The notes under the pieces are model-generated. The model was not told the origin of the DNA and ran no database searches. It saw only the letters and a program-made list of their open reading frames with translations. Shown piece by piece: positions 1 to 44,241 of a stretch of 44,241 bases of DNA; the first letter of the stretch is position 1; each line of letters starts with the position of its first letter. The stretch covers positions 1 through 44,241 of the forward strand of contig JAISHN010000095.1 of the NCBI GenBank assembly GCA_031262635.1, given 5' to 3'. Both the position numbers and the translations under genes were made by a program. This DNA is from Holosporaceae bacterium. Lineage in GTDB: Bacteria; Pseudomonadota; Alphaproteobacteria; UBA3830.

Positions 1-380
1 TCAAAATTTGTAGGCGAAAATTTGTTTTCGAAAATAATTTTGAAAAAATTCTTTACATATTCCGGCCGCATTTGAGCGCGAACTTCCGTATATCTTCCGG
101 TGACGACGATCGAGCAAGATATTCCTAGGTCGGCTAATTTTTCATACGCTTCTTTGCTAATAAAATCTTCGCCGATAAAATCAAAAACCCCTCGTTTTGA
201 GAAGGGAACGTCGAAAAGTCCAACGTGAAAAATCACGCCTACGACGACGGTCGACGATTTAAAATCTTCGTGCAAAACTATGTCTACGCCGTTTCCTAGG
301 TCGTATTTTTCCACTTTTAGTTCGCAAAAAGACGTTTGGAAAAACGTCAATGAAAATAGAAACGCTATTCGTTTTATCAT
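1..380 (-). CDS. M16 (pitrilysin) family peptidase-like protein, N-terminal part; the gene runs off the left edge
   Basis: My own translation of the minus strand from the ATG at 380 gives MIKRIAFLFSLTFFQTSFCELKVEKYDLGNGVDIVLHEDFKSSTVVVGVIFHVGLFDVPFSKRGVFDFIGEDF...LADLGISCSIVVTGRYTEVRAQMRPEYVKNFFKIIFENKFSP with no stop to position 1. The layout matches an M16 N-terminal domain, but HxxEH is degenerate. ATGA start/stop overlap with the upstream M16 gene (377-380). This ORF is absent from the supplied track because it is open at the edge. Confidence 0.55.
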   Translation of the reverse strand, partial: MIKRIAFLFSLTFFQTSFCELKVEKYDLGNGVDIVLHEDFKSSTVVVGVIFHVGLFDVPFSKRGVFDFIGEDFISKEAYEKLADLGISCSIVVTGRYTEVRAQMRPEYVKNFFKIIFENKFSPTNF

Positions 381-1780
381 GAGGTTTTTTCTCCTCCTAT
401 TACGATAAACAGCGTATTTTCATTTAGAGTTTTGCGAGCGAACGCGTTGACTTCTTCTAATTTAACGCTATCGATTTTTTTAATCTCGTCTTCCAAAGCG
501 TTTGCGCCAAATCCTTGAAGCTTTTTACGAAAATAAAAAGAACAAAGATCGTCGGAAGTTCTTAATCTTACCATAAGATTTCCTTTTATATTGTTTTTAG
601 CAAATTGCAATTCTTTCTCATTTATACCATTTACTTTTAAATCTTTAATAATTTTTTTTAATAAGTCAATCGCAGCTTGAACTTTTGAATTGTCGGTTTG
701 CAATATTCCAAACATATAGCTGGAATGTTCTAAATCTACGCTTGTAATTCCGCCGCCATAGACTAATCCGTTTTCCGTTCTAAGTTTAGAGAGAATTAAT
801 CCCTTAAAGTTATAGCCTTCTCCAAGTATTCTATAAAGAATCTCGGCGGCGTATCTCTTTTTCGACAGCGGACGTTCGGTTTTTAAGATGAAAAAAATGG
901 AGCTTTGTTGGCCTTCGGCATAATATTTTCTGATCTCGGGATTTAACGTTGGAGAAACATATTGCTCGGAGATTTTAACCGACTCTCCGGTCGGTATGTT
1001 TGTAAAAATTCTGTCGATTAAAGATTTAGCCTCGTCTTCCGAGACGTCTCCAAATATGCAAACTTCCGCTCTGCTTGTCGTTAAAAATTTTTCCTTATAG
1101 TTTCTTAAATCGTTTGTAGATAGTTTTAAAAAATTTTCCGGCGAACCGAGCTTGCCGTTTCTATATGGATGAGATCCGAAAATTATCGAGGGAATTATCG
1201 AGGAAAAAGCGACTTGAAACGGTTCAGCCGCGTAATTTTGCATAGAATACGCGACGTCGTTCTGTATTATTTTGACTTTATCCTCTTCAAAGTTTGGAGA
1301 AGTAAGCGACGCGTTGAATAGATCGACAGTTTTATCCAAAACTATCTTCGGAGCGGTCATTGAAAAACGTATATTATCAAAACCCGCCTCGCACGATATT
1401 CTTGAAGCTAAGTTGGAACATTCTTTTGCGAACTGCGTCTTAGAATATTTTCCGCAGCCGCAGAAAACCGCGATTGAATAGAAAAAGGGGACTCCGGCTT
1501 TCTCTTGTTTCTGGCATGCGGAACCGGCGTGTTTAAAAGCTATTCGAACGTGAACGAGAGGAGCGCTTTCGTCTTTCATATGCCAAAATTTTATGCCGCG
1601 CGGACTGACGAGTTCTGTTGGCTCCGACTTTTTTTCGTCTTTTTCTTGCGAGATTTTAGAAGCGCTCTCTTTTTCGGGTTTTTCGTCGCAGTAAGCGCTG
1701 AAACAGACAAGCAAAGTTAAAATGATTGACGCGACGCAAGCGCGGCGTTTGTCGTTATTGCGATAATCAACTCTACTCAC
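377..1780 (-). CDS. M16 family peptidase-like protein, no HxxEH zinc motif (probably a non-catalytic partner subunit), signal peptide
   Basis: 467 aa ORF with an M16-like two-domain layout and an N-terminal hydrophobic segment. The position of the zinc motif reads VPFFYSIAV. Overlaps the upstream active M16 gene by 8 nt. Confidence 0.8.
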   Translation of the reverse strand: MSRVDYRNNDKRRACVASIILTLLVCFSAYCDEKPEKESASKISQEKDEKKSEPTELVSPRGIKFWHMKDESAPLVHVRIAFKHAGSACQKQEKAGVPFFYSIAVFCGCGKYSKTQFAKECSNLASRISCEAGFDNIRFSMTAPKIVLDKTVDLFNASLTSPNFEEDKVKIIQNDVAYSMQNYAAEPFQVAFSSIIPSIIFGSHPYRNGKLGSPENFLKLSTNDLRNYKEKFLTTSRAEVCIFGDVSEDEAKSLIDRIFTNIPTGESVKISEQYVSPTLNPEIRKYYAEGQQSSIFFILKTERPLSKKRYAAEILYRILGEGYNFKGLILSKLRTENGLVYGGGITSVDLEHSSYMFGILQTDNSKVQAAIDLLKKIIKDLKVNGINEKELQFAKNNIKGNLMVRLRTSDDLCSFYFRKKLQGFGANALEDEIKKIDSVKLEEVNAFARKTLNENTLFIVIGGEKTS

Positions 1781-3158
1781 GATCGTATCCTTTCGGCTCG
1801 ACTCTCAAAACGGCGAACGGTTTTTGAGAAAAAACTTCTTTTATAAGATCGTCGCACTCTTTTTTGGTAATCGATTGAACCATATCGTCGATCAATTGTA
1901 TTTCCTTGATCGAATATCCGCATATCAGCAGCCAGCCAAAATAATAAGACATATCCTCAATGTCGTCTTTTTTATACGCTAGTTCGATAAGATACTTTCG
2001 TTTTACGTCTTCTAATTCCTTTTCGGAAACTCCGACTTTTACGAGTTTGTTTATTAAAGACGGCAGCATGTTTTCGCAAATTCTTAAATCGTCGATCGAT
2101 CGAGCAGAGATTTCTAGCAAAATAAAATCGCGTTCGAGTAATCTATCGATATATATAAACGAAACGCTCGTAGCGTTATTTAAAACGTCCTTTAAGGTTT
2201 TCTTTATAAAGAAAGCCGGCTGATTCATTGTCCTAACCGCGACTTCAAGAGCTATAGACTTTCTCAAATTTTCTTTTGACGAGAACGGCGTTCGATATAA
2301 GTATTTAACAGACGAGGTCGACCCATTTTTTGGAGAGCCGTATTTTACTTCTTTAAAGCGATCCGCTCGAGAATTTTTTTCAGTTTTCTTTGGAATCCGC
2401 TTAGAAGGGATCGATCCAAAATATTTTTCAATAAGCGTTTTTATTTGTTCTAAGTCAAAATCTCCGGCTATGACGATTGTAGCGTTGTTTGGAGCAAACC
2501 ATTTGTCATGAAAATCTTGCAAATCCCTCGGTTGGATAGATTCTATTTCATGCCTCCATCCTATAACTCCTATCCCGCCGATTTCTCTATTGAAGACATT
2601 TGATAGAAACGCTTCTTGCGCCGCTCCGTCGGGGTCGTTGTCATACCTCATGCTTCGTTCTTCAAGAATAGCTCCTTTTTCCGACAAAAACACTTTTTTA
2701 TCGAAACTTATCGTTTTCATACGCTTAGATTCGTGAAAAAATACGGTTTCAATATGTTCTTTTGGAATAGTCTCGTGAAAACAGATAGTATTAATATGGG
2801 TAAAGGCATTATTGCGCGCCCCGATATCTTCTAGAAAATTAGTGAACTCCATTTTATCTAGACAAAAAGCCATATGCTCTAGATAATGAGCTACGCCGGA
2901 TTTTGAAATCGCGTCGTTTTTCCCCCCGCAGTTATACCAAATTGAAAAGAAAATAATCGGGGAAGTTTTTTTCTCAATACAAATTACTTTTAGGCCGTTC
3001 TTCAACGTAAAAACGACTACGTTATATTTAGCTTCGGAACAAAGAGCGAATAATAAACAAAATAAAACTGCGAATCGTTTTAAAAACGAGAATATTTTAT
3101 TCAACTGGAAACCTTTTTGCCCATTCGCGAAGCTTATTTTCCATAGCTTTCTTAGCAA
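1773..3158 (-). CDS. M16 family zinc metallopeptidase (catalytic, HxxEH present)
   Basis: 461 aa ORF containing GVAHYLEHMAF (inverted zincin HxxEH) and a downstream EERS-type Glu region. The signal-like segment FAVLFCLLFALCSEA suggests the true start may be the TTG at 3104 rather than the ATG at 3158. Confidence 0.85.
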   Translation of the reverse strand: MLRKLWKISFANGQKGFQLNKIFSFLKRFAVLFCLLFALCSEAKYNVVVFTLKNGLKVICIEKKTSPIIFFSIWYNCGGKNDAISKSGVAHYLEHMAFCLDKMEFTNFLEDIGARNNAFTHINTICFHETIPKEHIETVFFHESKRMKTISFDKKVFLSEKGAILEERSMRYDNDPDGAAQEAFLSNVFNREIGGIGVIGWRHEIESIQPRDLQDFHDKWFAPNNATIVIAGDFDLEQIKTLIEKYFGSIPSKRIPKKTEKNSRADRFKEVKYGSPKNGSTSSVKYLYRTPFSSKENLRKSIALEVAVRTMNQPAFFIKKTLKDVLNNATSVSFIYIDRLLERDFILLEISARSIDDLRICENMLPSLINKLVKVGVSEKELEDVKRKYLIELAYKKDDIEDMSYYFGWLLICGYSIKEIQLIDDMVQSITKKECDDLIKEVFSQKPFAVLRVEPKGYDRE

Positions 3159-3570
3159 GATTAGGCAGATTGTCTTCTATCCACTTATCGATTAAGGGAA
3201 TCGCTATTTCTTTCAATAATTCTAAAATTGCTTCGCTTTTCTCTTGTTTTTGATTTGACGCGTCGTTTTTTACGTCGCAGGAAACGACTACTCGCGTCGA
3301 GACGTCCGAATCCGCCGTCTTCTGTTGCGTTTGCTCCTCGTTTTCTTCCTTGCGTTTAAAATCGGACATAGACTCGGCGTTCTTTTGAGCTAATTTCAAG
3401 AAAGCTCCCATATCTTGATTGTTGGAAGAATCCGACGCTTTTACTTTTACGATAGTCCCGTCCGGCTTAACCATGTCGGTAAGATCCAGAACCGGAGGTT
3501 CGTCGTCTATCACCATTTTTCTGATCGACGATAACACGTCTTCCAGGGACATTTCGTTTTTATCCGCCAT
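3097..3570 (-). CDS. popZ: PopZ-like pole-organizing protein (DUF2497)
   Basis: N-terminus MSLEDVLSSIRKMVIDDEPPVLDLTD and C-terminus LLKEIAIPLIDKWIEDNLPNLAKKAMENKL follow the conserved ends of alphaproteobacterial PopZ/DUF2497. The middle is acidic and low-complexity. Confidence 0.65.
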   Translation of the reverse strand: MADKNEMSLEDVLSSIRKMVIDDEPPVLDLTDMVKPDGTIVKVKASDSSNNQDMGAFLKLAQKNAESMSDFKRKEENEEQTQQKTADSDVSTRVVVSCDVKNDASNQKQEKSEAILELLKEIAIPLIDKWIEDNLPNLAKKAMENKLREWAKRFPVE

Positions 3571-3583
3571 ATTTATTCCTTAG

Positions 3584-5089
3584 TCAGCTATTCTTGGACA
3601 ATAACGACCTCAAGTCAAGTTTTCCGCACAGTTCCAAAATCTTGGCCGCCGAAGTTATTTTTTCCGCCATGGCTTTTGCATAATTTATGCGAGCGTCTTT
3701 TAATCTTTCCTCGTCGTTGACGATGTCCGTGATAGATTTCGTCCCTATCTCTATTTCCTCAAGATTATTAAGCGACTTTATCTCGCCGCTTTTTACCGCC
3801 GAAAGGCTGGCTACTATCTTAGATTTTGCGGAAACATATTTGTTCCAATTTACAATGCATTCTTTTTTAATTTGCCGCAACGAGTCTTCAGACGCAAATT
3901 TTGCTTGCAAAGCTCTCTGATTCGCTATCGCGATAGATGAATAAGAGTTTCCTTGGTATGGACTGTTTTCAAATATAGGAATTGTAGCTTCTAAAGTCGC
4001 GACATAATTGTTCTTAGCGCTATTGAATGATCGATTCTCTTCTGGATAGGAGTCATTATAAGCGCTTTTACTTAAATCCTTTCCTACGCTTACTTTAAAA
4101 TCAAGCTTAGGAGATAATTTTCCCTTTGCCGCGGCTAATTCATGATCTGCCGATCGAGCTTTTAATTTGGAATGCCTGAGTTGATGGTTTACGGACATAG
4201 CTAGAGCTACCAATTTATCCAAACTTTCAGGAAGCGAGGCGTTTATATTAGGCAATTGCATATTTTCGCCGGCTTTTAAACCGGTCAATGTTTCAAACTC
4301 CGCTTCGGAAGCCAAAAGTTCCGACTCCGCTTGCACTCTATCGTGAACGGCATTCTGATAGCTTGCGTTTGCCGCGGCTACGTCCGCTTGAGTGCTAACG
4401 CCGGCTTCTAACATACTGTCTAAAGCGTCGACATATTTCTTTAGATTTTCCTCTTCCGCTTTAGTAGCAAAGACTATGCGACGCTTAGCCCAAACGTTCG
4501 CGCACGTTTCTACTATGCTGTTAAGTAGTTCTTGTTCCTCGGATTTTAATTTATGATGAGCCGCTTTATTGGCGAAATCCTTAGCTTTTACGGTATTTAC
4601 GGTAGAAAAACCATTAAATAAATTCTGATCTATTTCTAGATCCATCCTTGTAGTAGTCGATTTAGGAGAACCGCCTCGATATAATCTTCTACCATATCCT
4701 TTAAAACTACCATTATTATCATACTGAGGCTCTTGTTTATCCTCCACGGACTCGCCTCCGCTTCTAGAGCTCGATATTTTTCCGTTAACGCTCGGCAGAA
4801 ATAACATTTTTGATTGAGTTAATTCTTCTTCAGCTATTTTCTTTTCAGTCTGTTGGGCTTTCCATTTGTTATTGCCGTTGTACGCCGCGACGGCCGCTTC
4901 TTCGAAAGACGAAGCTTCGGATTCATCGCTATTTTGGGAAGCTTCATCGCGAGCGTCTTTCGATTTCTCTGCGTTATTAGATTTTTCCGCCGCCGCGACG
5001 TTCGCGTTATCATCGGAGGACTTTTCGCTAATCTCCGCCTGCGCGTAAAAAACTATTAACGTCGCTAAAGACAAAACATATTTTTTCAC
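3584..5089 (-). CDS. tolC: TolC family outer-membrane channel protein
   Basis: 501 aa with a signal peptide (LIVFYAQA), an acidic low-complexity N-terminal insert, and two repeated coiled-coil/beta halves typical of TolC/OMF proteins. Confidence 0.8.
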   Translation of the reverse strand: MKKYVLSLATLIVFYAQAEISEKSSDDNANVAAAEKSNNAEKSKDARDEASQNSDESEASSFEEAAVAAYNGNNKWKAQQTEKKIAEEELTQSKMLFLPSVNGKISSSRSGGESVEDKQEPQYDNNGSFKGYGRRLYRGGSPKSTTTRMDLEIDQNLFNGFSTVNTVKAKDFANKAAHHKLKSEEQELLNSIVETCANVWAKRRIVFATKAEEENLKKYVDALDSMLEAGVSTQADVAAANASYQNAVHDRVQAESELLASEAEFETLTGLKAGENMQLPNINASLPESLDKLVALAMSVNHQLRHSKLKARSADHELAAAKGKLSPKLDFKVSVGKDLSKSAYNDSYPEENRSFNSAKNNYVATLEATIPIFENSPYQGNSYSSIAIANQRALQAKFASEDSLRQIKKECIVNWNKYVSAKSKIVASLSAVKSGEIKSLNNLEEIEIGTKSITDIVNDEERLKDARINYAKAMAEKITSAAKILELCGKLDLRSLLSKNS

Positions 5090-5100
5090 AAATTAATTCC

Positions 5101-6468
5101 TTATACTATCAACGATAACTTAACTCTATTCAGGCTTTCTTCTTTTCCGAAAGAAACCGTCATATCAAATACGCTTGGAGTAATTTTCCTTCCGGCTAGA
5201 ACGTTTCTCAACGCTTGAGCGATCTTTCCAAACGAAACGTTCGATTCCGCGGAAAATTCTCTCAATTGTTTTTCCAAGCTTTCCTCCGTCCAATTTTCGA
5301 TGGATTCTAGCTTAAATAACGCCTTACGTAAAATGTCTTTACAATCAAAATCTAGCTTCGGCGCGACAAACTCGCTCGTATAAATAGACGCGAGGTCTCG
5401 CAACTCTAGCATTGTCTTCGATCGTTGCTTTAGCCCGTTCATTCCTCTTAGAAGGCGAGCGCGTTTTTCTTCCGAAACGTCGCCCGTTATTCGCAACAGC
5501 TCTTCCAACAAACGCTCGTCGTCGGCTATCCGCATATAATGCCCGTTGAGATTTAATAGCTTCGCAAAATCTAATCGCGACGCGGACTTTCCTAGATTAT
5601 CCGTCGTAAACCATTCGATCGCCTGCTCTCGCGATATAATCTCGTCGTCTCCGTGAGACCATCCGAGACGCAGCAGACAATTACAAATCGCTTCCGGCAG
5701 GTATCCCATATCGCGATAAGCTTCAATTCCCAACGCTCCATGGCGTTTGGATAACTTAGCGCCGTCGGGACCGTGAATTAGCGGAACGTGCCCGTACTGC
5801 GGAATATCCCAGCCAAATGCTTCGAATATTTGCATGTGCCTGAAGGTGTTTGTCAGATGATCGTCGCCGCGTATAACGCAGGTTACGCCCATGTCGTGAT
5901 CGTCGACGACAACCGACAGCATAAAAGTAGGCGCGCCGTTGCTGCGAACTAAGATCATATCGTCCAATTGATCGTTCGAGACGATTACGTCGCCCTGAAC
6001 GATATCATGCAGCGTCGTTTCGCCCGTTCGCGGAGCTTTCAGACGTATGACGGGTTTTACTCCAACCGGAGCGTCTTTTGGATCGCGATCTCGCCATCTG
6101 CCGTCGTATTTCGGCGATAATCCTTTCGCCTTGGCTTCTTCTCGCATTGCTTCGAGTTCTTCCGGCGCGCAATAACAATAGTAAGCCTTGCCTTCTTTTA
6201 CCAAATTCTCGGCTAACTCGACGTGCCTTTTGATTTTAGAGAATTGAAAAACCGGCTCGTCGTCCCAATCTATTCCGAGCCATTTTAATCCGTTAAAAAT
6301 TGCGTCGACAGCTTCTTGCGTCGATCTTTCGCGATCGGTGTCTTCGATACGCAGAAGGAATTTTCCGCCGCAATGGCGAGCCAATAGCCAATTAAAAAGC
6401 GCCGTTCTCGCTCCGCCGATATGCAAAAATCCGGTCGGAGACGGAGCAAAACGCGTTACGACGTTCAT
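5101..6468 (-). CDS. gltX: glutamate--tRNA ligase
   Basis: RFAPSPTGFLHIGGARTALFN (HIGH motif), AKLSKRHG (KMSKS motif), 455 aa. Confidence 0.95.
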   Translation of the reverse strand: MNVVTRFAPSPTGFLHIGGARTALFNWLLARHCGGKFLLRIEDTDRERSTQEAVDAIFNGLKWLGIDWDDEPVFQFSKIKRHVELAENLVKEGKAYYCYCAPEELEAMREEAKAKGLSPKYDGRWRDRDPKDAPVGVKPVIRLKAPRTGETTLHDIVQGDVIVSNDQLDDMILVRSNGAPTFMLSVVVDDHDMGVTCVIRGDDHLTNTFRHMQIFEAFGWDIPQYGHVPLIHGPDGAKLSKRHGALGIEAYRDMGYLPEAICNCLLRLGWSHGDDEIISREQAIEWFTTDNLGKSASRLDFAKLLNLNGHYMRIADDERLLEELLRITGDVSEEKRARLLRGMNGLKQRSKTMLELRDLASIYTSEFVAPKLDFDCKDILRKALFKLESIENWTEESLEKQLREFSAESNVSFGKIAQALRNVLAGRKITPSVFDMTVSFGKEESLNRVKLSLIV

Positions 6469-6525
6469 TATTTACTCTTCATAAAGCGACGCGGCGTATT
6501 TTATACGCTAAGCGTTTGAGAGTAA

Positions 6526-8547
6526 ATGCGGATGAATAAGTTTAAAGTTTTCTTAGACGATTTCTGCGAGAGTGAAAAACGCCGCGCGCCGAATTTTATA
6601 CCGGTTGGAATCGGGATAGGTATAACTATTTATTTCTCCTTGGATAACGAGCCGAGTTTCTGGCTCGGAGCGGCAATTTTAGCCGCGGCGCTGGGTTTGA
6701 GTTTAGTTTTATTACGTTATTGCGAGAAGGACGGAGTCCGACGCGGCAATCCGGCGATAAACGGCCGTTGTTTTTCCGACGCGCTTCGTCGCTTCGCTTC
6801 TTTGAAACTCCTCTCCCGCGTCCTGCTAACGATCGCGTTCGGCTTCTTCGTTTCTCAATTGCGAACGCAGATTGCGAACACATTTATGCTTTCCGAAAAA
6901 GACGACGAGCCGATTTCGTTAGTCGCGACATTGGAATCCTGCGAGAAAACCGAAAAGGGACTGAAATTTATCGTCGACGACGTAGAGAGTCGAAAATATC
7001 CTGATTTAAACAAGCTGCGTCTTACCTGGCGAGGGAAAAAGGCTACGCGGCATAAAGACGATTACGTTCCTGGATCGAGAATTTTATTCAGAGCGGTTTT
7101 ATCTCCCGCGTCGCCGCAGGCTTTTCCAAACGCTTACGATTTTAAAAAACAGCAGTATTTCAAAGGAATAAGCGGTCGCGGGTTCGTGATCTGGAAACCA
7201 AAAGTTCTTAGATTGCCCAAGCGAACGACGCGGTTGTTCGTAGAGCGGCTGCGTCATTATATAGACAAAAAAATCGAAGAATATCTTCCGCAGGAGACCG
7301 CGGGCGTGGCGAAAGCTCTTGTCACAGGCAACACAGCCGGCGTTTCTAAAGAAATCCGTCAAAATTTCGCGAATTCCGGCATAGCGCATTTGCTCGCGAT
7401 CTCCGGTCTTCACATGGGGATAATCGGATTTTTCATCTTTTGGCTTTCTAGGATTCTTTTATGCTGCGTTCCGCGAATTTCCATGTTTTACGACGTGAAA
7501 AAGATCGCGGCCGTAGTCTCTTGGATCGCGGTTTTGTGCTATCTGCATATTTCGGGAAAATCCGTGCCGTCCGTTCGAGCGTTTATTATGCATACGATCT
7601 TAATGCTCGCGATTTTGATAGACAAAGGCGCGTTGACGATGCGATCCGTGGCTCTCGCCGCGACGACTATAATGACCTGTTCGCCGGAAGTTATTATGTT
7701 TCCAAGTTTTCAGATGTCGTTCGGAGCGGTGATCGCTATCGTCGCTCTTTACGAACGAACTTGGAATTTTTCAGGATTTTTCAAAACGTTGTTCGACGTT
7801 GTCGCGACAACCGCCGTCGCTTCGGCGACTACGACGATATTTTCGGTGAGCGCGTTCAACCAGTTGACGCTAAACAGCGTTCCCGCAAACGTGATTTCCA
7901 TCCCTTTGACGTCGTTTTTAGTTATGCCGGCGGCGGCGGTCGCGTTGTTTCTGATTCCTTTTGGATTTTCGCAGCCGTTTATTGTTTTAATGGGGTTCGG
8001 AGTAAAAGCGCTAATGAAAATCGCCGAGCTGTCGGCTCAACTGCCTGGATCGTACTTTGTGATGCGCGCTCCAACTTCGACGAACATGGCGATTTTCATT
8101 TTTTCGGGACTCACGCTGACGTTAATTCAACATAGAGTTCGTTTTTTAGGAATCGTCGGAATAATCGCGGGATTGTTCTATTACTATTTTAATCCAACGC
8201 CGGACATTTTTATCTCTCCCTACGCGAAAACGATCGGTATAAAAACCCCTGAGGCCGCATGTTTCAGCCATCTCGGCCACTTCCGCTCGACGACCGCGGC
8301 TTGGGCGCGATCCATTGGTTTTGAAAAGGGTAAAAGATTCAATTCCAGAATCTGTAAAAAATATATCTCAAAAATCGACGACAATACCTATGAAGCAAGA
8401 ATAAAAGGCCGAAAAGTAACGCTCACCGACGACGAAAACGCCCTAGACGCCGTTTTTCTAGACGAAAACTGCGACTTCGCGAAAACGATATATATTCCTT
8501 CTCGCGAATGCGTCTCTACCGCGGCTAAGAAACGTCCGTGGAGCTAG
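6526..8547 (+). CDS. comEC: ComEC/Rec2 family competence channel protein carrying an in-frame palindromic-repeat insertion
   Basis: 673 aa polytopic membrane protein. It has the DUF4131-like N-terminal OB region and the competence-domain motif GIAHLLAISGLHMGI. There is no C-terminal metallo-beta-lactamase domain. Confidence 0.85.
   Translation: MRMNKFKVFLDDFCESEKRRAPNFIPVGIGIGITIYFSLDNEPSFWLGAAILAAALGLSLVLLRYCEKDGVRRGNPAINGRCFSDALRRFASLKLLSRVLLTIAFGFFVSQLRTQIANTFMLSEKDDEPISLVATLESCEKTEKGLKFIVDDVESRKYPDLNKLRLTWRGKKATRHKDDYVPGSRILFRAVLSPASPQAFPNAYDFKKQQYFKGISGRGFVIWKPKVLRLPKRTTRLFVERLRHYIDKKIEEYLPQETAGVAKALVTGNTAGVSKEIRQNFANSGIAHLLAISGLHMGIIGFFIFWLSRILLCCVPRISMFYDVKKIAAVVSWIAVLCYLHISGKSVPSVRAFIMHTILMLAILIDKGALTMRSVALAATTIMTCSPEVIMFPSFQMSFGAVIAIVALYERTWNFSGFFKTLFDVVATTAVASATTTIFSVSAFNQLTLNSVPANVISIPLTSFLVMPAAAVALFLIPFGFSQPFIVLMGFGVKALMKIAELSAQLPGSYFVMRAPTSTNMAIFIFSGLTLTLIQHRVRFLGIVGIIAGLFYYYFNPTPDIFISPYAKTIGIKTPEAACFSHLGHFRSTTAAWARSIGFEKGKRFNSRICKKYISKIDDNTYEARIKGRKVTLTDDENALDAVFLDENCDFAKTIYIPSRECVSTAAKKRPWS
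6716..6806. repeat. REP-B palindromic element copy 1 (inside comEC, in frame)
   Basis: gttattgcgagaaggacggagtccgacgcggcaatccggcgataaacggccg...cgcttcgtcgcttcgcttctttgaaa. Near-identical core to 33517-33596 and 44092-44150. Translated as ...YCEKDGVRRGNPAINGRCFSDALRRFASLKL... in ComEC. Confidence 0.75.
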
Positions 8548-8743
8548 ATGGGAAAGGGAACGAACGATTGTTAGCCTTTATCATATTGCTTCGCTTGCAA
8601 GAATGACAAAAATACGCGCCGTTTCGTTTTTTAGCGCAGCAGCTATAATTTCAATGTTAAATCGCGCGTTATTTTTGCAAAAATTAACGAAAAATTAGTT
8701 CTTATAATTTAAAATAACGGCAAAAATATGCGGAGAGGTAACG

Positions 8744-10651
8744 GTGGCGCGGCTATTTTGTCTTTTATTCTGCTTGAGCGCGGCTTTTCAACTAAGAGCG
8801 GAGACGGATTTGTTTGATAAACTAATATCCAAAGTTTTTAACGCGTTTGATAAAGAAGAGAAGAAAAACGAGCAAGAAGAAAAGCGACGCGAAGATCGCG
8901 AAAGACACAAAAAACACGAAATGTATGAAGACGACGAAAACAACCGCCGCAAAGAACCTCGTCGCGACCATGATAAGGTTGAAGAGCCTCTTATTCCTAG
9001 AAAAGAATTCTTTCCCGAAGGCGCGATTACCGAGGCGTTTATTAGTCCGACCGGAGATAAAGTCGCGTGCGTTACGAAAACAAACAGTCTTAAAGGCGTT
9101 AAAATAATTTCTATCGCCGAAGAAGATTCGTTTCGTCTTATTAACGACGGCGCGCTTATTGAAGAAGCGCGATTCGCAAGCTCAGACGATATCGTCTACG
9201 TTCGTCGCGACCTCGAAAGAGGCGTAGCTCATTTAACAAAGATTGATCTAGAATCAAAAGAACGAAAAAATCTATCTCCGATAAGCGACGCAAAGTCCAT
9301 TGCGATAACGGCTGTCGGAAGGGGCAAAATTATCGCAAGTTCAAGCGACGGCAAGGAGTATTTTTTGCATAAAATCGATTTGTCGACCGGCCGTCGCGAG
9401 CTAATTAAAAGAGACGACGCTCCGCTGATCGCGTTTTTCGACAATAATTTAACGCTAAGATTGTATTATAAAAACGCCTCTCGCCAAGAAGCGGACGTTT
9501 TTGCCGTCGACGGAACAGGAGATGAAAAATTAATAGATCATATAGAATTAGATCGAGAAAAATACCTCTCTGCGACCGAGGATCATTATCATAAGTTAAG
9601 CGTTGGCGAAAACGGACGGGCGACGATAACGTCTTCGGATTTAAAAAGCGGCTCGCGGCGCAAGATAGAGATATCGAATGTTTCAGATTTAAAGGATTGT
9701 CGGATATTTTTGGACGCGGACAAAAAACCGCTTATCGCTACGATCGTTGAAGGCAGAATAGATAACGTCCCTTTAAGCGACGCCGCCAAGCCTTTGGTTA
9801 AGCGTTTGAACGAATTGTTTAAAGATTCCGATTGGTCGCCAATAAACTTGACGAAGGGCGGAAATTTGTGGCTTATAGTCGTTCATAATCCCCGCCGTCC
9901 AGATGAATATTACGTCTTCGACGTTAGAAACGAACGAGCAAAGCGCGTAACGGCAGCATTTTCTTTTTCCGAAGAAAAGACGCGTCCGACGCGTTGCGTG
10001 AAAATCCCAACGAAAAAAGGCTCGTTTATCCGCGGATATTTAACCAAAAACGCCGGTCATTCGGTCAAGTCTCCTTTAGTTTTAATGGCTTCCGCGAAAA
10101 ATGGCGGTTGGAAATTTCATTCCATCGCGCAACTGCTCGCTAACAGAGGATACGCCGTTTTGCGTTTTAATTGTCCAAATTCAAAAGGTTCTTCTCTTAA
10201 AATATCGGACGTATATAACGCGATAGATTGGTGTTTTGAAAATAAAATCGCCGAACCTGGAAAGGTCAACGTTATCGCTGCCGGAGCGGACAGCCCCGCG
10301 GCGTTTGACGCTTTTCTGAAAGATCATGAGAGTTTTGAGAGCTGCGTTTTGCTGCATCCAGTTTTTTCAGAAAAAACCCGCGAACGCGCCGGTATAAAAA
10401 AACCGCTGCTCGTCGCGTCCCTTTCGAGCAATAAAAGCTACCCAAATCTCGCGTCCGCAAGCCCTCGAGCCTCGTTCGTTAGATTTGTAAAAGCGGAAGC
10501 TAACGCATTTGTCGGACTAAATGCATTTGTTGGACTAATAGAAATATTCCTTGCGAAAGTCGAAAAGAATTCGCGTTATGAAAAAATGTCCGAAAAAGAG
10601 ATTGAAGCGTTTGAACCTATATCCGACGGACTAGGTTTGCTGGATCGCTAG
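8744..10651 (+). CDS. S9 (prolyl oligopeptidase/DPP) family-like exported protein with a degenerate catalytic region
   Basis: GTG start 5 nt after GGAGAGG. Signal peptide (LFCLSAAFQLRA) and a highly charged KE/R-rich segment, followed by a beta-propeller-like middle and an alpha/beta-hydrolase-like C-terminus (GYAVLRFNCPNSKGS...VNVIAAGADSPAAF). I could not find a GxSxG nucleophile elbow or a plausible Asp/His. Confidence 0.55.
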   Translation: MARLFCLLFCLSAAFQLRAETDLFDKLISKVFNAFDKEEKKNEQEEKRREDRERHKKHEMYEDDENNRRKEPRRDHDKVEEPLIPRKEFFPEGAITEAFISPTGDKVACVTKTNSLKGVKIISIAEEDSFRLINDGALIEEARFASSDDIVYVRRDLERGVAHLTKIDLESKERKNLSPISDAKSIAITAVGRGKIIASSSDGKEYFLHKIDLSTGRRELIKRDDAPLIAFFDNNLTLRLYYKNASRQEADVFAVDGTGDEKLIDHIELDREKYLSATEDHYHKLSVGENGRATITSSDLKSGSRRKIEISNVSDLKDCRIFLDADKKPLIATIVEGRIDNVPLSDAAKPLVKRLNELFKDSDWSPINLTKGGNLWLIVVHNPRRPDEYYVFDVRNERAKRVTAAFSFSEEKTRPTRCVKIPTKKGSFIRGYLTKNAGHSVKSPLVLMASAKNGGWKFHSIAQLLANRGYAVLRFNCPNSKGSSLKISDVYNAIDWCFENKIAEPGKVNVIAAGADSPAAFDAFLKDHESFESCVLLHPVFSEKTRERAGIKKPLLVASLSSNKSYPNLASASPRASFVRFVKAEANAFVGLNAFVGLIEIFLAKVEKNSRYEKMSEKEIEAFEPISDGLGLLDR

Positions 10652-10698
10652 GATTCTTCTGTGTTCGTTATTTTTTGGGGAGCTAGCCCGAAGTCCAA

Positions 10699-10765
10699 CG
10701 AAGGATCCAAGCGATTTTCAGACTTCTTCGCCGTATGGATCCTTTGCTTTGTTCTGAGATGACGA
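10699..10765. repeat. REP-A palindromic element, partial copy at the left border of the GC-rich island
   Basis: cgaaggatccaagcg...cgtatggatcctttgc...ctgagatgacgag matches the central and right-arm parts of the full copies at 22356 and 29064. Confidence 0.6.
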
Positions 10766-11065
10766 GAGAGAGTCGTCTTTCAGCGATGTTGGACGCGCGC
10801 GACAGCGGATCAAAGTCCGGGAAGCGCTCAATTCGAGGCGGCCGGCAGCGACCAAATCCGCTGCTTCACGCCTATTTCCGAGGGAATCGACGAGCCTATG
10901 AAGATTCTCGAAAACGAAGACAAAGCCGATAAGAGGATCTTCAACATAGGCAACCCAGACAATATGATAAGTGTCAAGGAGCTGGCGTTCAAGCTGTCAG
11001 AGGAAGCGAAGAAGGACCCTACCAGGAGCGAGATGGCTGATAGGGCGCGGACAGGGCGTTTCAAG
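10763..11065 (+). pseudogene. Remnant of an SDR-type NAD-dependent epimerase/dehydratase (ArnA C-terminal domain / UDP-glucuronate decarboxylase-like)
   Basis: The frame of ORF 10898..11236, extended upstream to the in-frame TGA at 10760, reads ...AAGSDQIRCFTPISEGIDEPMKILENEDKADKRIFNIGNPDNMISVKELAFKLSEEAKKDP... This parallels the ArnA segment [23 protein letters not shown]...[23 protein letters not shown] (recalled from memory). Only about 75 residues of a protein over 300 aa remain. There is no Rossmann N-terminus and no proper start. Confidence 0.6.
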
Positions 11066-11099
11066 TTTGTGTCTGCACTGCGTAGTTTGTGTATTGCTA

Positions 11100-12365
11100 T
11101 TATCTTTTCCTACGCGGGCTTTGTAACGGCCTGGCTTCCATCAGCAGAGCCGGCAAGTGAGATCCTTGTAGCGCCAGCCTCATGTCAGGCGACAGGTCGG
11201 GCATGCACGGGCATTGGACCAACCGTTGTGCCGTAGGCGACAGTCTTGGCAGGCGCACCGCCATATCCATAGCTGCTATCGAGTCGCATGATGTGTCTAA
11301 AATCAGGCTCCAGTGATCGACCAGTTTCCCGTCGTGTTCCGCTGTAGTCTCGATCAGTTTTAGGATGTTCCTGGGCAGAGCTTTGGAGTGCAGGTGCACG
11401 AGGCCTTTTAGGTGGTCGCATACGCTGTGCAGGTGCCCGAGGCGAGTAAGGTTGACTCCGGTTCTGTACACTAAGTATTCCTCGATTTCTATTTTCATGC
11501 TTATCAGGCCTTGTATGTAGGTGATCAGATCTTCGTAGGCCGATCTGAGCCAGCGGGCGTCCAGTTCATCCTCATAATTTTCGCTGTAGATAGCGCGAGC
11601 CAGGACTCCGGATTTGGTTTGCAGGGTCGGTAGCAACTTTATGAGCGAAGCGGAGTGTCGGCAGTGTGTGCTTTTCCATAGCGTTTCTTCTAAGGGCCAC
11701 AGTTTTCCGATCAGTCGGGTGAGCTGGGTGCGCGCTGTTTCGTGTGGGAGTGTTGGCAGGCCGATCGGCTGTGGGCCACCGGTAAGTCGCACGACAGCGT
11801 TTTGGTTTTCAGGCTCTGTCTGCACAAGTGTATTTGTGGTCCATGGTGTCGGGGTTTCTGCCCCGTTGTCGGCGGCGTCTGGGTGCGTTGATTCAAGCTG
11901 GTGGTCCGCTCCGGCCATCAGGAGTGTCTCCAGTTTTCTGAATAGTGGTTTAGCTGATTTTGAGGTGGGGCGAGTTCCCAGAAGCTCACATAGATCTTTG
12001 AAGGTTGTCTGGGCCTGTCCGTCTAGTCCCATGTTGTTATCGTACATTCTTATCGCGTTGCCCAATGATTTCCTTTTTTTGAATAAGGCTTCAAGTCCGT
12101 CGATTGATCCGTAGTCGTCGGGCCTTGGCCGCACACTTTGTCCTAGTCGCCAGTATTCAGCGTCAGCTGGTGTTTGAGGTATCCAGGCGTCTAGCGTACG
12201 TTCTGCTAGTCGACAAATGAACTGGCGTAGTACAGGACCGTCTGTGTTCAGGCCGCGGTGGGCGGAGTGGTGTCGTATGGCGGCCGCAGCGTAGTCGTGG
12301 AACGGTAACGCACCTGATAGTGTTAACCAGATAAGAAACGGTACGTGAGTGCTAGTTGTTCGCAT
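11100..12365 (-). CDS. Island gene 4: orphan exported protein (421 aa), no recognisable family
   Basis: AAGGAG sits 8 nt upstream of the ATG at 12365. N-terminal signal-like segment VPFLIWLTLSGALPF...YAAAA. Same strand as the three upstream genes. Contains a repeated L[GV]HLHS motif. Confidence 0.6.
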   Translation of the reverse strand: MRTTSTHVPFLIWLTLSGALPFHDYAAAAIRHHSAHRGLNTDGPVLRQFICRLAERTLDAWIPQTPADAEYWRLGQSVRPRPDDYGSIDGLEALFKKRKSLGNAIRMYDNNMGLDGQAQTTFKDLCELLGTRPTSKSAKPLFRKLETLLMAGADHQLESTHPDAADNGAETPTPWTTNTLVQTEPENQNAVVRLTGGPQPIGLPTLPHETARTQLTRLIGKLWPLEETLWKSTHCRHSASLIKLLPTLQTKSGVLARAIYSENYEDELDARWLRSAYEDLITYIQGLISMKIEIEEYLVYRTGVNLTRLGHLHSVCDHLKGLVHLHSKALPRNILKLIETTAEHDGKLVDHWSLILDTSCDSIAAMDMAVRLPRLSPTAQRLVQCPCMPDLSPDMRLALQGSHLPALLMEARPLQSPRRKR

Positions 12366-12540
12366 GTGGGTAGCTCCTTTTATTTTATGTGCAGTTCCGT
12401 TTTACCCGCATTCTTATTCAGCGCTTTTGATTTTCGCCTAGTCTTATCTCGCGAGTCGACCCGGTTGCGGCCTGCCTCTCTAGGGCATCTTGGTTCCAGG
12501 TCGACGAGCCAGATTTTCTGTGGTAAGAGTTACCTGTAAC

Positions 12541-13206
12541 CTACCAGTGAGTTATGCCGCCCGCACCTCTCACCAGCGTCGCCGTTCCGCTCGGCGCTGT
12601 CGACACGGTCTTTGGTATCGCGTCGAAAGCCGCCACCGCTGCGTCTATGACTGCTTGTTGATCAGGGTCTGTTGCGTCGTGGCGCAGCACTTCAGCTACC
12701 ATCAGTTCGGTGGCGTTCATGAACGTTCGTTGCTCCGTCGTCTTAAGTCCTCTAGGCAAGGAGAAGTAACTGAGCAGCAGCTCTCGGACTTCAGGCCAGC
12801 GGCTCATATCGCCCAGGCGGTGCGTTAGTTGGTAGCCTATGGCGTGTTTGGCTGCTGGAAGAGGGTGTCCCGCCGTCAATCCGGCCTCCGTGTCCTTGAT
12901 TGGTCCACGTTGTGTATTCAGGAATTGGTCTAGTCTCTCCTGAGGCGTCCAGTCGTTGTATTGCACAAGCGAGCCTATTTCGACTATTTTCCTAAACGCG
13001 AAGATAGACGAGACCGTATGTTCCTTAGCACCCTGCTTCGGCCCGGCCGCCCTCACGACGAAACCCGCGGTCGCCCCGCCGTATCGGTCTTTGACCGCGA
13101 GCAGAGCAGCCCTCGTGAGGGCTCCGGCCTGGGCGGTTTCAGCTGTGGAGATGCCCAGCGCAATCAGCGCGGCGTACGCCAGGGTAGTTTTGGATTCTGT
13201 GTTCAT
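12541..13206 (-). CDS. Island gene 3: orphan exported protein (221 aa)
   Basis: GGAAAGGAAA SD sits upstream of the ATG at 13206. Signal peptide MNTESKTTLAYAALIALGISTAETAQA. No family recognised. Confidence 0.6.
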   Translation of the reverse strand: MNTESKTTLAYAALIALGISTAETAQAGALTRAALLAVKDRYGGATAGFVVRAAGPKQGAKEHTVSSIFAFRKIVEIGSLVQYNDWTPQERLDQFLNTQRGPIKDTEAGLTAGHPLPAAKHAIGYQLTHRLGDMSRWPEVRELLLSYFSLPRGLKTTEQRTFMNATELMVAEVLRHDATDPDQQAVIDAAVAAFDAIPKTVSTAPSGTATLVRGAGGITHW

Positions 13207-13259
13207 TTTTTGTTTCCTTTCCGTTATGTTGTTTAGTCGTTACGAACGTTTTATTGCCT

Positions 13260-13733
13260 TCAGTATGTGTCGAAGGTGCCTTGTCCCCTCTTTTGTGGCT
13301 GTCCTTTTCGTCTCTCCGTCGCTCCGGCTCGACTCAGGGCTTCCAGAACTTCCGGGCTGGGCGGTTGGGTTAGCTTGAGCGCCTGCGCGTTCGCTTCGAC
13401 CAGGGCGGCCCGACCTTGTTCGTCTCCTCCGATCGCGCGTTCTTGTCGGAGCGCGTCGTACCTCGCGGCGTACGCTTGCCAGGCCGCTTGCTCTGCCGGC
13501 GGTTTCGCACCGGCGACTGCTTGCAGTCGTGCGTATTCGTTTTCGATGGTCTGCGGGTCCGTTTTGCCCTGCTGGCCCTGGTCTTCTTTGTGTCCCAAGT
13601 CTATTTCCCCTATTCGGAACGGGTTAGTGGACGCGGCTAGCAAAGCTTGCATCTCCGCGGCCGTGACTGTGCCCGCTCCCAGTAGGCTTAGCATTATCGC
13701 GGCCAGTCCACCGCGGCTCGATGAGTTAACCAT
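13260..13733 (-). CDS. Island gene 2: small orphan exported Ala/Gln-rich protein (157 aa from the internal ATG)
   Basis: The ATG at 13733 is preceded by AAAGGAG. Signal peptide MVNSSSRGGLAAIMLSLLGAGTVTAAE. The longer track ORF (to 13871) has no SD and would overlap gene 1. Confidence 0.55.
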   Translation of the reverse strand: MVNSSSRGGLAAIMLSLLGAGTVTAAEMQALLAASTNPFRIGEIDLGHKEDQGQQGKTDPQTIENEYARLQAVAGAKPPAEQAAWQAYAARYDALRQERAIGGDEQGRAALVEANAQALKLTQPPSPEVLEALSRAGATERRKGQPQKRGQGTFDTY

Positions 13734-13794
13734 AGTGTATCTCCTTTCGTCTGTGTTCCGTTTCTTCGTAAGTGCTCGACCCTGCTGTCCGTTT

Positions 13795-14631
13795 CTACAA
13801 GCAGCGCCACAGCGCTGTGGCTGTGACCCGGTAGCCGCCCGTCCGGTGTTTGTAGCTAGAGGTTTCCTCAAGCTGTCCTACGGTAGTTTTCAGGTTCTGT
13901 CGCACGCTGTAGCCGAACGTGTGCACAGCCTTTATGTCGACCGACCAACGTCGCGTTAGGGGTCGCATCCATCCGACTCCCGCTTCTGGGCACGCCAACG
14001 TTCTGCGGCCAGCTTCCGTTGAGTGGTCCCGAGCCTTGAGTTCCGTGCGGGTGAGCAGGAAACCGGCGGCCAGGTAAGGCAGCCCGTACGTGCTACTGTT
14101 GTAGCCGAGGAGACCTAGCGCGTGCAGTTCCACGGGGCTTGTGCTTGCCACTAGTTTCGCGTATGGTCCCACGTCCAGATTTGTCTTGTTTCTCCCTCCG
14201 AGGTCGATAGCCACCGTCAAGCCGGCGGCTATGGAGTTGCCGCTTACTTGCAGCGCCGTCAGAGCGAGTGTTCCTTTGCAAGCCCAGGACGTTTTCTTCG
14301 CTGTGTTGTCGTTAAGCAGTCCGTAGTGTCTACCGTCGGAAGCCACCCATGCGGTTGGTGTAGTCGCTGGTTGCAGGTTTACTCGCGAGCAGCCTAATGT
14401 CAGCCCTTCCGATACGTTGTGGCGAGCCTGGGCAGCTGTTATACCTACACCCAGGTGCAACCCGCTGGGGTCACGGGCAGCCGTACCTTCGCGGTCATTC
14501 ACGCCTTCGTTGTTTTCTGCCGTTGTCGGTTGATCGGTACAGTATGTCGGCGTTGCAGACACGAACAGCGCATTTGCAACAGCAAATAACATAGTGCGAA
14601 CGCATATGTATTTTAAAGCCCTTTTCTTCAT
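13795..14631 (-). CDS. Island gene 1: putative small beta-barrel outer-membrane protein (OMP_b-brl/porin-like), 278 aa
   Basis: The ATG at 14631 is preceded by AAGGAAG. Signal peptide MKKRALKYICVRTMLFAVANALFVSA. Alternating hydrophobic and Gly/aromatic strands run throughout (GLHLGVGITAA, GLTVAIDLGG, HALGLLGYNSSTYGLPYLAAGFLL, WSVDIKAVHTFGYSV, GGYRVTATALW). Confidence 0.55.
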   Translation of the reverse strand: MKKRALKYICVRTMLFAVANALFVSATPTYCTDQPTTAENNEGVNDREGTAARDPSGLHLGVGITAAQARHNVSEGLTLGCSRVNLQPATTPTAWVASDGRHYGLLNDNTAKKTSWACKGTLALTALQVSGNSIAAGLTVAIDLGGRNKTNLDVGPYAKLVASTSPVELHALGLLGYNSSTYGLPYLAAGFLLTRTELKARDHSTEAGRRTLACPEAGVGWMRPLTRRWSVDIKAVHTFGYSVRQNLKTTVGQLEETSSYKHRTGGYRVTATALWRCL

Positions 14632-14830
14632 ATCTTCCTTTCTTACTCCTAAATATAAAATCAAAATTATGAATATACAACTTCACCTTGTAATGCAAGT
14701 CATAATTGCAAATAAAAATCTAAAAACCTGAACTCAAAATATACTATTAAGCGAGTTTTTACATTGAAATTTCAATTATTCTCACTCTTCTTATCTCAAT
14801 AAAATACTTCAATAGGTTACACCACTTTCC
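14632..14830 (-). promoter_or_regulatory. AT-rich putative promoter/leader region of the island operon
   Basis: Composition drops abruptly to a very AT-rich tract directly upstream of island gene 1. The minus strand contains TTACAA-N16-CATAAT and TTGCAT-N15-TATATT candidates. None is verified. Confidence 0.3.
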
Positions 14831-14979
14831 CTACACATTGTTGCTTTTCGATCACGCATTTTACGGTTGCGCCACGTCCCTCTCATCGCCTAACCTCCTC
14901 GTTTCCCTCATCCCGCCTCCGCATTGCAAAAACCGCCGGGCGGCTTATACTGTCGCTCAATATAAATGCGAGTCTGAAT

Positions 14980-16194
14980 ATGCGTCTTCCCTCCGTTATT
15001 AGTTTCGGTTGTCGTTTGAACGCTCGCGAGGCGGAGTTGATACGAGGCTTCGCCGAAGAGTTGGGCGTTGTCGATTATACTCTGATAAACACCTGCGCCG
15101 TTACCGCGGAGGCTGAAAGGAAGCTCCGGCAGACTATTCGTCGTCTGCGCGGCGAAAATCCCGACGTAAAAATCATCCTCACCGGCTGCGCTTCGGAACT
15201 GCGTCCCGATTATTACCTGAAAATGGAGGGAGTCGTCGGGATCATCTCGAACAAAACGAAGCTTTCAAAGTCCGAGTATCTAAAATACGCGACAAACAAA
15301 CCGATCAAACCAGTCGGTAAGTTCGAGAAAATCCGCGGATTTTTGCAGATTCAGAACGGCTGCGATCACAAATGCTCGTACTGCGTCACGCGTCTGACTC
15401 GCGGCCCCAACGTCAGCTTCGACGAAGACGAAATCGCAAGCCAGGCGAGAGAAATGCTCGCGAAAGGATATAAAGAGATCGTCCTGACCGGAATTAATAT
15501 TTCATCTTACGGGCAGAACCTTGCGCCGCCCAAAAATTTGGCCTTTATAATAAGATATCTGCTGAAAAACGTTCCCGAATTGAAGAGATTGGGGCTTTCT
15601 TCGCTCGATCCCGCGGATATCGACGACGAATTGATAAAAATAATCGGTTCCGAAGAGAGATTGCTGCCGCATATACACGAGAGCGTCCAATCTGGCGACA
15701 ATACGATCCTGAAACGCATGATCCGCCGGCATACGCGGGAGCAAGTCATAGAGACGAACGAAAAGATCCTGAGCGCTCGGCCGGACGCGATTCTCGGCGC
15801 GGATATAATCGTCGGATTTCCAACCGAGACCGACGAGATGTTTGAAAATACGAAAAGATTGCTTACGGAAGGGAAATTTTCTCTGCTCCATATATTCCCG
15901 TATTCCAAAAGGCCTGGAACCCCCGCCGCTCTCATGCCGCAGGTCGAAAAGAGCGTCAAATTGAATCGCGCGAAGGAGCTGAAAAAGCTATCCGACGAGA
16001 TTCTGCGGGCTAAATTGTTGGAACAAGTCGGAAAAGACGCGGTCGCTGTCGCCGAGGACGAGGTCAACGCGAGAACGAATTCGTTTTTACGGGTAAAGTC
16101 GTCGCAAAAACTCGAAGCGGGCAGGGAGTATCTATTCCGTTGCGAGTCCGTCGACAAGAACGTTATAATCGGCCGACCGATTAAAAATTATTGA
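14980..16194 (+). CDS. mtaB: tRNA (t6A37) methylthiotransferase MtaB / MiaB-like radical SAM enzyme
   Basis: N-terminal UPF0004 domain (FGCRLNAREAE), radical SAM CDHKCSYC motif, TRAM-like C-terminus, 404 aa. Confidence 0.85.
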   Translation: MRLPSVISFGCRLNAREAELIRGFAEELGVVDYTLINTCAVTAEAERKLRQTIRRLRGENPDVKIILTGCASELRPDYYLKMEGVVGIISNKTKLSKSEYLKYATNKPIKPVGKFEKIRGFLQIQNGCDHKCSYCVTRLTRGPNVSFDEDEIASQAREMLAKGYKEIVLTGINISSYGQNLAPPKNLAFIIRYLLKNVPELKRLGLSSLDPADIDDELIKIIGSEERLLPHIHESVQSGDNTILKRMIRRHTREQVIETNEKILSARPDAILGADIIVGFPTETDEMFENTKRLLTEGKFSLLHIFPYSKRPGTPAALMPQVEKSVKLNRAKELKKLSDEILRAKLLEQVGKDAVAVAEDEVNARTNSFLRVKSSQKLEAGREYLFRCESVDKNVIIGRPIKNY

Positions 16195-16333
16195 CATAAA
16201 CAAGATTTGATCTATCTTTTTATATTTTACAAATAAATCGCTATAAAGAAAAAATTTTTTCTTAAAAAATATATTGTATATTTATGCAATAATGTATATC
16301 TTTATATATAAATAAAAAATAGGAAAAATAAGA

Positions 16334-17107
16334 ATGAAAAATACGCTAAAATTTGTAGTGCTTACTGGAGGAATATTATCAAACGCAGCGTTTGGAACGC
16401 AGCCGGCACTAGTTCCTGTGATGGATTTTCGATATGAGACACAAATAACAAGACTAGAATGCGATTCCTACGATACAACTACGGGTAACGAAAGAACTTC
16501 TATAGTTAAGATTTTATTCGTTCCCGCTCAAGTACAATGTACTCATATCAGTATTGGACATATTACTAGACATATTGACCCTCAAGGTTTCGTAACGGTA
16601 GAACATCCTCTTGGTATCCCTTTAAGAGGACTTCAATGGCTTGATTTCGCTCATTTATATAAAATTGAGTTCTTTTCAGCGAACGGCGGCGCGGCTACTC
16701 TTATTGCTCCGCCCAATTTAACAAAACTGGAATTCTGTGGCGAAGAGAAACGCTTAAATTTGCAAGCTTGTAATGCTCTAGCAACATGCACCGTTGAGGA
16801 CTGCTTAAATGAACGCACCCTCGGCGCATGCCGTTTGCCTGATAATTTGTCTAGACTTCGACATGTCTTTTATAACAAAACTCGTCGACTACCACCTGCC
16901 GACCTCTGCAATGGCTGGCCGGCGCGTTTTCTAGCAAATAGGCCGAGAATTATCACTCATCACCATGCTCCTGCTTCTGGACTAAGGGCCTTGCTTAAAT
17001 CTCGGGAAACTTCTACTACGGCCGCCTTAGAACGCTATGGCAATTTGCTTTTTACAGAATTTGCTACTCCCTGCTGCTTCGCTAGCGTTCCTATGACTCC
17101 TCCTTAA
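16334..17107 (+). CDS. Orphan exported Cys-rich protein with possible cysteine-containing LRR-like repeats
   Basis: AGGA sits upstream of the ATG. Signal peptide MKNTLKFVVLTGGILSNAAFG. The segment LTKLEFCGEEKRLNLQACNALATCTVEDCLNERTLGACRLPDNLSRLRHV is LRR-like. The gene is preceded by an extremely AT-rich 139 bp spacer. Confidence 0.55.
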   Translation: MKNTLKFVVLTGGILSNAAFGTQPALVPVMDFRYETQITRLECDSYDTTTGNERTSIVKILFVPAQVQCTHISIGHITRHIDPQGFVTVEHPLGIPLRGLQWLDFAHLYKIEFFSANGGAATLIAPPNLTKLEFCGEEKRLNLQACNALATCTVEDCLNERTLGACRLPDNLSRLRHVFYNKTRRLPPADLCNGWPARFLANRPRIITHHHAPASGLRALLKSRETSTTAALERYGNLLFTEFATPCCFASVPMTPP

Positions 17108-17198
17108 TACACCCCTTTCTATATCATATTGATTCGGCGGCAGCGTTACTTATTGCTATTTCAGCGGTTTTTGAGTATCTTTCCTTCGGACAAAGACA

Positions 17199-18095
17199 AT
17201 GGGATTTTTAGATAAAATAAAAACCGCTTTTCAGAAGACCTCCGAAAAGCTAACCGTTTCTATAACCGGAAAGAAAATCGACGAAAACTTCGCGCGGGAG
17301 CTTGAAGACGCGCTTATTATGGCGGACATTGGGGTCGAGACTGCGACGGAGCTGGCGAAAAAAGTCGCCGATCGGAAGTTTTCAAAAGAAACGACGGATC
17401 TAGAGGTAAAACAATTCCTAGCGGACGAGATTTACGCGGCGTTAAGGCCTTATGAAAGCGATTTTTTCAATCGCGACTTTTCTCACAGGCCGGAGATTAT
17501 TTTAGTAATCGGAGTAAACGGAAACGGCAAAACGACTACCGTCGCGAAGCTCGCGAATATTTTTAAAACCGCGGGACATAGGCCGCTGCTTGTCGCCGCA
17601 GACACATTCCGAGCGGCCGCCGTAGAACAGCTAAAATATTGGGCGGAAAAAATCCAGGTCGACATACGCGCTGGGAAAGAAAAAGCCGACGCTGCGGGAC
17701 TCGTTTACGACGCGATATCGTCCGCCGCCGACAACGACGTTATATTAATAGACACCGCCGGCCGGATGCAGAATCGCTCGGATCTGCTGGACGAGCTGGC
17801 CAAAATAAAACGCGTGATAAAAAAACTCGACGAATCCGCGCCGCATAAAACAATTCTCGTTCTCGACGGTCTAACCGGACAAGCCGCCCACAACCAAGTC
17901 GACGTATTTCTGAACAAAATCGGAATTGACGGGATTATTGTTACGAAACTCGACGGAACGGCTAAAGGAGGAGCTATTATGCCTCTAACGAGGAAATATA
18001 AAGTCCCAATTATGGCGATTGGGCTTGGCGAAGGGCTCGACGATTTGAAACCGTTTAACGCGCGAGCATATTCTCAAGCGATTTTTGGAATCTGA
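17199..18095 (+). CDS. ftsY: signal recognition particle receptor FtsY (short form, NG domain only)
   Basis: GVNGNGKTTTVAKLA, DTAGR and TKLDG GTPase motifs, 298 aa. Confidence 0.95.
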   Translation: MGFLDKIKTAFQKTSEKLTVSITGKKIDENFARELEDALIMADIGVETATELAKKVADRKFSKETTDLEVKQFLADEIYAALRPYESDFFNRDFSHRPEIILVIGVNGNGKTTTVAKLANIFKTAGHRPLLVAADTFRAAAVEQLKYWAEKIQVDIRAGKEKADAAGLVYDAISSAADNDVILIDTAGRMQNRSDLLDELAKIKRVIKKLDESAPHKTILVLDGLTGQAAHNQVDVFLNKIGIDGIIVTKLDGTAKGGAIMPLTRKYKVPIMAIGLGEGLDDLKPFNARAYSQAIFGI

Positions 18096-18364
18096 TTGTC
18101 GCGTTCCGCCGTGCGGCGACTTGTTTAGACTGAAAAAACTTGGCTCGAAAAATATATTAAATTCTATCGAAAAGCGGCGGATCAGGGCGTTTTTCATTAT
18201 ACAATTATTATACAATTAATAGGTTGGCGCCTGACGCGAGGAGTGTTAGGCGGCAGGCCCAAAAGAAATGACTATGTCTTATCTCCGTTTTCGACGATAA
18301 TAGGCTTGTAACTCAGAGTTTTCTTCGACCGTAATGCGGTCTTTAATCCAGTAGTCGCGTTAGT

Positions 18365-18393
18365 AAAAAAAACGCCCCGAACTAATCGGAGCG
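18365..18393 (-). terminator. Rho-independent terminator downstream of the phasin-like gene
   Basis: The minus strand reads cgctccga-ttagt-tcggggcg followed by eight T, 21 nt after the stop at 18414. Confidence 0.65.
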
Positions 18394-18413
18394 TTTCTTT
18401 GGAGGAAGAAAAA

Positions 18414-18812
18414 CTATTTCTTGTCCGCGGCAGGTTTGGATCCCGCGACGGTTTCTTTGAATCTTTTCGACAGAGTCGCGTTAAGCTCGTTGGCGTTTTC
18501 CGTGATCATATTCGCGATCTGCTGGCTGTTTCCAACGGCTTTTACGATATTGTCCCGAACGACTTCGTTAAATCTTGCGGCCGCTTCGGAAGGCTTCGCC
18601 GCTTTTTCCGCGACGCTTCCAAGATCGCTCATAAACTGCTTAAAGAACGCGCTTTGCAGCTTTACGATCCCGTTGCAAACTTCGATGGACATTTTGTTGA
18701 TAAGTCCCAAAATTTCTAAATTCTTTTTGTACGAATCCAAAAATGCGCTCGGATCGATTTTTGGCATTTTACAACCGGCGAAGGTCTCGCCTTTAGCGTC
18801 TGTAGTCGTCAT
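18414..18812 (-). CDS. phasin-family (PHA granule-associated) protein-like
   Basis: 132 aa, helical. The segment FLDSYKKNLEILGLINKMSIEVCNGIVKLQSAFFKQFMSDL resembles the phasin_2 layout of alphaproteobacteria. Assignment is by resemblance only. Confidence 0.45.
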   Translation of the reverse strand: MTTTDAKGETFAGCKMPKIDPSAFLDSYKKNLEILGLINKMSIEVCNGIVKLQSAFFKQFMSDLGSVAEKAAKPSEAAARFNEVVRDNIVKAVGNSQQIANMITENANELNATLSKRFKETVAGSKPAADKK

Positions 18813-18938
18813 TATAACTTACTCCCTAAAACTTGAACTAATTTTGAACATATATTACAAACTAAAAATATTCAATATTTATTTTAAATAAAAGAAATAA
18901 TTTTATTATATGCTCGACTTTCGCTCGTCGCGATTCGC

Positions 18939-18967
18939 TGGACATGTCCGAGGGCTGTCTGTATAAT
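18939..18967 (+). promoter_or_regulatory. sigma70-like promoter candidate for purA
   Basis: TGGACA (18939-18944), 17 nt spacer, TATAAT (18962-18967). Lies about 34 nt upstream of the purA ATG, with AGGAG at 18991. Confidence 0.5.
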
Positions 18968-19000
18968 TTGCTCCTCCAACGGACTCTAGAAGGAGCTTTT

Positions 19001-20296
19001 ATGTCAAATAATATAACGATCGTTGGCTTGCAATGGGGCGACGAGGGCAAGGGAAAATTAACGGATTTTTATAGCGAAAACGCCGCCGCGATCGTTCGTT
19101 TTCAGGGTGGAAACAATGCGGGACATACGGTTATTGTCAACGATAAAACCTATAAATTCAACATAATGCCGTCCGGCGTTCTTCATGGAAAACTCGCGGT
19201 TATCGGCAACGGCGTAGTTTTAAACATGTCTCGTTTGATTGAAGAAATAACCGCGTTGCGGGCTGATTTTGAGATTACTCCAAAGAATCTTTTAGTTTCC
19301 GAAAACGCCGCTCTTATTATTCCTGGCCTGCATCCTGAAATGGACGCTATTTTCGAAGGAGCAAGCGGAAAAGCCGCCGTCGGCACGACTAAACGCGGAA
19401 TCGGTCCCGCTTACATGGACAAGATAGGCCGTTTCGCGATCAAAGCCGGAGATTTGCTATTTCCAGATTCGTTGCCGGAGAAAGTCGACAGGCTCTTATT
19501 CCTACACAACGCGATCAGACGCGGTTGCGGCGAAAAAGAAGCGTCCGCATCGCATATCTTAGATTATCTGAACGAATGCGGCGAAGCTTTATCGCCGTTC
19601 ATTGGAAACGTCGGCCAACGGCTTTACGAAATCAAAAAATCCGGCGGGCGGATTATTTTTGAAGGCGCGCAGGGAAGCATGCTTGATATCGATCACGGTT
19701 CTTTCCCGATGGTCACGTCGTCCAACACGATAGCCGCGCAAGCTTCGATTGGAACCGGAGTTCCGCCAAGCGAGATTGGGTTCGTTCTTGGAATCGTTAA
19801 GGCTTATACGACAAGAGTCGGCAACGGCTTCTTCCCAACGGAATTGAACGACGAAGTCGGCGAATATTTGGGAAAAGCAGGCTCGGAAATCGGCGTTACG
19901 ACCGGCAGATCAAGACGCTGCGGATGGTTTGACGCTCCGCTGGCCGCTCGCTCGGCGTATCTTTCGGGAGTTAACGGAGCGGTAATCACGAAACTGGACG
20001 TTTTGGACGAACTATCGGAGATTAAAGTCTGCGTCGGATATGAAATCGACGGCGAGAAAGTTCCATTTTTGTTTAACGCAAAGGACGAAGCGATGAGTAA
20101 AGTCGTTCCGATTTACGAAACGCTTCCAGGTTGGAAAACGTCGATAAAAGGGATGAAAAATCTCGCCGACCTTCCGACAAACGCCCGCCGTTATTTGGAT
20201 TTTATAGAAAAACATATCGGCGTTCGAATTATCGCAGTATCGACGGGACCTGAACGCTCGGAAACGATCGAGATTTCTAAACCGGTTTTGAGGTAA
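19001..20296 (+). CDS. purA: adenylosuccinate synthase
   Basis: MSNNITIVGLQWGDEGKGK P-loop start after AGGAG. The track ORF begins 19 codons earlier with no support. GNNAGHT and TTGRSRRCGW motifs present. Confidence 0.95.
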   Translation: MSNNITIVGLQWGDEGKGKLTDFYSENAAAIVRFQGGNNAGHTVIVNDKTYKFNIMPSGVLHGKLAVIGNGVVLNMSRLIEEITALRADFEITPKNLLVSENAALIIPGLHPEMDAIFEGASGKAAVGTTKRGIGPAYMDKIGRFAIKAGDLLFPDSLPEKVDRLLFLHNAIRRGCGEKEASASHILDYLNECGEALSPFIGNVGQRLYEIKKSGGRIIFEGAQGSMLDIDHGSFPMVTSSNTIAAQASIGTGVPPSEIGFVLGIVKAYTTRVGNGFFPTELNDEVGEYLGKAGSEIGVTTGRSRRCGWFDAPLAARSAYLSGVNGAVITKLDVLDELSEIKVCVGYEIDGEKVPFLFNAKDEAMSKVVPIYETLPGWKTSIKGMKNLADLPTNARRYLDFIEKHIGVRIIAVSTGPERSETIEISKPVLR

Positions 20297-20343
20297 GGTT
20301 TTGACGCGAATAAGGACGGCGAGAAGGGGAAAATACCTGCATA

Positions 20344-20421
20344 CGTCATTGCAAGAAGCGAAGCGAGGATCCAGAAAACGTTGATGTTTCGCTAGATCCT
20401 CGGCCTGCGGCCAAGAATGAC
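20344..20421. repeat. REP-A-related palindromic element (variant copy)
   Basis: cgtcattgcaagaagcgaagcgaggatcc...gctagatcctcggcctgcggccaagaatgac. The arms are imperfectly complementary. Intergenic between purA and rdgB. Confidence 0.6.
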
Positions 20422-20444
20422 AAGCTGGGATTTTTGATTTTTCT

Positions 20445-21062
20445 TCACAAAGCTTTTTTCGACGATAGATACGACGTTTCCCGCAGTCTATCCATAAGTT
20501 TCCTTGCGGCTATTAGCCTATGATGCGGAAAGCTTTCGCCGGCAAAGCCCGTTTGAGCGTAAGTAAGCTTAGATCCTTCCGGAATGAAATACGGGTTATA
20601 TCCGTTGTTCGTCCCGCAGTTTCCAAATATTCCAGGATATACGAACGTTCCAGGCATTTCTCCGCGAACTACGATTTCCAGGCCGTCGTCGACAAACGCT
20701 ATCGCGCATGCGAAGACGCAGCCTCTGTCCGGCGAGTCTCCGAGTTTTTCGTTAAACGCTCGAGAAGCTTCTTCGTATCCGCCGTAAGATTTTGCGATTC
20801 TCCCGCAACGCGTTCCAGGATAGCCGTCAAGCGAGTTTATGAATAAACCGGTGTCGTCGCTTAGCGACGGTAATTTTGTATGCTCATGATAAGTTTTAGC
20901 TTTTATAAGAGCGTTTCCTTCAAGCGTGTTCTCGTTTTCCTCCACTTCTCCCAAAGCAAAGTCTTTGCCGCTTAGAAGTTCAAAAACTTTAAGAAATTCA
21001 AAGCTCTTTAACTGAGCTACTTTCGCTTCGTTTGAACTGGCGATAACTACTTTTTTAGGCAT
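20445..21062 (-). CDS. rdgB: non-canonical purine NTP pyrophosphatase (RdgB/HAM1 family)
   Basis: VVIASSNEAKVAQL, ENTLEGNALIKAK, SDDTGLFINSLDGYPG and GYNPYFIP follow the RdgB/ITPase motifs. Confidence 0.85.
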   Translation of the reverse strand: MPKKVVIASSNEAKVAQLKSFEFLKVFELLSGKDFALGEVEENENTLEGNALIKAKTYHEHTKLPSLSDDTGLFINSLDGYPGTRCGRIAKSYGGYEEASRAFNEKLGDSPDRGCVFACAIAFVDDGLEIVVRGEMPGTFVYPGIFGNCGTNNGYNPYFIPEGSKLTYAQTGFAGESFPHHRLIAARKLMDRLRETSYLSSKKAL

Positions 21063-21136
21063 AATTTATCTCCTCGCGTATAGCGAAAAATATAACTGTC
21101 GCGTCTTTAAAGCAATTGATTTTAACAAAGAAAACA

Positions 21137-21211
21137 TGGAGCGGGCGAAGGGACTCGAACCCTCGACTTCAACCTTGGCAAGGTTGCGCTCTACCACTGA
21201 GCTACGCCCGC
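21137..21211 (-). tRNA. tRNA-Gly (anticodon GCC), CCA encoded
   Basis: The minus strand reads GCGGGCG-TA-GCTCAGTGGTAGAGC-G-CAACC-TTGCCAA-GGTTG-AAGTC-GAGGG-TTCGAGT-CCCTT-CGCCCGC-TCCA. This gives a perfect 7 bp acceptor stem and a canonical D loop and T loop. Confidence 0.93.
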
Positions 21212-21298
21212 TTAACGGCGATCATCATATCAATTTTTAACCAAAAAACAACTATAGTTTTTTTAAGGAATTGCTTAACAAAAAACAGGAGTTTGCGT

Positions 21299-22090
21299 TC
21301 AGTTTACAATTCCAACTCCGCGTCCCCAGAGGACGTAGGCTTCTCCTCGTTGTTGAGTCCTACCTCTTATAGTATTGCTTCCTCCAGCGAACAGCATTTT
21401 TATAAACGAACTAGAAAAAACGTAGTTGCAGACAACAGTTAAGACAAATGTGACTCCAGAGGGAACTTTTTCATTGTTCCTAATCTTACCTTTATGAATA
21501 GCGCGGGTGCCTTCGCTCTTAAAGGTCTTGCTTCCATCTGAATCTATAAAATCAAAGGTATCAACAGGATCTACGATTCCAGTATGGTCGGCTAAGTACG
21601 CATATGTTTCAGCGTTTTCATGATATCCAATACTTTCTCCGCCGAATGGAGATTTGGAACACATGTTCTCTAGGCTACTATATACTCTAAGCCAATATCC
21701 AAGGTTTTGTTTTTGTATAAATGAAGGTATGTGTTTCTTGACTATTTTATCAATACTCGTATCTCCGTCCGCAATTCTTCCTTTTGCGATGAAATAAAAC
21801 GTAGCTTCTGCGGCAATAGTGTCGATTGCGGTTTGCGTTATATGGATTTTCATCAATTCGAACGTGAAAAATATTAAGTAACTGATTATCGGCAGAGTAA
21901 GAGCGGTTTCGATCAAAATTACGCCGCGTATGCGGGCGTCGCTTCCGCCGTTTATATTTTTCGTCTTCCTTGATCGCTCCTTTTCGTTATCCTTCGAGAG
22001 CAAGCGCGCTTGGCGATGACAAACAAGCCTAATCCAGTCAAAAATTAAAAGAAAACTCTTTGATTTACAATGAGATTCCCCCCCCCACAT
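21299..22090 (-). CDS. TadE-like pseudopilin/pilus-assembly domain protein, paralogue 1 (start uncertain, poly-G at the 5' end)
   Basis: RIRG|VILIETALTLPIISYLIFFTFELMKI resembles the TadE N-terminal domain with a G/xxxxE prepilin-peptidase-like site. The only in-frame ATG (22090) sits directly on the G9 tract and has no SD. Confidence 0.6.
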   Translation of the reverse strand: MWGGESHCKSKSFLLIFDWIRLVCHRQARLLSKDNEKERSRKTKNINGGSDARIRGVILIETALTLPIISYLIFFTFELMKIHITQTAIDTIAAEATFYFIAKGRIADGDTSIDKIVKKHIPSFIQKQNLGYWLRVYSSLENMCSKSPFGGESIGYHENAETYAYLADHTGIVDPVDTFDFIDSDGSKTFKSEGTRAIHKGKIRNNEKVPSGVTFVLTVVCNYVFSSSFIKMLFAGGSNTIRGRTQQRGEAYVLWGRGVGIVN

Positions 22091-22248
22091 TTGTCTTGCA
22101 GGCGCTAACGGACGACAATCTAACGACGGCGGTTTTGATCAATTTATAATAACGAAACATAACTGCCCTCGCGATAAACCTATCGGCATCGTTAAATAAA
22201 AACGGTTAAAAAAGAGTTAAAAAAACGCATATCGTAACTTAGGGGCGA
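22063..22248. repeat. Duplicated 5' module of the TadE-like genes, copy 1 (SD + ATG at 22160 + 24 codons + G9)
   Basis: Aligns along its full length with 29268-29455. By my alignment there are about five substitutions plus the tract difference (C9+AC versus C13 on the plus strand). Confidence 0.85.
22078..22086 (-). repeat. Homopolymeric tract G9 (C9 on the plus strand)
   Basis: Counted directly: ...gagattCCCCCCCCCacatttg... Confidence 0.9.
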
Positions 22249-22355
22249 TATTCGCATTTACAGACTTGGACGGGCTAACCTCGCTCGCTACAAAAAAACG
22301 AGCGCTACGCATAATGCAAAAGGAACAGGGTCTGCCTGCCCTTACGCCACTTTTT

Positions 22356-22452
22356 CGTCATCCTAGAGCGAAGCGAAGGATCCAAGCGGCGAAGACGCGG
22401 GAGAATCGTATGGATCCTTCGTCGGACTGCGTCCTCCTCAAGGGTGACGGAG
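22356..22452. repeat. REP-A palindromic element, full copy
   Basis: cgtcatcctagagcgaagcgaaggatcc-(loop)-atggatccttcgtcggactgcgtcctcctcaagggtgacggag. Long imperfect hairpin. Generates the spurious ORF 22266..22481. Confidence 0.8.
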
Positions 22453-22581
22453 AAGGAAGCTTCGCGGCTTCGCGCTTCTAGCAACGACTTATTGCGGAGT
22501 ATAAACCTCTTGTTTCAACAAAAATAGCCTCATACTGCTCATCGCATTTTTCTAACACAGCCTAATATCTTCAAATTTGTT

Positions 22582-23508
22582 TTAACCGGCGATTTTGCCG
22601 ACCAAATCTTTTCGGCCTCTGATGAAATCTTCGCCGGACATTTTGTTTTTTCCCGACGGCTGTACGAGAGTTAGTCTCAGCGATCCGACGCCGCAGGCGA
22701 CCGTCATTTTTTCGCCGATGAAGCCCGAACGTTCGCGCGAGTCTTCGTCGGCTATTTTAGCGTCGATGATTTTTACTCGCAGCCCGTTGATTTCCGTCCA
22801 AGCCGCCGGAGCGGGAGAAAACGCTTTAATCTGTCTTAGAACGTCTTGAGCGGAATTGTTCCAGTTTATTTTATACGACTCTTTTGAAATTTTTGTAACG
22901 TAAACGGCGCCTTCCTCCGGCTGCTTGCGGGCGTTGGACAGAGCGTCGTCAAGATTGTTCAGAGTCTCGACGATCATTGTCGCTCCTAAATCGCCGAGTC
23001 GCTCCGAAAGCTCGCCATATGTCGTTTCAGGGCAAATATCGACTAGTTTCATAGAAATAATATCGCCCGTGTCGATTCCTTCGTCCATTTTCATAATGGT
23101 AATTCCGGTTTTTTTATCTCCGGCTAAAATAGCCGCCTGAATTGGAGCCGCTCCACGCCATCTCGGCAACGCCGAAGCGTGAACGTTTATAAAACCGCGC
23201 GACGGAATGTCGAGCATAATACGCCGGATTATCAATCCGTAAGAAACTACGACGACTACGTCTGGTTTCAGCGAGCGAAACTCTTCTATGTTTTTCGCCA
23301 ATTTAAAAGTATTAGGACAATAAACCGGAAGGCCTTTGTCTTCCGCGAACTTATGAACGACCGATTTTTGGATTTTATACTTTCGTCCCGACCGTTTTGG
23401 CGGCTTAGTATAAACTCCGACGATATTGAACCCCGCTTCGTATAAAGCGACTAAGGATTTCAGCGAAAAATCTGAATTCCCCATGAATACGACGGAATTA
23501 TCCTTCAT
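22582..23508 (-). CDS. fmt: methionyl-tRNA formyltransferase
   Basis: VVFMGNSDFS, NVHASALPRWRGAAPIQ (SLLP-type motif), C-terminal OB-like domain, 308 aa. Confidence 0.93.
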   Translation of the reverse strand: MKDNSVVFMGNSDFSLKSLVALYEAGFNIVGVYTKPPKRSGRKYKIQKSVVHKFAEDKGLPVYCPNTFKLAKNIEEFRSLKPDVVVVVSYGLIIRRIMLDIPSRGFINVHASALPRWRGAAPIQAAILAGDKKTGITIMKMDEGIDTGDIISMKLVDICPETTYGELSERLGDLGATMIVETLNNLDDALSNARKQPEEGAVYVTKISKESYKINWNNSAQDVLRQIKAFSPAPAAWTEINGLRVKIIDAKIADEDSRERSGFIGEKMTVACGVGSLRLTLVQPSGKNKMSGEDFIRGRKDLVGKIAG

Positions 23509-24409
23509 TTATATGCCTAGCCAAAAGAATGCGGAAAATTTTGCGCAAATTCTCTTTCGAGAAACGTCCTATCGCTCGCAAAATCGCCTCTCGCTCGTCT
23601 TTCGTCAATCGTTTGCCAAGACTCCGCGATAGTCGAACGTCTTCTTTCCCCAATTCCAGAATTTTATTAAGAATAACGACTCCTCCGGCGACGAAAATAA
23701 AGTCCGCGTTCTCTTTAAGATAACGTTTGCCCAAATCTTCTTTCAGATTATTGAGGAAACATTCGAAGAGCTTTATTTTTTTCTCTTTTTTACCAAGAGC
23801 CTTATCGAAATATATCGCTAAGATTTCTTTGCGTTGAGATTCGCCTACATTTTGATGATCTATAAAGTTTTTTCCGTTCAGATGACAAATTTCATGCTGC
23901 GCGGCGAAAGCGTCGAAACCTGTTAGCCTAACCGTTTTGATTTTGAAATCGAGATCGCGATATTTTACGATGATTTCCAAACTTCTCGATGTTAGCGCCA
24001 ATACGTCCGGCAGCGACGCGCAAGCGTCTATCTCCGTAGAAAGCGCGTCTGATTTTTCCACAATCTCAGGATTTATCATGGCTAGCGTGGAAACTTTTCC
24101 GCCTTTAAGTCCGAATTGTACGACGATTATTCGTTTTAACTTTCCAATCTGCGGAGCGGCTAGAGCCGCTAAATGAGCGCTCGGATCTTTTACCCAAGCT
24201 TCAAGAACAGCCGCGATTTCTCGCGCTTCCGGCAGTTCGCTTTCCAATACGTCGGAGCATTCTTTGGACAGTATTGGATCGGGATCGGAAACCATCTCGA
24301 CTATCGGCGTTCTCGCCTCTTCCTTTTTAGACTCGCATTTAGCGGCGAAACATCCGATCGTTAGGAGCAAAACGCAAATTTTTTTAATTAAACCCGCTCT
24401 TTTTTTCAT
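23498..24409 (-). CDS. divergent peptide deformylase paralogue with a signal/lipoprotein-like N-terminus and a C-terminal extension of about 110 aa
   Basis: ALAAPQIG (motif 1), IDACASLP (motif 2, Cys kept) and QHEICHLNG (HExxH kept). N-terminus MKKRAGLIKKICVLLLTIGC. Sits between def and fmt with overlaps at both ends. Confidence 0.65.
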   Translation of the reverse strand: MKKRAGLIKKICVLLLTIGCFAAKCESKKEEARTPIVEMVSDPDPILSKECSDVLESELPEAREIAAVLEAWVKDPSAHLAALAAPQIGKLKRIIVVQFGLKGGKVSTLAMINPEIVEKSDALSTEIDACASLPDVLALTSRSLEIIVKYRDLDFKIKTVRLTGFDAFAAQHEICHLNGKNFIDHQNVGESQRKEILAIYFDKALGKKEKKIKLFECFLNNLKEDLGKRYLKENADFIFVAGGVVILNKILELGKEDVRLSRSLGKRLTKDEREAILRAIGRFSKENLRKIFRILLARHINEG

Positions 24410-24896
24410 TTTCTTGCGCCTTCAAAAATTTTTTCATAAATCGCGATTTTTTTAGTTTACTCAAATGATCGATATACAAAATCCCGTCAAGATGGTCGAT
24501 CTCATGTTGCAAACAAAACGATAAATACCCCTCCGCGCGTATCTCTTGTTCTTTAAAATCTTCGTCCAAATATGTCGCGACGACAGATTCATGACGAGCG
24601 ACAGTTTCTCTTAAAAGAGGAAACGACAAACATCCTTCTTTTGAGTCGACGCATTCTTCAGATCGCCAAATTATCTTTGGATTAATCAATTTATACAGCC
24701 GCGACGGTTCGTCTCGAACATCTATGACCGCGATTCTCTTTGAAACGCCGACCTGAGGCCCCGCCAATCCCGCTCCGTTCCACTCGTATAATTTTTGCGA
24801 CATTTCATCGAGGATCTTTCCGATTTTTGGATCTCCAATTTCAACCTCTTCGCATTTTTTAAATAAAATTGGATCAGGATATCTTATAAGTTCCAT
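24384..24896 (-). CDS. def: peptide deformylase
   Basis: GAGLAGPQVG, EGCLSFP and QHEIDHLDG canonical motifs, 170 aa. Confidence 0.93.
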   Translation of the reverse strand: MELIRYPDPILFKKCEEVEIGDPKIGKILDEMSQKLYEWNGAGLAGPQVGVSKRIAVIDVRDEPSRLYKLINPKIIWRSEECVDSKEGCLSFPLLRETVARHESVVATYLDEDFKEQEIRAEGYLSFCLQHEIDHLDGILYIDHLSKLKKSRFMKKFLKAQENEKKSGFN

Positions 24897-25368
24897 TTCA
24901 ATTGCTTATTCTTAACTACGCGGACACTTTAACGCATTTTGTCTCTTAATTCCATGCGTCGGTTTCGTAGGGCGAATAAATTATTGCTCCTTTTTTAGAT
25001 AGATAGCAGCTATACATTTTGTGGCTATTTATTCTAAATTTTAGCCGCTAACTCCTGTTAATTCAGGCTTTTTAATCCATTATTCGGGTTCCAAAATAAC
25101 TCTCGTCTATCTCTACTCTTCCGAAAAACTTTTCGCTCCTTTCCTTTTGTTTCTTCGCAATTTTCTCTCGCAGCTTGTGAAAATATTTTACGGCGGAGTT
25201 CCTCAGCTCCGCTGATCTTCGATTCAGGTTCCGCAGCAAATATGTTCGCCATTTCTAAATTTTTTTTGTAGAGGACGCTCAAAAATACCAAAGCAACTTT
25301 TCTAATCTTCCTTGAACCGGAAAAGATAATTGGATAAGTTTTCTAATTGCGAGATAAATGGAAAAGAT

Positions 25369-26499
25369 ATGAGAATAGGAAGTTATAAAAAACACAAAAC
25401 GCGCGACGAAGAATATTCGTCTTATATCCCTCCGAAACTTCCCGTCGACTTGCGGCTTGAGCCTCTTTACGAACTTATGGAGCGAGCGACTCATAGTCTG
25501 TCAAAACTAGACGGCGCTGCCGAAACGATTCCGAGCGTAAATCTATTTTTGTATATGTACGTTCGAAAAGAAGCGGTTTTATCGTCTCAAATAGAGGGAA
25601 CTCAAAGCTCGTTGAGCGATTTAATATTGTTTGAAAACGATCGAAAGCCGAACGTAGAAATATCCGACGTTAAGGAAGTCTCGCGTTACGTCGACGCTCT
25701 CGATCATGGAATTAATCGACTAAGAAGCGGTTTTCCATTATGTTTGCGGCTGATAAAAGAAACTCACGAGATATTGTTGCGCGATACTCGAGGAAAAGAA
25801 TGTTTGCCGGGCGAGTTTCGCTCGTCGCAAAATTGGATCGGCGGAACGCGTCCGGGAAACGCGGCTTTCGTCCCTCCAGAGCCTGAAATTTTGCCCGATT
25901 ATTTAGACAATCTTGAATTGTATATTCATTCGGAAGGTTCGCCTATATTGATAAAAGCCGCGATCGCTCATTTGCAATTCGAAACGATTCATCCGTTTTT
26001 AGACGGCAACGGACGTATTGGAAGACTGTTGATAATACTGATCTTATGCGACTTTGGATTGTTAAAAAGTCCGCTTTTATATTTAAGCCTTTATTTCAAA
26101 GAAAACAGACGCGTTTATTATTCGCTGATGAACGAAGTTAGAGAAAAGGGGAATTGGGAAGACTGGATACGTTTTTTCTTAAAAGGGGTAATCGAGGTTT
26201 CGGATCAGGCGGTTTCTATAATTTCTCAGATAACGGCGTTATTCGAGGTTTGCGAAGCGAAAATCGCGGAAACGGGACGGCGAAGATTTTCCGCGCGAGC
26301 GGTGTTCGAGTATTTAAAAACGGCTCCTTTCGCTACGGCGACGAGCGTTGCTAACAAATTGAAAATTTCCGTTCCGACGGCTAGATCGGCGTTAAACGCG
26401 CTGGTTGAATTGCAAATCATAGAAGCGGAAGAAGCGGATCAAAGAAGCAAATATTATAAATTTCAAAAATATGTAAATATATTAGACGCGGTCAGATGA
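25369..26499 (+). CDS. Fic family protein (Fic_N + Fido + C-terminal wHTH), class II with an intramolecular inhibitory motif
   Basis: HPFLDGNGRIGRLL (HPFx[D/E]GNGR). N-terminal VLSSQIEGT fits the (S/T)xxxE(G/N) inhibitory helix. The ATG at 25369 is preferred over the TTG at 25330. Confidence 0.85.
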   Translation: MRIGSYKKHKTRDEEYSSYIPPKLPVDLRLEPLYELMERATHSLSKLDGAAETIPSVNLFLYMYVRKEAVLSSQIEGTQSSLSDLILFENDRKPNVEISDVKEVSRYVDALDHGINRLRSGFPLCLRLIKETHEILLRDTRGKECLPGEFRSSQNWIGGTRPGNAAFVPPEPEILPDYLDNLELYIHSEGSPILIKAAIAHLQFETIHPFLDGNGRIGRLLIILILCDFGLLKSPLLYLSLYFKENRRVYYSLMNEVREKGNWEDWIRFFLKGVIEVSDQAVSIISQITALFEVCEAKIAETGRRRFSARAVFEYLKTAPFATATSVANKLKISVPTARSALNALVELQIIEAEEADQRSKYYKFQKYVNILDAVR

Positions 26500-26556
26500 G
26501 ATTATGCTATTTCCGTATATTCGCTCTGTTTATTCCAAGGGGTCGGCGATAGCTCT

Positions 26557-26804
26557 TTCGTCATTGCTGTAGAAGTCAAGTAATTCGCTACATTTTTCTG
26601 GGTATTGTTAATAGAGCTGTAAAGGTGATTTTCTTTAGAGTATATCGAAACATCTAAATAAGATTTTCGCTAAAATTCTATATGTTTTCGCTTGGCGCGT
26701 CTTCGATAAAATCCTTTAGTCGCCATCGCCTAATTCTTCTCGTATTTGATCATTTTTAACCAAAAAAATGTAACGAATTACTTGACTCCTACAGCAATGA
26801 CGAA
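26557..26804. repeat. 248 bp element bounded by 41 bp inverted repeats (MITE-like or invertible segment)
   Basis: 26557-26597 ttcgtcattgctgtagaagtcaagtaattcgctacattttt pairs with the reverse complement of 26764-26804 (39/41 identical). The 166 bp core is non-coding. Confidence 0.8.
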
Positions 26805-27033
26805 CATGGGATCCCAATTACGCCGCGACGGCCGTTGTATTCTCCGTTAAAATCGCTTATTATTATTTTCAATAATTCTTGGATATAAAACTATGTCGGA
26901 ACGCGTCGAAAATACAATAATCTGCAAGAACGATTCCGCGCGTTTGTTTTTCCGATTTATCGGCTAACCGCCGAAATATTCTTTATACAATTCACATTAG
27001 TTTAATCAATCTTTTAAAACAAAATAGAGGCGT

Positions 27034-28227
27034 ATGGCGCAAAAACAAATAGGGGCGATTTTACTTGTCGCCGGAACAAGTATCGGAAGCGGTATGATAG
27101 CTTTGCCGATGGTTCTAGCAAAACTCGGAATTATTCCAAGCGTAATTGTCATGCTTGTCGTTTGGGCGTCGTCGTACAAGTGCTCTTTGGCGAGTTTAGA
27201 ATTAAACCTGCAATCCAAAAAAGGATTGCCTTTGCCCGCGTTGGGAAGAAAATTTTCCGGCCGCAAAGCGGAAGCGATAGGAGCGATCAGTCTGAAAACG
27301 CTGCTGTACTCTCTGCTTGCCGTCTATATATACGGTCTAGCGTCGATCGCGCAAAAATTGGCCGACTTTTATTGGCGCGCGGACGTTTCGGCGCTTTCGC
27401 CGGCGACATACATTGCGTTTGGAACGGCCGCGATTCTACTCTTGCCGATCAAATGGATCGATTATGTAAACAGAATCGCTTTCGCCGGATTGCTAGCGAT
27501 TTTTTTAATGTTGTTATGCGGGATAGTCGCGTCGGTTGACTCGTCGCGTCTGCCGTTGTTCATAAGCGCTTCGCCTTCTTGCGTTTATTCGGTTTTGTCC
27601 GTCGCGTTTACGTCCTTCGGATTTCACGTGATATTTCATACGCTGGCTAATTACTGCGAACTGGACGCAAAAACTCTAAAAAAAGCGTTTTTTTATGGCA
27701 GTTTAATTCCCGCGGCGGTATATATCGCCTGGACTTACGGAGTCCTCGGAGTTTTATACGGAGCGAACGAAACGTTTTACGCGCAGATGAGCGCCGGTCA
27801 AAAAGACGTGGGCGATTTGATCAAAGAGCTTAGTTCCATATCAAGTCTGCCAAATGTGCGACTGCTGGTTTGGCTGCTTTCGATATCGGCGATTTTAACC
27901 TCGATTTTAGGCGTGGGAGCGGCGTTGGCGGATTCTTTGGATTTCATGCTAAAAGATAAAATAACTTCGAAATTCGTAAGAAAAACAACTTGCTCGGCGC
28001 TGGCGGTCGCGCCTTCATACGTCGCCGCGATCGCGATTCCGAACGCTTTTATAAAAATTTTCGGATTCGCCGGAGCGATATTGTCGATCATCGCCATTTT
28101 CATGCCGATTTATCTGTTTTACAAGGCGAATATAAAACGGCTTTATTATAAAGAGCTGTCTAAAAAGTGGCTGACGGCGTTGATCTTACTATTCGGAATC
28201 CTCGTCGCGCTAAGCGAAATTATATGA
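27034..28227 (+). CDS. hydroxy/aromatic amino acid permease (HAAAP family, TyrP/Mtr/TnaB-like)
   Basis: N-terminal IGAILLVAGTSIGSGMIALPMVLAKLG signature, about 11 TM segments, 397 aa. Confidence 0.8.
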   Translation: MAQKQIGAILLVAGTSIGSGMIALPMVLAKLGIIPSVIVMLVVWASSYKCSLASLELNLQSKKGLPLPALGRKFSGRKAEAIGAISLKTLLYSLLAVYIYGLASIAQKLADFYWRADVSALSPATYIAFGTAAILLLPIKWIDYVNRIAFAGLLAIFLMLLCGIVASVDSSRLPLFISASPSCVYSVLSVAFTSFGFHVIFHTLANYCELDAKTLKKAFFYGSLIPAAVYIAWTYGVLGVLYGANETFYAQMSAGQKDVGDLIKELSSISSLPNVRLLVWLLSISAILTSILGVGAALADSLDFMLKDKITSKFVRKTTCSALAVAPSYVAAIAIPNAFIKIFGFAGAILSIIAIFMPIYLFYKANIKRLYYKELSKKWLTALILLFGILVALSEII

Positions 28228-28242
28228 TTTTTTTCACGCCTC

Positions 28243-29367
28243 TCAAGACGCCGGCGGCGGGGTTTCGCTGAAGAGGCCAGGTTTAGGGGTAAAAATGACG
28301 ACTGTGTTGAAGTAAGCGGTATCTACGTTGGATGCGGAAGTTTGACGACCGGAAGAAAGCGGCAACATCCAAAATCCAAACGCTCGATTAGAGGCGACCT
28401 TACTGCACGACGATCCGTCGCCAAATTTATACTGAGGACTATAAATTAAAATAACTTCCACAATAATTTTTACCTGCCCGGGTTTAATAGACAAAGTCGG
28501 ATAAATTTTCGAAGGAACAACATATTGCCCGTTACTTACGGTAGGTCGTTCTCCGCTCATTGATGAACCTGAATAAAGGCTAGAAGGAGTGTTCATAACA
28601 GTTTGGTGATTCCAAGATGATATTCGGAACGGCCATAGCAAGCTGGCAGTTCCGTCGTCATTGCCTCTTACATAATATATCATCAGCTCTGGAAAATGCC
28701 CGAGCGGATGACACCATTTTTGCGAATGAAATAGACCGTTAGACGGATAGAGACTCAAAAACGCCGCACTATATATGTGTTTCAAGTGAGCGACAGTTAT
28801 CGGTTGGCCGCGCGGAGCGTTTTGAAGCATGTTAATAACCTCATGCGCGACGAATTTCATCTTCGCCTGTATCTGATAATACTTTGGGATGTCATGCATG
28901 GCGACGAGGCACATTATCAATATCGGAACGCAGATCGCGAATTCTATCAAGACCGAGCCTCGGGAGTTTACGCGATCGAAGCGATTTCTTCTGTCGCGGG
29001 AAGACGGAGCTGCGCTATAGAAACTGCGCTCGTTTTCTTCATCGCCTTCGCCGTTTCTTCTTCCGTCATCCTTGAGCGAAGCGAAGGATCCAGACGGCGA
29101 TGACGCATGAAAATCGCATGGATCCTTCGTCGGACTTCGTCCTCCTCCAGGATGACGCGCTCCCTCTTCCATTGCGGAAAAGGATCGGCGCGAGAAGGAT
29201 AACGCCGCTACAGAAGCGGAGTCAGATTTTGTATTATTGCAGGCAAGATGATAAGAAAAATCGCTTAATTTACAATGAGATTCCCCCCCCCCCCCATTTG
29301 TCTTGCAGGCGCTAACGGACGACAATCTAACGACGGCGGTTTTGATCAATTTATAATATCGAAACAT
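28243..29367 (-). CDS. TadE-like pseudopilin/pilus-assembly domain protein, paralogue 2 (leader in frame through G13; REP-A inserted in the leader)
   Basis: GAGG sits 6 nt upstream of the ATG at 29367. The ORF reads MFRYYKLIKTAVVRLSSVSACKTNGGGGESHCK..., then SRG|SVLIEFAICVPILIMCLVAM (TadE-like with a G/xxxxEF site at about residue 137). Confidence 0.65.
   Translation of the reverse strand: MFRYYKLIKTAVVRLSSVSACKTNGGGGESHCKLSDFSYHLACNNTKSDSASVAALSFSRRSFSAMEEGARHPGGGRSPTKDPCDFHASSPSGSFASLKDDGRRNGEGDEENERSFYSAAPSSRDRRNRFDRVNSRGSVLIEFAICVPILIMCLVAMHDIPKYYQIQAKMKFVAHEVINMLQNAPRGQPITVAHLKHIYSAAFLSLYPSNGLFHSQKWCHPLGHFPELMIYYVRGNDDGTASLLWPFRISSWNHQTVMNTPSSLYSGSSMSGERPTVSNGQYVVPSKIYPTLSIKPGQVKIIVEVILIYSPQYKFGDGSSCSKVASNRAFGFWMLPLSSGRQTSASNVDTAYFNTVVIFTPKPGLFSETPPPAS
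29064..29157. repeat. REP-A palindromic element, full copy inside TadE-like paralogue 2 (in frame)
   Basis: cgtcatccttgagcgaagcgaaggatcc...atggatccttcgtcggacttcgtcctcctccaggatgacg. Translated on the minus strand as ...RHPGGGRSPTKDPCDFHASSPSGSFASLKDDG... Confidence 0.8.
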
Positions 29368-29455
29368 AACTGCCCTCGCGATAAACTTATCGGTATCGTT
29401 AAATAAAAACGGTTAAAAAAGAGTTAAGAAAACGCATATCGTAAATTAGGGGCGA
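29268..29455. repeat. Duplicated 5' module of the TadE-like genes, copy 2 (SD + ATG at 29367 + 24 codons + G13)
   Basis: See the copy at 22063-22248. Confidence 0.85.
29283..29295 (-). repeat. Homopolymeric tract G13 (C13 on the plus strand)
   Basis: Counted directly: ...gagattCCCCCCCCCCCCCatttg. Consistent with NGGGGE in the track translation. Confidence 0.9.
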
Positions 29456-29643
29456 ATGATTATTCGCCCTTACGCCTTCCTTCCGTCATTCTGAGCGTAG
29501 CGAAGAATCCATATGATGAATAAGCCTAAAAATCGTTTGGATCCTTCGGCCGCAAGCGGCCTCTAGGATGACGGAGAAATAGAACTTTCCGTCCATTATT
29601 CTCTATTAAAAAAACCGTAAGGGCGAATAATCATTCGCCCTTT
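29448..29643. repeat. Nested palindrome: 25 bp perfect inverted repeats, each itself a hairpin, flanking a REP-A copy (29484-29576)
   Basis: gggcgaatgattattcgcccttacg (29450-29474) is the exact reverse complement of cgtaagggcgaataatcattcgccc (29617-29640). On the minus strand the distal hairpin is followed by ttacgg and then seven T, so it may also terminate rplKA. Confidence 0.75.
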
Positions 29644-29712
29644 CTTCAATTGTTGTTTATATATAACGATGAAATTAACGCTACGCCTAATCTATATTTA
29701 GCGCTAAAAGCC

Positions 29713-30411
29713 TTAAAACCCAAACGCTTCGGCGGCGTTTAGCTTCAAGCCTAAGCCCATTGTGCTGGAAATCGTAACGGATTTCAGATACGTTCCCTTT
29801 ACGCTCGCTGGTTTTGCTTTAAGCGTCGCTCCGACGAAGGCTTTTATATTGTCTTCGATTTTTTCGTTCGCGAAGCTTAGTTTGCACAGACCCGCGTGGA
29901 CGATTCCGGCTTTGTCCAATCTATATTCGACTTGACCGGCTTTGGAGTTTTTCACAGCGGCGGCGACGTTGGGAGTAACGGTGCCCAATTTTGGGTTTGG
30001 CATCAATCCCTTAGGCCCTAATATCTTTCCCAGACGGCCGACGACTCCCATCATGTCGGGACTTGCGATGCAAACGTCGAATTCGATCTCGCCGGCGGTA
30101 ATTTTATCCGCCAAATCTTCCGCTCCGACGAAGTCCGCTCCGGCGGCCGTAGCGTCGTCCGCCGCGGCGCCTCTTGCAAATACCGCGACTCTCGCGGATT
30201 TGCCGGTGCCTGAAGGCATCGCGACCATTCCCCTTATATTCTGATCCGCCGAACGAGGATCGACGTTTAGATTAATCGCGACCTCGACCGTTTCGTCGAA
30301 TTTGCAAGACGCGTTTTCTTTTAAAAACGAAACCGCCTCGGAAAGGTTAAAAACTTTGCAAGCCTCCGTTTTGGCGGCCATTTTTTTGTATCTTTTTCCC
30401 CTGCGAGCCAT
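29713..30411 (-). CDS. rplA: 50S ribosomal protein L1
   Basis: 232 aa, canonical L1 sequence (VEVAINLNVDPRSADQNIRG...). TAATG overlap with rplK. Confidence 0.95.
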   Translation of the reverse strand: MARRGKRYKKMAAKTEACKVFNLSEAVSFLKENASCKFDETVEVAINLNVDPRSADQNIRGMVAMPSGTGKSARVAVFARGAAADDATAAGADFVGAEDLADKITAGEIEFDVCIASPDMMGVVGRLGKILGPKGLMPNPKLGTVTPNVAAAVKNSKAGQVEYRLDKAGIVHAGLCKLSFANEKIEDNIKAFVGATLKAKPASVKGTYLKSVTISSTMGLGLKLNAAEAFGF

Positions 30412-30842
30412 TATTGCGTTACCTCCAATCCCATCGAACGAGCCGAACCGATTACCATCATGCTGGCCGCGTCCACATCGTTCGCGTTCAAATCTTTCAT
30501 TTTTTTCTCGGCGATTTCTCTTACCTGAGCCATCGTCACTTTACCAGCGCTAGCTCCTCTGCCGGTAGTCGACGATCCCTTGGCGACTCCCGCCGCTTGT
30601 TTCAGAAAATGCGTAACCGGAGGCAATTTGACGACAAACGAGAAAGTTCTGTCTCCGTAAGCCGTGATAATCACCGGCAGCGGAGTTCCGGCTTCGTAAG
30701 ACTGCGTTTGAGCGTTGAACGCTTTGCAGAATTCCATGATATTTAGGCCTCGCTGACCTAACGCCGGTCCAATCGGAGGCGACGGATTCGCCTTTCCCGC
30801 GGGCACTTGCAGTTTCACGTACCCTACTATTTTTTTTGCCAT
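30411..30842 (-). CDS. rplK: 50S ribosomal protein L11
   Basis: [44 protein letters not shown]. The start is trimmed to the ATG at 30842. Confidence 0.95.
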
Positions 30843-31007
30843 ATTCCCTCTGAATGCGTATTTAAGCATCGTCTTTTAGCATATATCCCGAATTTCCGCA
30901 ATCGTGTATTAAGATTAAAAATCTTTCTTCTATAACAAACGGGCAATTACGATCTCATAGAAAAGCAAACGTTGCCTCTTCGGCGTTCTTGCAATCCGAA
31001 TAAAAAA

Positions 31008-31868
31008 TCAATAACGCAAGGCGGCGAGTCTTTTTATTAAAGATCCGAATCCCATAGAACTGAAAAAGGCGGCGGCTTTGGCGTAGCTGTAAAATACTTT
31101 TAGATCTTCGCAACATTGGTCGGTTTCAACGTTCCTGTCCAACTCGACTAATTTCAAAGAAAGAAACGCCGCGTCTTTATCCGCGATTAGCTTCTCTTTT
31201 ACCTTTTCCGGTCGAACGGAGTCGATATTTTGATATAAATTGTCTAACGTCTTGAATTCGCCGATCAATTTCGCAGCCGTTTTTGGGCCGATTCCCTTAA
31301 CTCCAGGAATATTATCGGACGCGTCGCCCATTAACGCCTGCAAAAAAATCATCTGAGACGGCAAAACGCCGTATTTTTCAAAAACTTCCTTTTCTTTTAT
31401 AAATTTTGACTTCATCGGATCGAACATTGAAACGTTGTCCGTCACTAGCTGCATTAGATCTTTATCCGACGAAACGATTCTAACTTCGTATCCGCGATCC
31501 GACAATTTTGCGGCGTAGGTCGCGATTATATCGTCGGCTTCGAAGCCTTTTTTGCTGATAGTCGGAATTCCAAAAGCGCCGCATACGTCTTTTAAAAGAG
31601 GCATCTGCATTTTAAGATCCTCGGGAGTCGCGGCGCGGTTCGCTTTATACTCGGAATAGATTTTCGAACGAAAAGTGTCTCTGCCGCAGTCGAAAGCGAC
31701 GCAGAATAAATCCGATTTATGCTTTTCTAACGTTGAAATTAATATTGAGCAAAAACCAAAGATTGCTCCTACGGGACGACCTTCGCGATCTGTTAATTGC
31801 GGCGTAGCGTAGTAGGCTCTATATATAAAGCCGGAGCCGTCTACTAGGACGGCCAGGGGCTTGCTCAT
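31008..31868 (-). CDS. stand-alone 5'-3' exonuclease / flap endonuclease (Pol I N-terminal domain-like)
   Basis: LVDGSGFIYRAYYA, the acidic metal-site residues and the H3TH region (GDASDNIPGVKGIGPKTAAKLI). 286 aa with no polymerase domain. Confidence 0.88.
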   Translation of the reverse strand: MSKPLAVLVDGSGFIYRAYYATPQLTDREGRPVGAIFGFCSILISTLEKHKSDLFCVAFDCGRDTFRSKIYSEYKANRAATPEDLKMQMPLLKDVCGAFGIPTISKKGFEADDIIATYAAKLSDRGYEVRIVSSDKDLMQLVTDNVSMFDPMKSKFIKEKEVFEKYGVLPSQMIFLQALMGDASDNIPGVKGIGPKTAAKLIGEFKTLDNLYQNIDSVRPEKVKEKLIADKDAAFLSLKLVELDRNVETDQCCEDLKVFYSYAKAAAFFSSMGFGSLIKRLAALRY

Positions 31869-32314
31869 TGTAGAGTCTGCTTTTTAGACTCCTGCTGTTG
31901 CTGGTATAGATCGGCAAAATTAACGGGAGCCAAATATAACGGAGGAAATCCGCCTTCGCTGACAATGTTCGCTATAATGCTGCGGGCGAATGGGAACAAT
32001 AGCCTTGGGCATTCTACGTACAGAATAGGCTCGACCATTTCTTTTGCAAATCCCGAGACGACGAATTCGCCTGTGTAATTTAATTCTAATATAAACAGCG
32101 GCTTATCCATTTTTGCGTTGATTTCTATTATCAAAGCGACGTAGTAAGAGTCTTTTTCTTTTTCCTTCTCTTTCACGTCTATTTTGAGCTGCACGTCGAT
32201 TTGCGGCTGCTTGTCCGCGGGAGCCGTTTGCGAAATCGCGTTAGGGCTTTCGAACGATAAGTCTTTTATGTATTGAGCTATTATTCCTAACGTTTGCTTG
32301 TTTTCTTCCGTCAT
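31865..32314 (-). CDS. secB: protein-export chaperone SecB
   Basis: MTEENKQTLGIIAQYIKDLSFESPNA resembles the SecB N-terminus. The ATG at 32314 is preferred to the TTG at 32335. 4 nt overlap with the exonuclease gene. Confidence 0.85.
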   Translation of the reverse strand: MTEENKQTLGIIAQYIKDLSFESPNAISQTAPADKQPQIDVQLKIDVKEKEKEKDSYYVALIIEINAKMDKPLFILELNYTGEFVVSGFAKEMVEPILYVECPRLLFPFARSIIANIVSEGGFPPLYLAPVNFADLYQQQQESKKQTLQ

Positions 32315-32415
32315 TAACTTTCTCTCTAACTTCAATTAGCGAATGATACATAATACGCCGTCCCGCCGCAAGTTTGATTTTCCGCGAGTCGGAAAGAGCG
32401 CGGCGTTTTCGATTT

Positions 32416-33372
32416 TTATGTCTCGACAGTCTGCAAAACTTTCTCCAACTCCTTCATATCGTCCGGCAGATCGCTTTTGAAGCTCATAAGTTCTTGAGAG
32501 CGAGGATGAACAAATTCTAAAAAATAAGCGTGAAGAGCCTGTCTAGGAAAGCCCTTTATATAGTCTGCGATTTCCTTGGGAATGGAGTAATTTTTTGCTT
32601 TGTAGAGCGAATCTCCGATCAGCGAGCATTTTTTGTTCGACATATGAACTCTTATTTGATGCGTGCGGCCGGTTTTTAGTTCGCACTCGACTTTTGACGC
32701 GAATTTTGAAAAAGTTCGCAGCGTTTTATAAATAGTTATCGCATTTTTCCCGCCGTCGGTCGCAACCGCCATTTTTAGCCGGTTTCTCGGATCTCTCGCT
32801 ATCAGAGTTTCGATTTTTCCGCAAAACGGCTGCAAAACGGAATAGCAAAAGCAGACGTATTTTCTCTTTATTGAATGCGTCGCGAATTGCTTAGCCAACT
32901 CGCAGTGAGAAAAATCATTTTTCGCGACGACTAATATTCCGCTGGTGTCTTTATCTATGCGATGGACGATTCCAGGCCGATATTCGTCGCTCCCGCTAGA
33001 TAACGAACGCCCGCAGCGATAAACGAGTCCGTTGACTAGCGTGCGCGAGTAATTTCCCGCGCCAGGGTGAACCGTCACTCCCGCGGGCTTGTCGACAACT
33101 AGCAAATCTTCATCTTCGTATATGACTGAAAACTCCACGTTTTCGTCCGGCGTTAGGTCTGGTTTTTCGATTTTAAAATCGTCTTCGATAAAAATTTCAT
33201 CGTTTGATTTTATAATGTAATTCGCGTCGGTTGTTAGAACTGAATTTACGCCGACGCGGCCTTTGGATATTAAAAGCTGAATCCTACTGCGGGATAATTC
33301 TTTGATTTCTGAGGCTAGGAATTTGTCGAGTCTGGTTTTGGGAGAGTTGTATGGAACGGTTAAGGATTTCAT
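32416..33372 (-). CDS. rluD: RluA/RluD family 23S rRNA pseudouridine synthase
   Basis: S4 domain at the N-terminus (RLDKFL), catalytic HRIDKDTSG, KTGRTHQIRVH. Confidence 0.88.
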   Translation of the reverse strand: MKSLTVPYNSPKTRLDKFLASEIKELSRSRIQLLISKGRVGVNSVLTTDANYIIKSNDEIFIEDDFKIEKPDLTPDENVEFSVIYEDEDLLVVDKPAGVTVHPGAGNYSRTLVNGLVYRCGRSLSSGSDEYRPGIVHRIDKDTSGILVVAKNDFSHCELAKQFATHSIKRKYVCFCYSVLQPFCGKIETLIARDPRNRLKMAVATDGGKNAITIYKTLRTFSKFASKVECELKTGRTHQIRVHMSNKKCSLIGDSLYKAKNYSIPKEIADYIKGFPRQALHAYFLEFVHPRSQELMSFKSDLPDDMKELEKVLQTVET

Positions 33373-33443
33373 TTAGAATAGCGACCTTTTTCATCGTAGA
33401 TCATACGGCAACCTCGTTTTTGTTTTTCTCTCTTCCGAACTGC

Positions 33444-33475
33444 ATGGATCCTTCGCTCCGCTCAGGATGACGGAG
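33444..33475. repeat. REP-A palindromic element, right half only
   Basis: atggatccttcgctccgctcaggatgacggag. Confidence 0.6.
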
Positions 33476-33516
33476 AGGAGAACAATCATTCATCCCTCGC
33501 CGTTTCATGCCCCTAC

Positions 33517-33596
33517 GTTATTGCAAGAAGGGCAAAGCCCGACGCGGCAATCCATCTATGGACTGGCGCGTTTCGTCGCTTCGCTTCTCGCAATAA
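33517..33596. repeat. REP-B palindromic element copy 2 (intergenic, both arms present)
   Basis: gttattgcaagaagggcaaagcccgacgcggcaatcc...cgtttcgtcgcttcgcttctcgcaataa. The terminal arms ttattgcaagaag / cttctcgcaataa are complementary. Confidence 0.75.
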
Positions 33597-33611
33597 ATAG
33601 AAGCGGCTCTA

Positions 33612-44241: not shown

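Follow-up and report, generated by a model that had tools for sequence, protein, structure and literature searches.

Two of the described systems closest to the locus considered here can be set out first. Integrase-less ORFan islets have atypical GC content, oligonucleotide usage and codon usage, sharp borders, rearrangement-prone sites and genes without homologues, and they are missing from related genomes; each of these traits is shared by the block described below. Periplasmic proteins that are specific to the lineage and take part in infection have been documented in Holospora, and Holospora obtusa has stage-specific periplasmic proteins of 89 kDa, 63 kDa and 5.4 kDa (PMC11909080). The window, meaning the whole 44,241-nt stretch of DNA that was analysed, comes from a host resembling termite-gut and rumen MAGs of Holosporaceae. 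It contains a block of foreign composition with four genes whose products have export-type N-termini and no homologues. The block appears to be a genuine acquired gene set, if a functionally opaque one, and is explained here, with modest confidence, as an acquired envelope-module cassette of ~3.6 kb. The features of the locus are as follows.

10844 to 11047, plus strand: fragment of an ArnA/PbgP3-type UDP-glucuronate decarboxylase gene, a pseudogene remnant (phmmer against PDB)
10970 to 11060, no strand: left junction, where composition passes from host type to island type (Markov cumulative log-likelihood minimum at 10970; 50-nt windows clearly positive from 11050)
11100 to 12365, minus strand: p421, a 421-aa ORFan with Sec-type N-terminus MRTTSTHVPFLIWLTLSGALPFHDYAAA; AAGGAG 8 nt upstream of the ATG
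12366 to 12540, minus strand: 175-nt spacer between p221 and p421, containing a long hairpin without a U-tract (RNA fold)
12541 to 13206, minus strand: p221, a 221-aa ORFan with Sec-type N-terminus and predicted cleavage after AQA; AAAGGAA 8 nt upstream
13260 to 13733, minus strand: p157, a 157-aa Ala/Gln/Glu-rich protein with Sec-type N-terminus; AAGGAG 7 nt upstream
13795 to 14631, minus strand: OMP278, a 278-aa ORFan and candidate outer-membrane beta-barrel (ORF of chimeric composition)
14557 to 14631, minus strand: the 75 nt encoding the OMP278 signal peptide, host-like DNA (change-point 14558; LLR -7.4)
14632 to 14979, no strand: AT-rich divergent intergenic region common to OMP278 and mtaB (GC 0.37 overall)

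The foreign block extends from ~11,000/11,060 to 14,558, its Markov change-points lying at ~10970-11060 and at 14558. A first-pass annotation of this DNA had drawn an island of ~4 kb at 10652-14830; its foreign composition stands, while its extent shrinks from 4.2 kb to ~3.6 kb, so that the observation of an island of exported orphans is real but partly confirmed, the island being smaller than described. The rise in G+C that had been noted is evident in 500-nt windows from 11001 to 14500 (0.52-0.61, against about 0.45 elsewhere in the window). The block 11061-14640 has a GC of 0.559 compared with 0.447 in the rest of the window (z=5.1) and a tetranucleotide distance of z=19. Synonymous codon likelihoods of the four genes lie 5.4, 1.2, 3.6 and 5.0 sd under those of host genes. 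The sense strand is just 10-17% T, a depletion that reaches into the spacers; at 28% A and 16% T overall, it has an unusually strong AT skew, with GC skew near zero. Composition had been said to switch right at the stop of the upstream gene; instead, 10652-10950 is host-like (LLR host-like at 10700-10950) and contains the pseudogene fragment. The island is flanked by mtaB and by a 635-aa ORF without family assignment, for which the earlier label 'S9-like' finds no support in Pfam or NCBIfam. No integrase, transposase or phage domain was detected, no direct or att-like repeat was found at the island borders, and the sole tRNA of the window is at 21137-21211, in agreement with the annotated absence of integrase, transposase and tRNA from the borders.

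At the left border, the gene remnant previously reported is an ArnA/PbgP3-type piece: it matches residues 238-306 of 3slg_A (phmmer against PDB, E=5.9e-10) and also ArnA chains (E 1e-9 to 5e-8). It lacks ~237 N-terminal and ~66 C-terminal codons and has host-like composition up to ~10950. A 90-aa piece of it has no Pfam match, and one reading frame upstream has no PDB match. The palindromic repeat reported at this end reduces to two small inverted repeats (9 and 11 nt) inside the remnant. As the 3' end of the arnA-like sequence stops at the left junction, loss of this gene may date from the same event as the insertion, though the neighbour may already have been a pseudogene prior to the block's arrival.

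The site upstream of mtaB varies among relatives, and the cassette is present in none of them; its proteins have no homologue in 80 related loci, which supports a lineage-specific block. This position is occupied by a gene given the S9-like label in L004 and L008, a kinase gene in L002, a type VI secretion (T6SS) operon (tssK-tssL-tssM-tssA) in L003 and L005, and gmk with an OMP gene in L006 and L007. The two host genes flanking the island adjoin each other in L004 and L008. Logan contig L001 is identical to window positions 13592-16436 (100% identity) and carries an identical OMP278 gene beside mtaB; it spans the right junction, covering 0.97 kb on the island side and 1.9 kb on the host side, and was possibly assembled from the same reads as the window. 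An identical copy of p221 lies on Logan contig L082. The right junction alone is confirmed by independent assembly, with no independent contig covering the left.

The four ORFs look like real coding sequences. They lie head-to-tail on the minus strand with gaps of 61, 53 and 175 nt, as first annotated, and together comprise ~1,077 codons. Their period-3 signals reach z 4.1-9.4 (p421, 7.7; p221, 9.4; p157, 5.2), their first codon positions are G-rich, and the probability of such lengths staying open by chance is 1e-7 to 3e-3 (1.3e-7 for p421); the remaining two sense frames contain 47 and 49 stops. Ribosome-binding sites are visible for all four. The AAGGAG-type motif at 7-8 nt claimed for each is found for p157 and p421, but p221 has AAAGGAA at 8 nt and OMP278 has AAGGAAG just 2-4 nt from its ATG. 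For two of the genes, the window's own gene caller prefers internal starts, which give shorter products of 183 and 315 aa. In each of the four proteins the N-terminus contains a Sec-type hydrophobic core (KD 1.9-2.4) followed by small residues at -3/-1; hydropathy stays at or below 1.33 in every later window, with no further membrane segment seen. The proposed Sec-type signals hold for each protein. The genes are probably co-transcribed. The spacer at 12366-12540 folds at -48.5 kcal/mol (z=-2.7 against shuffles), has no terminator-like site in a minus-strand scan and no Rfam match, and may serve in processing or stability of the mRNA, or as a site of internal regulation.

The right junction, at ~14558, falls within the ORF of OMP278 and coincides with its predicted signal-peptidase site (VSA|TP). 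Codons 1-25 score LLR -7.4 and codons 26-50 score +7.3, whereas the other three signal peptides score +4 to +8; for reference, the mean is +8.6 in island windows (sd 4.2, minimum -2.2) and -9.0 in host windows (sd 5.7). OMP278 is a fusion in which host-type DNA supplies the promoter, ribosome-binding site and signal peptide, and foreign DNA the mature part. For this junction, a point new to the first-pass annotation, the compositional evidence is 75 nt long. The AT-rich, promoter-like tract annotated upstream of the operon is present (GC 0.24-0.28 at 14600-14800), with promoter-like hexamers for the cassette at 14694-14666 on the minus strand (ATTACA-17-CATAAT), and a promoter scan of the region gives 6 sites against 2.2 expected. 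With these elements in host-type DNA, the cassette would be driven and exported via resident signals. OMP278 is probably an outer-membrane protein and possibly a small beta-barrel. The barrel proposed in the first-pass annotation is plausible, but no formal test that yielded a value bears it out: beta-amphipathicity is z=+1.7, PF13505 and OmpA_membrane give no match even at E<=10, and hhalign aligns the protein collinearly with the OMP_b-brl family of the relatives, along 160 columns, at P=0.17. The AF2 model has a pLDDT of 28.5. The C-terminus (...ALWRCL) is not aromatic and the mature part has five Cys.

The other three proteins are proposed to be soluble periplasmic or surface-released and largely alpha-helical. 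Of these, p421 is predicted to be all-helical; residues ~161-207 would form a polar linker, and a His/Cys-rich motif occurs in duplicate. Its AF2 model (pLDDT 41.8) contains helices only, and alpha-amphipathicity is z=+4.3. The annotated lack of any recognisable family for p157, p221 and p421 is upheld, as all four proteins are without a credible match in Pfam, NCBIfam, PHROGs, PADLOC and PDB (p157 has no PDB match below E=0.26). OMP278, p421 and p221 each match themselves alone among 5.8e9 protein clusters, and OMP278 again finds only itself when 1.84e9 representatives are scanned in full with HMMER. For these three, the large-collection searches leave the exported proteins unmatched in about 15 billion known proteins.

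These observations are consistent with a scenario in which illegitimate recombination, with no part played by an integrase, tRNA or flanking repeats, placed ~3.6 kb from an unsampled donor into a rearrangement-prone region upstream of mtaB in an uncultured gut-associated bacterium of Holosporaceae type. This DNA would have brought four co-oriented genes whose products all enter the Sec pathway. Their likeliest role would be as a lineage-specific cell-envelope or surface module for interaction with a eukaryotic host or the gut environment. The earlier interpretation, of similar content, is partly supported; its suggestion that the OMP might anchor or export three partner proteins gains no support from the analysis.

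Its strongest competitor, though unlikely, is that the block is recently acquired, non-functional DNA, with ORFs intact for lack of time to decay and the in-frame signal-peptide fusion an accident; a junction that is in frame has a prior of about 1 in 3. The wholly unameliorated composition fits a recent arrival, absence of homologues means absence of evidence for conservation, and the sole other copy is 100% identical, leaving no variation for selection analysis. Each of the four ORFs, however, has remained open with its start, ribosome-binding site and signal peptide, while the arnA-like gene at the left junction has shrunk to ~70 recognisable codons. Intact ORFs beside a decayed neighbour argue for function in the donor only, not for function here.

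It is less probable again that OMP278, perhaps with the whole block, is resident, as a fast-evolving OMP_b-brl member whose composition was shifted by unusual local mutation or selection. Relatives L006, L007 and L008 do have OMP_b-brl/OmpA-like genes (262-278 aa) beside mtaB, the S9-like gene or ftsY, these proteins diverge fast (20-24% mutual identity), and the best local match of OMP278 is one of them, with the motif GLHLGVGITAAQARHNV / GFYLGLGVEAAELGHKV equally distant from the signal peptide and the collinear profile alignment already mentioned. The similarity is nevertheless not significant (E=0.44 among 3,482 ORFs), GC and T content of the OMP genes in relatives is host-like, and the orientation of OMP278 relative to mtaB is unlike that in L006 and L007. 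Moreover, the foreign signature spans four genes and their spacers, has sharp borders and extends to synonymous sites.

Phages can carry outer-membrane genes, such as lom and bor. By analogy, the block might be cargo left by a degraded prophage or mobile element whose mobility genes were deleted, but this is improbable. Foreign composition, sharp borders, exported accessory-type genes, a truncated gene at the left junction and a faint PHROG 'secreted protein' match (E=0.043) would fit; against these stand the missing phage, integrase and transposase domains, att-like repeats and nearby tRNA, the failure of the block's DNA to match any of 50,697 phage or 72,556 plasmid records, and the lack of an IMG/VR match for OMP278. 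An assembly chimera or contaminant between two host segments is very doubtful: the sequence is metagenomic, composition changes abruptly at both ends and the left junction has no independent contig, yet an open reading frame and an independently built contig (which may share the window's reads) cross the right junction, and a chimera would need to exit and re-enter at genes that are neighbours in L004 and L008. Immunity proteins are typically small, periplasmic, fast-evolving and horizontally gained, and T6SS operons occupy the same position and orientation beside mtaB in L003 and L005, but the idea that the three small exported proteins are orphan immunity proteins against neighbours' type VI effectors has little to commend it, with position alone as its basis, just a sub-threshold T6SS_FHA_C match in p157 (14.6 bits, well under the cut-off of 23.7), no effector, Hcp, VgrG or PAAR gene in the block, and neither sequence nor structure connecting the proteins with an immunity family.

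The cassette differs from ORFan islets in its lack of integrase, tRNA and direct repeats, in its skews, and in having one border inside a gene, which creates the signal-peptide fusion. Compared with the OMP_b-brl (PF13505)/OmpA-like barrels of the rumen MAGs L006, L007 and L008, OMP278 is alike in length, signal peptide, place beside mtaB and non-aromatic C-terminus, and in having a Gly/aliphatic first-strand motif after a polar N-terminal segment, with strand-like segments aligning collinearly; it is unlike them in its mature-part Cys, foreign composition, lack of a significant sequence or profile match and lack of a predictable fold. p221 resembles class A non-specific acid phosphatases (PhoC/PhoN, PAP2 superfamily) in predicted periplasmic location and in length, and over 69 residues it is similar, without gaps, to the helical N-terminal region of Morganella PhoC (E=0.036), but it is without the catalytic motifs KX6RP, PSGH and SRX5HX3D; against a profile of 14 family sequences it scores -1.1 bits (hhalign P=0.31), and the similarity is taken as chance. 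The cassette's host belongs to an uncharacterised gut clade rather than to Holospora, and collection searches found no sequence similarity between the cassette proteins and the periplasmic proteins of H. obtusa. Both sets are nonetheless lineage-specific, Sec-exported (as predicted for the cassette proteins), without wider homologues and from the same order, and the H. obtusa proteins set a precedent for a part played by periplasmic proteins in infecting a host.

The block differs sharply in composition from its surroundings. Between 11061 and 14640, GC content is 0.559 compared with 0.447 in the rest of the window (z=5.1), with all other 3.6-kb windows at or below 0.484, and, measured against the scatter among the other windows, the strand-symmetric tetranucleotide profile is 19 sd away. 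The four ORFs of the block (OMP278, p157, p221 and p421, named by product length and given in order of transcription) use synonymous codons that, given their amino acids, fall 5.4, 1.2, 3.6 and 5.0 sd below host genes; amino-acid content alone therefore does not explain the anomaly. His accounts for 3.0% of residues in the island proteins versus 1.3% in host proteins. Between 11061 and 14558, the sense (minus) strand contains only 10-17% T, falling to 5-13% at third codon positions, and the spacers are equally T-poor. The sense-strand skew (A 28% vs T 16%, with almost no G/C skew) likewise includes the spacers. This excess of A over T is unlike the usual replication-strand pattern. These measures bear out the foreign character reported in the first-pass annotation, though the island is shorter than the 10652-14830 proposed there: Markov-model change-points place it from about 10970-11060 to 14558 (~3.6 kb), and the left flank is host-like in composition up to about 10950.

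Features of the block and its left border (window coordinates, strand)
13795-14631, minus: OMP278, 278 aa
13260-13733, minus: p157, 157 aa
12541-13206, minus: p221, 221 aa
12366-12540, minus: 175-nt spacer between p221 and p421, with a long hairpin (10-bp GUCGACCUGG/CCGGGUCGAC stem, -48.5 kcal/mol, z=-2.7)
11100-12365, minus: p421, 421 aa
10844-11047, plus: fragment of an ArnA/PbgP3-type UDP-glucuronate decarboxylase (residues 238-306 of PDB 3slg, E=6e-10)

On balance, and with guarded confidence, we read the block as a laterally acquired islet without an integrase, in which four Sec-exported proteins under a resident promoter form a lineage-specific envelope module. The four-gene set would be expressed from this promoter, yielding a probable outer-membrane protein and three soluble, largely helical proteins that may be located in the periplasm or at the surface. 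Islets of ORFan genes occur commonly among uncultured symbionts.

The evidence says that the four ORFs are genes. They lie exactly where they had been annotated, on the minus strand and separated by gaps of 61, 53 and 175 nt. Each has three-base periodicity (z of 4.1 for OMP278, 5.2 for p157, 9.4 for p221 and 7.7 for p421) with G-rich first codon positions. Given the base composition of the block, stops should occur about once in 27 codons, and the chance of their open lengths is 3e-5, 3e-3, 2e-4 and 1e-7 respectively; the other two sense frames contain 47 and 49 stops. The window's own protein set adopts internal starts for two of the genes (183 and 315 aa), but the long forms have better ribosome-binding sites, and the gene call on a Logan contig is 278 aa. 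The AAGGAG-type motif first described 7-8 nt upstream of every start is only partly borne out: AAGGAG is found for p157 (7 nt) and p421 (8 nt), while p221 has AAAGGAA at 8 nt and OMP278 has AAGGAAG only 2-4 nt before its ATG. In a heuristic hydropathy check (other than SignalP), all four N-termini combine a positively charged or polar start with a hydrophobic core of 12-15 residues (KD 1.9-2.4), and the residues at -3/-1 are small, in line with the Sec-type signal peptides originally proposed, and none of the proteins has a later membrane-spanning window. A duplicated 26-nt segment in p421 (11388-11452, residues about 305-326) encodes LGHLHSVCDHLKGLVHLHS, a motif rich in His and Cys that might bind metal. 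The alternative that the block is a recent arrival whose DNA is non-functional appears unlikely.

The arrangement of the genes has the features of an operon: a single strand, the short spacing, an upstream promoter-like site and no internal terminator-like site. Promoter-like hexamers occur on the minus strand at 14694-14666 in the AT-rich leader, and such sites are confined to this leader and the vicinity of the 3' end of the block, within which a scan detects no minus-strand terminator-like site. The stem of the hairpin between p221 and p421 is not followed by a U-tract, and Rfam yields no family match, the sole sub-threshold hit (to a snoRNA) being treated as chance. From these signals, co-transcription of the four genes is plausible.

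The right junction (14558) falls 73 nt inside OMP278, and the first 25 codons of the gene (MKKRALKYICVRTMLFAVANALFVS) have an island-versus-host log-likelihood of -7.4. This score is typical of the host (mean -9.0, sd 5.7 for 75-nt windows) and lower than that of every 75-nt island window (mean +8.6, minimum -2.2), whereas codons 26-50 score +7.3 and the signal-peptide regions of p157, p221 and p421 score +4 to +8. Because the compositional change coincides with the predicted signal-peptidase site VSA|TP, OMP278 has the look of a gene whose promoter, ribosome-binding site and signal peptide are resident and have been fused to a foreign mature part, as judged by the composition of 75 nt. Neither the DNA nor the peptide of this host-type leader and signal peptide is matched in relatives.

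The description of OMP278 as a beta-barrel outer-membrane protein is reasonable but unproven. A cleavable Sec signal peptide without an inner-membrane helix is predicted, with an N-terminal core of KD 2.35 ahead of the predicted cleavage site and a maximum of 1.33 in any later 19-residue window (heuristic values, other than SignalP). A family match and an aromatic C-terminus are lacking: Pfam, searched at E<=10, places it in no family, the OMP_b-brl/OmpA-like ones (PF13505, PF01389 and their clan) included, NCBIfam and PDB likewise yield nothing, an HMM built locally from four OMPs of relatives gives E=11, and the protein ends in ...GGYRVTATALWRCL, with no aromatic-ending beta-signal. The last point is weak evidence against membership, since a terminal Phe is absent from the OMPs of the relatives as well. 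The beta-amphipathic moment is weak (z=+1.7 versus shuffles), though the highest among ten proteins tested, and p421 is clearly alpha-amphipathic (z=+4.3). Single-sequence AlphaFold models are uninterpretable for OMP278 (pLDDT 28.5) and unusable for p421 (pLDDT 41.8, helices only).

Rumen relatives of the host encode a fast-diverging OMP_b-brl/OmpA-like family of about 245-278 aa, with 20-24% mutual identity, near mtaB, ftsY or the S9-like gene (the upstream neighbor of the block, under its original label). Its members in these loci are as follows.

OMP_b-brl/OmpA-like genes in related loci
L008 (Holosporaceae-type MAG), 3867-4682 and 9452-10186
L006 (Holosporaceae-type MAG), 8514-9302
L007 (Holosporaceae-type MAG), 8431-9267

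The 44-kb window has no clear member of this family. OMP278 shares a first-strand motif with it, and hhalign against the four sequences gives a collinear alignment of 160 columns that falls short of significance (P=0.17, probability 0.3%). On this resemblance OMP278 could be considered part of a resident, hyper-divergent OMP locus; the genes of the relatives, however, are host-like in composition, unlike OMP278, and we regard this origin as distinctly unlikely.

Homologs of the four proteins are not found in the collections searched. OMP278, p421 and p221 retrieve only themselves among 5.8e9 protein clusters, as does OMP278 in a full, filter-free HMMER scan of 1.84e9 representatives. None of the four has a credible match in Pfam (even at E<=10), NCBIfam, PHROGs, PADLOC or PDB, and the absence of a recognizable family for p157, p221 and p421, initially judged by eye, therefore holds in these databases. 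The one match of p421 in a JGI metagenome scan is spurious, since it comes from a frame antisense to a truB gene of actinobacterial type (L083). Assignment of p221 to the class A acid phosphatases (PAP2) stems from a single-sequence match to PhoC (E=0.036) and was rejected: a profile of 14 class A phosphatases gathered from plasmid records scores p221 at -1.1 bits (hhalign P=0.31); the motifs KX6RP, PSGH and SRX5HX3D are missing, and there is no Pfam PAP2 match. Similarity of p157 to the C-terminal domain of the T6SS protein TagH covers 43 residues at 14.6 bits (E=0.029), against a Pfam cut-off of 23.7.

The block shares with classical genomic islands an atypical composition relative to the host and a site that lacks the block in related genomes, though this comparison is a distant one, the closest relative having only 72% MtaB identity. 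It differs from them in having no integrase or transposase domain (Pfam, NCBIfam, PHROGs) and no flanking direct repeats. The sole tRNA of the window is at 21137-21211, and the borders are thus free of integrases, transposases and tRNAs, as the first-pass annotation had it. At the left border, the arnA-like fragment is truncated at its N- and C-terminal sides and ends where the junction lies, with nothing recognizable in the frames upstream of it. The block DNA has no match in plasmids or phages, and OMP278 has none in IMG/VR; descent from a mobile element of which only a remnant persists is more doubtful still than a resident origin.

An assembly chimera is very improbable. It would require the host sequence to break off and resume between two genes found side by side in the related loci L004 and L008, and a Logan contig from run SRR14710920 matches window 13592-16436 at 100% identity, crossing the right junction. 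A second Logan contig corresponds to 12371-13270. In favor of a chimera, the left junction is without an independent contig: p421, its 315-aa variant, the S9-like gene, the remnant ORF and p157 are on no recorded one.

The host belongs to the Alphaproteobacteria and has its relatives among uncultured 'Holosporaceae' MAGs of termite guts and ruminants, with 72-60% identity to their MtaB (14980-16194 in the window) and up to 78% to their FtsY. The surroundings consist of ordinary housekeeping genes, encoding M16 peptidases, TolC, GltX, ComEC, MtaB, FtsY, PurA and RdgB. mtaB and ftsY are direct neighbors in 12/12 related loci, while the DNA upstream of mtaB is different in almost every one.

DNA upstream of mtaB in related loci (Holosporaceae-type MAGs)
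L004, L008: S9-like gene, divergent from mtaB, direct neighbor
L003, L005: T6SS operon (tssK-tssL-tssM-tssA)
L002: histidine kinase
L006, L007: gmk and an OMP gene

None of the four cassette proteins is encoded in 80 related loci. Given the variable DNA upstream of mtaB and the absence of the cassette from relatives, the block occupies a rearrangement hotspot and, within the public data, is specific to this lineage. The proposal that the three small exported proteins are encoded by orphan T6SS immunity genes has very little probability.

In the two termite-gut Holosporaceae MAGs, the T6SS operon diverges from mtaB (L003 2717-9900, L005 638-1939), placed and oriented just as the cassette is in the window; L003 encodes TssK/VasE, DotU/TssL, IcmF/TssM and ImpA_N/TssA, and the short L005 contig TssK only. 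The peptidase label of the S9-like gene (8744-10651) finds no support, with no Pfam or NCBIfam peptidase match. Its product is an exported protein conserved in this clade (28% identity in L008), and the gene is inverted in the window, since it is divergent to mtaB in L004 and L008. A second lineage-specific insertion (16195-17107) separates mtaB from ftsY. It contains a plus-strand ORF (16334-17107) of 257 aa whose GC3 is low (0.32); the product matches no family and its N-terminus resembles a signal peptide. The 139-nt spacer ahead of the ORF has a GC content of just 14%.

Should the cassette be expressed, the envelope of this uncultured and probably host-dependent alphaproteobacterium would gain four protein families that have no known relatives. 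The junction within OMP278 provides a checkable case of how incoming DNA can gain expression and export in one step, through fusion to a promoter and signal peptide already resident. The cassette is chiefly a target for future work. It is a long shot that the four proteins constitute a hitherto unknown apparatus in the envelope or at the surface of gut Holosporales, where a new OMP and three periplasmic or surface partners from an unsampled donor lineage, wired in by capture of the resident promoter and signal peptide, would mediate attachment to or entry into eukaryotic host cells. To our knowledge, the only infection determinants known in this alphaproteobacterial group are lineage-specific periplasmic proteins. 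It is by analogy with such proteins of Holospora, which function in infection (PMC11909080), that the cassette might be assigned a role in host interaction.

Follow-up and report, generated by a model that had tools for sequence, protein, structure and literature searches.

Behind a short, well-preserved leader in the analyzed stretch of DNA (44,241 nucleotides, referred to as the window) lies a gene for a TadE-like protein that is separated from this leader by a run of guanines and by a shift of the reading frame. This raises the question of whether the run acts as a translational switch, whether the shift is overcome during expression, or whether the gene is damaged or read from another start. 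Our analysis points to slipped-strand translational phase variation in a cleavable prepilin leader, operating in a mostly silent multigene family, and we assign this reading a probability of roughly 0.7.

A leader cassette shared by two genes

To characterize the leader, the locus was compared with the rest of the window. As predicted, a near-duplicate of the module was found at a second locus, and a cassette of ~190 to 220 bp, consisting of a CtrA-type box, GAGGG, an ATG, 24 leader codons, and a G-run, lies upstream of two minus-strand genes (Table 1). The regions 22041-22261 and 29245-29473 are 90% identical (BLASTN), and the flanks of the tract are the same in both copies over 63 nt upstream and 15 nt downstream, while the tract itself differs. 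A 28-nt cassette probe gave 2 matches against 0 expected. No other copies of the window cassette were found by exact-pattern DNA scans of public genome and metagenome contig collections, and Rfam identified no RNA families in the cassettes. The full-length ORFs of both copies likewise had no match in exact protein look-ups because gene callers used other starts.

Table 1. Positions of the cassette and gene features in the window.
Feature	Position	Strand	Remark
Shared cassette core, copy 1	22063..22248	-	similarity detectable over 22041-22261
CtrA-type box TTAACTCTTTTTTAAC (TTAA-N7-TTAAC), copy 1	22205..22220	-	starts 60 nt upstream of copy 1 leader ATG
Shine-Dalgarno GAGGG, copy 1 leader	22166..22170	-	5 nt spacing to ATG at 22160
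Leader ORF, copy 1, in its predicted present OFF state: MFRYYKLIKTAVVRLSSVSACKTNVGGGISL + TAA	22065..22160	-
Tract G-T-G9, copy 1	22078..22088	-	pure G9 = 22078-22086; 11 positions vs 13 in copy 2
Body ORF, copy 1, 263 codons	21299..22090	-	+1 frame relative to leader
Prepilin-type motif G/VILIETALTLP, copy 1	21890..21925	-	G56 of body ORF
Shared cassette core, copy 2	29268..29455	-	similarity detectable over 29245-29473
CtrA-type box, copy 2	29412..29427	-	starts 60 nt upstream of ATG 29367
Tract G13, copy 2, in frame (predicted ON)	29283..29295	-
Single 374-codon ORF, copy 2: leader + GGGG + 107-codon linker + TadE/TadF-like body	28243..29367	-
REP/RPE-like palindromic element, in frame within copy 2 linker	29061..29157	-

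The two tracts are the only G/C homopolymers of at least 7 in the 44 kb; the next longest is a single C6, and the number of runs of at least 9 expected by chance is ~0.1, as estimated from base composition. GGG makes up only 11% of the Gly codons in housekeeping ORFs, and GGG-GGG-GGG is found nowhere else there, which argues that the G-run is selected at the DNA level. A plain conserved glycine motif was considered as well and rejected, since the majority of copies do not read in frame and GGG is rarely used as a codon.

In copy 1, the predicted architecture was recovered on the minus strand: behind its Shine-Dalgarno (SD) sequence, the ATG at 22160 is followed by 24 codons (MFRYYKLIKTAVVRLSSVSACKTN) and G-T-G9, and the leader frame ends at TAA 22067-22065 with a product of 31 aa. 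The body, a TadE-like protein with the C-terminus YLLWGRGVGIVN, occupies a different frame, as had been claimed, and its sole ATG (22090), at the 5' border of the tract and partly within it, is not preceded by an SD sequence. The frames also agree with the statement that the loss of one G or the gain of two would fuse leader and body. All 263 codons of the body are intact, and no other lesions are present. A T interruption shortens the pure run of this tract from 11 to 9, and a tRNA-Gly was found downstream of the gene by Rfam search.

We searched copy 1 from the tract to the prepilin motif for a start that would be independent of the tract, and found no usable SD-preceded start and no ATG or GTG. 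The copy 1 gene is thus read as OFF from its sequence: its body would not be made because the leader frame stops at the TAA and the body lacks an SD-preceded start of its own. This OFF state could be leaky through weak termination-reinitiation, since ATG 22090 is in the body frame ~20 nt upstream of the leader stop.

The second gene carries the same leader, starting with the ATG at 29367, and its G/SVLIEFAICVP motif starts at 28959; the C-terminal end of its body is VVIFTPKPGLFSETPP. Because its G13 tract is in frame with a 374-aa ORF, copy 2 is considered the ON counterpart of copy 1; this in-frame G13 was not part of the original description. Further copies of the REP/RPE-like element in its linker occur at 22357-22449, 29466-29574, 10689-10776, 33442-33472, and 44098-44117.

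The original description of the two genes as paralogues had to be abandoned. Their bodies belong to different TadE/TadF-like families, and what they share is limited to the cassette, a short stretch behind the tract, and the N-terminal part with the prepilin motif; past the cassette-encoded GGESHCK just after the tract, only a TadE-like N-terminal segment of ~40 aa is shared. Both bodies miss the Pfam gathering cut-off for PF07811 / PF16964, with 20.7 bits vs 22.9 for copy 2 and no match for copy 1. Among 32 family members, 22 match TadE and 8 match TadF at E<=0.01, and a relative of copy 1 (P0054) has a precomputed PF07811 assignment. The prepilin-peptidase motif G/XXXXE(F/Y) followed by a hydrophobic helix is present in both proteins (G/SVLIEFAICVPILIM and G/VILIETALTLPIISYLIFF). 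An AlphaFold model displays a long N-terminal helix and then a beta-sheet (pLDDT 81); a Foldseek search of this confident model against the PDB, a library that may hold no TadE or TadF structure, gave no match at E<=1e-3. Two relatives from the copy 1 family (L084, L085) have ordinary short leaders with no poly-G, and copy 1 is a chimera of the cassette and a gene family that normally lacks it.

The window neighbors of the two genes are housekeeping genes (fmt, def, purA, rplA/rplK, Fic, and a permease). No tad/cpa locus, other tad machinery, prepilin peptidase, or ctrA gene was found within the window. The cassette genes of relatives likewise occur in scattered genomic contexts. The FtsH protein encoded in the window is 75-79% identical to proteins of Holosporaceae metagenome-assembled genomes (MAGs), and the organism is thus Holosporaceae-like rather than one of the Rickettsiales.

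To evaluate how the cassettes may be transcribed, promoter motifs were analyzed. Exact matches to the CtrA-type box occur three times in the window, and two of these are in the cassettes. Across the family, 45 of 53 cassettes have a match of at least 8/9 located 59-68 nt upstream of the leader ATG, vs 1.3% of control positions. A consensus scan of the sense strand detected no sigma-70 promoter in the cassettes. The motif suggests that CtrA may bind at the cassette box.

Frame states and tract lengths in related genomes

In total, 67 loci from ~15 MAGs of termite gut and rumen, assigned to Holosporaceae or Alphaproteobacteria, make up the family. Frame states could be assigned to 57 cassettes that follow the window layout (SD, ATG, short leader, G8-G14), each ahead of an intact ORF with the G/xxxxE prepilin motif. 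Only 6 are ON; 37 would be brought in frame by removing one G and 14 by adding one. In an unbiased genome set, roughly 2 of ~49 are ON (P ~7.5e-7 vs an expectation of 1/3). In 412 kb of loci plus the window, ~58 of the ~66 G/C runs of at least 8 are located in leader cassettes on the sense strand. In untruncated copies, the body frame after the tract is open for 133-516 codons and the other two mostly close within 0-2 codons. The median dN/dS between bodies of OFF paralogues is 0.20, indicating purifying selection. Together with the intact bodies, this supports the view that the out-of-frame copies are not pseudogenes.

These data bear on the possibility that copy 1 is a non-functional or decaying gene, or that its G9 is an assembly or sequencing error, so that the frame break has no regulatory meaning. 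Homopolymers are error-prone, the G-to-T interruption in the tract is typical of decaying repeats, the gene is a chimera with a family normally lacking the cassette, and one relative (L070) exemplifies a decayed cassette in which all three frames are closed after the tract. However, the 263-codon body has been preserved, dozens of loci assembled independently show this out-of-frame arrangement with dN/dS ~0.2, and an error would have to be repeated, mostly with the same sign, at more than 50 loci. We therefore regard this explanation as improbable.

An even less probable explanation is that translation starts downstream of the tract, with the leader and G-run being either a separate short ORF ahead of the gene or non-coding. 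Gene callers chose such starts: copy 1 (P0044) was annotated from a TTG within the TadE motif and copy 2 (P0001) from M66. The copy 1 relatives have short leaders of their own. The TTG call, however, deletes the G/xxxxE cleavage site, and no SD-preceded alternative exists in copy 1 between tract and motif. M66 has no SD sequence either; in an orthologue with 85% identity (L068), AGG takes its place and the frame is open upstream. Throughout the family, the linker (8-285 codons) is without exception free of stops in the one frame that the tract is able to connect to the leader, and in-frame alleles (P0057, P0079, P0083) were annotated as leader-fused proteins. Leaders of the termite-gut clade are 23 aa long, include the tract, and end directly in G/AIFIE; accordingly, no downstream start could yield a processable prepilin. 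Automatic annotation mis-starts or truncates nearly all family members, and tract-aware re-annotation would recover the family.

The original prediction had proposed a comparison of tract lengths in related strains. This was possible at two rumen orthologous loci, whereas for the window locus the scanned contig collections gave no other copy. At these two loci, from independent rumen assemblies, the alleles differ essentially only in the tract: L071 (G8, ON) is 99.4% identical over 3.6 kb to L072/L073 (G9, OFF), and the only difference between L074 (G8, ON) and L075/L076 (G9, OFF) over 1333 bp is 1 gap, with 0 mismatches. Unequal tracts also occur in tandem cassettes whose flanks are nearly identical (G12/G13/G12 in L043, G10/G9 in L018, and G11/G12 in L058). 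The tract lengths of this study were called from short-read metagenome assemblies. A metagenome scan with the rumen leader re-found only the contigs behind UBA3830, plus one identical pair. The comparative data, together with the in-frame G13 of the sister gene, support the predicted homopolymer switch with copy 1 OFF.

The same frame data could reflect recoding at the level of expression, in which the '+1' configuration is the normal functional state and is resolved either by +1 ribosomal frameshifting on GGG or by RNA-polymerase slippage, in which the transcript loses one G, so that the tract is an attenuator for a low constitutive level. The body is in the +1 frame in the majority of cassettes, in the rumen and termite-gut clades as well as in copy 1 (37/57 vs 1/3 expected), and constitutive expression-level slippage also predicts such an excess. 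The modal tract length is sharply conserved, at G9 among rumen MAGs and at G12 among those of the termite gut. Rumen-clade leader frames always run into TAA or TAG directly behind G9, resembling the stop-stimulated +1 shifting of the prfB type. However, neither the termite-gut clade nor the window, where the stop is 11-13 nt downstream, has a stop right behind the tract; since a stop directly after the tract is restricted to the rumen clade, there is no common frameshift stimulator. State 2 (14/57) and state 0 (6/57) also occur with intact bodies. Moreover, G8 and G9 DNA alleles exist at orthologous loci, and the DNA tract itself is therefore unstable. Although recoding and DNA-level switching are not mutually exclusive, we consider it unlikely that recoding is the explanation.

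Proposed switch mechanism

Slipped-strand phase variation would operate as follows. The 186-bp module would serve as a portable expression cassette of prepilin-type (TadE/TadF-like) genes in Holosporaceae, probably transcribed from a promoter with a CtrA-type box (TTAAC-N6-TTAAC) ~60 nt upstream of the start codon. Judging from the sequence, ribosomes would bind GAGGG, initiate at the leader ATG, translate 24 codons, and read the G-run as glycine codons. With 13 positions, as in copy 2, reading would pass via the linker into the G/xxxxE(F/T) motif and the body (ON), whereas with the 11 positions of copy 1 (GT+G9) it would stop at the TAA 13 nt past the tract, leaving the gene OFF. The tract lies in the pre-sequence that a TadV-type prepilin peptidase would be expected to remove, given the TadV processing of Flp, TadE, and TadF, and in-frame changes of the tract would accordingly cost the mature protein nothing. 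Switching would occur by slipped-strand mispairing at replication. Allele differences are seen in relatives; for the window, the instability of the copy 1 G9 is extrapolated from these relatives and from the sister cassette. At the population level, most family copies are one G too long, and as a result few members would be expressed at a time.

A broader version of this model, which we put forward as tentative and consider doubtful as a whole, is an opa-like 'one-of-many' lottery in protist-symbiont Holosporaceae. Here, more than 90% of a family of at least a dozen prepilin-type surface proteins would be kept silent yet ready by a CtrA-driven portable poly-G cassette, which would be transferable to other TadE-like genes (copy 1 being an example), and the 'one G too many' bias may mean that the tract also acts through programmed transcript or ribosome slippage. 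Control would then be graded instead of strictly binary.

Contingency loci are classically associated with pathogens exposed to adaptive immunity. If the proposed switch is correct, obligate symbionts of ciliates, flagellates, and amoebae would stochastically diversify a large pilus-type surface repertoire, which would bear on infection, adhesion, and host switching in hosts that have no antibody response. We found no report of contingency loci in Holosporales in the literature, and a 2025 review of Holosporales mentions neither pili, Tad, phase variation, homopolymers, nor CtrA.

Comparison with known systems

The mechanism of translational phase variation itself is known from Neisseria pilC/opa and Campylobacter. 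In Neisseria gonorrhoeae and N. meningitidis, pilC1 and pilC2 reportedly contain poly-G in the region coding for the signal peptide. As in the window, the G-run separates the start codon from the part coding for the mature pilus-associated protein, ON or OFF depends on the frame, paralogous copies are found in different states, and the tract belongs to a removable N-terminal pre-sequence. Unlike the PilC adhesins, the proteins described here are of the TadE/TadF-like prepilin type, are present in a dozen or more copies per genome in relatives, and occur in obligate symbionts, and their switching is predicted from sequence. The Neisseria opa multigene family carries CTCTT repeats in the leader-peptide region. 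It shares with the present family a conserved 5' leader with a slippage-prone repeat and a majority of out-of-frame copies, resulting in stochastic expression of few members, but has a pentamer repeat, encodes outer-membrane adhesins, and is not known to involve a CtrA-type promoter.

Campylobacter jejuni possesses poly-G contingency genes. Their G8-G11 tracts with a modal G9 are likewise located in the 5' coding region, and G8/G9 alleles differ between populations; however, they occur in unrelated surface-modification genes rather than in a single portable leader cassette. In Caulobacter, the pilA/cpa (Tad) genes are reportedly under CtrA control. Both cases involve alphaproteobacterial Tad-type pilus genes behind TTAA-N7-TTAAC boxes, but Caulobacter is not known to have a homopolymer switch, and in the cassettes it is the motif that suggests CtrA binding.

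Anaplasma marginale, an obligate intracellular alphaproteobacterium, has ~20 poly-G tracts of at least 9, often near the 5' ends of genes, and slipped-strand regulation was suggested by the authors (PMC7041399). In contrast to the family described here, this species belongs to the Rickettsiales, and its tracts are mostly intergenic and tied to aaap locus rearrangements (PMC7041399). The shared SD-ATG-leader cassette and the pilin-like family distinguish the system proposed here from that of A. marginale.

Anatomy of the two cassettes and the probable need to cross the tract

The minus-strand reading bore out the anatomy claimed for copy 1 in the original prediction, namely a leader, a G9 tract and a frame break before the body (the ORF beyond the tract). 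Since, in addition, the window has no G/C homopolymer of at least 7 other than the two cassette tracts, that observation is confirmed. An in-frame counterpart that had not been described, copy 2 with a G13 tract, is present in the same window. The two prepilin-like genes share 63 identical nucleotides before the tract and 15 after it, and similarity of their cassettes (CtrA-type box, Shine-Dalgarno (SD) site, ATG, leader codons and tract) is detectable over 22041-22261 versus 29245-29473. The body ORF of copy 1 has a sole ATG (22090), located at the tract's 5' edge without an SD site, and its fusion to the leader needs one G fewer or two more.

Positions of cassette components and other features in the window
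Feature	Position	Strand	Detail and basis
Copy 1 CtrA-type box	22220-22205	-	TTAACTCTTTTTTAAC; exact match; sequence
Copy 1 SD	22170-22166	-	GAGGG; sequence
Copy 1 leader start	22160	-	ATG, then 24 codons (MFRYYKLIKTAVVRLSSVSACKTN); sequence
Copy 1 tract	22086-22078	-	G-T-G9, position of pure G9; sequence
Copy 1 leader frame after tract	22067-22065 (TAA)	-	...VGGGISL, then TAA; translation
Copy 1 body	21299-22090	-	long ORF, 263 codons, +1 frame; ORF reading
Copy 2 box	29427-29412	-	same as copy 1 box; exact match; sequence
Copy 2 SD	29377-29373	-	sequence
Copy 2 leader start	29367	-	ATG; sequence
Copy 2 tract	29295-29283	-	G13; sequence
Copy 2 ORF	28243-29367	-	single ORF, 374 codons; ORF reading
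Third exact TTAA-N7-TTAAC box	43699-43714	+	
ORF after third box	43804-44157		117 codons
REP/RPE-like repeats	22357-22449, 29061-29157, 29466-29574, 10689-10776, 33442-33472, 44098-44117		
tRNA-Gly(GCC)	21137-21211	-	
Tandem peptide deformylase genes	23498-24409, 24384-24896	-	
Fic/DOC-domain protein	25330-26499	+	C-terminal winged-helix domain

The best explanation, to which we give a probability of about 70%, is slipped-strand translational phase variation within a cleavable leader, which would leave copy 1 OFF (body in another frame) and copy 2 ON (leader and body in one frame). The poly-G translational switch originally proposed is thus retained, on the basis of frame states, intact bodies and G8/G9 alleles in relatives.

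Initiation downstream of the tract and independently of it is very improbable. No ATG, GTG or SD-preceded start was found between the copy 1 tract and the G/VILIE motif, and the automatic call for copy 1 (protein record P0044) places the start at a TTG within the motif, so that the cleavage site is lost. The automatic call for copy 2 (P0001) starts at M66 without an SD site, and L068, an 85%-identical orthologue of copy 2, carries AGG in place of the M66 ATG, with the frame open upstream to the contig end. A cassette from the same JGI sample (L069) is in frame with G11-A-G, 13 positions. Across the family, the linkers of 8-285 codons are without exception open in exactly the frame reachable through the tract. 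The copy 1 body shares its frame with ATG 22090, and the leader stop lies ~20 nt downstream of this ATG; termination-reinitiation there is a possible source of OFF-state leakiness.

Frame states and tract length among relatives

Frame states were assigned to 57 classifiable cassettes, with 6 in frame, 37 with the body in the +1 frame (one G too many) and 14 in the +2 frame. In the unbiased genome set, ~2 of ~49 cassettes are in frame (P ~7.5e-7 versus the expected 1/3). The body frame of untruncated copies is open for 133-516 codons past the tract, while the other two are mostly shut within 0-2 codons. Bodies behind out-of-frame tracts are not in decay: their pairwise dN/dS has a median of 0.20 (0.21, 0.16 and 0.09 in the three least diverged pairs). 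Frame states, open body frames and dN/dS all disfavour a pseudogene or an assembly error, which we regard as unlikely.

The main rival, expression-level slippage by transcriptional realignment or +1 frameshifting, would agree with the fact that the +1 state prevails in both the rumen and the termite-gut clade (related Holosporaceae-type MAGs) and that G9 is followed immediately by TAA or TAG in the former; however, other frame states occur too, the cassettes have no stimulator in common, and tract length varies between DNA alleles. It is a rather improbable sole explanation, although it could coexist with phase variation.

Where cassettes stand in tandem and have near-identical flanks, their tracts are of unequal length (G12/G13/G12 in L043, G10/G9 in L018, G11/G12 in L058), and 90%-identity protein clusters include members that differ at the N-terminus only. 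The DNA of such members was compared for two orthologous locus sets from independent rumen assemblies. At the first, L071 has G8 in frame with a leader-fused 290-aa product, while L072 and L073 have G9 out of frame (99.4% identity over 3.6 kb, same neighbours); at the second, L074 has G8 in frame and L075 and L076 have G9 out of frame, with 0 mismatches over 1333 bp and one gap, the tract itself. The comparison of tract lengths in related strains proposed with the original prediction gave G8 versus G9 at these two loci of the rumen relatives. Such a pattern is what a hypermutable repeat leaves in comparisons between genomes; it is shown for the relatives and not for the window loci, of which no further copies were found in public collections.

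Cassette family, promoter box and repeats

A profile search of species-representative genomes yielded 67 loci in ~15 MAGs of termite-gut and rumen origin, classed as Holosporaceae or Alphaproteobacteria, single MAGs holding a dozen or more copies. In 412 kb (the relatives' loci plus the window), ~58 of ~66 G/C runs of at least 8 sit on the sense strand at the cassette position, behind SD, ATG and 10-24 leader codons and before an intact ORF with a prepilin motif. The rumen clade cassette reads GGAG-N6-ATGAAATGGTTTGCCAAAAAGGTATTTGAC-G(8-10)-TAAGGACCTAAAAAATCA and that of the termite-gut clade ATGTTGTCTAAAATTATGAC.GTAATGCAAC-G(8-13)-CAGGCTCTTAGAAG. Because the in-frame product of the latter is MLPKIMTVMQRGGGQALRRARIG/AIFIE, its tract falls within the 23-residue prepilin leader. 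GGG is a minor codon in the window (11% of Gly codons) and GGG-GGG-GGG was found nowhere else in its housekeeping ORFs, which rules out a glycine motif and indicates that the homopolymer is kept as DNA.

Several members deviate from this pattern. Very long tract-to-motif linkers (215-285 codons) occur in the rumen members L013, L028 (UBA3830), P0026 and P0009; they consist of repeated units, e.g. ...TEKNTGSSVTLVNEKLRFA.YDR.GG.G..., and are all open in the body frame. In the rumen relative L035 (1921-1929), a 291-codon ORF without prepilin motif is preceded by an ATG with G9 directly after it (AAAATGGGGGGGGGACATATG), possibly a further type of gene under poly-G control. In a termite-gut MAG (L049, 67-93), G17 runs straight into C10 close to the end of a contig; this is probably no cassette but an artefact of assembly. 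In the close relative L070 (1770-1870, JGI sample 3300042599), G11 is followed by ATAACATTG in place of AATCTCATTG; since each of the three frames meets a stop a few codons past the tract, this cassette looks decayed or decoupled.

In both window cassettes, TTAA-N7-TTAAC, the Caulobacter CtrA consensus, begins 60 nt before the leader ATG. A match of at least 8/9 at 59-68 nt upstream of this ATG was present in 45 of 53 cassettes versus 1.3% of control positions. No sigma-70 consensus was found on the sense strand. From the box matches we infer a putative CtrA dependence. The third exact box in the window lies ~90 nt upstream of its ORF. The window also holds REP/RPE-like palindromic repeats (core GAAGGATCC...GGATCCTTCGCTTCGCTCAAGGATGACG), one in frame within the copy 2 ORF, read as ...RHPGGGRSPTKDPCDFHASSPSGSFASLKDDG..., and a non-coding one upstream of copy 1; they resemble Rickettsia palindromic elements, which insert into genes.

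Bodies, lineage and known systems

The original prediction spoke of TadE-like paralogues; the bodies instead belong to different families, copy 2 with an invariant C-terminus VVIFTPKPGLF-ETPP and copy 1 ending in YLLWGRGVGIVN. Beyond the cassette-encoded post-tract stretch they have in common only a ~40-residue N-terminal segment, G/xxLIE(F/T)A...P plus a hydrophobic helix, which is the Tad-type prepilin motif. Pfam TadE matches 22 and TadF 8 of 32 family members (E<=0.01), and both window proteins score under the gathering cut-off. In the AlphaFold model of copy 2 (pLDDT 81), the pre-sequence is disordered and is followed by an N-terminal helix of 50 residues and a beta-sheet domain; a structure search against the PDB gave no significant neighbour. 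Relatives of the copy 1 body, one from the JGI sample of L068-L070, have an upstream CtrA-like box and ordinary short leaders, e.g. MPSKIVKKSRQG/AALIETAF. As they lack poly-G, copy 1 is a chimera: in this genome a second TadE-like family has acquired the cassette, so that the window genes share a 5' module but have different bodies.

No tad locus was found among the neighbouring genes within the window, which are fmt, two def, a Ham1-family gene, purA, tRNA-Gly, a Fic protein, an amino-acid permease and rplA/rplK. The tRNA gene follows the stop codon of copy 1 at a distance of ~90 nt, with no obvious tie to the Gly-coding tract. The tandem deformylase genes share the strand of fmt and lie upstream of it; one product has 303 aa, with the deformylase domain confined to residues 38-187. 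The Fic/DOC gene lies between the two cassette genes. The window FtsH shares 75-79% identity with proteins labelled Holosporaceae bacterium, which places the organism in the Holosporales and not, as first supposed, among Rickettsiales-like symbionts.

For Anaplasma marginale, poly-G tracts close to the 5' ends of genes are already on record (PMC7041399). The literature searched for Holosporales together with phase variation, homopolymers or Flp pili contained nothing relevant, and a 2025 review of Holosporales mentions none of these. The cassettes work like Neisseria pilC, a pilus-protein gene whose signal-peptide region carries poly-G, and like the opa genes, which have a repeat in a conserved leader and of which most copies are off; the cassette tracts are similar in length to those of Campylobacter poly-G genes. 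Novelty lies not in the mechanism, which is ordinary, but in the lineage, the scale and the portable cassette.

Follow-up and report, generated by a model that had tools for sequence, protein, structure and literature searches.

The minus-strand gene at 29367..28243 of the window, by which we mean the whole 44,241-nucleotide stretch of Holosporaceae DNA that was analysed, encodes a protein of 374 aa that, judged from its sequence, appears to be a TadE/TadF-like minor pilin (pseudopilin) of the Tad/Cpa system with a putative role in the pilus, although the family assignment is weak at the level of both sequence and fold. The 5′ region of this gene, here called paralogue 2, carries a run of 13 guanines within the part that encodes its predicted cleaved leader, and this tract probably serves as a translational switch set by slipped-strand mispairing in a segment of the protein that is disposable. 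The relatives of paralogue 2 constitute a large and undescribed family of poly-G-gated, pilus-subunit-like genes in gut-associated Holosporaceae.

The arrangement at the 5′ end of paralogue 2 is compact, and that described by the sequence-only reading, with a Shine-Dalgarno sequence (SD), an ATG and 24 codons running in frame through the tract into the body of the ORF, proved to be accurate. The SD (GAGGG, 29377-29373, minus strand) lies 5 nt ahead of the ATG at 29367, and the start codon and 24 leader codons (MFRYYKLIKTAVVRLSSVSACKTN; 29296..29367, minus strand), which differ by 3 substitutions among four known copies, 2 of them synonymous, place the tract 72 nt from the ATG. The tract itself (29283..29295, minus strand) comprises GGGG and the first base of GAA, such that the leader is read as ...CKTN GGGG ESHCK..., in the frame of the body (state 0, or ON), while the alternative frames meet stops after 3 and 5 codons. 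It is the only G or C run of 10 or more bases in the window, where 0.01 would be expected by chance, and its length is that of the assembly consensus, in which an error of 1 base is possible. Paralogue 2 thereby has the form of a contingency locus, namely a homopolymer of at least 8 bases inside the coding sequence and downstream of the start, with premature stops in the other frames. Upstream of the ATG, a non-coding segment that includes the SD (29368..29449, minus strand) is near-identical in the second window copy and in a related locus (L002); it presumably holds the promoter, and a promoter scan found no sigma-70 consensus site within it. The 5′ edge of this shared module is marked by a hairpin (29450..29474, minus strand; 25-nt exact repeats by self-BLAST) that nearly repeats the terminator hairpin of rplA (29619-29642), itself flagged by the terminator scan at 29642-29619, and a degenerate form of it is found at the 5′ edge of the module in the second window copy and in L002.

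Downstream of the tract, a linker of 108 codons (28960..29282, minus strand) completes the leader and is open only in the body frame, the two alternative frames having 3 and 6 stops; of 5000 shuffles, 110 leave the body frame open. The entire 137-codon stretch that precedes the predicted cleavage site is open in just 36 of 5000 dinucleotide shuffles. Within the linker lies a 97-nt MITE of family D3 (29061..29157, minus strand), inserted in frame and translated as ...RHPGGGRSPTKDPCDFHASSPSGSFASLKDDG..., with 88% identity to an intergenic copy at 22353-22449, and the same insert is present in the related loci L001 and L086. The leader had been called unusually long, and its 137 aa do lie well above the family median of 57, in the upper tail of the 22-299 aa found among members, largely because of this element.

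The cleavage site is predicted at SRG|SVLIEF, with the codon for the −1 residue, G137, at 28957..28959 (minus strand), followed by a predicted mature protein of 237 aa (28246..28956, minus strand) comprised of a hydrophobic N-terminal helix, an alpha/beta head and a conserved C-terminus, VVIFTPKPGLFSETPP. The residues after G137 are SVLIEFAICVPILIM, and the class-III signal site SRG|SVLIEFAICVPILIMCLVAM displays the Gly at −1, the Glu at +5 and the ensuing stretch of some 20 hydrophobic residues by which TadE and TadF proteins are recognised. The G/xxxxEF prepilin-type motif noticed at the outset is thus present, and in an alignment of 24 homologues its G137 (−1), E142 (+5) and F143 (+6) are invariant along with L140, I141 and P148, as are F359, P361, K362, G364, L365 and F366 near the C-terminus. 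Profile scores for the family fall below the cut-offs: the Pfam TadE model (PF07811) matched residues 137-157, over its first half only, with 20.7-21.3 bits relative to a cut-off of 22.9, and TadF (PF16964) reached 26.0 relative to 27.3 in the homologue P0042, while a search of NCBIfam with the family gave no match. The AlphaFold2 model of the mature protein (pLDDT 90, pTM 0.84) consists of a helix over residues 6-54 and then a β-sheet; a fold search of the PDB returned no significant match (best E-value 0.12, TM-score ≤0.2) and hence no suitable chain for comparison.

A second copy of the 5′ module is found in the window at approximately 22041..22261 (minus strand), and the two copies share 90% identity over 229 nt and 96% over 171 nt, which bears out the earlier proposal of a 5′ control module common to both genes. 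In this copy 1, the leader that begins at ATG 22160 reaches GT+G9 at 22088-22078 (G9 at 22086-22078), is out of frame with the body (state +1) and terminates at a TAA at 22067-22065; the opposite frame states ascribed to the two genes therefore hold, copy 2 being in frame with its SD-ATG and copy 1 out of frame. The body ORF of paralogue 1 (21299..22090, minus strand) lies in another frame than the leader, bears the site RG|VILIETALTLPI with its G−1 codon starting at 21925, and ends with the C-terminus YVLWGRGVGIVN; a second ATG at 22090, lacking an SD, is in the body frame in the present state of the tract. The neighbours are as first described, with tRNA-Gly and fmt flanking copy 1, and a Trp/Tyr permease gene and rplA flanking copy 2. 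The DNA of the two copies diverges past GAATCTCATTGTAAAT, in agreement with the divergence after GESHCK that had been claimed, but the proteins still resemble one another in the N-terminal helix, to which their similarity is limited (29% identity over 41 aa). The view of a duplicated cassette driving alternative proteins stands only for the shared module: the design is family-wide, with dozens of such genes in Holosporaceae MAGs, rather than a two-copy duplication, and paralogues 1 and 2 belong to two different TadE-like families rather than being alternatives of one protein. The family of copy 1 is usually single-copy, with a short leader that lacks a tract.

The relatives of paralogue 2 form a dispersed and fast-evolving family of at least 10-14 copies per MAG in Holosporaceae of the termite gut and rumen. 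Among 490 kb of related loci, in which G makes up only 20% of bases, there are 74 G or C runs of at least 8 bases, 72 of which are coding-strand G runs of family genes; 50 G runs lie within 1 kb upstream of a member identified by its motif, and the remainder are mostly in tandem-array loci (L044 and L004 were inspected). In the housekeeping ORFs of the window, GGG accounts for 11% of glycine codons and a GGG-GGG pair occurs once in 9977 codons; selection on the tract, as far as can be read from such sequences, acts on DNA and not on glycine codons. The best-sampled module types (rumen, termite, RGIG1672 and window) are divergent in sequence and have in common an SD (GGAG-like) placed 5-6 nt ahead of a pre-tract ATG. 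Of 62 tracts with a long ORF downstream, 47 were recognised to have such an SD-ATG, and by eye L005 shows an SD with a GTG start. Downstream of nearly all tracts there is exactly one open frame, with a length of 200-516 codons. In L040, only 24 nt that contain no start codon separate a G12 tract from the G−1 codon, for which reason the tract must be coding, and L076 (G11) has a canonical leader of 23 aa, MLPKIMTVMQRGGGQALRRARIG|AIFIEF. Of the 9 copies with a tract more than 250 nt upstream, 8 are open in the body frame from the tract to the TadE motif, over as much as 865 nt.

Paralogues that share a module differ in tract length: rumen MAGs contain G8, G9 and G10, termite MAGs contain G11, G12 and G13, and the lineage of the window contains G9, G11 and G13. 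When the frame of each copy was tabulated, as had been suggested, the 47 scored copies were found in state 0 (5, including paralogue 2), +1 (27) or +2 (15) relative to the SD-ATG. Whether tract length is fixed has a divided answer: it varies among paralogues and in the orthologous pair L013 (G9) and L019 (G8), but is the same in near-identical loci from different samples (L090, L091 and L092, all G9; L084 and L085, both G9) and in three orthologues of a single locus at species level (L026, L032 and L084, all G9), and L093 differs from L094 by a T-to-G substitution and no indel. The expectation that the module would recur at the 5′ ends of homologues in relatives was likewise borne out in part. 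The close relative L001 has the same module with G11+AG, equal in total length and in frame, and L002 also has it, with stops in every frame past the tract; the positional orthologue within the window lineage, L086, is without the entire ATG-leader-tract segment and is called from a GTG. The absence of this segment from L086 and the broken state of L002 indicate that the module is dispensable. A set of positional orthologues, every one of them out of frame, retains intact bodies with pN of 0.29-0.37 and pS of 0.55-0.70, and the gene bodies are, from these substitution patterns, under purifying selection and not pseudogenes.

The family is without annotation in Pfam or NCBIfam. Among its 150 best database representatives, roughly a third were called in a truncated form that lacks the N-terminal helix, and paralogue 2 itself is called from M66 (database protein P0001), which indicates that gene callers mis-start or truncate poly-G-gated genes of this family.

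With a translational switch as the probable reading, translation from the SD-ATG at 29367 would have to cross the G tract in the leader-coding region, the length of which would be altered by slipped-strand mispairing at replication. Tract lengths of 13, 10 and 7 would preserve the frame, and others would end translation within 3-5 codons. The product made in frame would enter the inner membrane by its hydrophobic helix, and an A24 prepilin peptidase of the CpaA/TadV type would cut the cytoplasmic leader off after G137. A leader that is discarded would be free to drift in both sequence and length, and that of paralogue 2 may in this way have taken up its 97-nt MITE in frame. With every copy of the family gated alike and the majority in the wrong frame in consensus assemblies, the subset expressed by any one cell would be small and changing.

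Four other explanations deserve consideration. The one that survives best, and is nonetheless unlikely, holds that the tract is decoded at the level of RNA or the ribosome, through +1 slippage of the ribosome at the rare GGG run, slippage of RNA polymerase or a second start beside the tract (candidates are a window-type ATG at −2 or −4 and a rumen-type TTG at −5), in which case out-of-frame copies would have constant low expression and tract length would be a fixed setting. The predominance of the +1 state, seen in 27 of 47 copies and otherwise unexplained, could fit such another route to expression, as could the leader frame that ends exactly in GGG GGG GGG TAA in several lineages and the equal tract lengths in near-identical strains and among the three orthologues mentioned above. 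In the G9 state the TTG is moreover in the body frame and is used by gene callers to give 'MTGGGKDLKNQ', and the ATG at 22090 of copy 1 is likewise in the frame of its body. Against this, the 15 copies in state +2 and the 5 in frame mean that no one length is conserved, termite-type copies with G12 lack any upstream start codon in frame, and the tract-adjacent starts lack an SD; slippage of RNA polymerase, furthermore, is best documented on A or T runs and not on G runs.

It is rather improbable that the true start of paralogue 2 lies downstream, at M66 or another internal codon, with a 65-codon extension through G13 that is open by chance and a module that is unrelated. Such a start would agree with the database call from M66, with the GTG call of the module-less L086 and with a weak promoter-like match at 29275-29248, just past the tract. 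M66 has no SD (L086 has an AGG), though, while the SD-ATG at 29367 is canonical, L001 displays the same in-frame continuity, the 137-codon stretch is seldom open in shuffles, and the same architecture recurs throughout the family.

There is very little to recommend the tract as a promoter-spacer switch, in which its length between a −35 and a −10 element would tune transcription and not frame. The rumen-type module, the only one that resembles such a pair, does read TTGAC-G9-TAAGGACC-TAAAAAAT, with a spacer of 16-18 nt, and a TAnAAT-like hexamer occurs some 10 nt past the tract in several lineages, that of the window among them (G13 AATCTCATTG TAAATT). The TAAATT of the window nevertheless has no −35 at a workable distance, a spacer arrangement being absent around G13, and the sole nearby match of the scan, TTGTAA-16-TATCAT (9/12 matches), lies wholly downstream of the tract. 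This reading is disfavoured chiefly by the SD and start conserved upstream of the tract in most lineages, which would go untranscribed, and by short-leader members such as L040, in which the tract lies too close to the cleavage site for a start codon to fit between them; the frame is also kept open from the tract as far as the body, over up to 865 nt. Finally, that the family is in decay in a reduced symbiont genome, its G tracts being mutational hot spots, most copies inactivated and the design the debris of pseudogenisation, would accommodate the out-of-frame majority, the breakage of L002 in all frames and the many truncated database calls, but is scarcely credible because pN lies well below a pS that is near saturation, and it is further opposed by bodies open over 200-500 codons and pure G runs retained across genera in AT-rich genomes.

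Under the reading that we favour, a tad operon presumably exists elsewhere in the genome of the window. No other tad or cpa gene lies in the window, as had been stated and as a Pfam search of its 38 other larger ORFs (approximately 80 aa and above) confirmed; nor were tad genes found in the 10-kb flanks of L083, L084 and L087 or in the flank of L088 that was examined. Their absence from the window need not count against a Tad role: related MAGs encode a full cpaA-to-tadC operon at other genomic sites. In the MAG ERP123703_co3_209, which also holds the family locus L053, the operon L096 runs A24 peptidase-RcpC-secretin-(uncalled ORF in the CpaD position)-CpaE-CpaF-TadB-TadC, and similar operons are present in L097 and L095; CpaF, with 72-92% identity, is named in many Holosporaceae MAGs. 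Family members also accompany the machinery directly, since in L045 the genes cpaF-tadB-tadC are followed immediately by a member with a G9 tract, and in L097 a member sits beside tadC. No small Flp-type major pilin gene was recognised beside the operons of L045, L095 and L096, nor in the window, when these were scanned for the motif G-x4-E-[Y/F/T] with a hydrophobic stretch behind it. L097, reached through a CpaF found only among JGI contigs, was considered as the tad operon of the window lineage and set aside, its GC content of 37%, compared with 45% for the genome of the window, and the absence of any of the window MITEs (among them families D2 and D3) denoting a different organism. Searches of wider scope were negative: a phage collection gave no match to the module, and a metagenome scan with the module 24-mer gave 0 matches, although JGI contigs carry the 24-mer, which places that sample outside the collection. 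On the window, Rfam reported tRNA-Gly only and a tandem repeat finder returned no result.

Comparable designs are known from well-studied bacteria. The pilC1 and pilC2 genes of Neisseria gonorrhoeae and N. meningitidis have a poly-G tract in the region coding for the signal peptide, where frameshifts turn translation ON or OFF, and like the present genes they place a G homopolymer in the cleaved N-terminal leader of a pilus-associated protein, cleavage being predicted here. PilC, however, is a Sec-exported type IV pilus tip or assembly protein with two copies, whereas the Holosporaceae genes encode putative Tad pseudopilins with class-III signals in at least 10 dispersed copies. The Opa proteins of Neisseria, with CTCTT repeats in the leader-coding region of approximately 11 dispersed genes and a subset ON in each cell, resemble the family in being a dispersed multigene set, every member of which has a start of its own and a frame-setting repeat in the leader; they differ in that the repeats are pentamers rather than a homopolymer, the products are outer-membrane β-barrels and the leader, which is short, does not vary in length. 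Homopolymers of G or C, of about 8-13 bases and many per genome, also occur in coding sequences for surface structures, in contingency genes of Campylobacter jejuni and Helicobacter pylori and in the pmp genes of Chlamydia pneumoniae, but there the targets are glycosyltransferases, restriction-modification genes and autotransporters, with the tract outside any removable leader.

The proteins themselves are most like TadE and TadF of Aggregatibacter actinomycetemcomitans and the Cpa proteins of Caulobacter, having a G/xxxxE(F/Y) site of the kind cut by TadV/CpaA, a hydrophobic N-terminal helix and a length of some 200 aa, and the members of L045 and L097 at tadC occupy the usual position of a TadE/TadF gene. 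Canonical TadE/TadF genes are single-copy and inside the tad operon, with leaders of approximately 10-30 aa and no repeat tract; the window family, by contrast, has sub-cut-off Pfam scores, is scattered among housekeeping genes and displays a family-specific C-terminal FTPKPGLF motif. The MITE at 29061-29157 recalls the palindromic elements of Rickettsia, short palindromic repeats that reside within an ORF and leave it unbroken, except that the element here is in a segment predicted to be cleaved, and the mature protein therefore need not tolerate it.

It is conceivable, and we put it forward tentatively, that Tad minor pilins left their operon and multiplied to form a contingency family, with 10-15 or more genes, in a gut, probably protist-associated, clade of Holosporaceae, with the poly-G tract in the part that the peptidase discards and most copies silent, and that the Tad pili of each cell are primed or tipped by a random and changing subset, which would provide adhesive or antigenic variation, while the leader serves as a landing pad for MITEs and extends to some 300 residues. 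Phase-variable surface families are a textbook trait of free-living mucosal pathogens, and a literature search retrieved no report of such families or of poly-G/C contingency loci in Holosporales, and no discussion of TadE-type proteins in that order. Substrates of prepilin peptidases are not known to have leaders of more than 100 aa, which weighs against the proposed cleavage. If the proposal is true, prepilin peptidases accept leaders ten times the usual length, and uncultured symbionts with small genomes spend a sizeable share of their coding capacity on the stochastic switching of pilus subunits, which would imply strong and changing selection at the interface with the host.

Paralogue 2 probably belongs to a family of Tad-type pseudopilins with a poly-G-gated leader switch. 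On the minus strand, an SD-like GAGGG (29377-29373) lies with the ATG 5 nt downstream, and the 374-aa ORF (29367..28243) runs through 24 leader codons (MFRYYKLIKTAVVRLSSVSACKTN) and the G13 tract (29295-29283) into GAA TCT CAT TGT AAA in one frame, as the sequence-only reading had described. The remaining two frames reach stops 3 and 5 codons after the tract, which is the sole G/C run of at least 10 in the window (expected number 0.01). The G/xxxxEF prepilin-peptidase-type site described earlier is likewise borne out, with G137 followed by SVLIEFAICVPILIM, and a Pfam TadE match on residues 137-157 scores 20.7 bits, slightly below the cut-off of 22.9. The AlphaFold2 model of the body (pLDDT 90, pTM 0.84) consists of a 49-residue N-terminal helix and then an alpha/beta head, and a fold search of this model against the PDB returned no resembling chain.

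A protein search returned 43 relatives, one source of which names a Holosporaceae MAG. In species-representative genomes 80 loci were found, every one in a MAG of Holosporaceae or Alphaproteobacteria; these MAGs come from termite gut, rumen, cecum and similar sources. The full profile search yielded 501 clusters at 50% identity. The hallmarks of the family are an invariant N-terminal G/xxLIEF..P and a C-terminal VVIFTPKPGLF(S/D)ETPP motif. Copies are numerous (at least 14 in the MAG RGIG8297 and at least 10 in RUG13554) and occur singly, dispersed among housekeeping genes, or in short tandem arrays. Among the best 150 database representatives, about one in three is a truncated call starting past the N-terminal helix, the kind of call that gene callers yield for out-of-frame copies.

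Scored relative to the SD-ATG, 47 copies divide into 5 in frame (paralogue 2 and the related loci L001, L019, L035 and L076), 27 one base too long (+1) and 15 two bases too long (+2), making paralogue 2 one of the few ON copies. In L001, which is another paralogue (JGI sample 3300042599) and has a module identical in type to that of the window, the tract is G11+AG, with the same total length as G13. Tract length varies among paralogues with a common module, and one pair of orthologues also differs (L013, G9; L019, G8). No length difference was found between near-identical loci of different samples (L090, L091 and L092 all G9; L084 and L085 both G9), L093 and L094 differ there by a T-to-G substitution, and species-level orthologues of one locus (L026, L032, L084) are G9 in three of three. 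Phase variation within populations can thus only be inferred, because consensus sequences hide minority lengths. The +1 excess may represent a resting OFF state between two ON lengths; alternatively, expression may rely on slippage in translation or transcription, or on a tract-adjacent start codon, for which TTG in the rumen type of module and ATG 22090 in paralogue 1 are candidates.

The position of the tract is consistent across the family. Within 490 kb of related loci (20% G), 72 of the 74 G/C runs of at least 8 consist of G on the strand that encodes the family genes; 50 runs are no more than 1 kb upstream of a member identified by motif, and most others are in loci with tandem arrays of family genes, such as L044 and L004. 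The 5' modules are unrelated between lineages and identical in plan: aGGAGcgcgcgATGaaatggtttgccaaaaaggtatttgac-G8/9/10-TAAGGACC... in the rumen type, tGGAGcgaaaATGttgtctaagattgtgtctataatacaac-G11/12/13-caggctcttaga... in the termite type, AAGAGGttttaATG...-G9/10/11 in the RGIG1672 type, and cGAGGGcagttATG plus 24 codons and G9/11/13 in the window type. An SD-ATG is recognised at 47 of 62 tracts having a long downstream ORF, and after nearly every tract exactly one frame, of 200-516 codons, is open into the TadE-like body. In the related locus L040, G12 and the G-1 codon are only 24 nt apart, with no start codon between them; the in-frame product of L076 (G11) has a textbook 23-aa leader, MLPKIMTVMQRGGGQALRRARIG/AIFIEF; and where the tract lies more than 250 nt upstream, the stretch to the TadE motif (up to 865 nt) is open in the body frame in 8 of 9 copies. 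Taken together, these features put the tract in the leader part of the coding sequence. It is kept as DNA and not for its glycines, since GGG makes up only 11% of glycine codons in the window and GGG-GGG pairs occur once in 9977 housekeeping codons. A promoter spacer, hinted at by TTGAC-G9-...-TAAAAAAT in the rumen module, does not fit the SD-ATG upstream of the tract, the short-leader family members or the window sequence.

In rumen-type loci (L013, L017, L026 and others), the 30 nt before the tract encode a 10-codon leader (TTT GCC ... GTA TTT GAC) with almost invariant synonymous positions, while family gene bodies of the same MAGs are only about 50% identical; several lineages also bear a TAA directly after the tract in the leader frame. 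Both observations suggest that the 5' module is constrained at the nucleotide level or subject to gene conversion.

Positional orthologues with upstream flanks 82% identical in DNA are all out of frame with intact bodies, and their proteins are 46-61% identical, with pN of 0.29-0.37 against pS of 0.55-0.70. A pseudogene reading is disfavoured by these intact bodies and by pN < pS. The family genes evolve fast under purifying selection and must therefore have some way of being expressed, or be expressed in a subset of cells.

The second module copy in the window (~22041-22261; 90% identity over 229 nt, 96% over 171 nt) has the tract GT+G9. Its leader, from ATG 22160, terminates at TAA 22067-22065, and the TadE-like body of paralogue 1 (22090..21299) lies in a different frame, so the opposite frame states first proposed hold. 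The neighbours described for both genes are confirmed as well. The DNA of the two loci diverges past GAATCTCATTGTAAAT, and the N-terminal helix is the sole common part of the two proteins. The notion of a two-copy duplicated cassette driving alternative proteins has to be given up, as the tract is family-wide and paralogue 1 is a member of another, smaller TadE-like family (C-terminus YLLWGRGVGIVN) with mostly short canonical, tract-less leaders such as MFRSKSKG/VILIEV; in L004, a large-family member is followed by a member of this smaller family with its own G12. Nearby, two adjoining peptide deformylase genes (23498-24409, 24384-24896), one encoding 303 aa, about twice the usual length, lie upstream of fmt, and a Fic/DOC family protein with a C-terminal winged-helix domain (25330-26499) separates the def-fmt cluster from the permease. 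A GC-rich island at 10898-14664 (50-57% GC vs ~45% elsewhere) contains four ORFs (203-421 aa) whose N-termini resemble signal peptides and which have no Pfam match; they may encode secreted proteins or effectors gained by horizontal transfer.

The 137-residue leader, singled out earlier as unusually long, lies in the upper tail of the frame-corrected family range (22 to 299 aa, median 57). Its linker contains a 97-nt D3 MITE (29061-29157) that shares 88% identity with an intergenic copy (22353-22449); D3 is also in frame in L001 and L086, and the long leaders of other lineages contain other repeats, as with a duplicated ...VTLVNEKLRFAAY... in the relative P0026. Since the leader would stay cytoplasmic and be cut off, insertions are proposed to be absorbed while the frame stays open; L002, whose leader is broken by extra inserts and stops in all frames, is a failure case. 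L086, an 85%-identical orthologue of paralogue 2, is without the ATG-leader-tract segment (deletion or contig edge). D3 itself is a palindrome of ~97 nt (core ...CGTCATCCT.GAGCGAAGCGAAGGATCC...) with further window copies at ~29466-29578, 10699-10764 and 33444-33479, set in intergenic DNA as well as in the leader; outside, it occurs in L001, L002 and L086, and among the fetched loci its restriction to contigs with window-type modules makes it usable as a lineage fingerprint. The 66-nt D2 repeat (6708-6773, 33509-33574 and 44082-44147; L002 2064-2129) has one copy within the ComEC ORF (6526-8547) and one within a DUF4096 transposase-fragment ORF (43804-44157), which suggests that other coding genes, too, have taken up MITEs in frame. 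The rplA terminator hairpin (AAGGGCGAATGATTATTCGCCCTT) is present twice, on either side of a MITE (29450-29474 and 29619-29642). The shared poly-G module has the inner of these copies as its 5' edge; the module may thus start with a transcription insulator, or the hairpin may be a MITE target or terminal repeat.

Pfam found no tad/cpa gene among 38 other larger ORFs submitted from the window, in agreement with the sequence-only reading. The clade has Tad machinery and a prepilin peptidase, as seen from compact operons in longer contigs of relatives. A motif scan of fetched loci found a CpaF-type ATPase in L045, in the order cpaF-tadB-tadC, G9, family member, and many Holosporaceae MAGs have an annotated CpaF of 72-92% identity. 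L096, from a MAG that also has the family locus L053, carries Peptidase_A24-RcpC-secretin-(uncalled ORF in the CpaD position)-CpaE-CpaF-TadB-TadC; L095 has the same order with CpaD and a first ORF without Pfam call; and in L097 the operon is full, its tadC flanked by a tract-less family-like gene (MLIKVIKNRKKG/AILIEF). Just upstream of the L096 operon (MAG ERP123703_co3_209) lies a VgrG-like gene (983-3280; Phage_GPD, Phage_base_V, Gp5_trimer_C), in keeping with reports of type VI secretion systems in Holosporales. In L095, L096 and L097, the compact cpaA-to-tadC operons lack tadD/E/F/G and have no recognisable flp/pilA major pilin gene beside them, and the family is the natural candidate for the missing tadE/F/G roles. 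Tad pili are reported in some Caedimonadaceae and Paracaedimonadaceae by a published comparison (PMC9992710), and a review mentions an uncharacterised gut clade of 'Ca. Paracaedibacteraceae' in termites and antelopes (PMC11909080); the literature search returned no paper connecting Holosporaceae to phase variation.

The proposed mechanism is of a well-known kind, the simple-sequence contingency locus, and the closest known systems to the paralogue 2 switch are Neisseria pilC and opa. New here are the organisms, Holosporaceae symbionts, in which most copies are silent in consensus assemblies; the targets, predicted Tad pseudopilins expanded to a dispersed family; and the location of the switch within a disposable, predicted cleaved class-III leader lengthened by MITE insertion.
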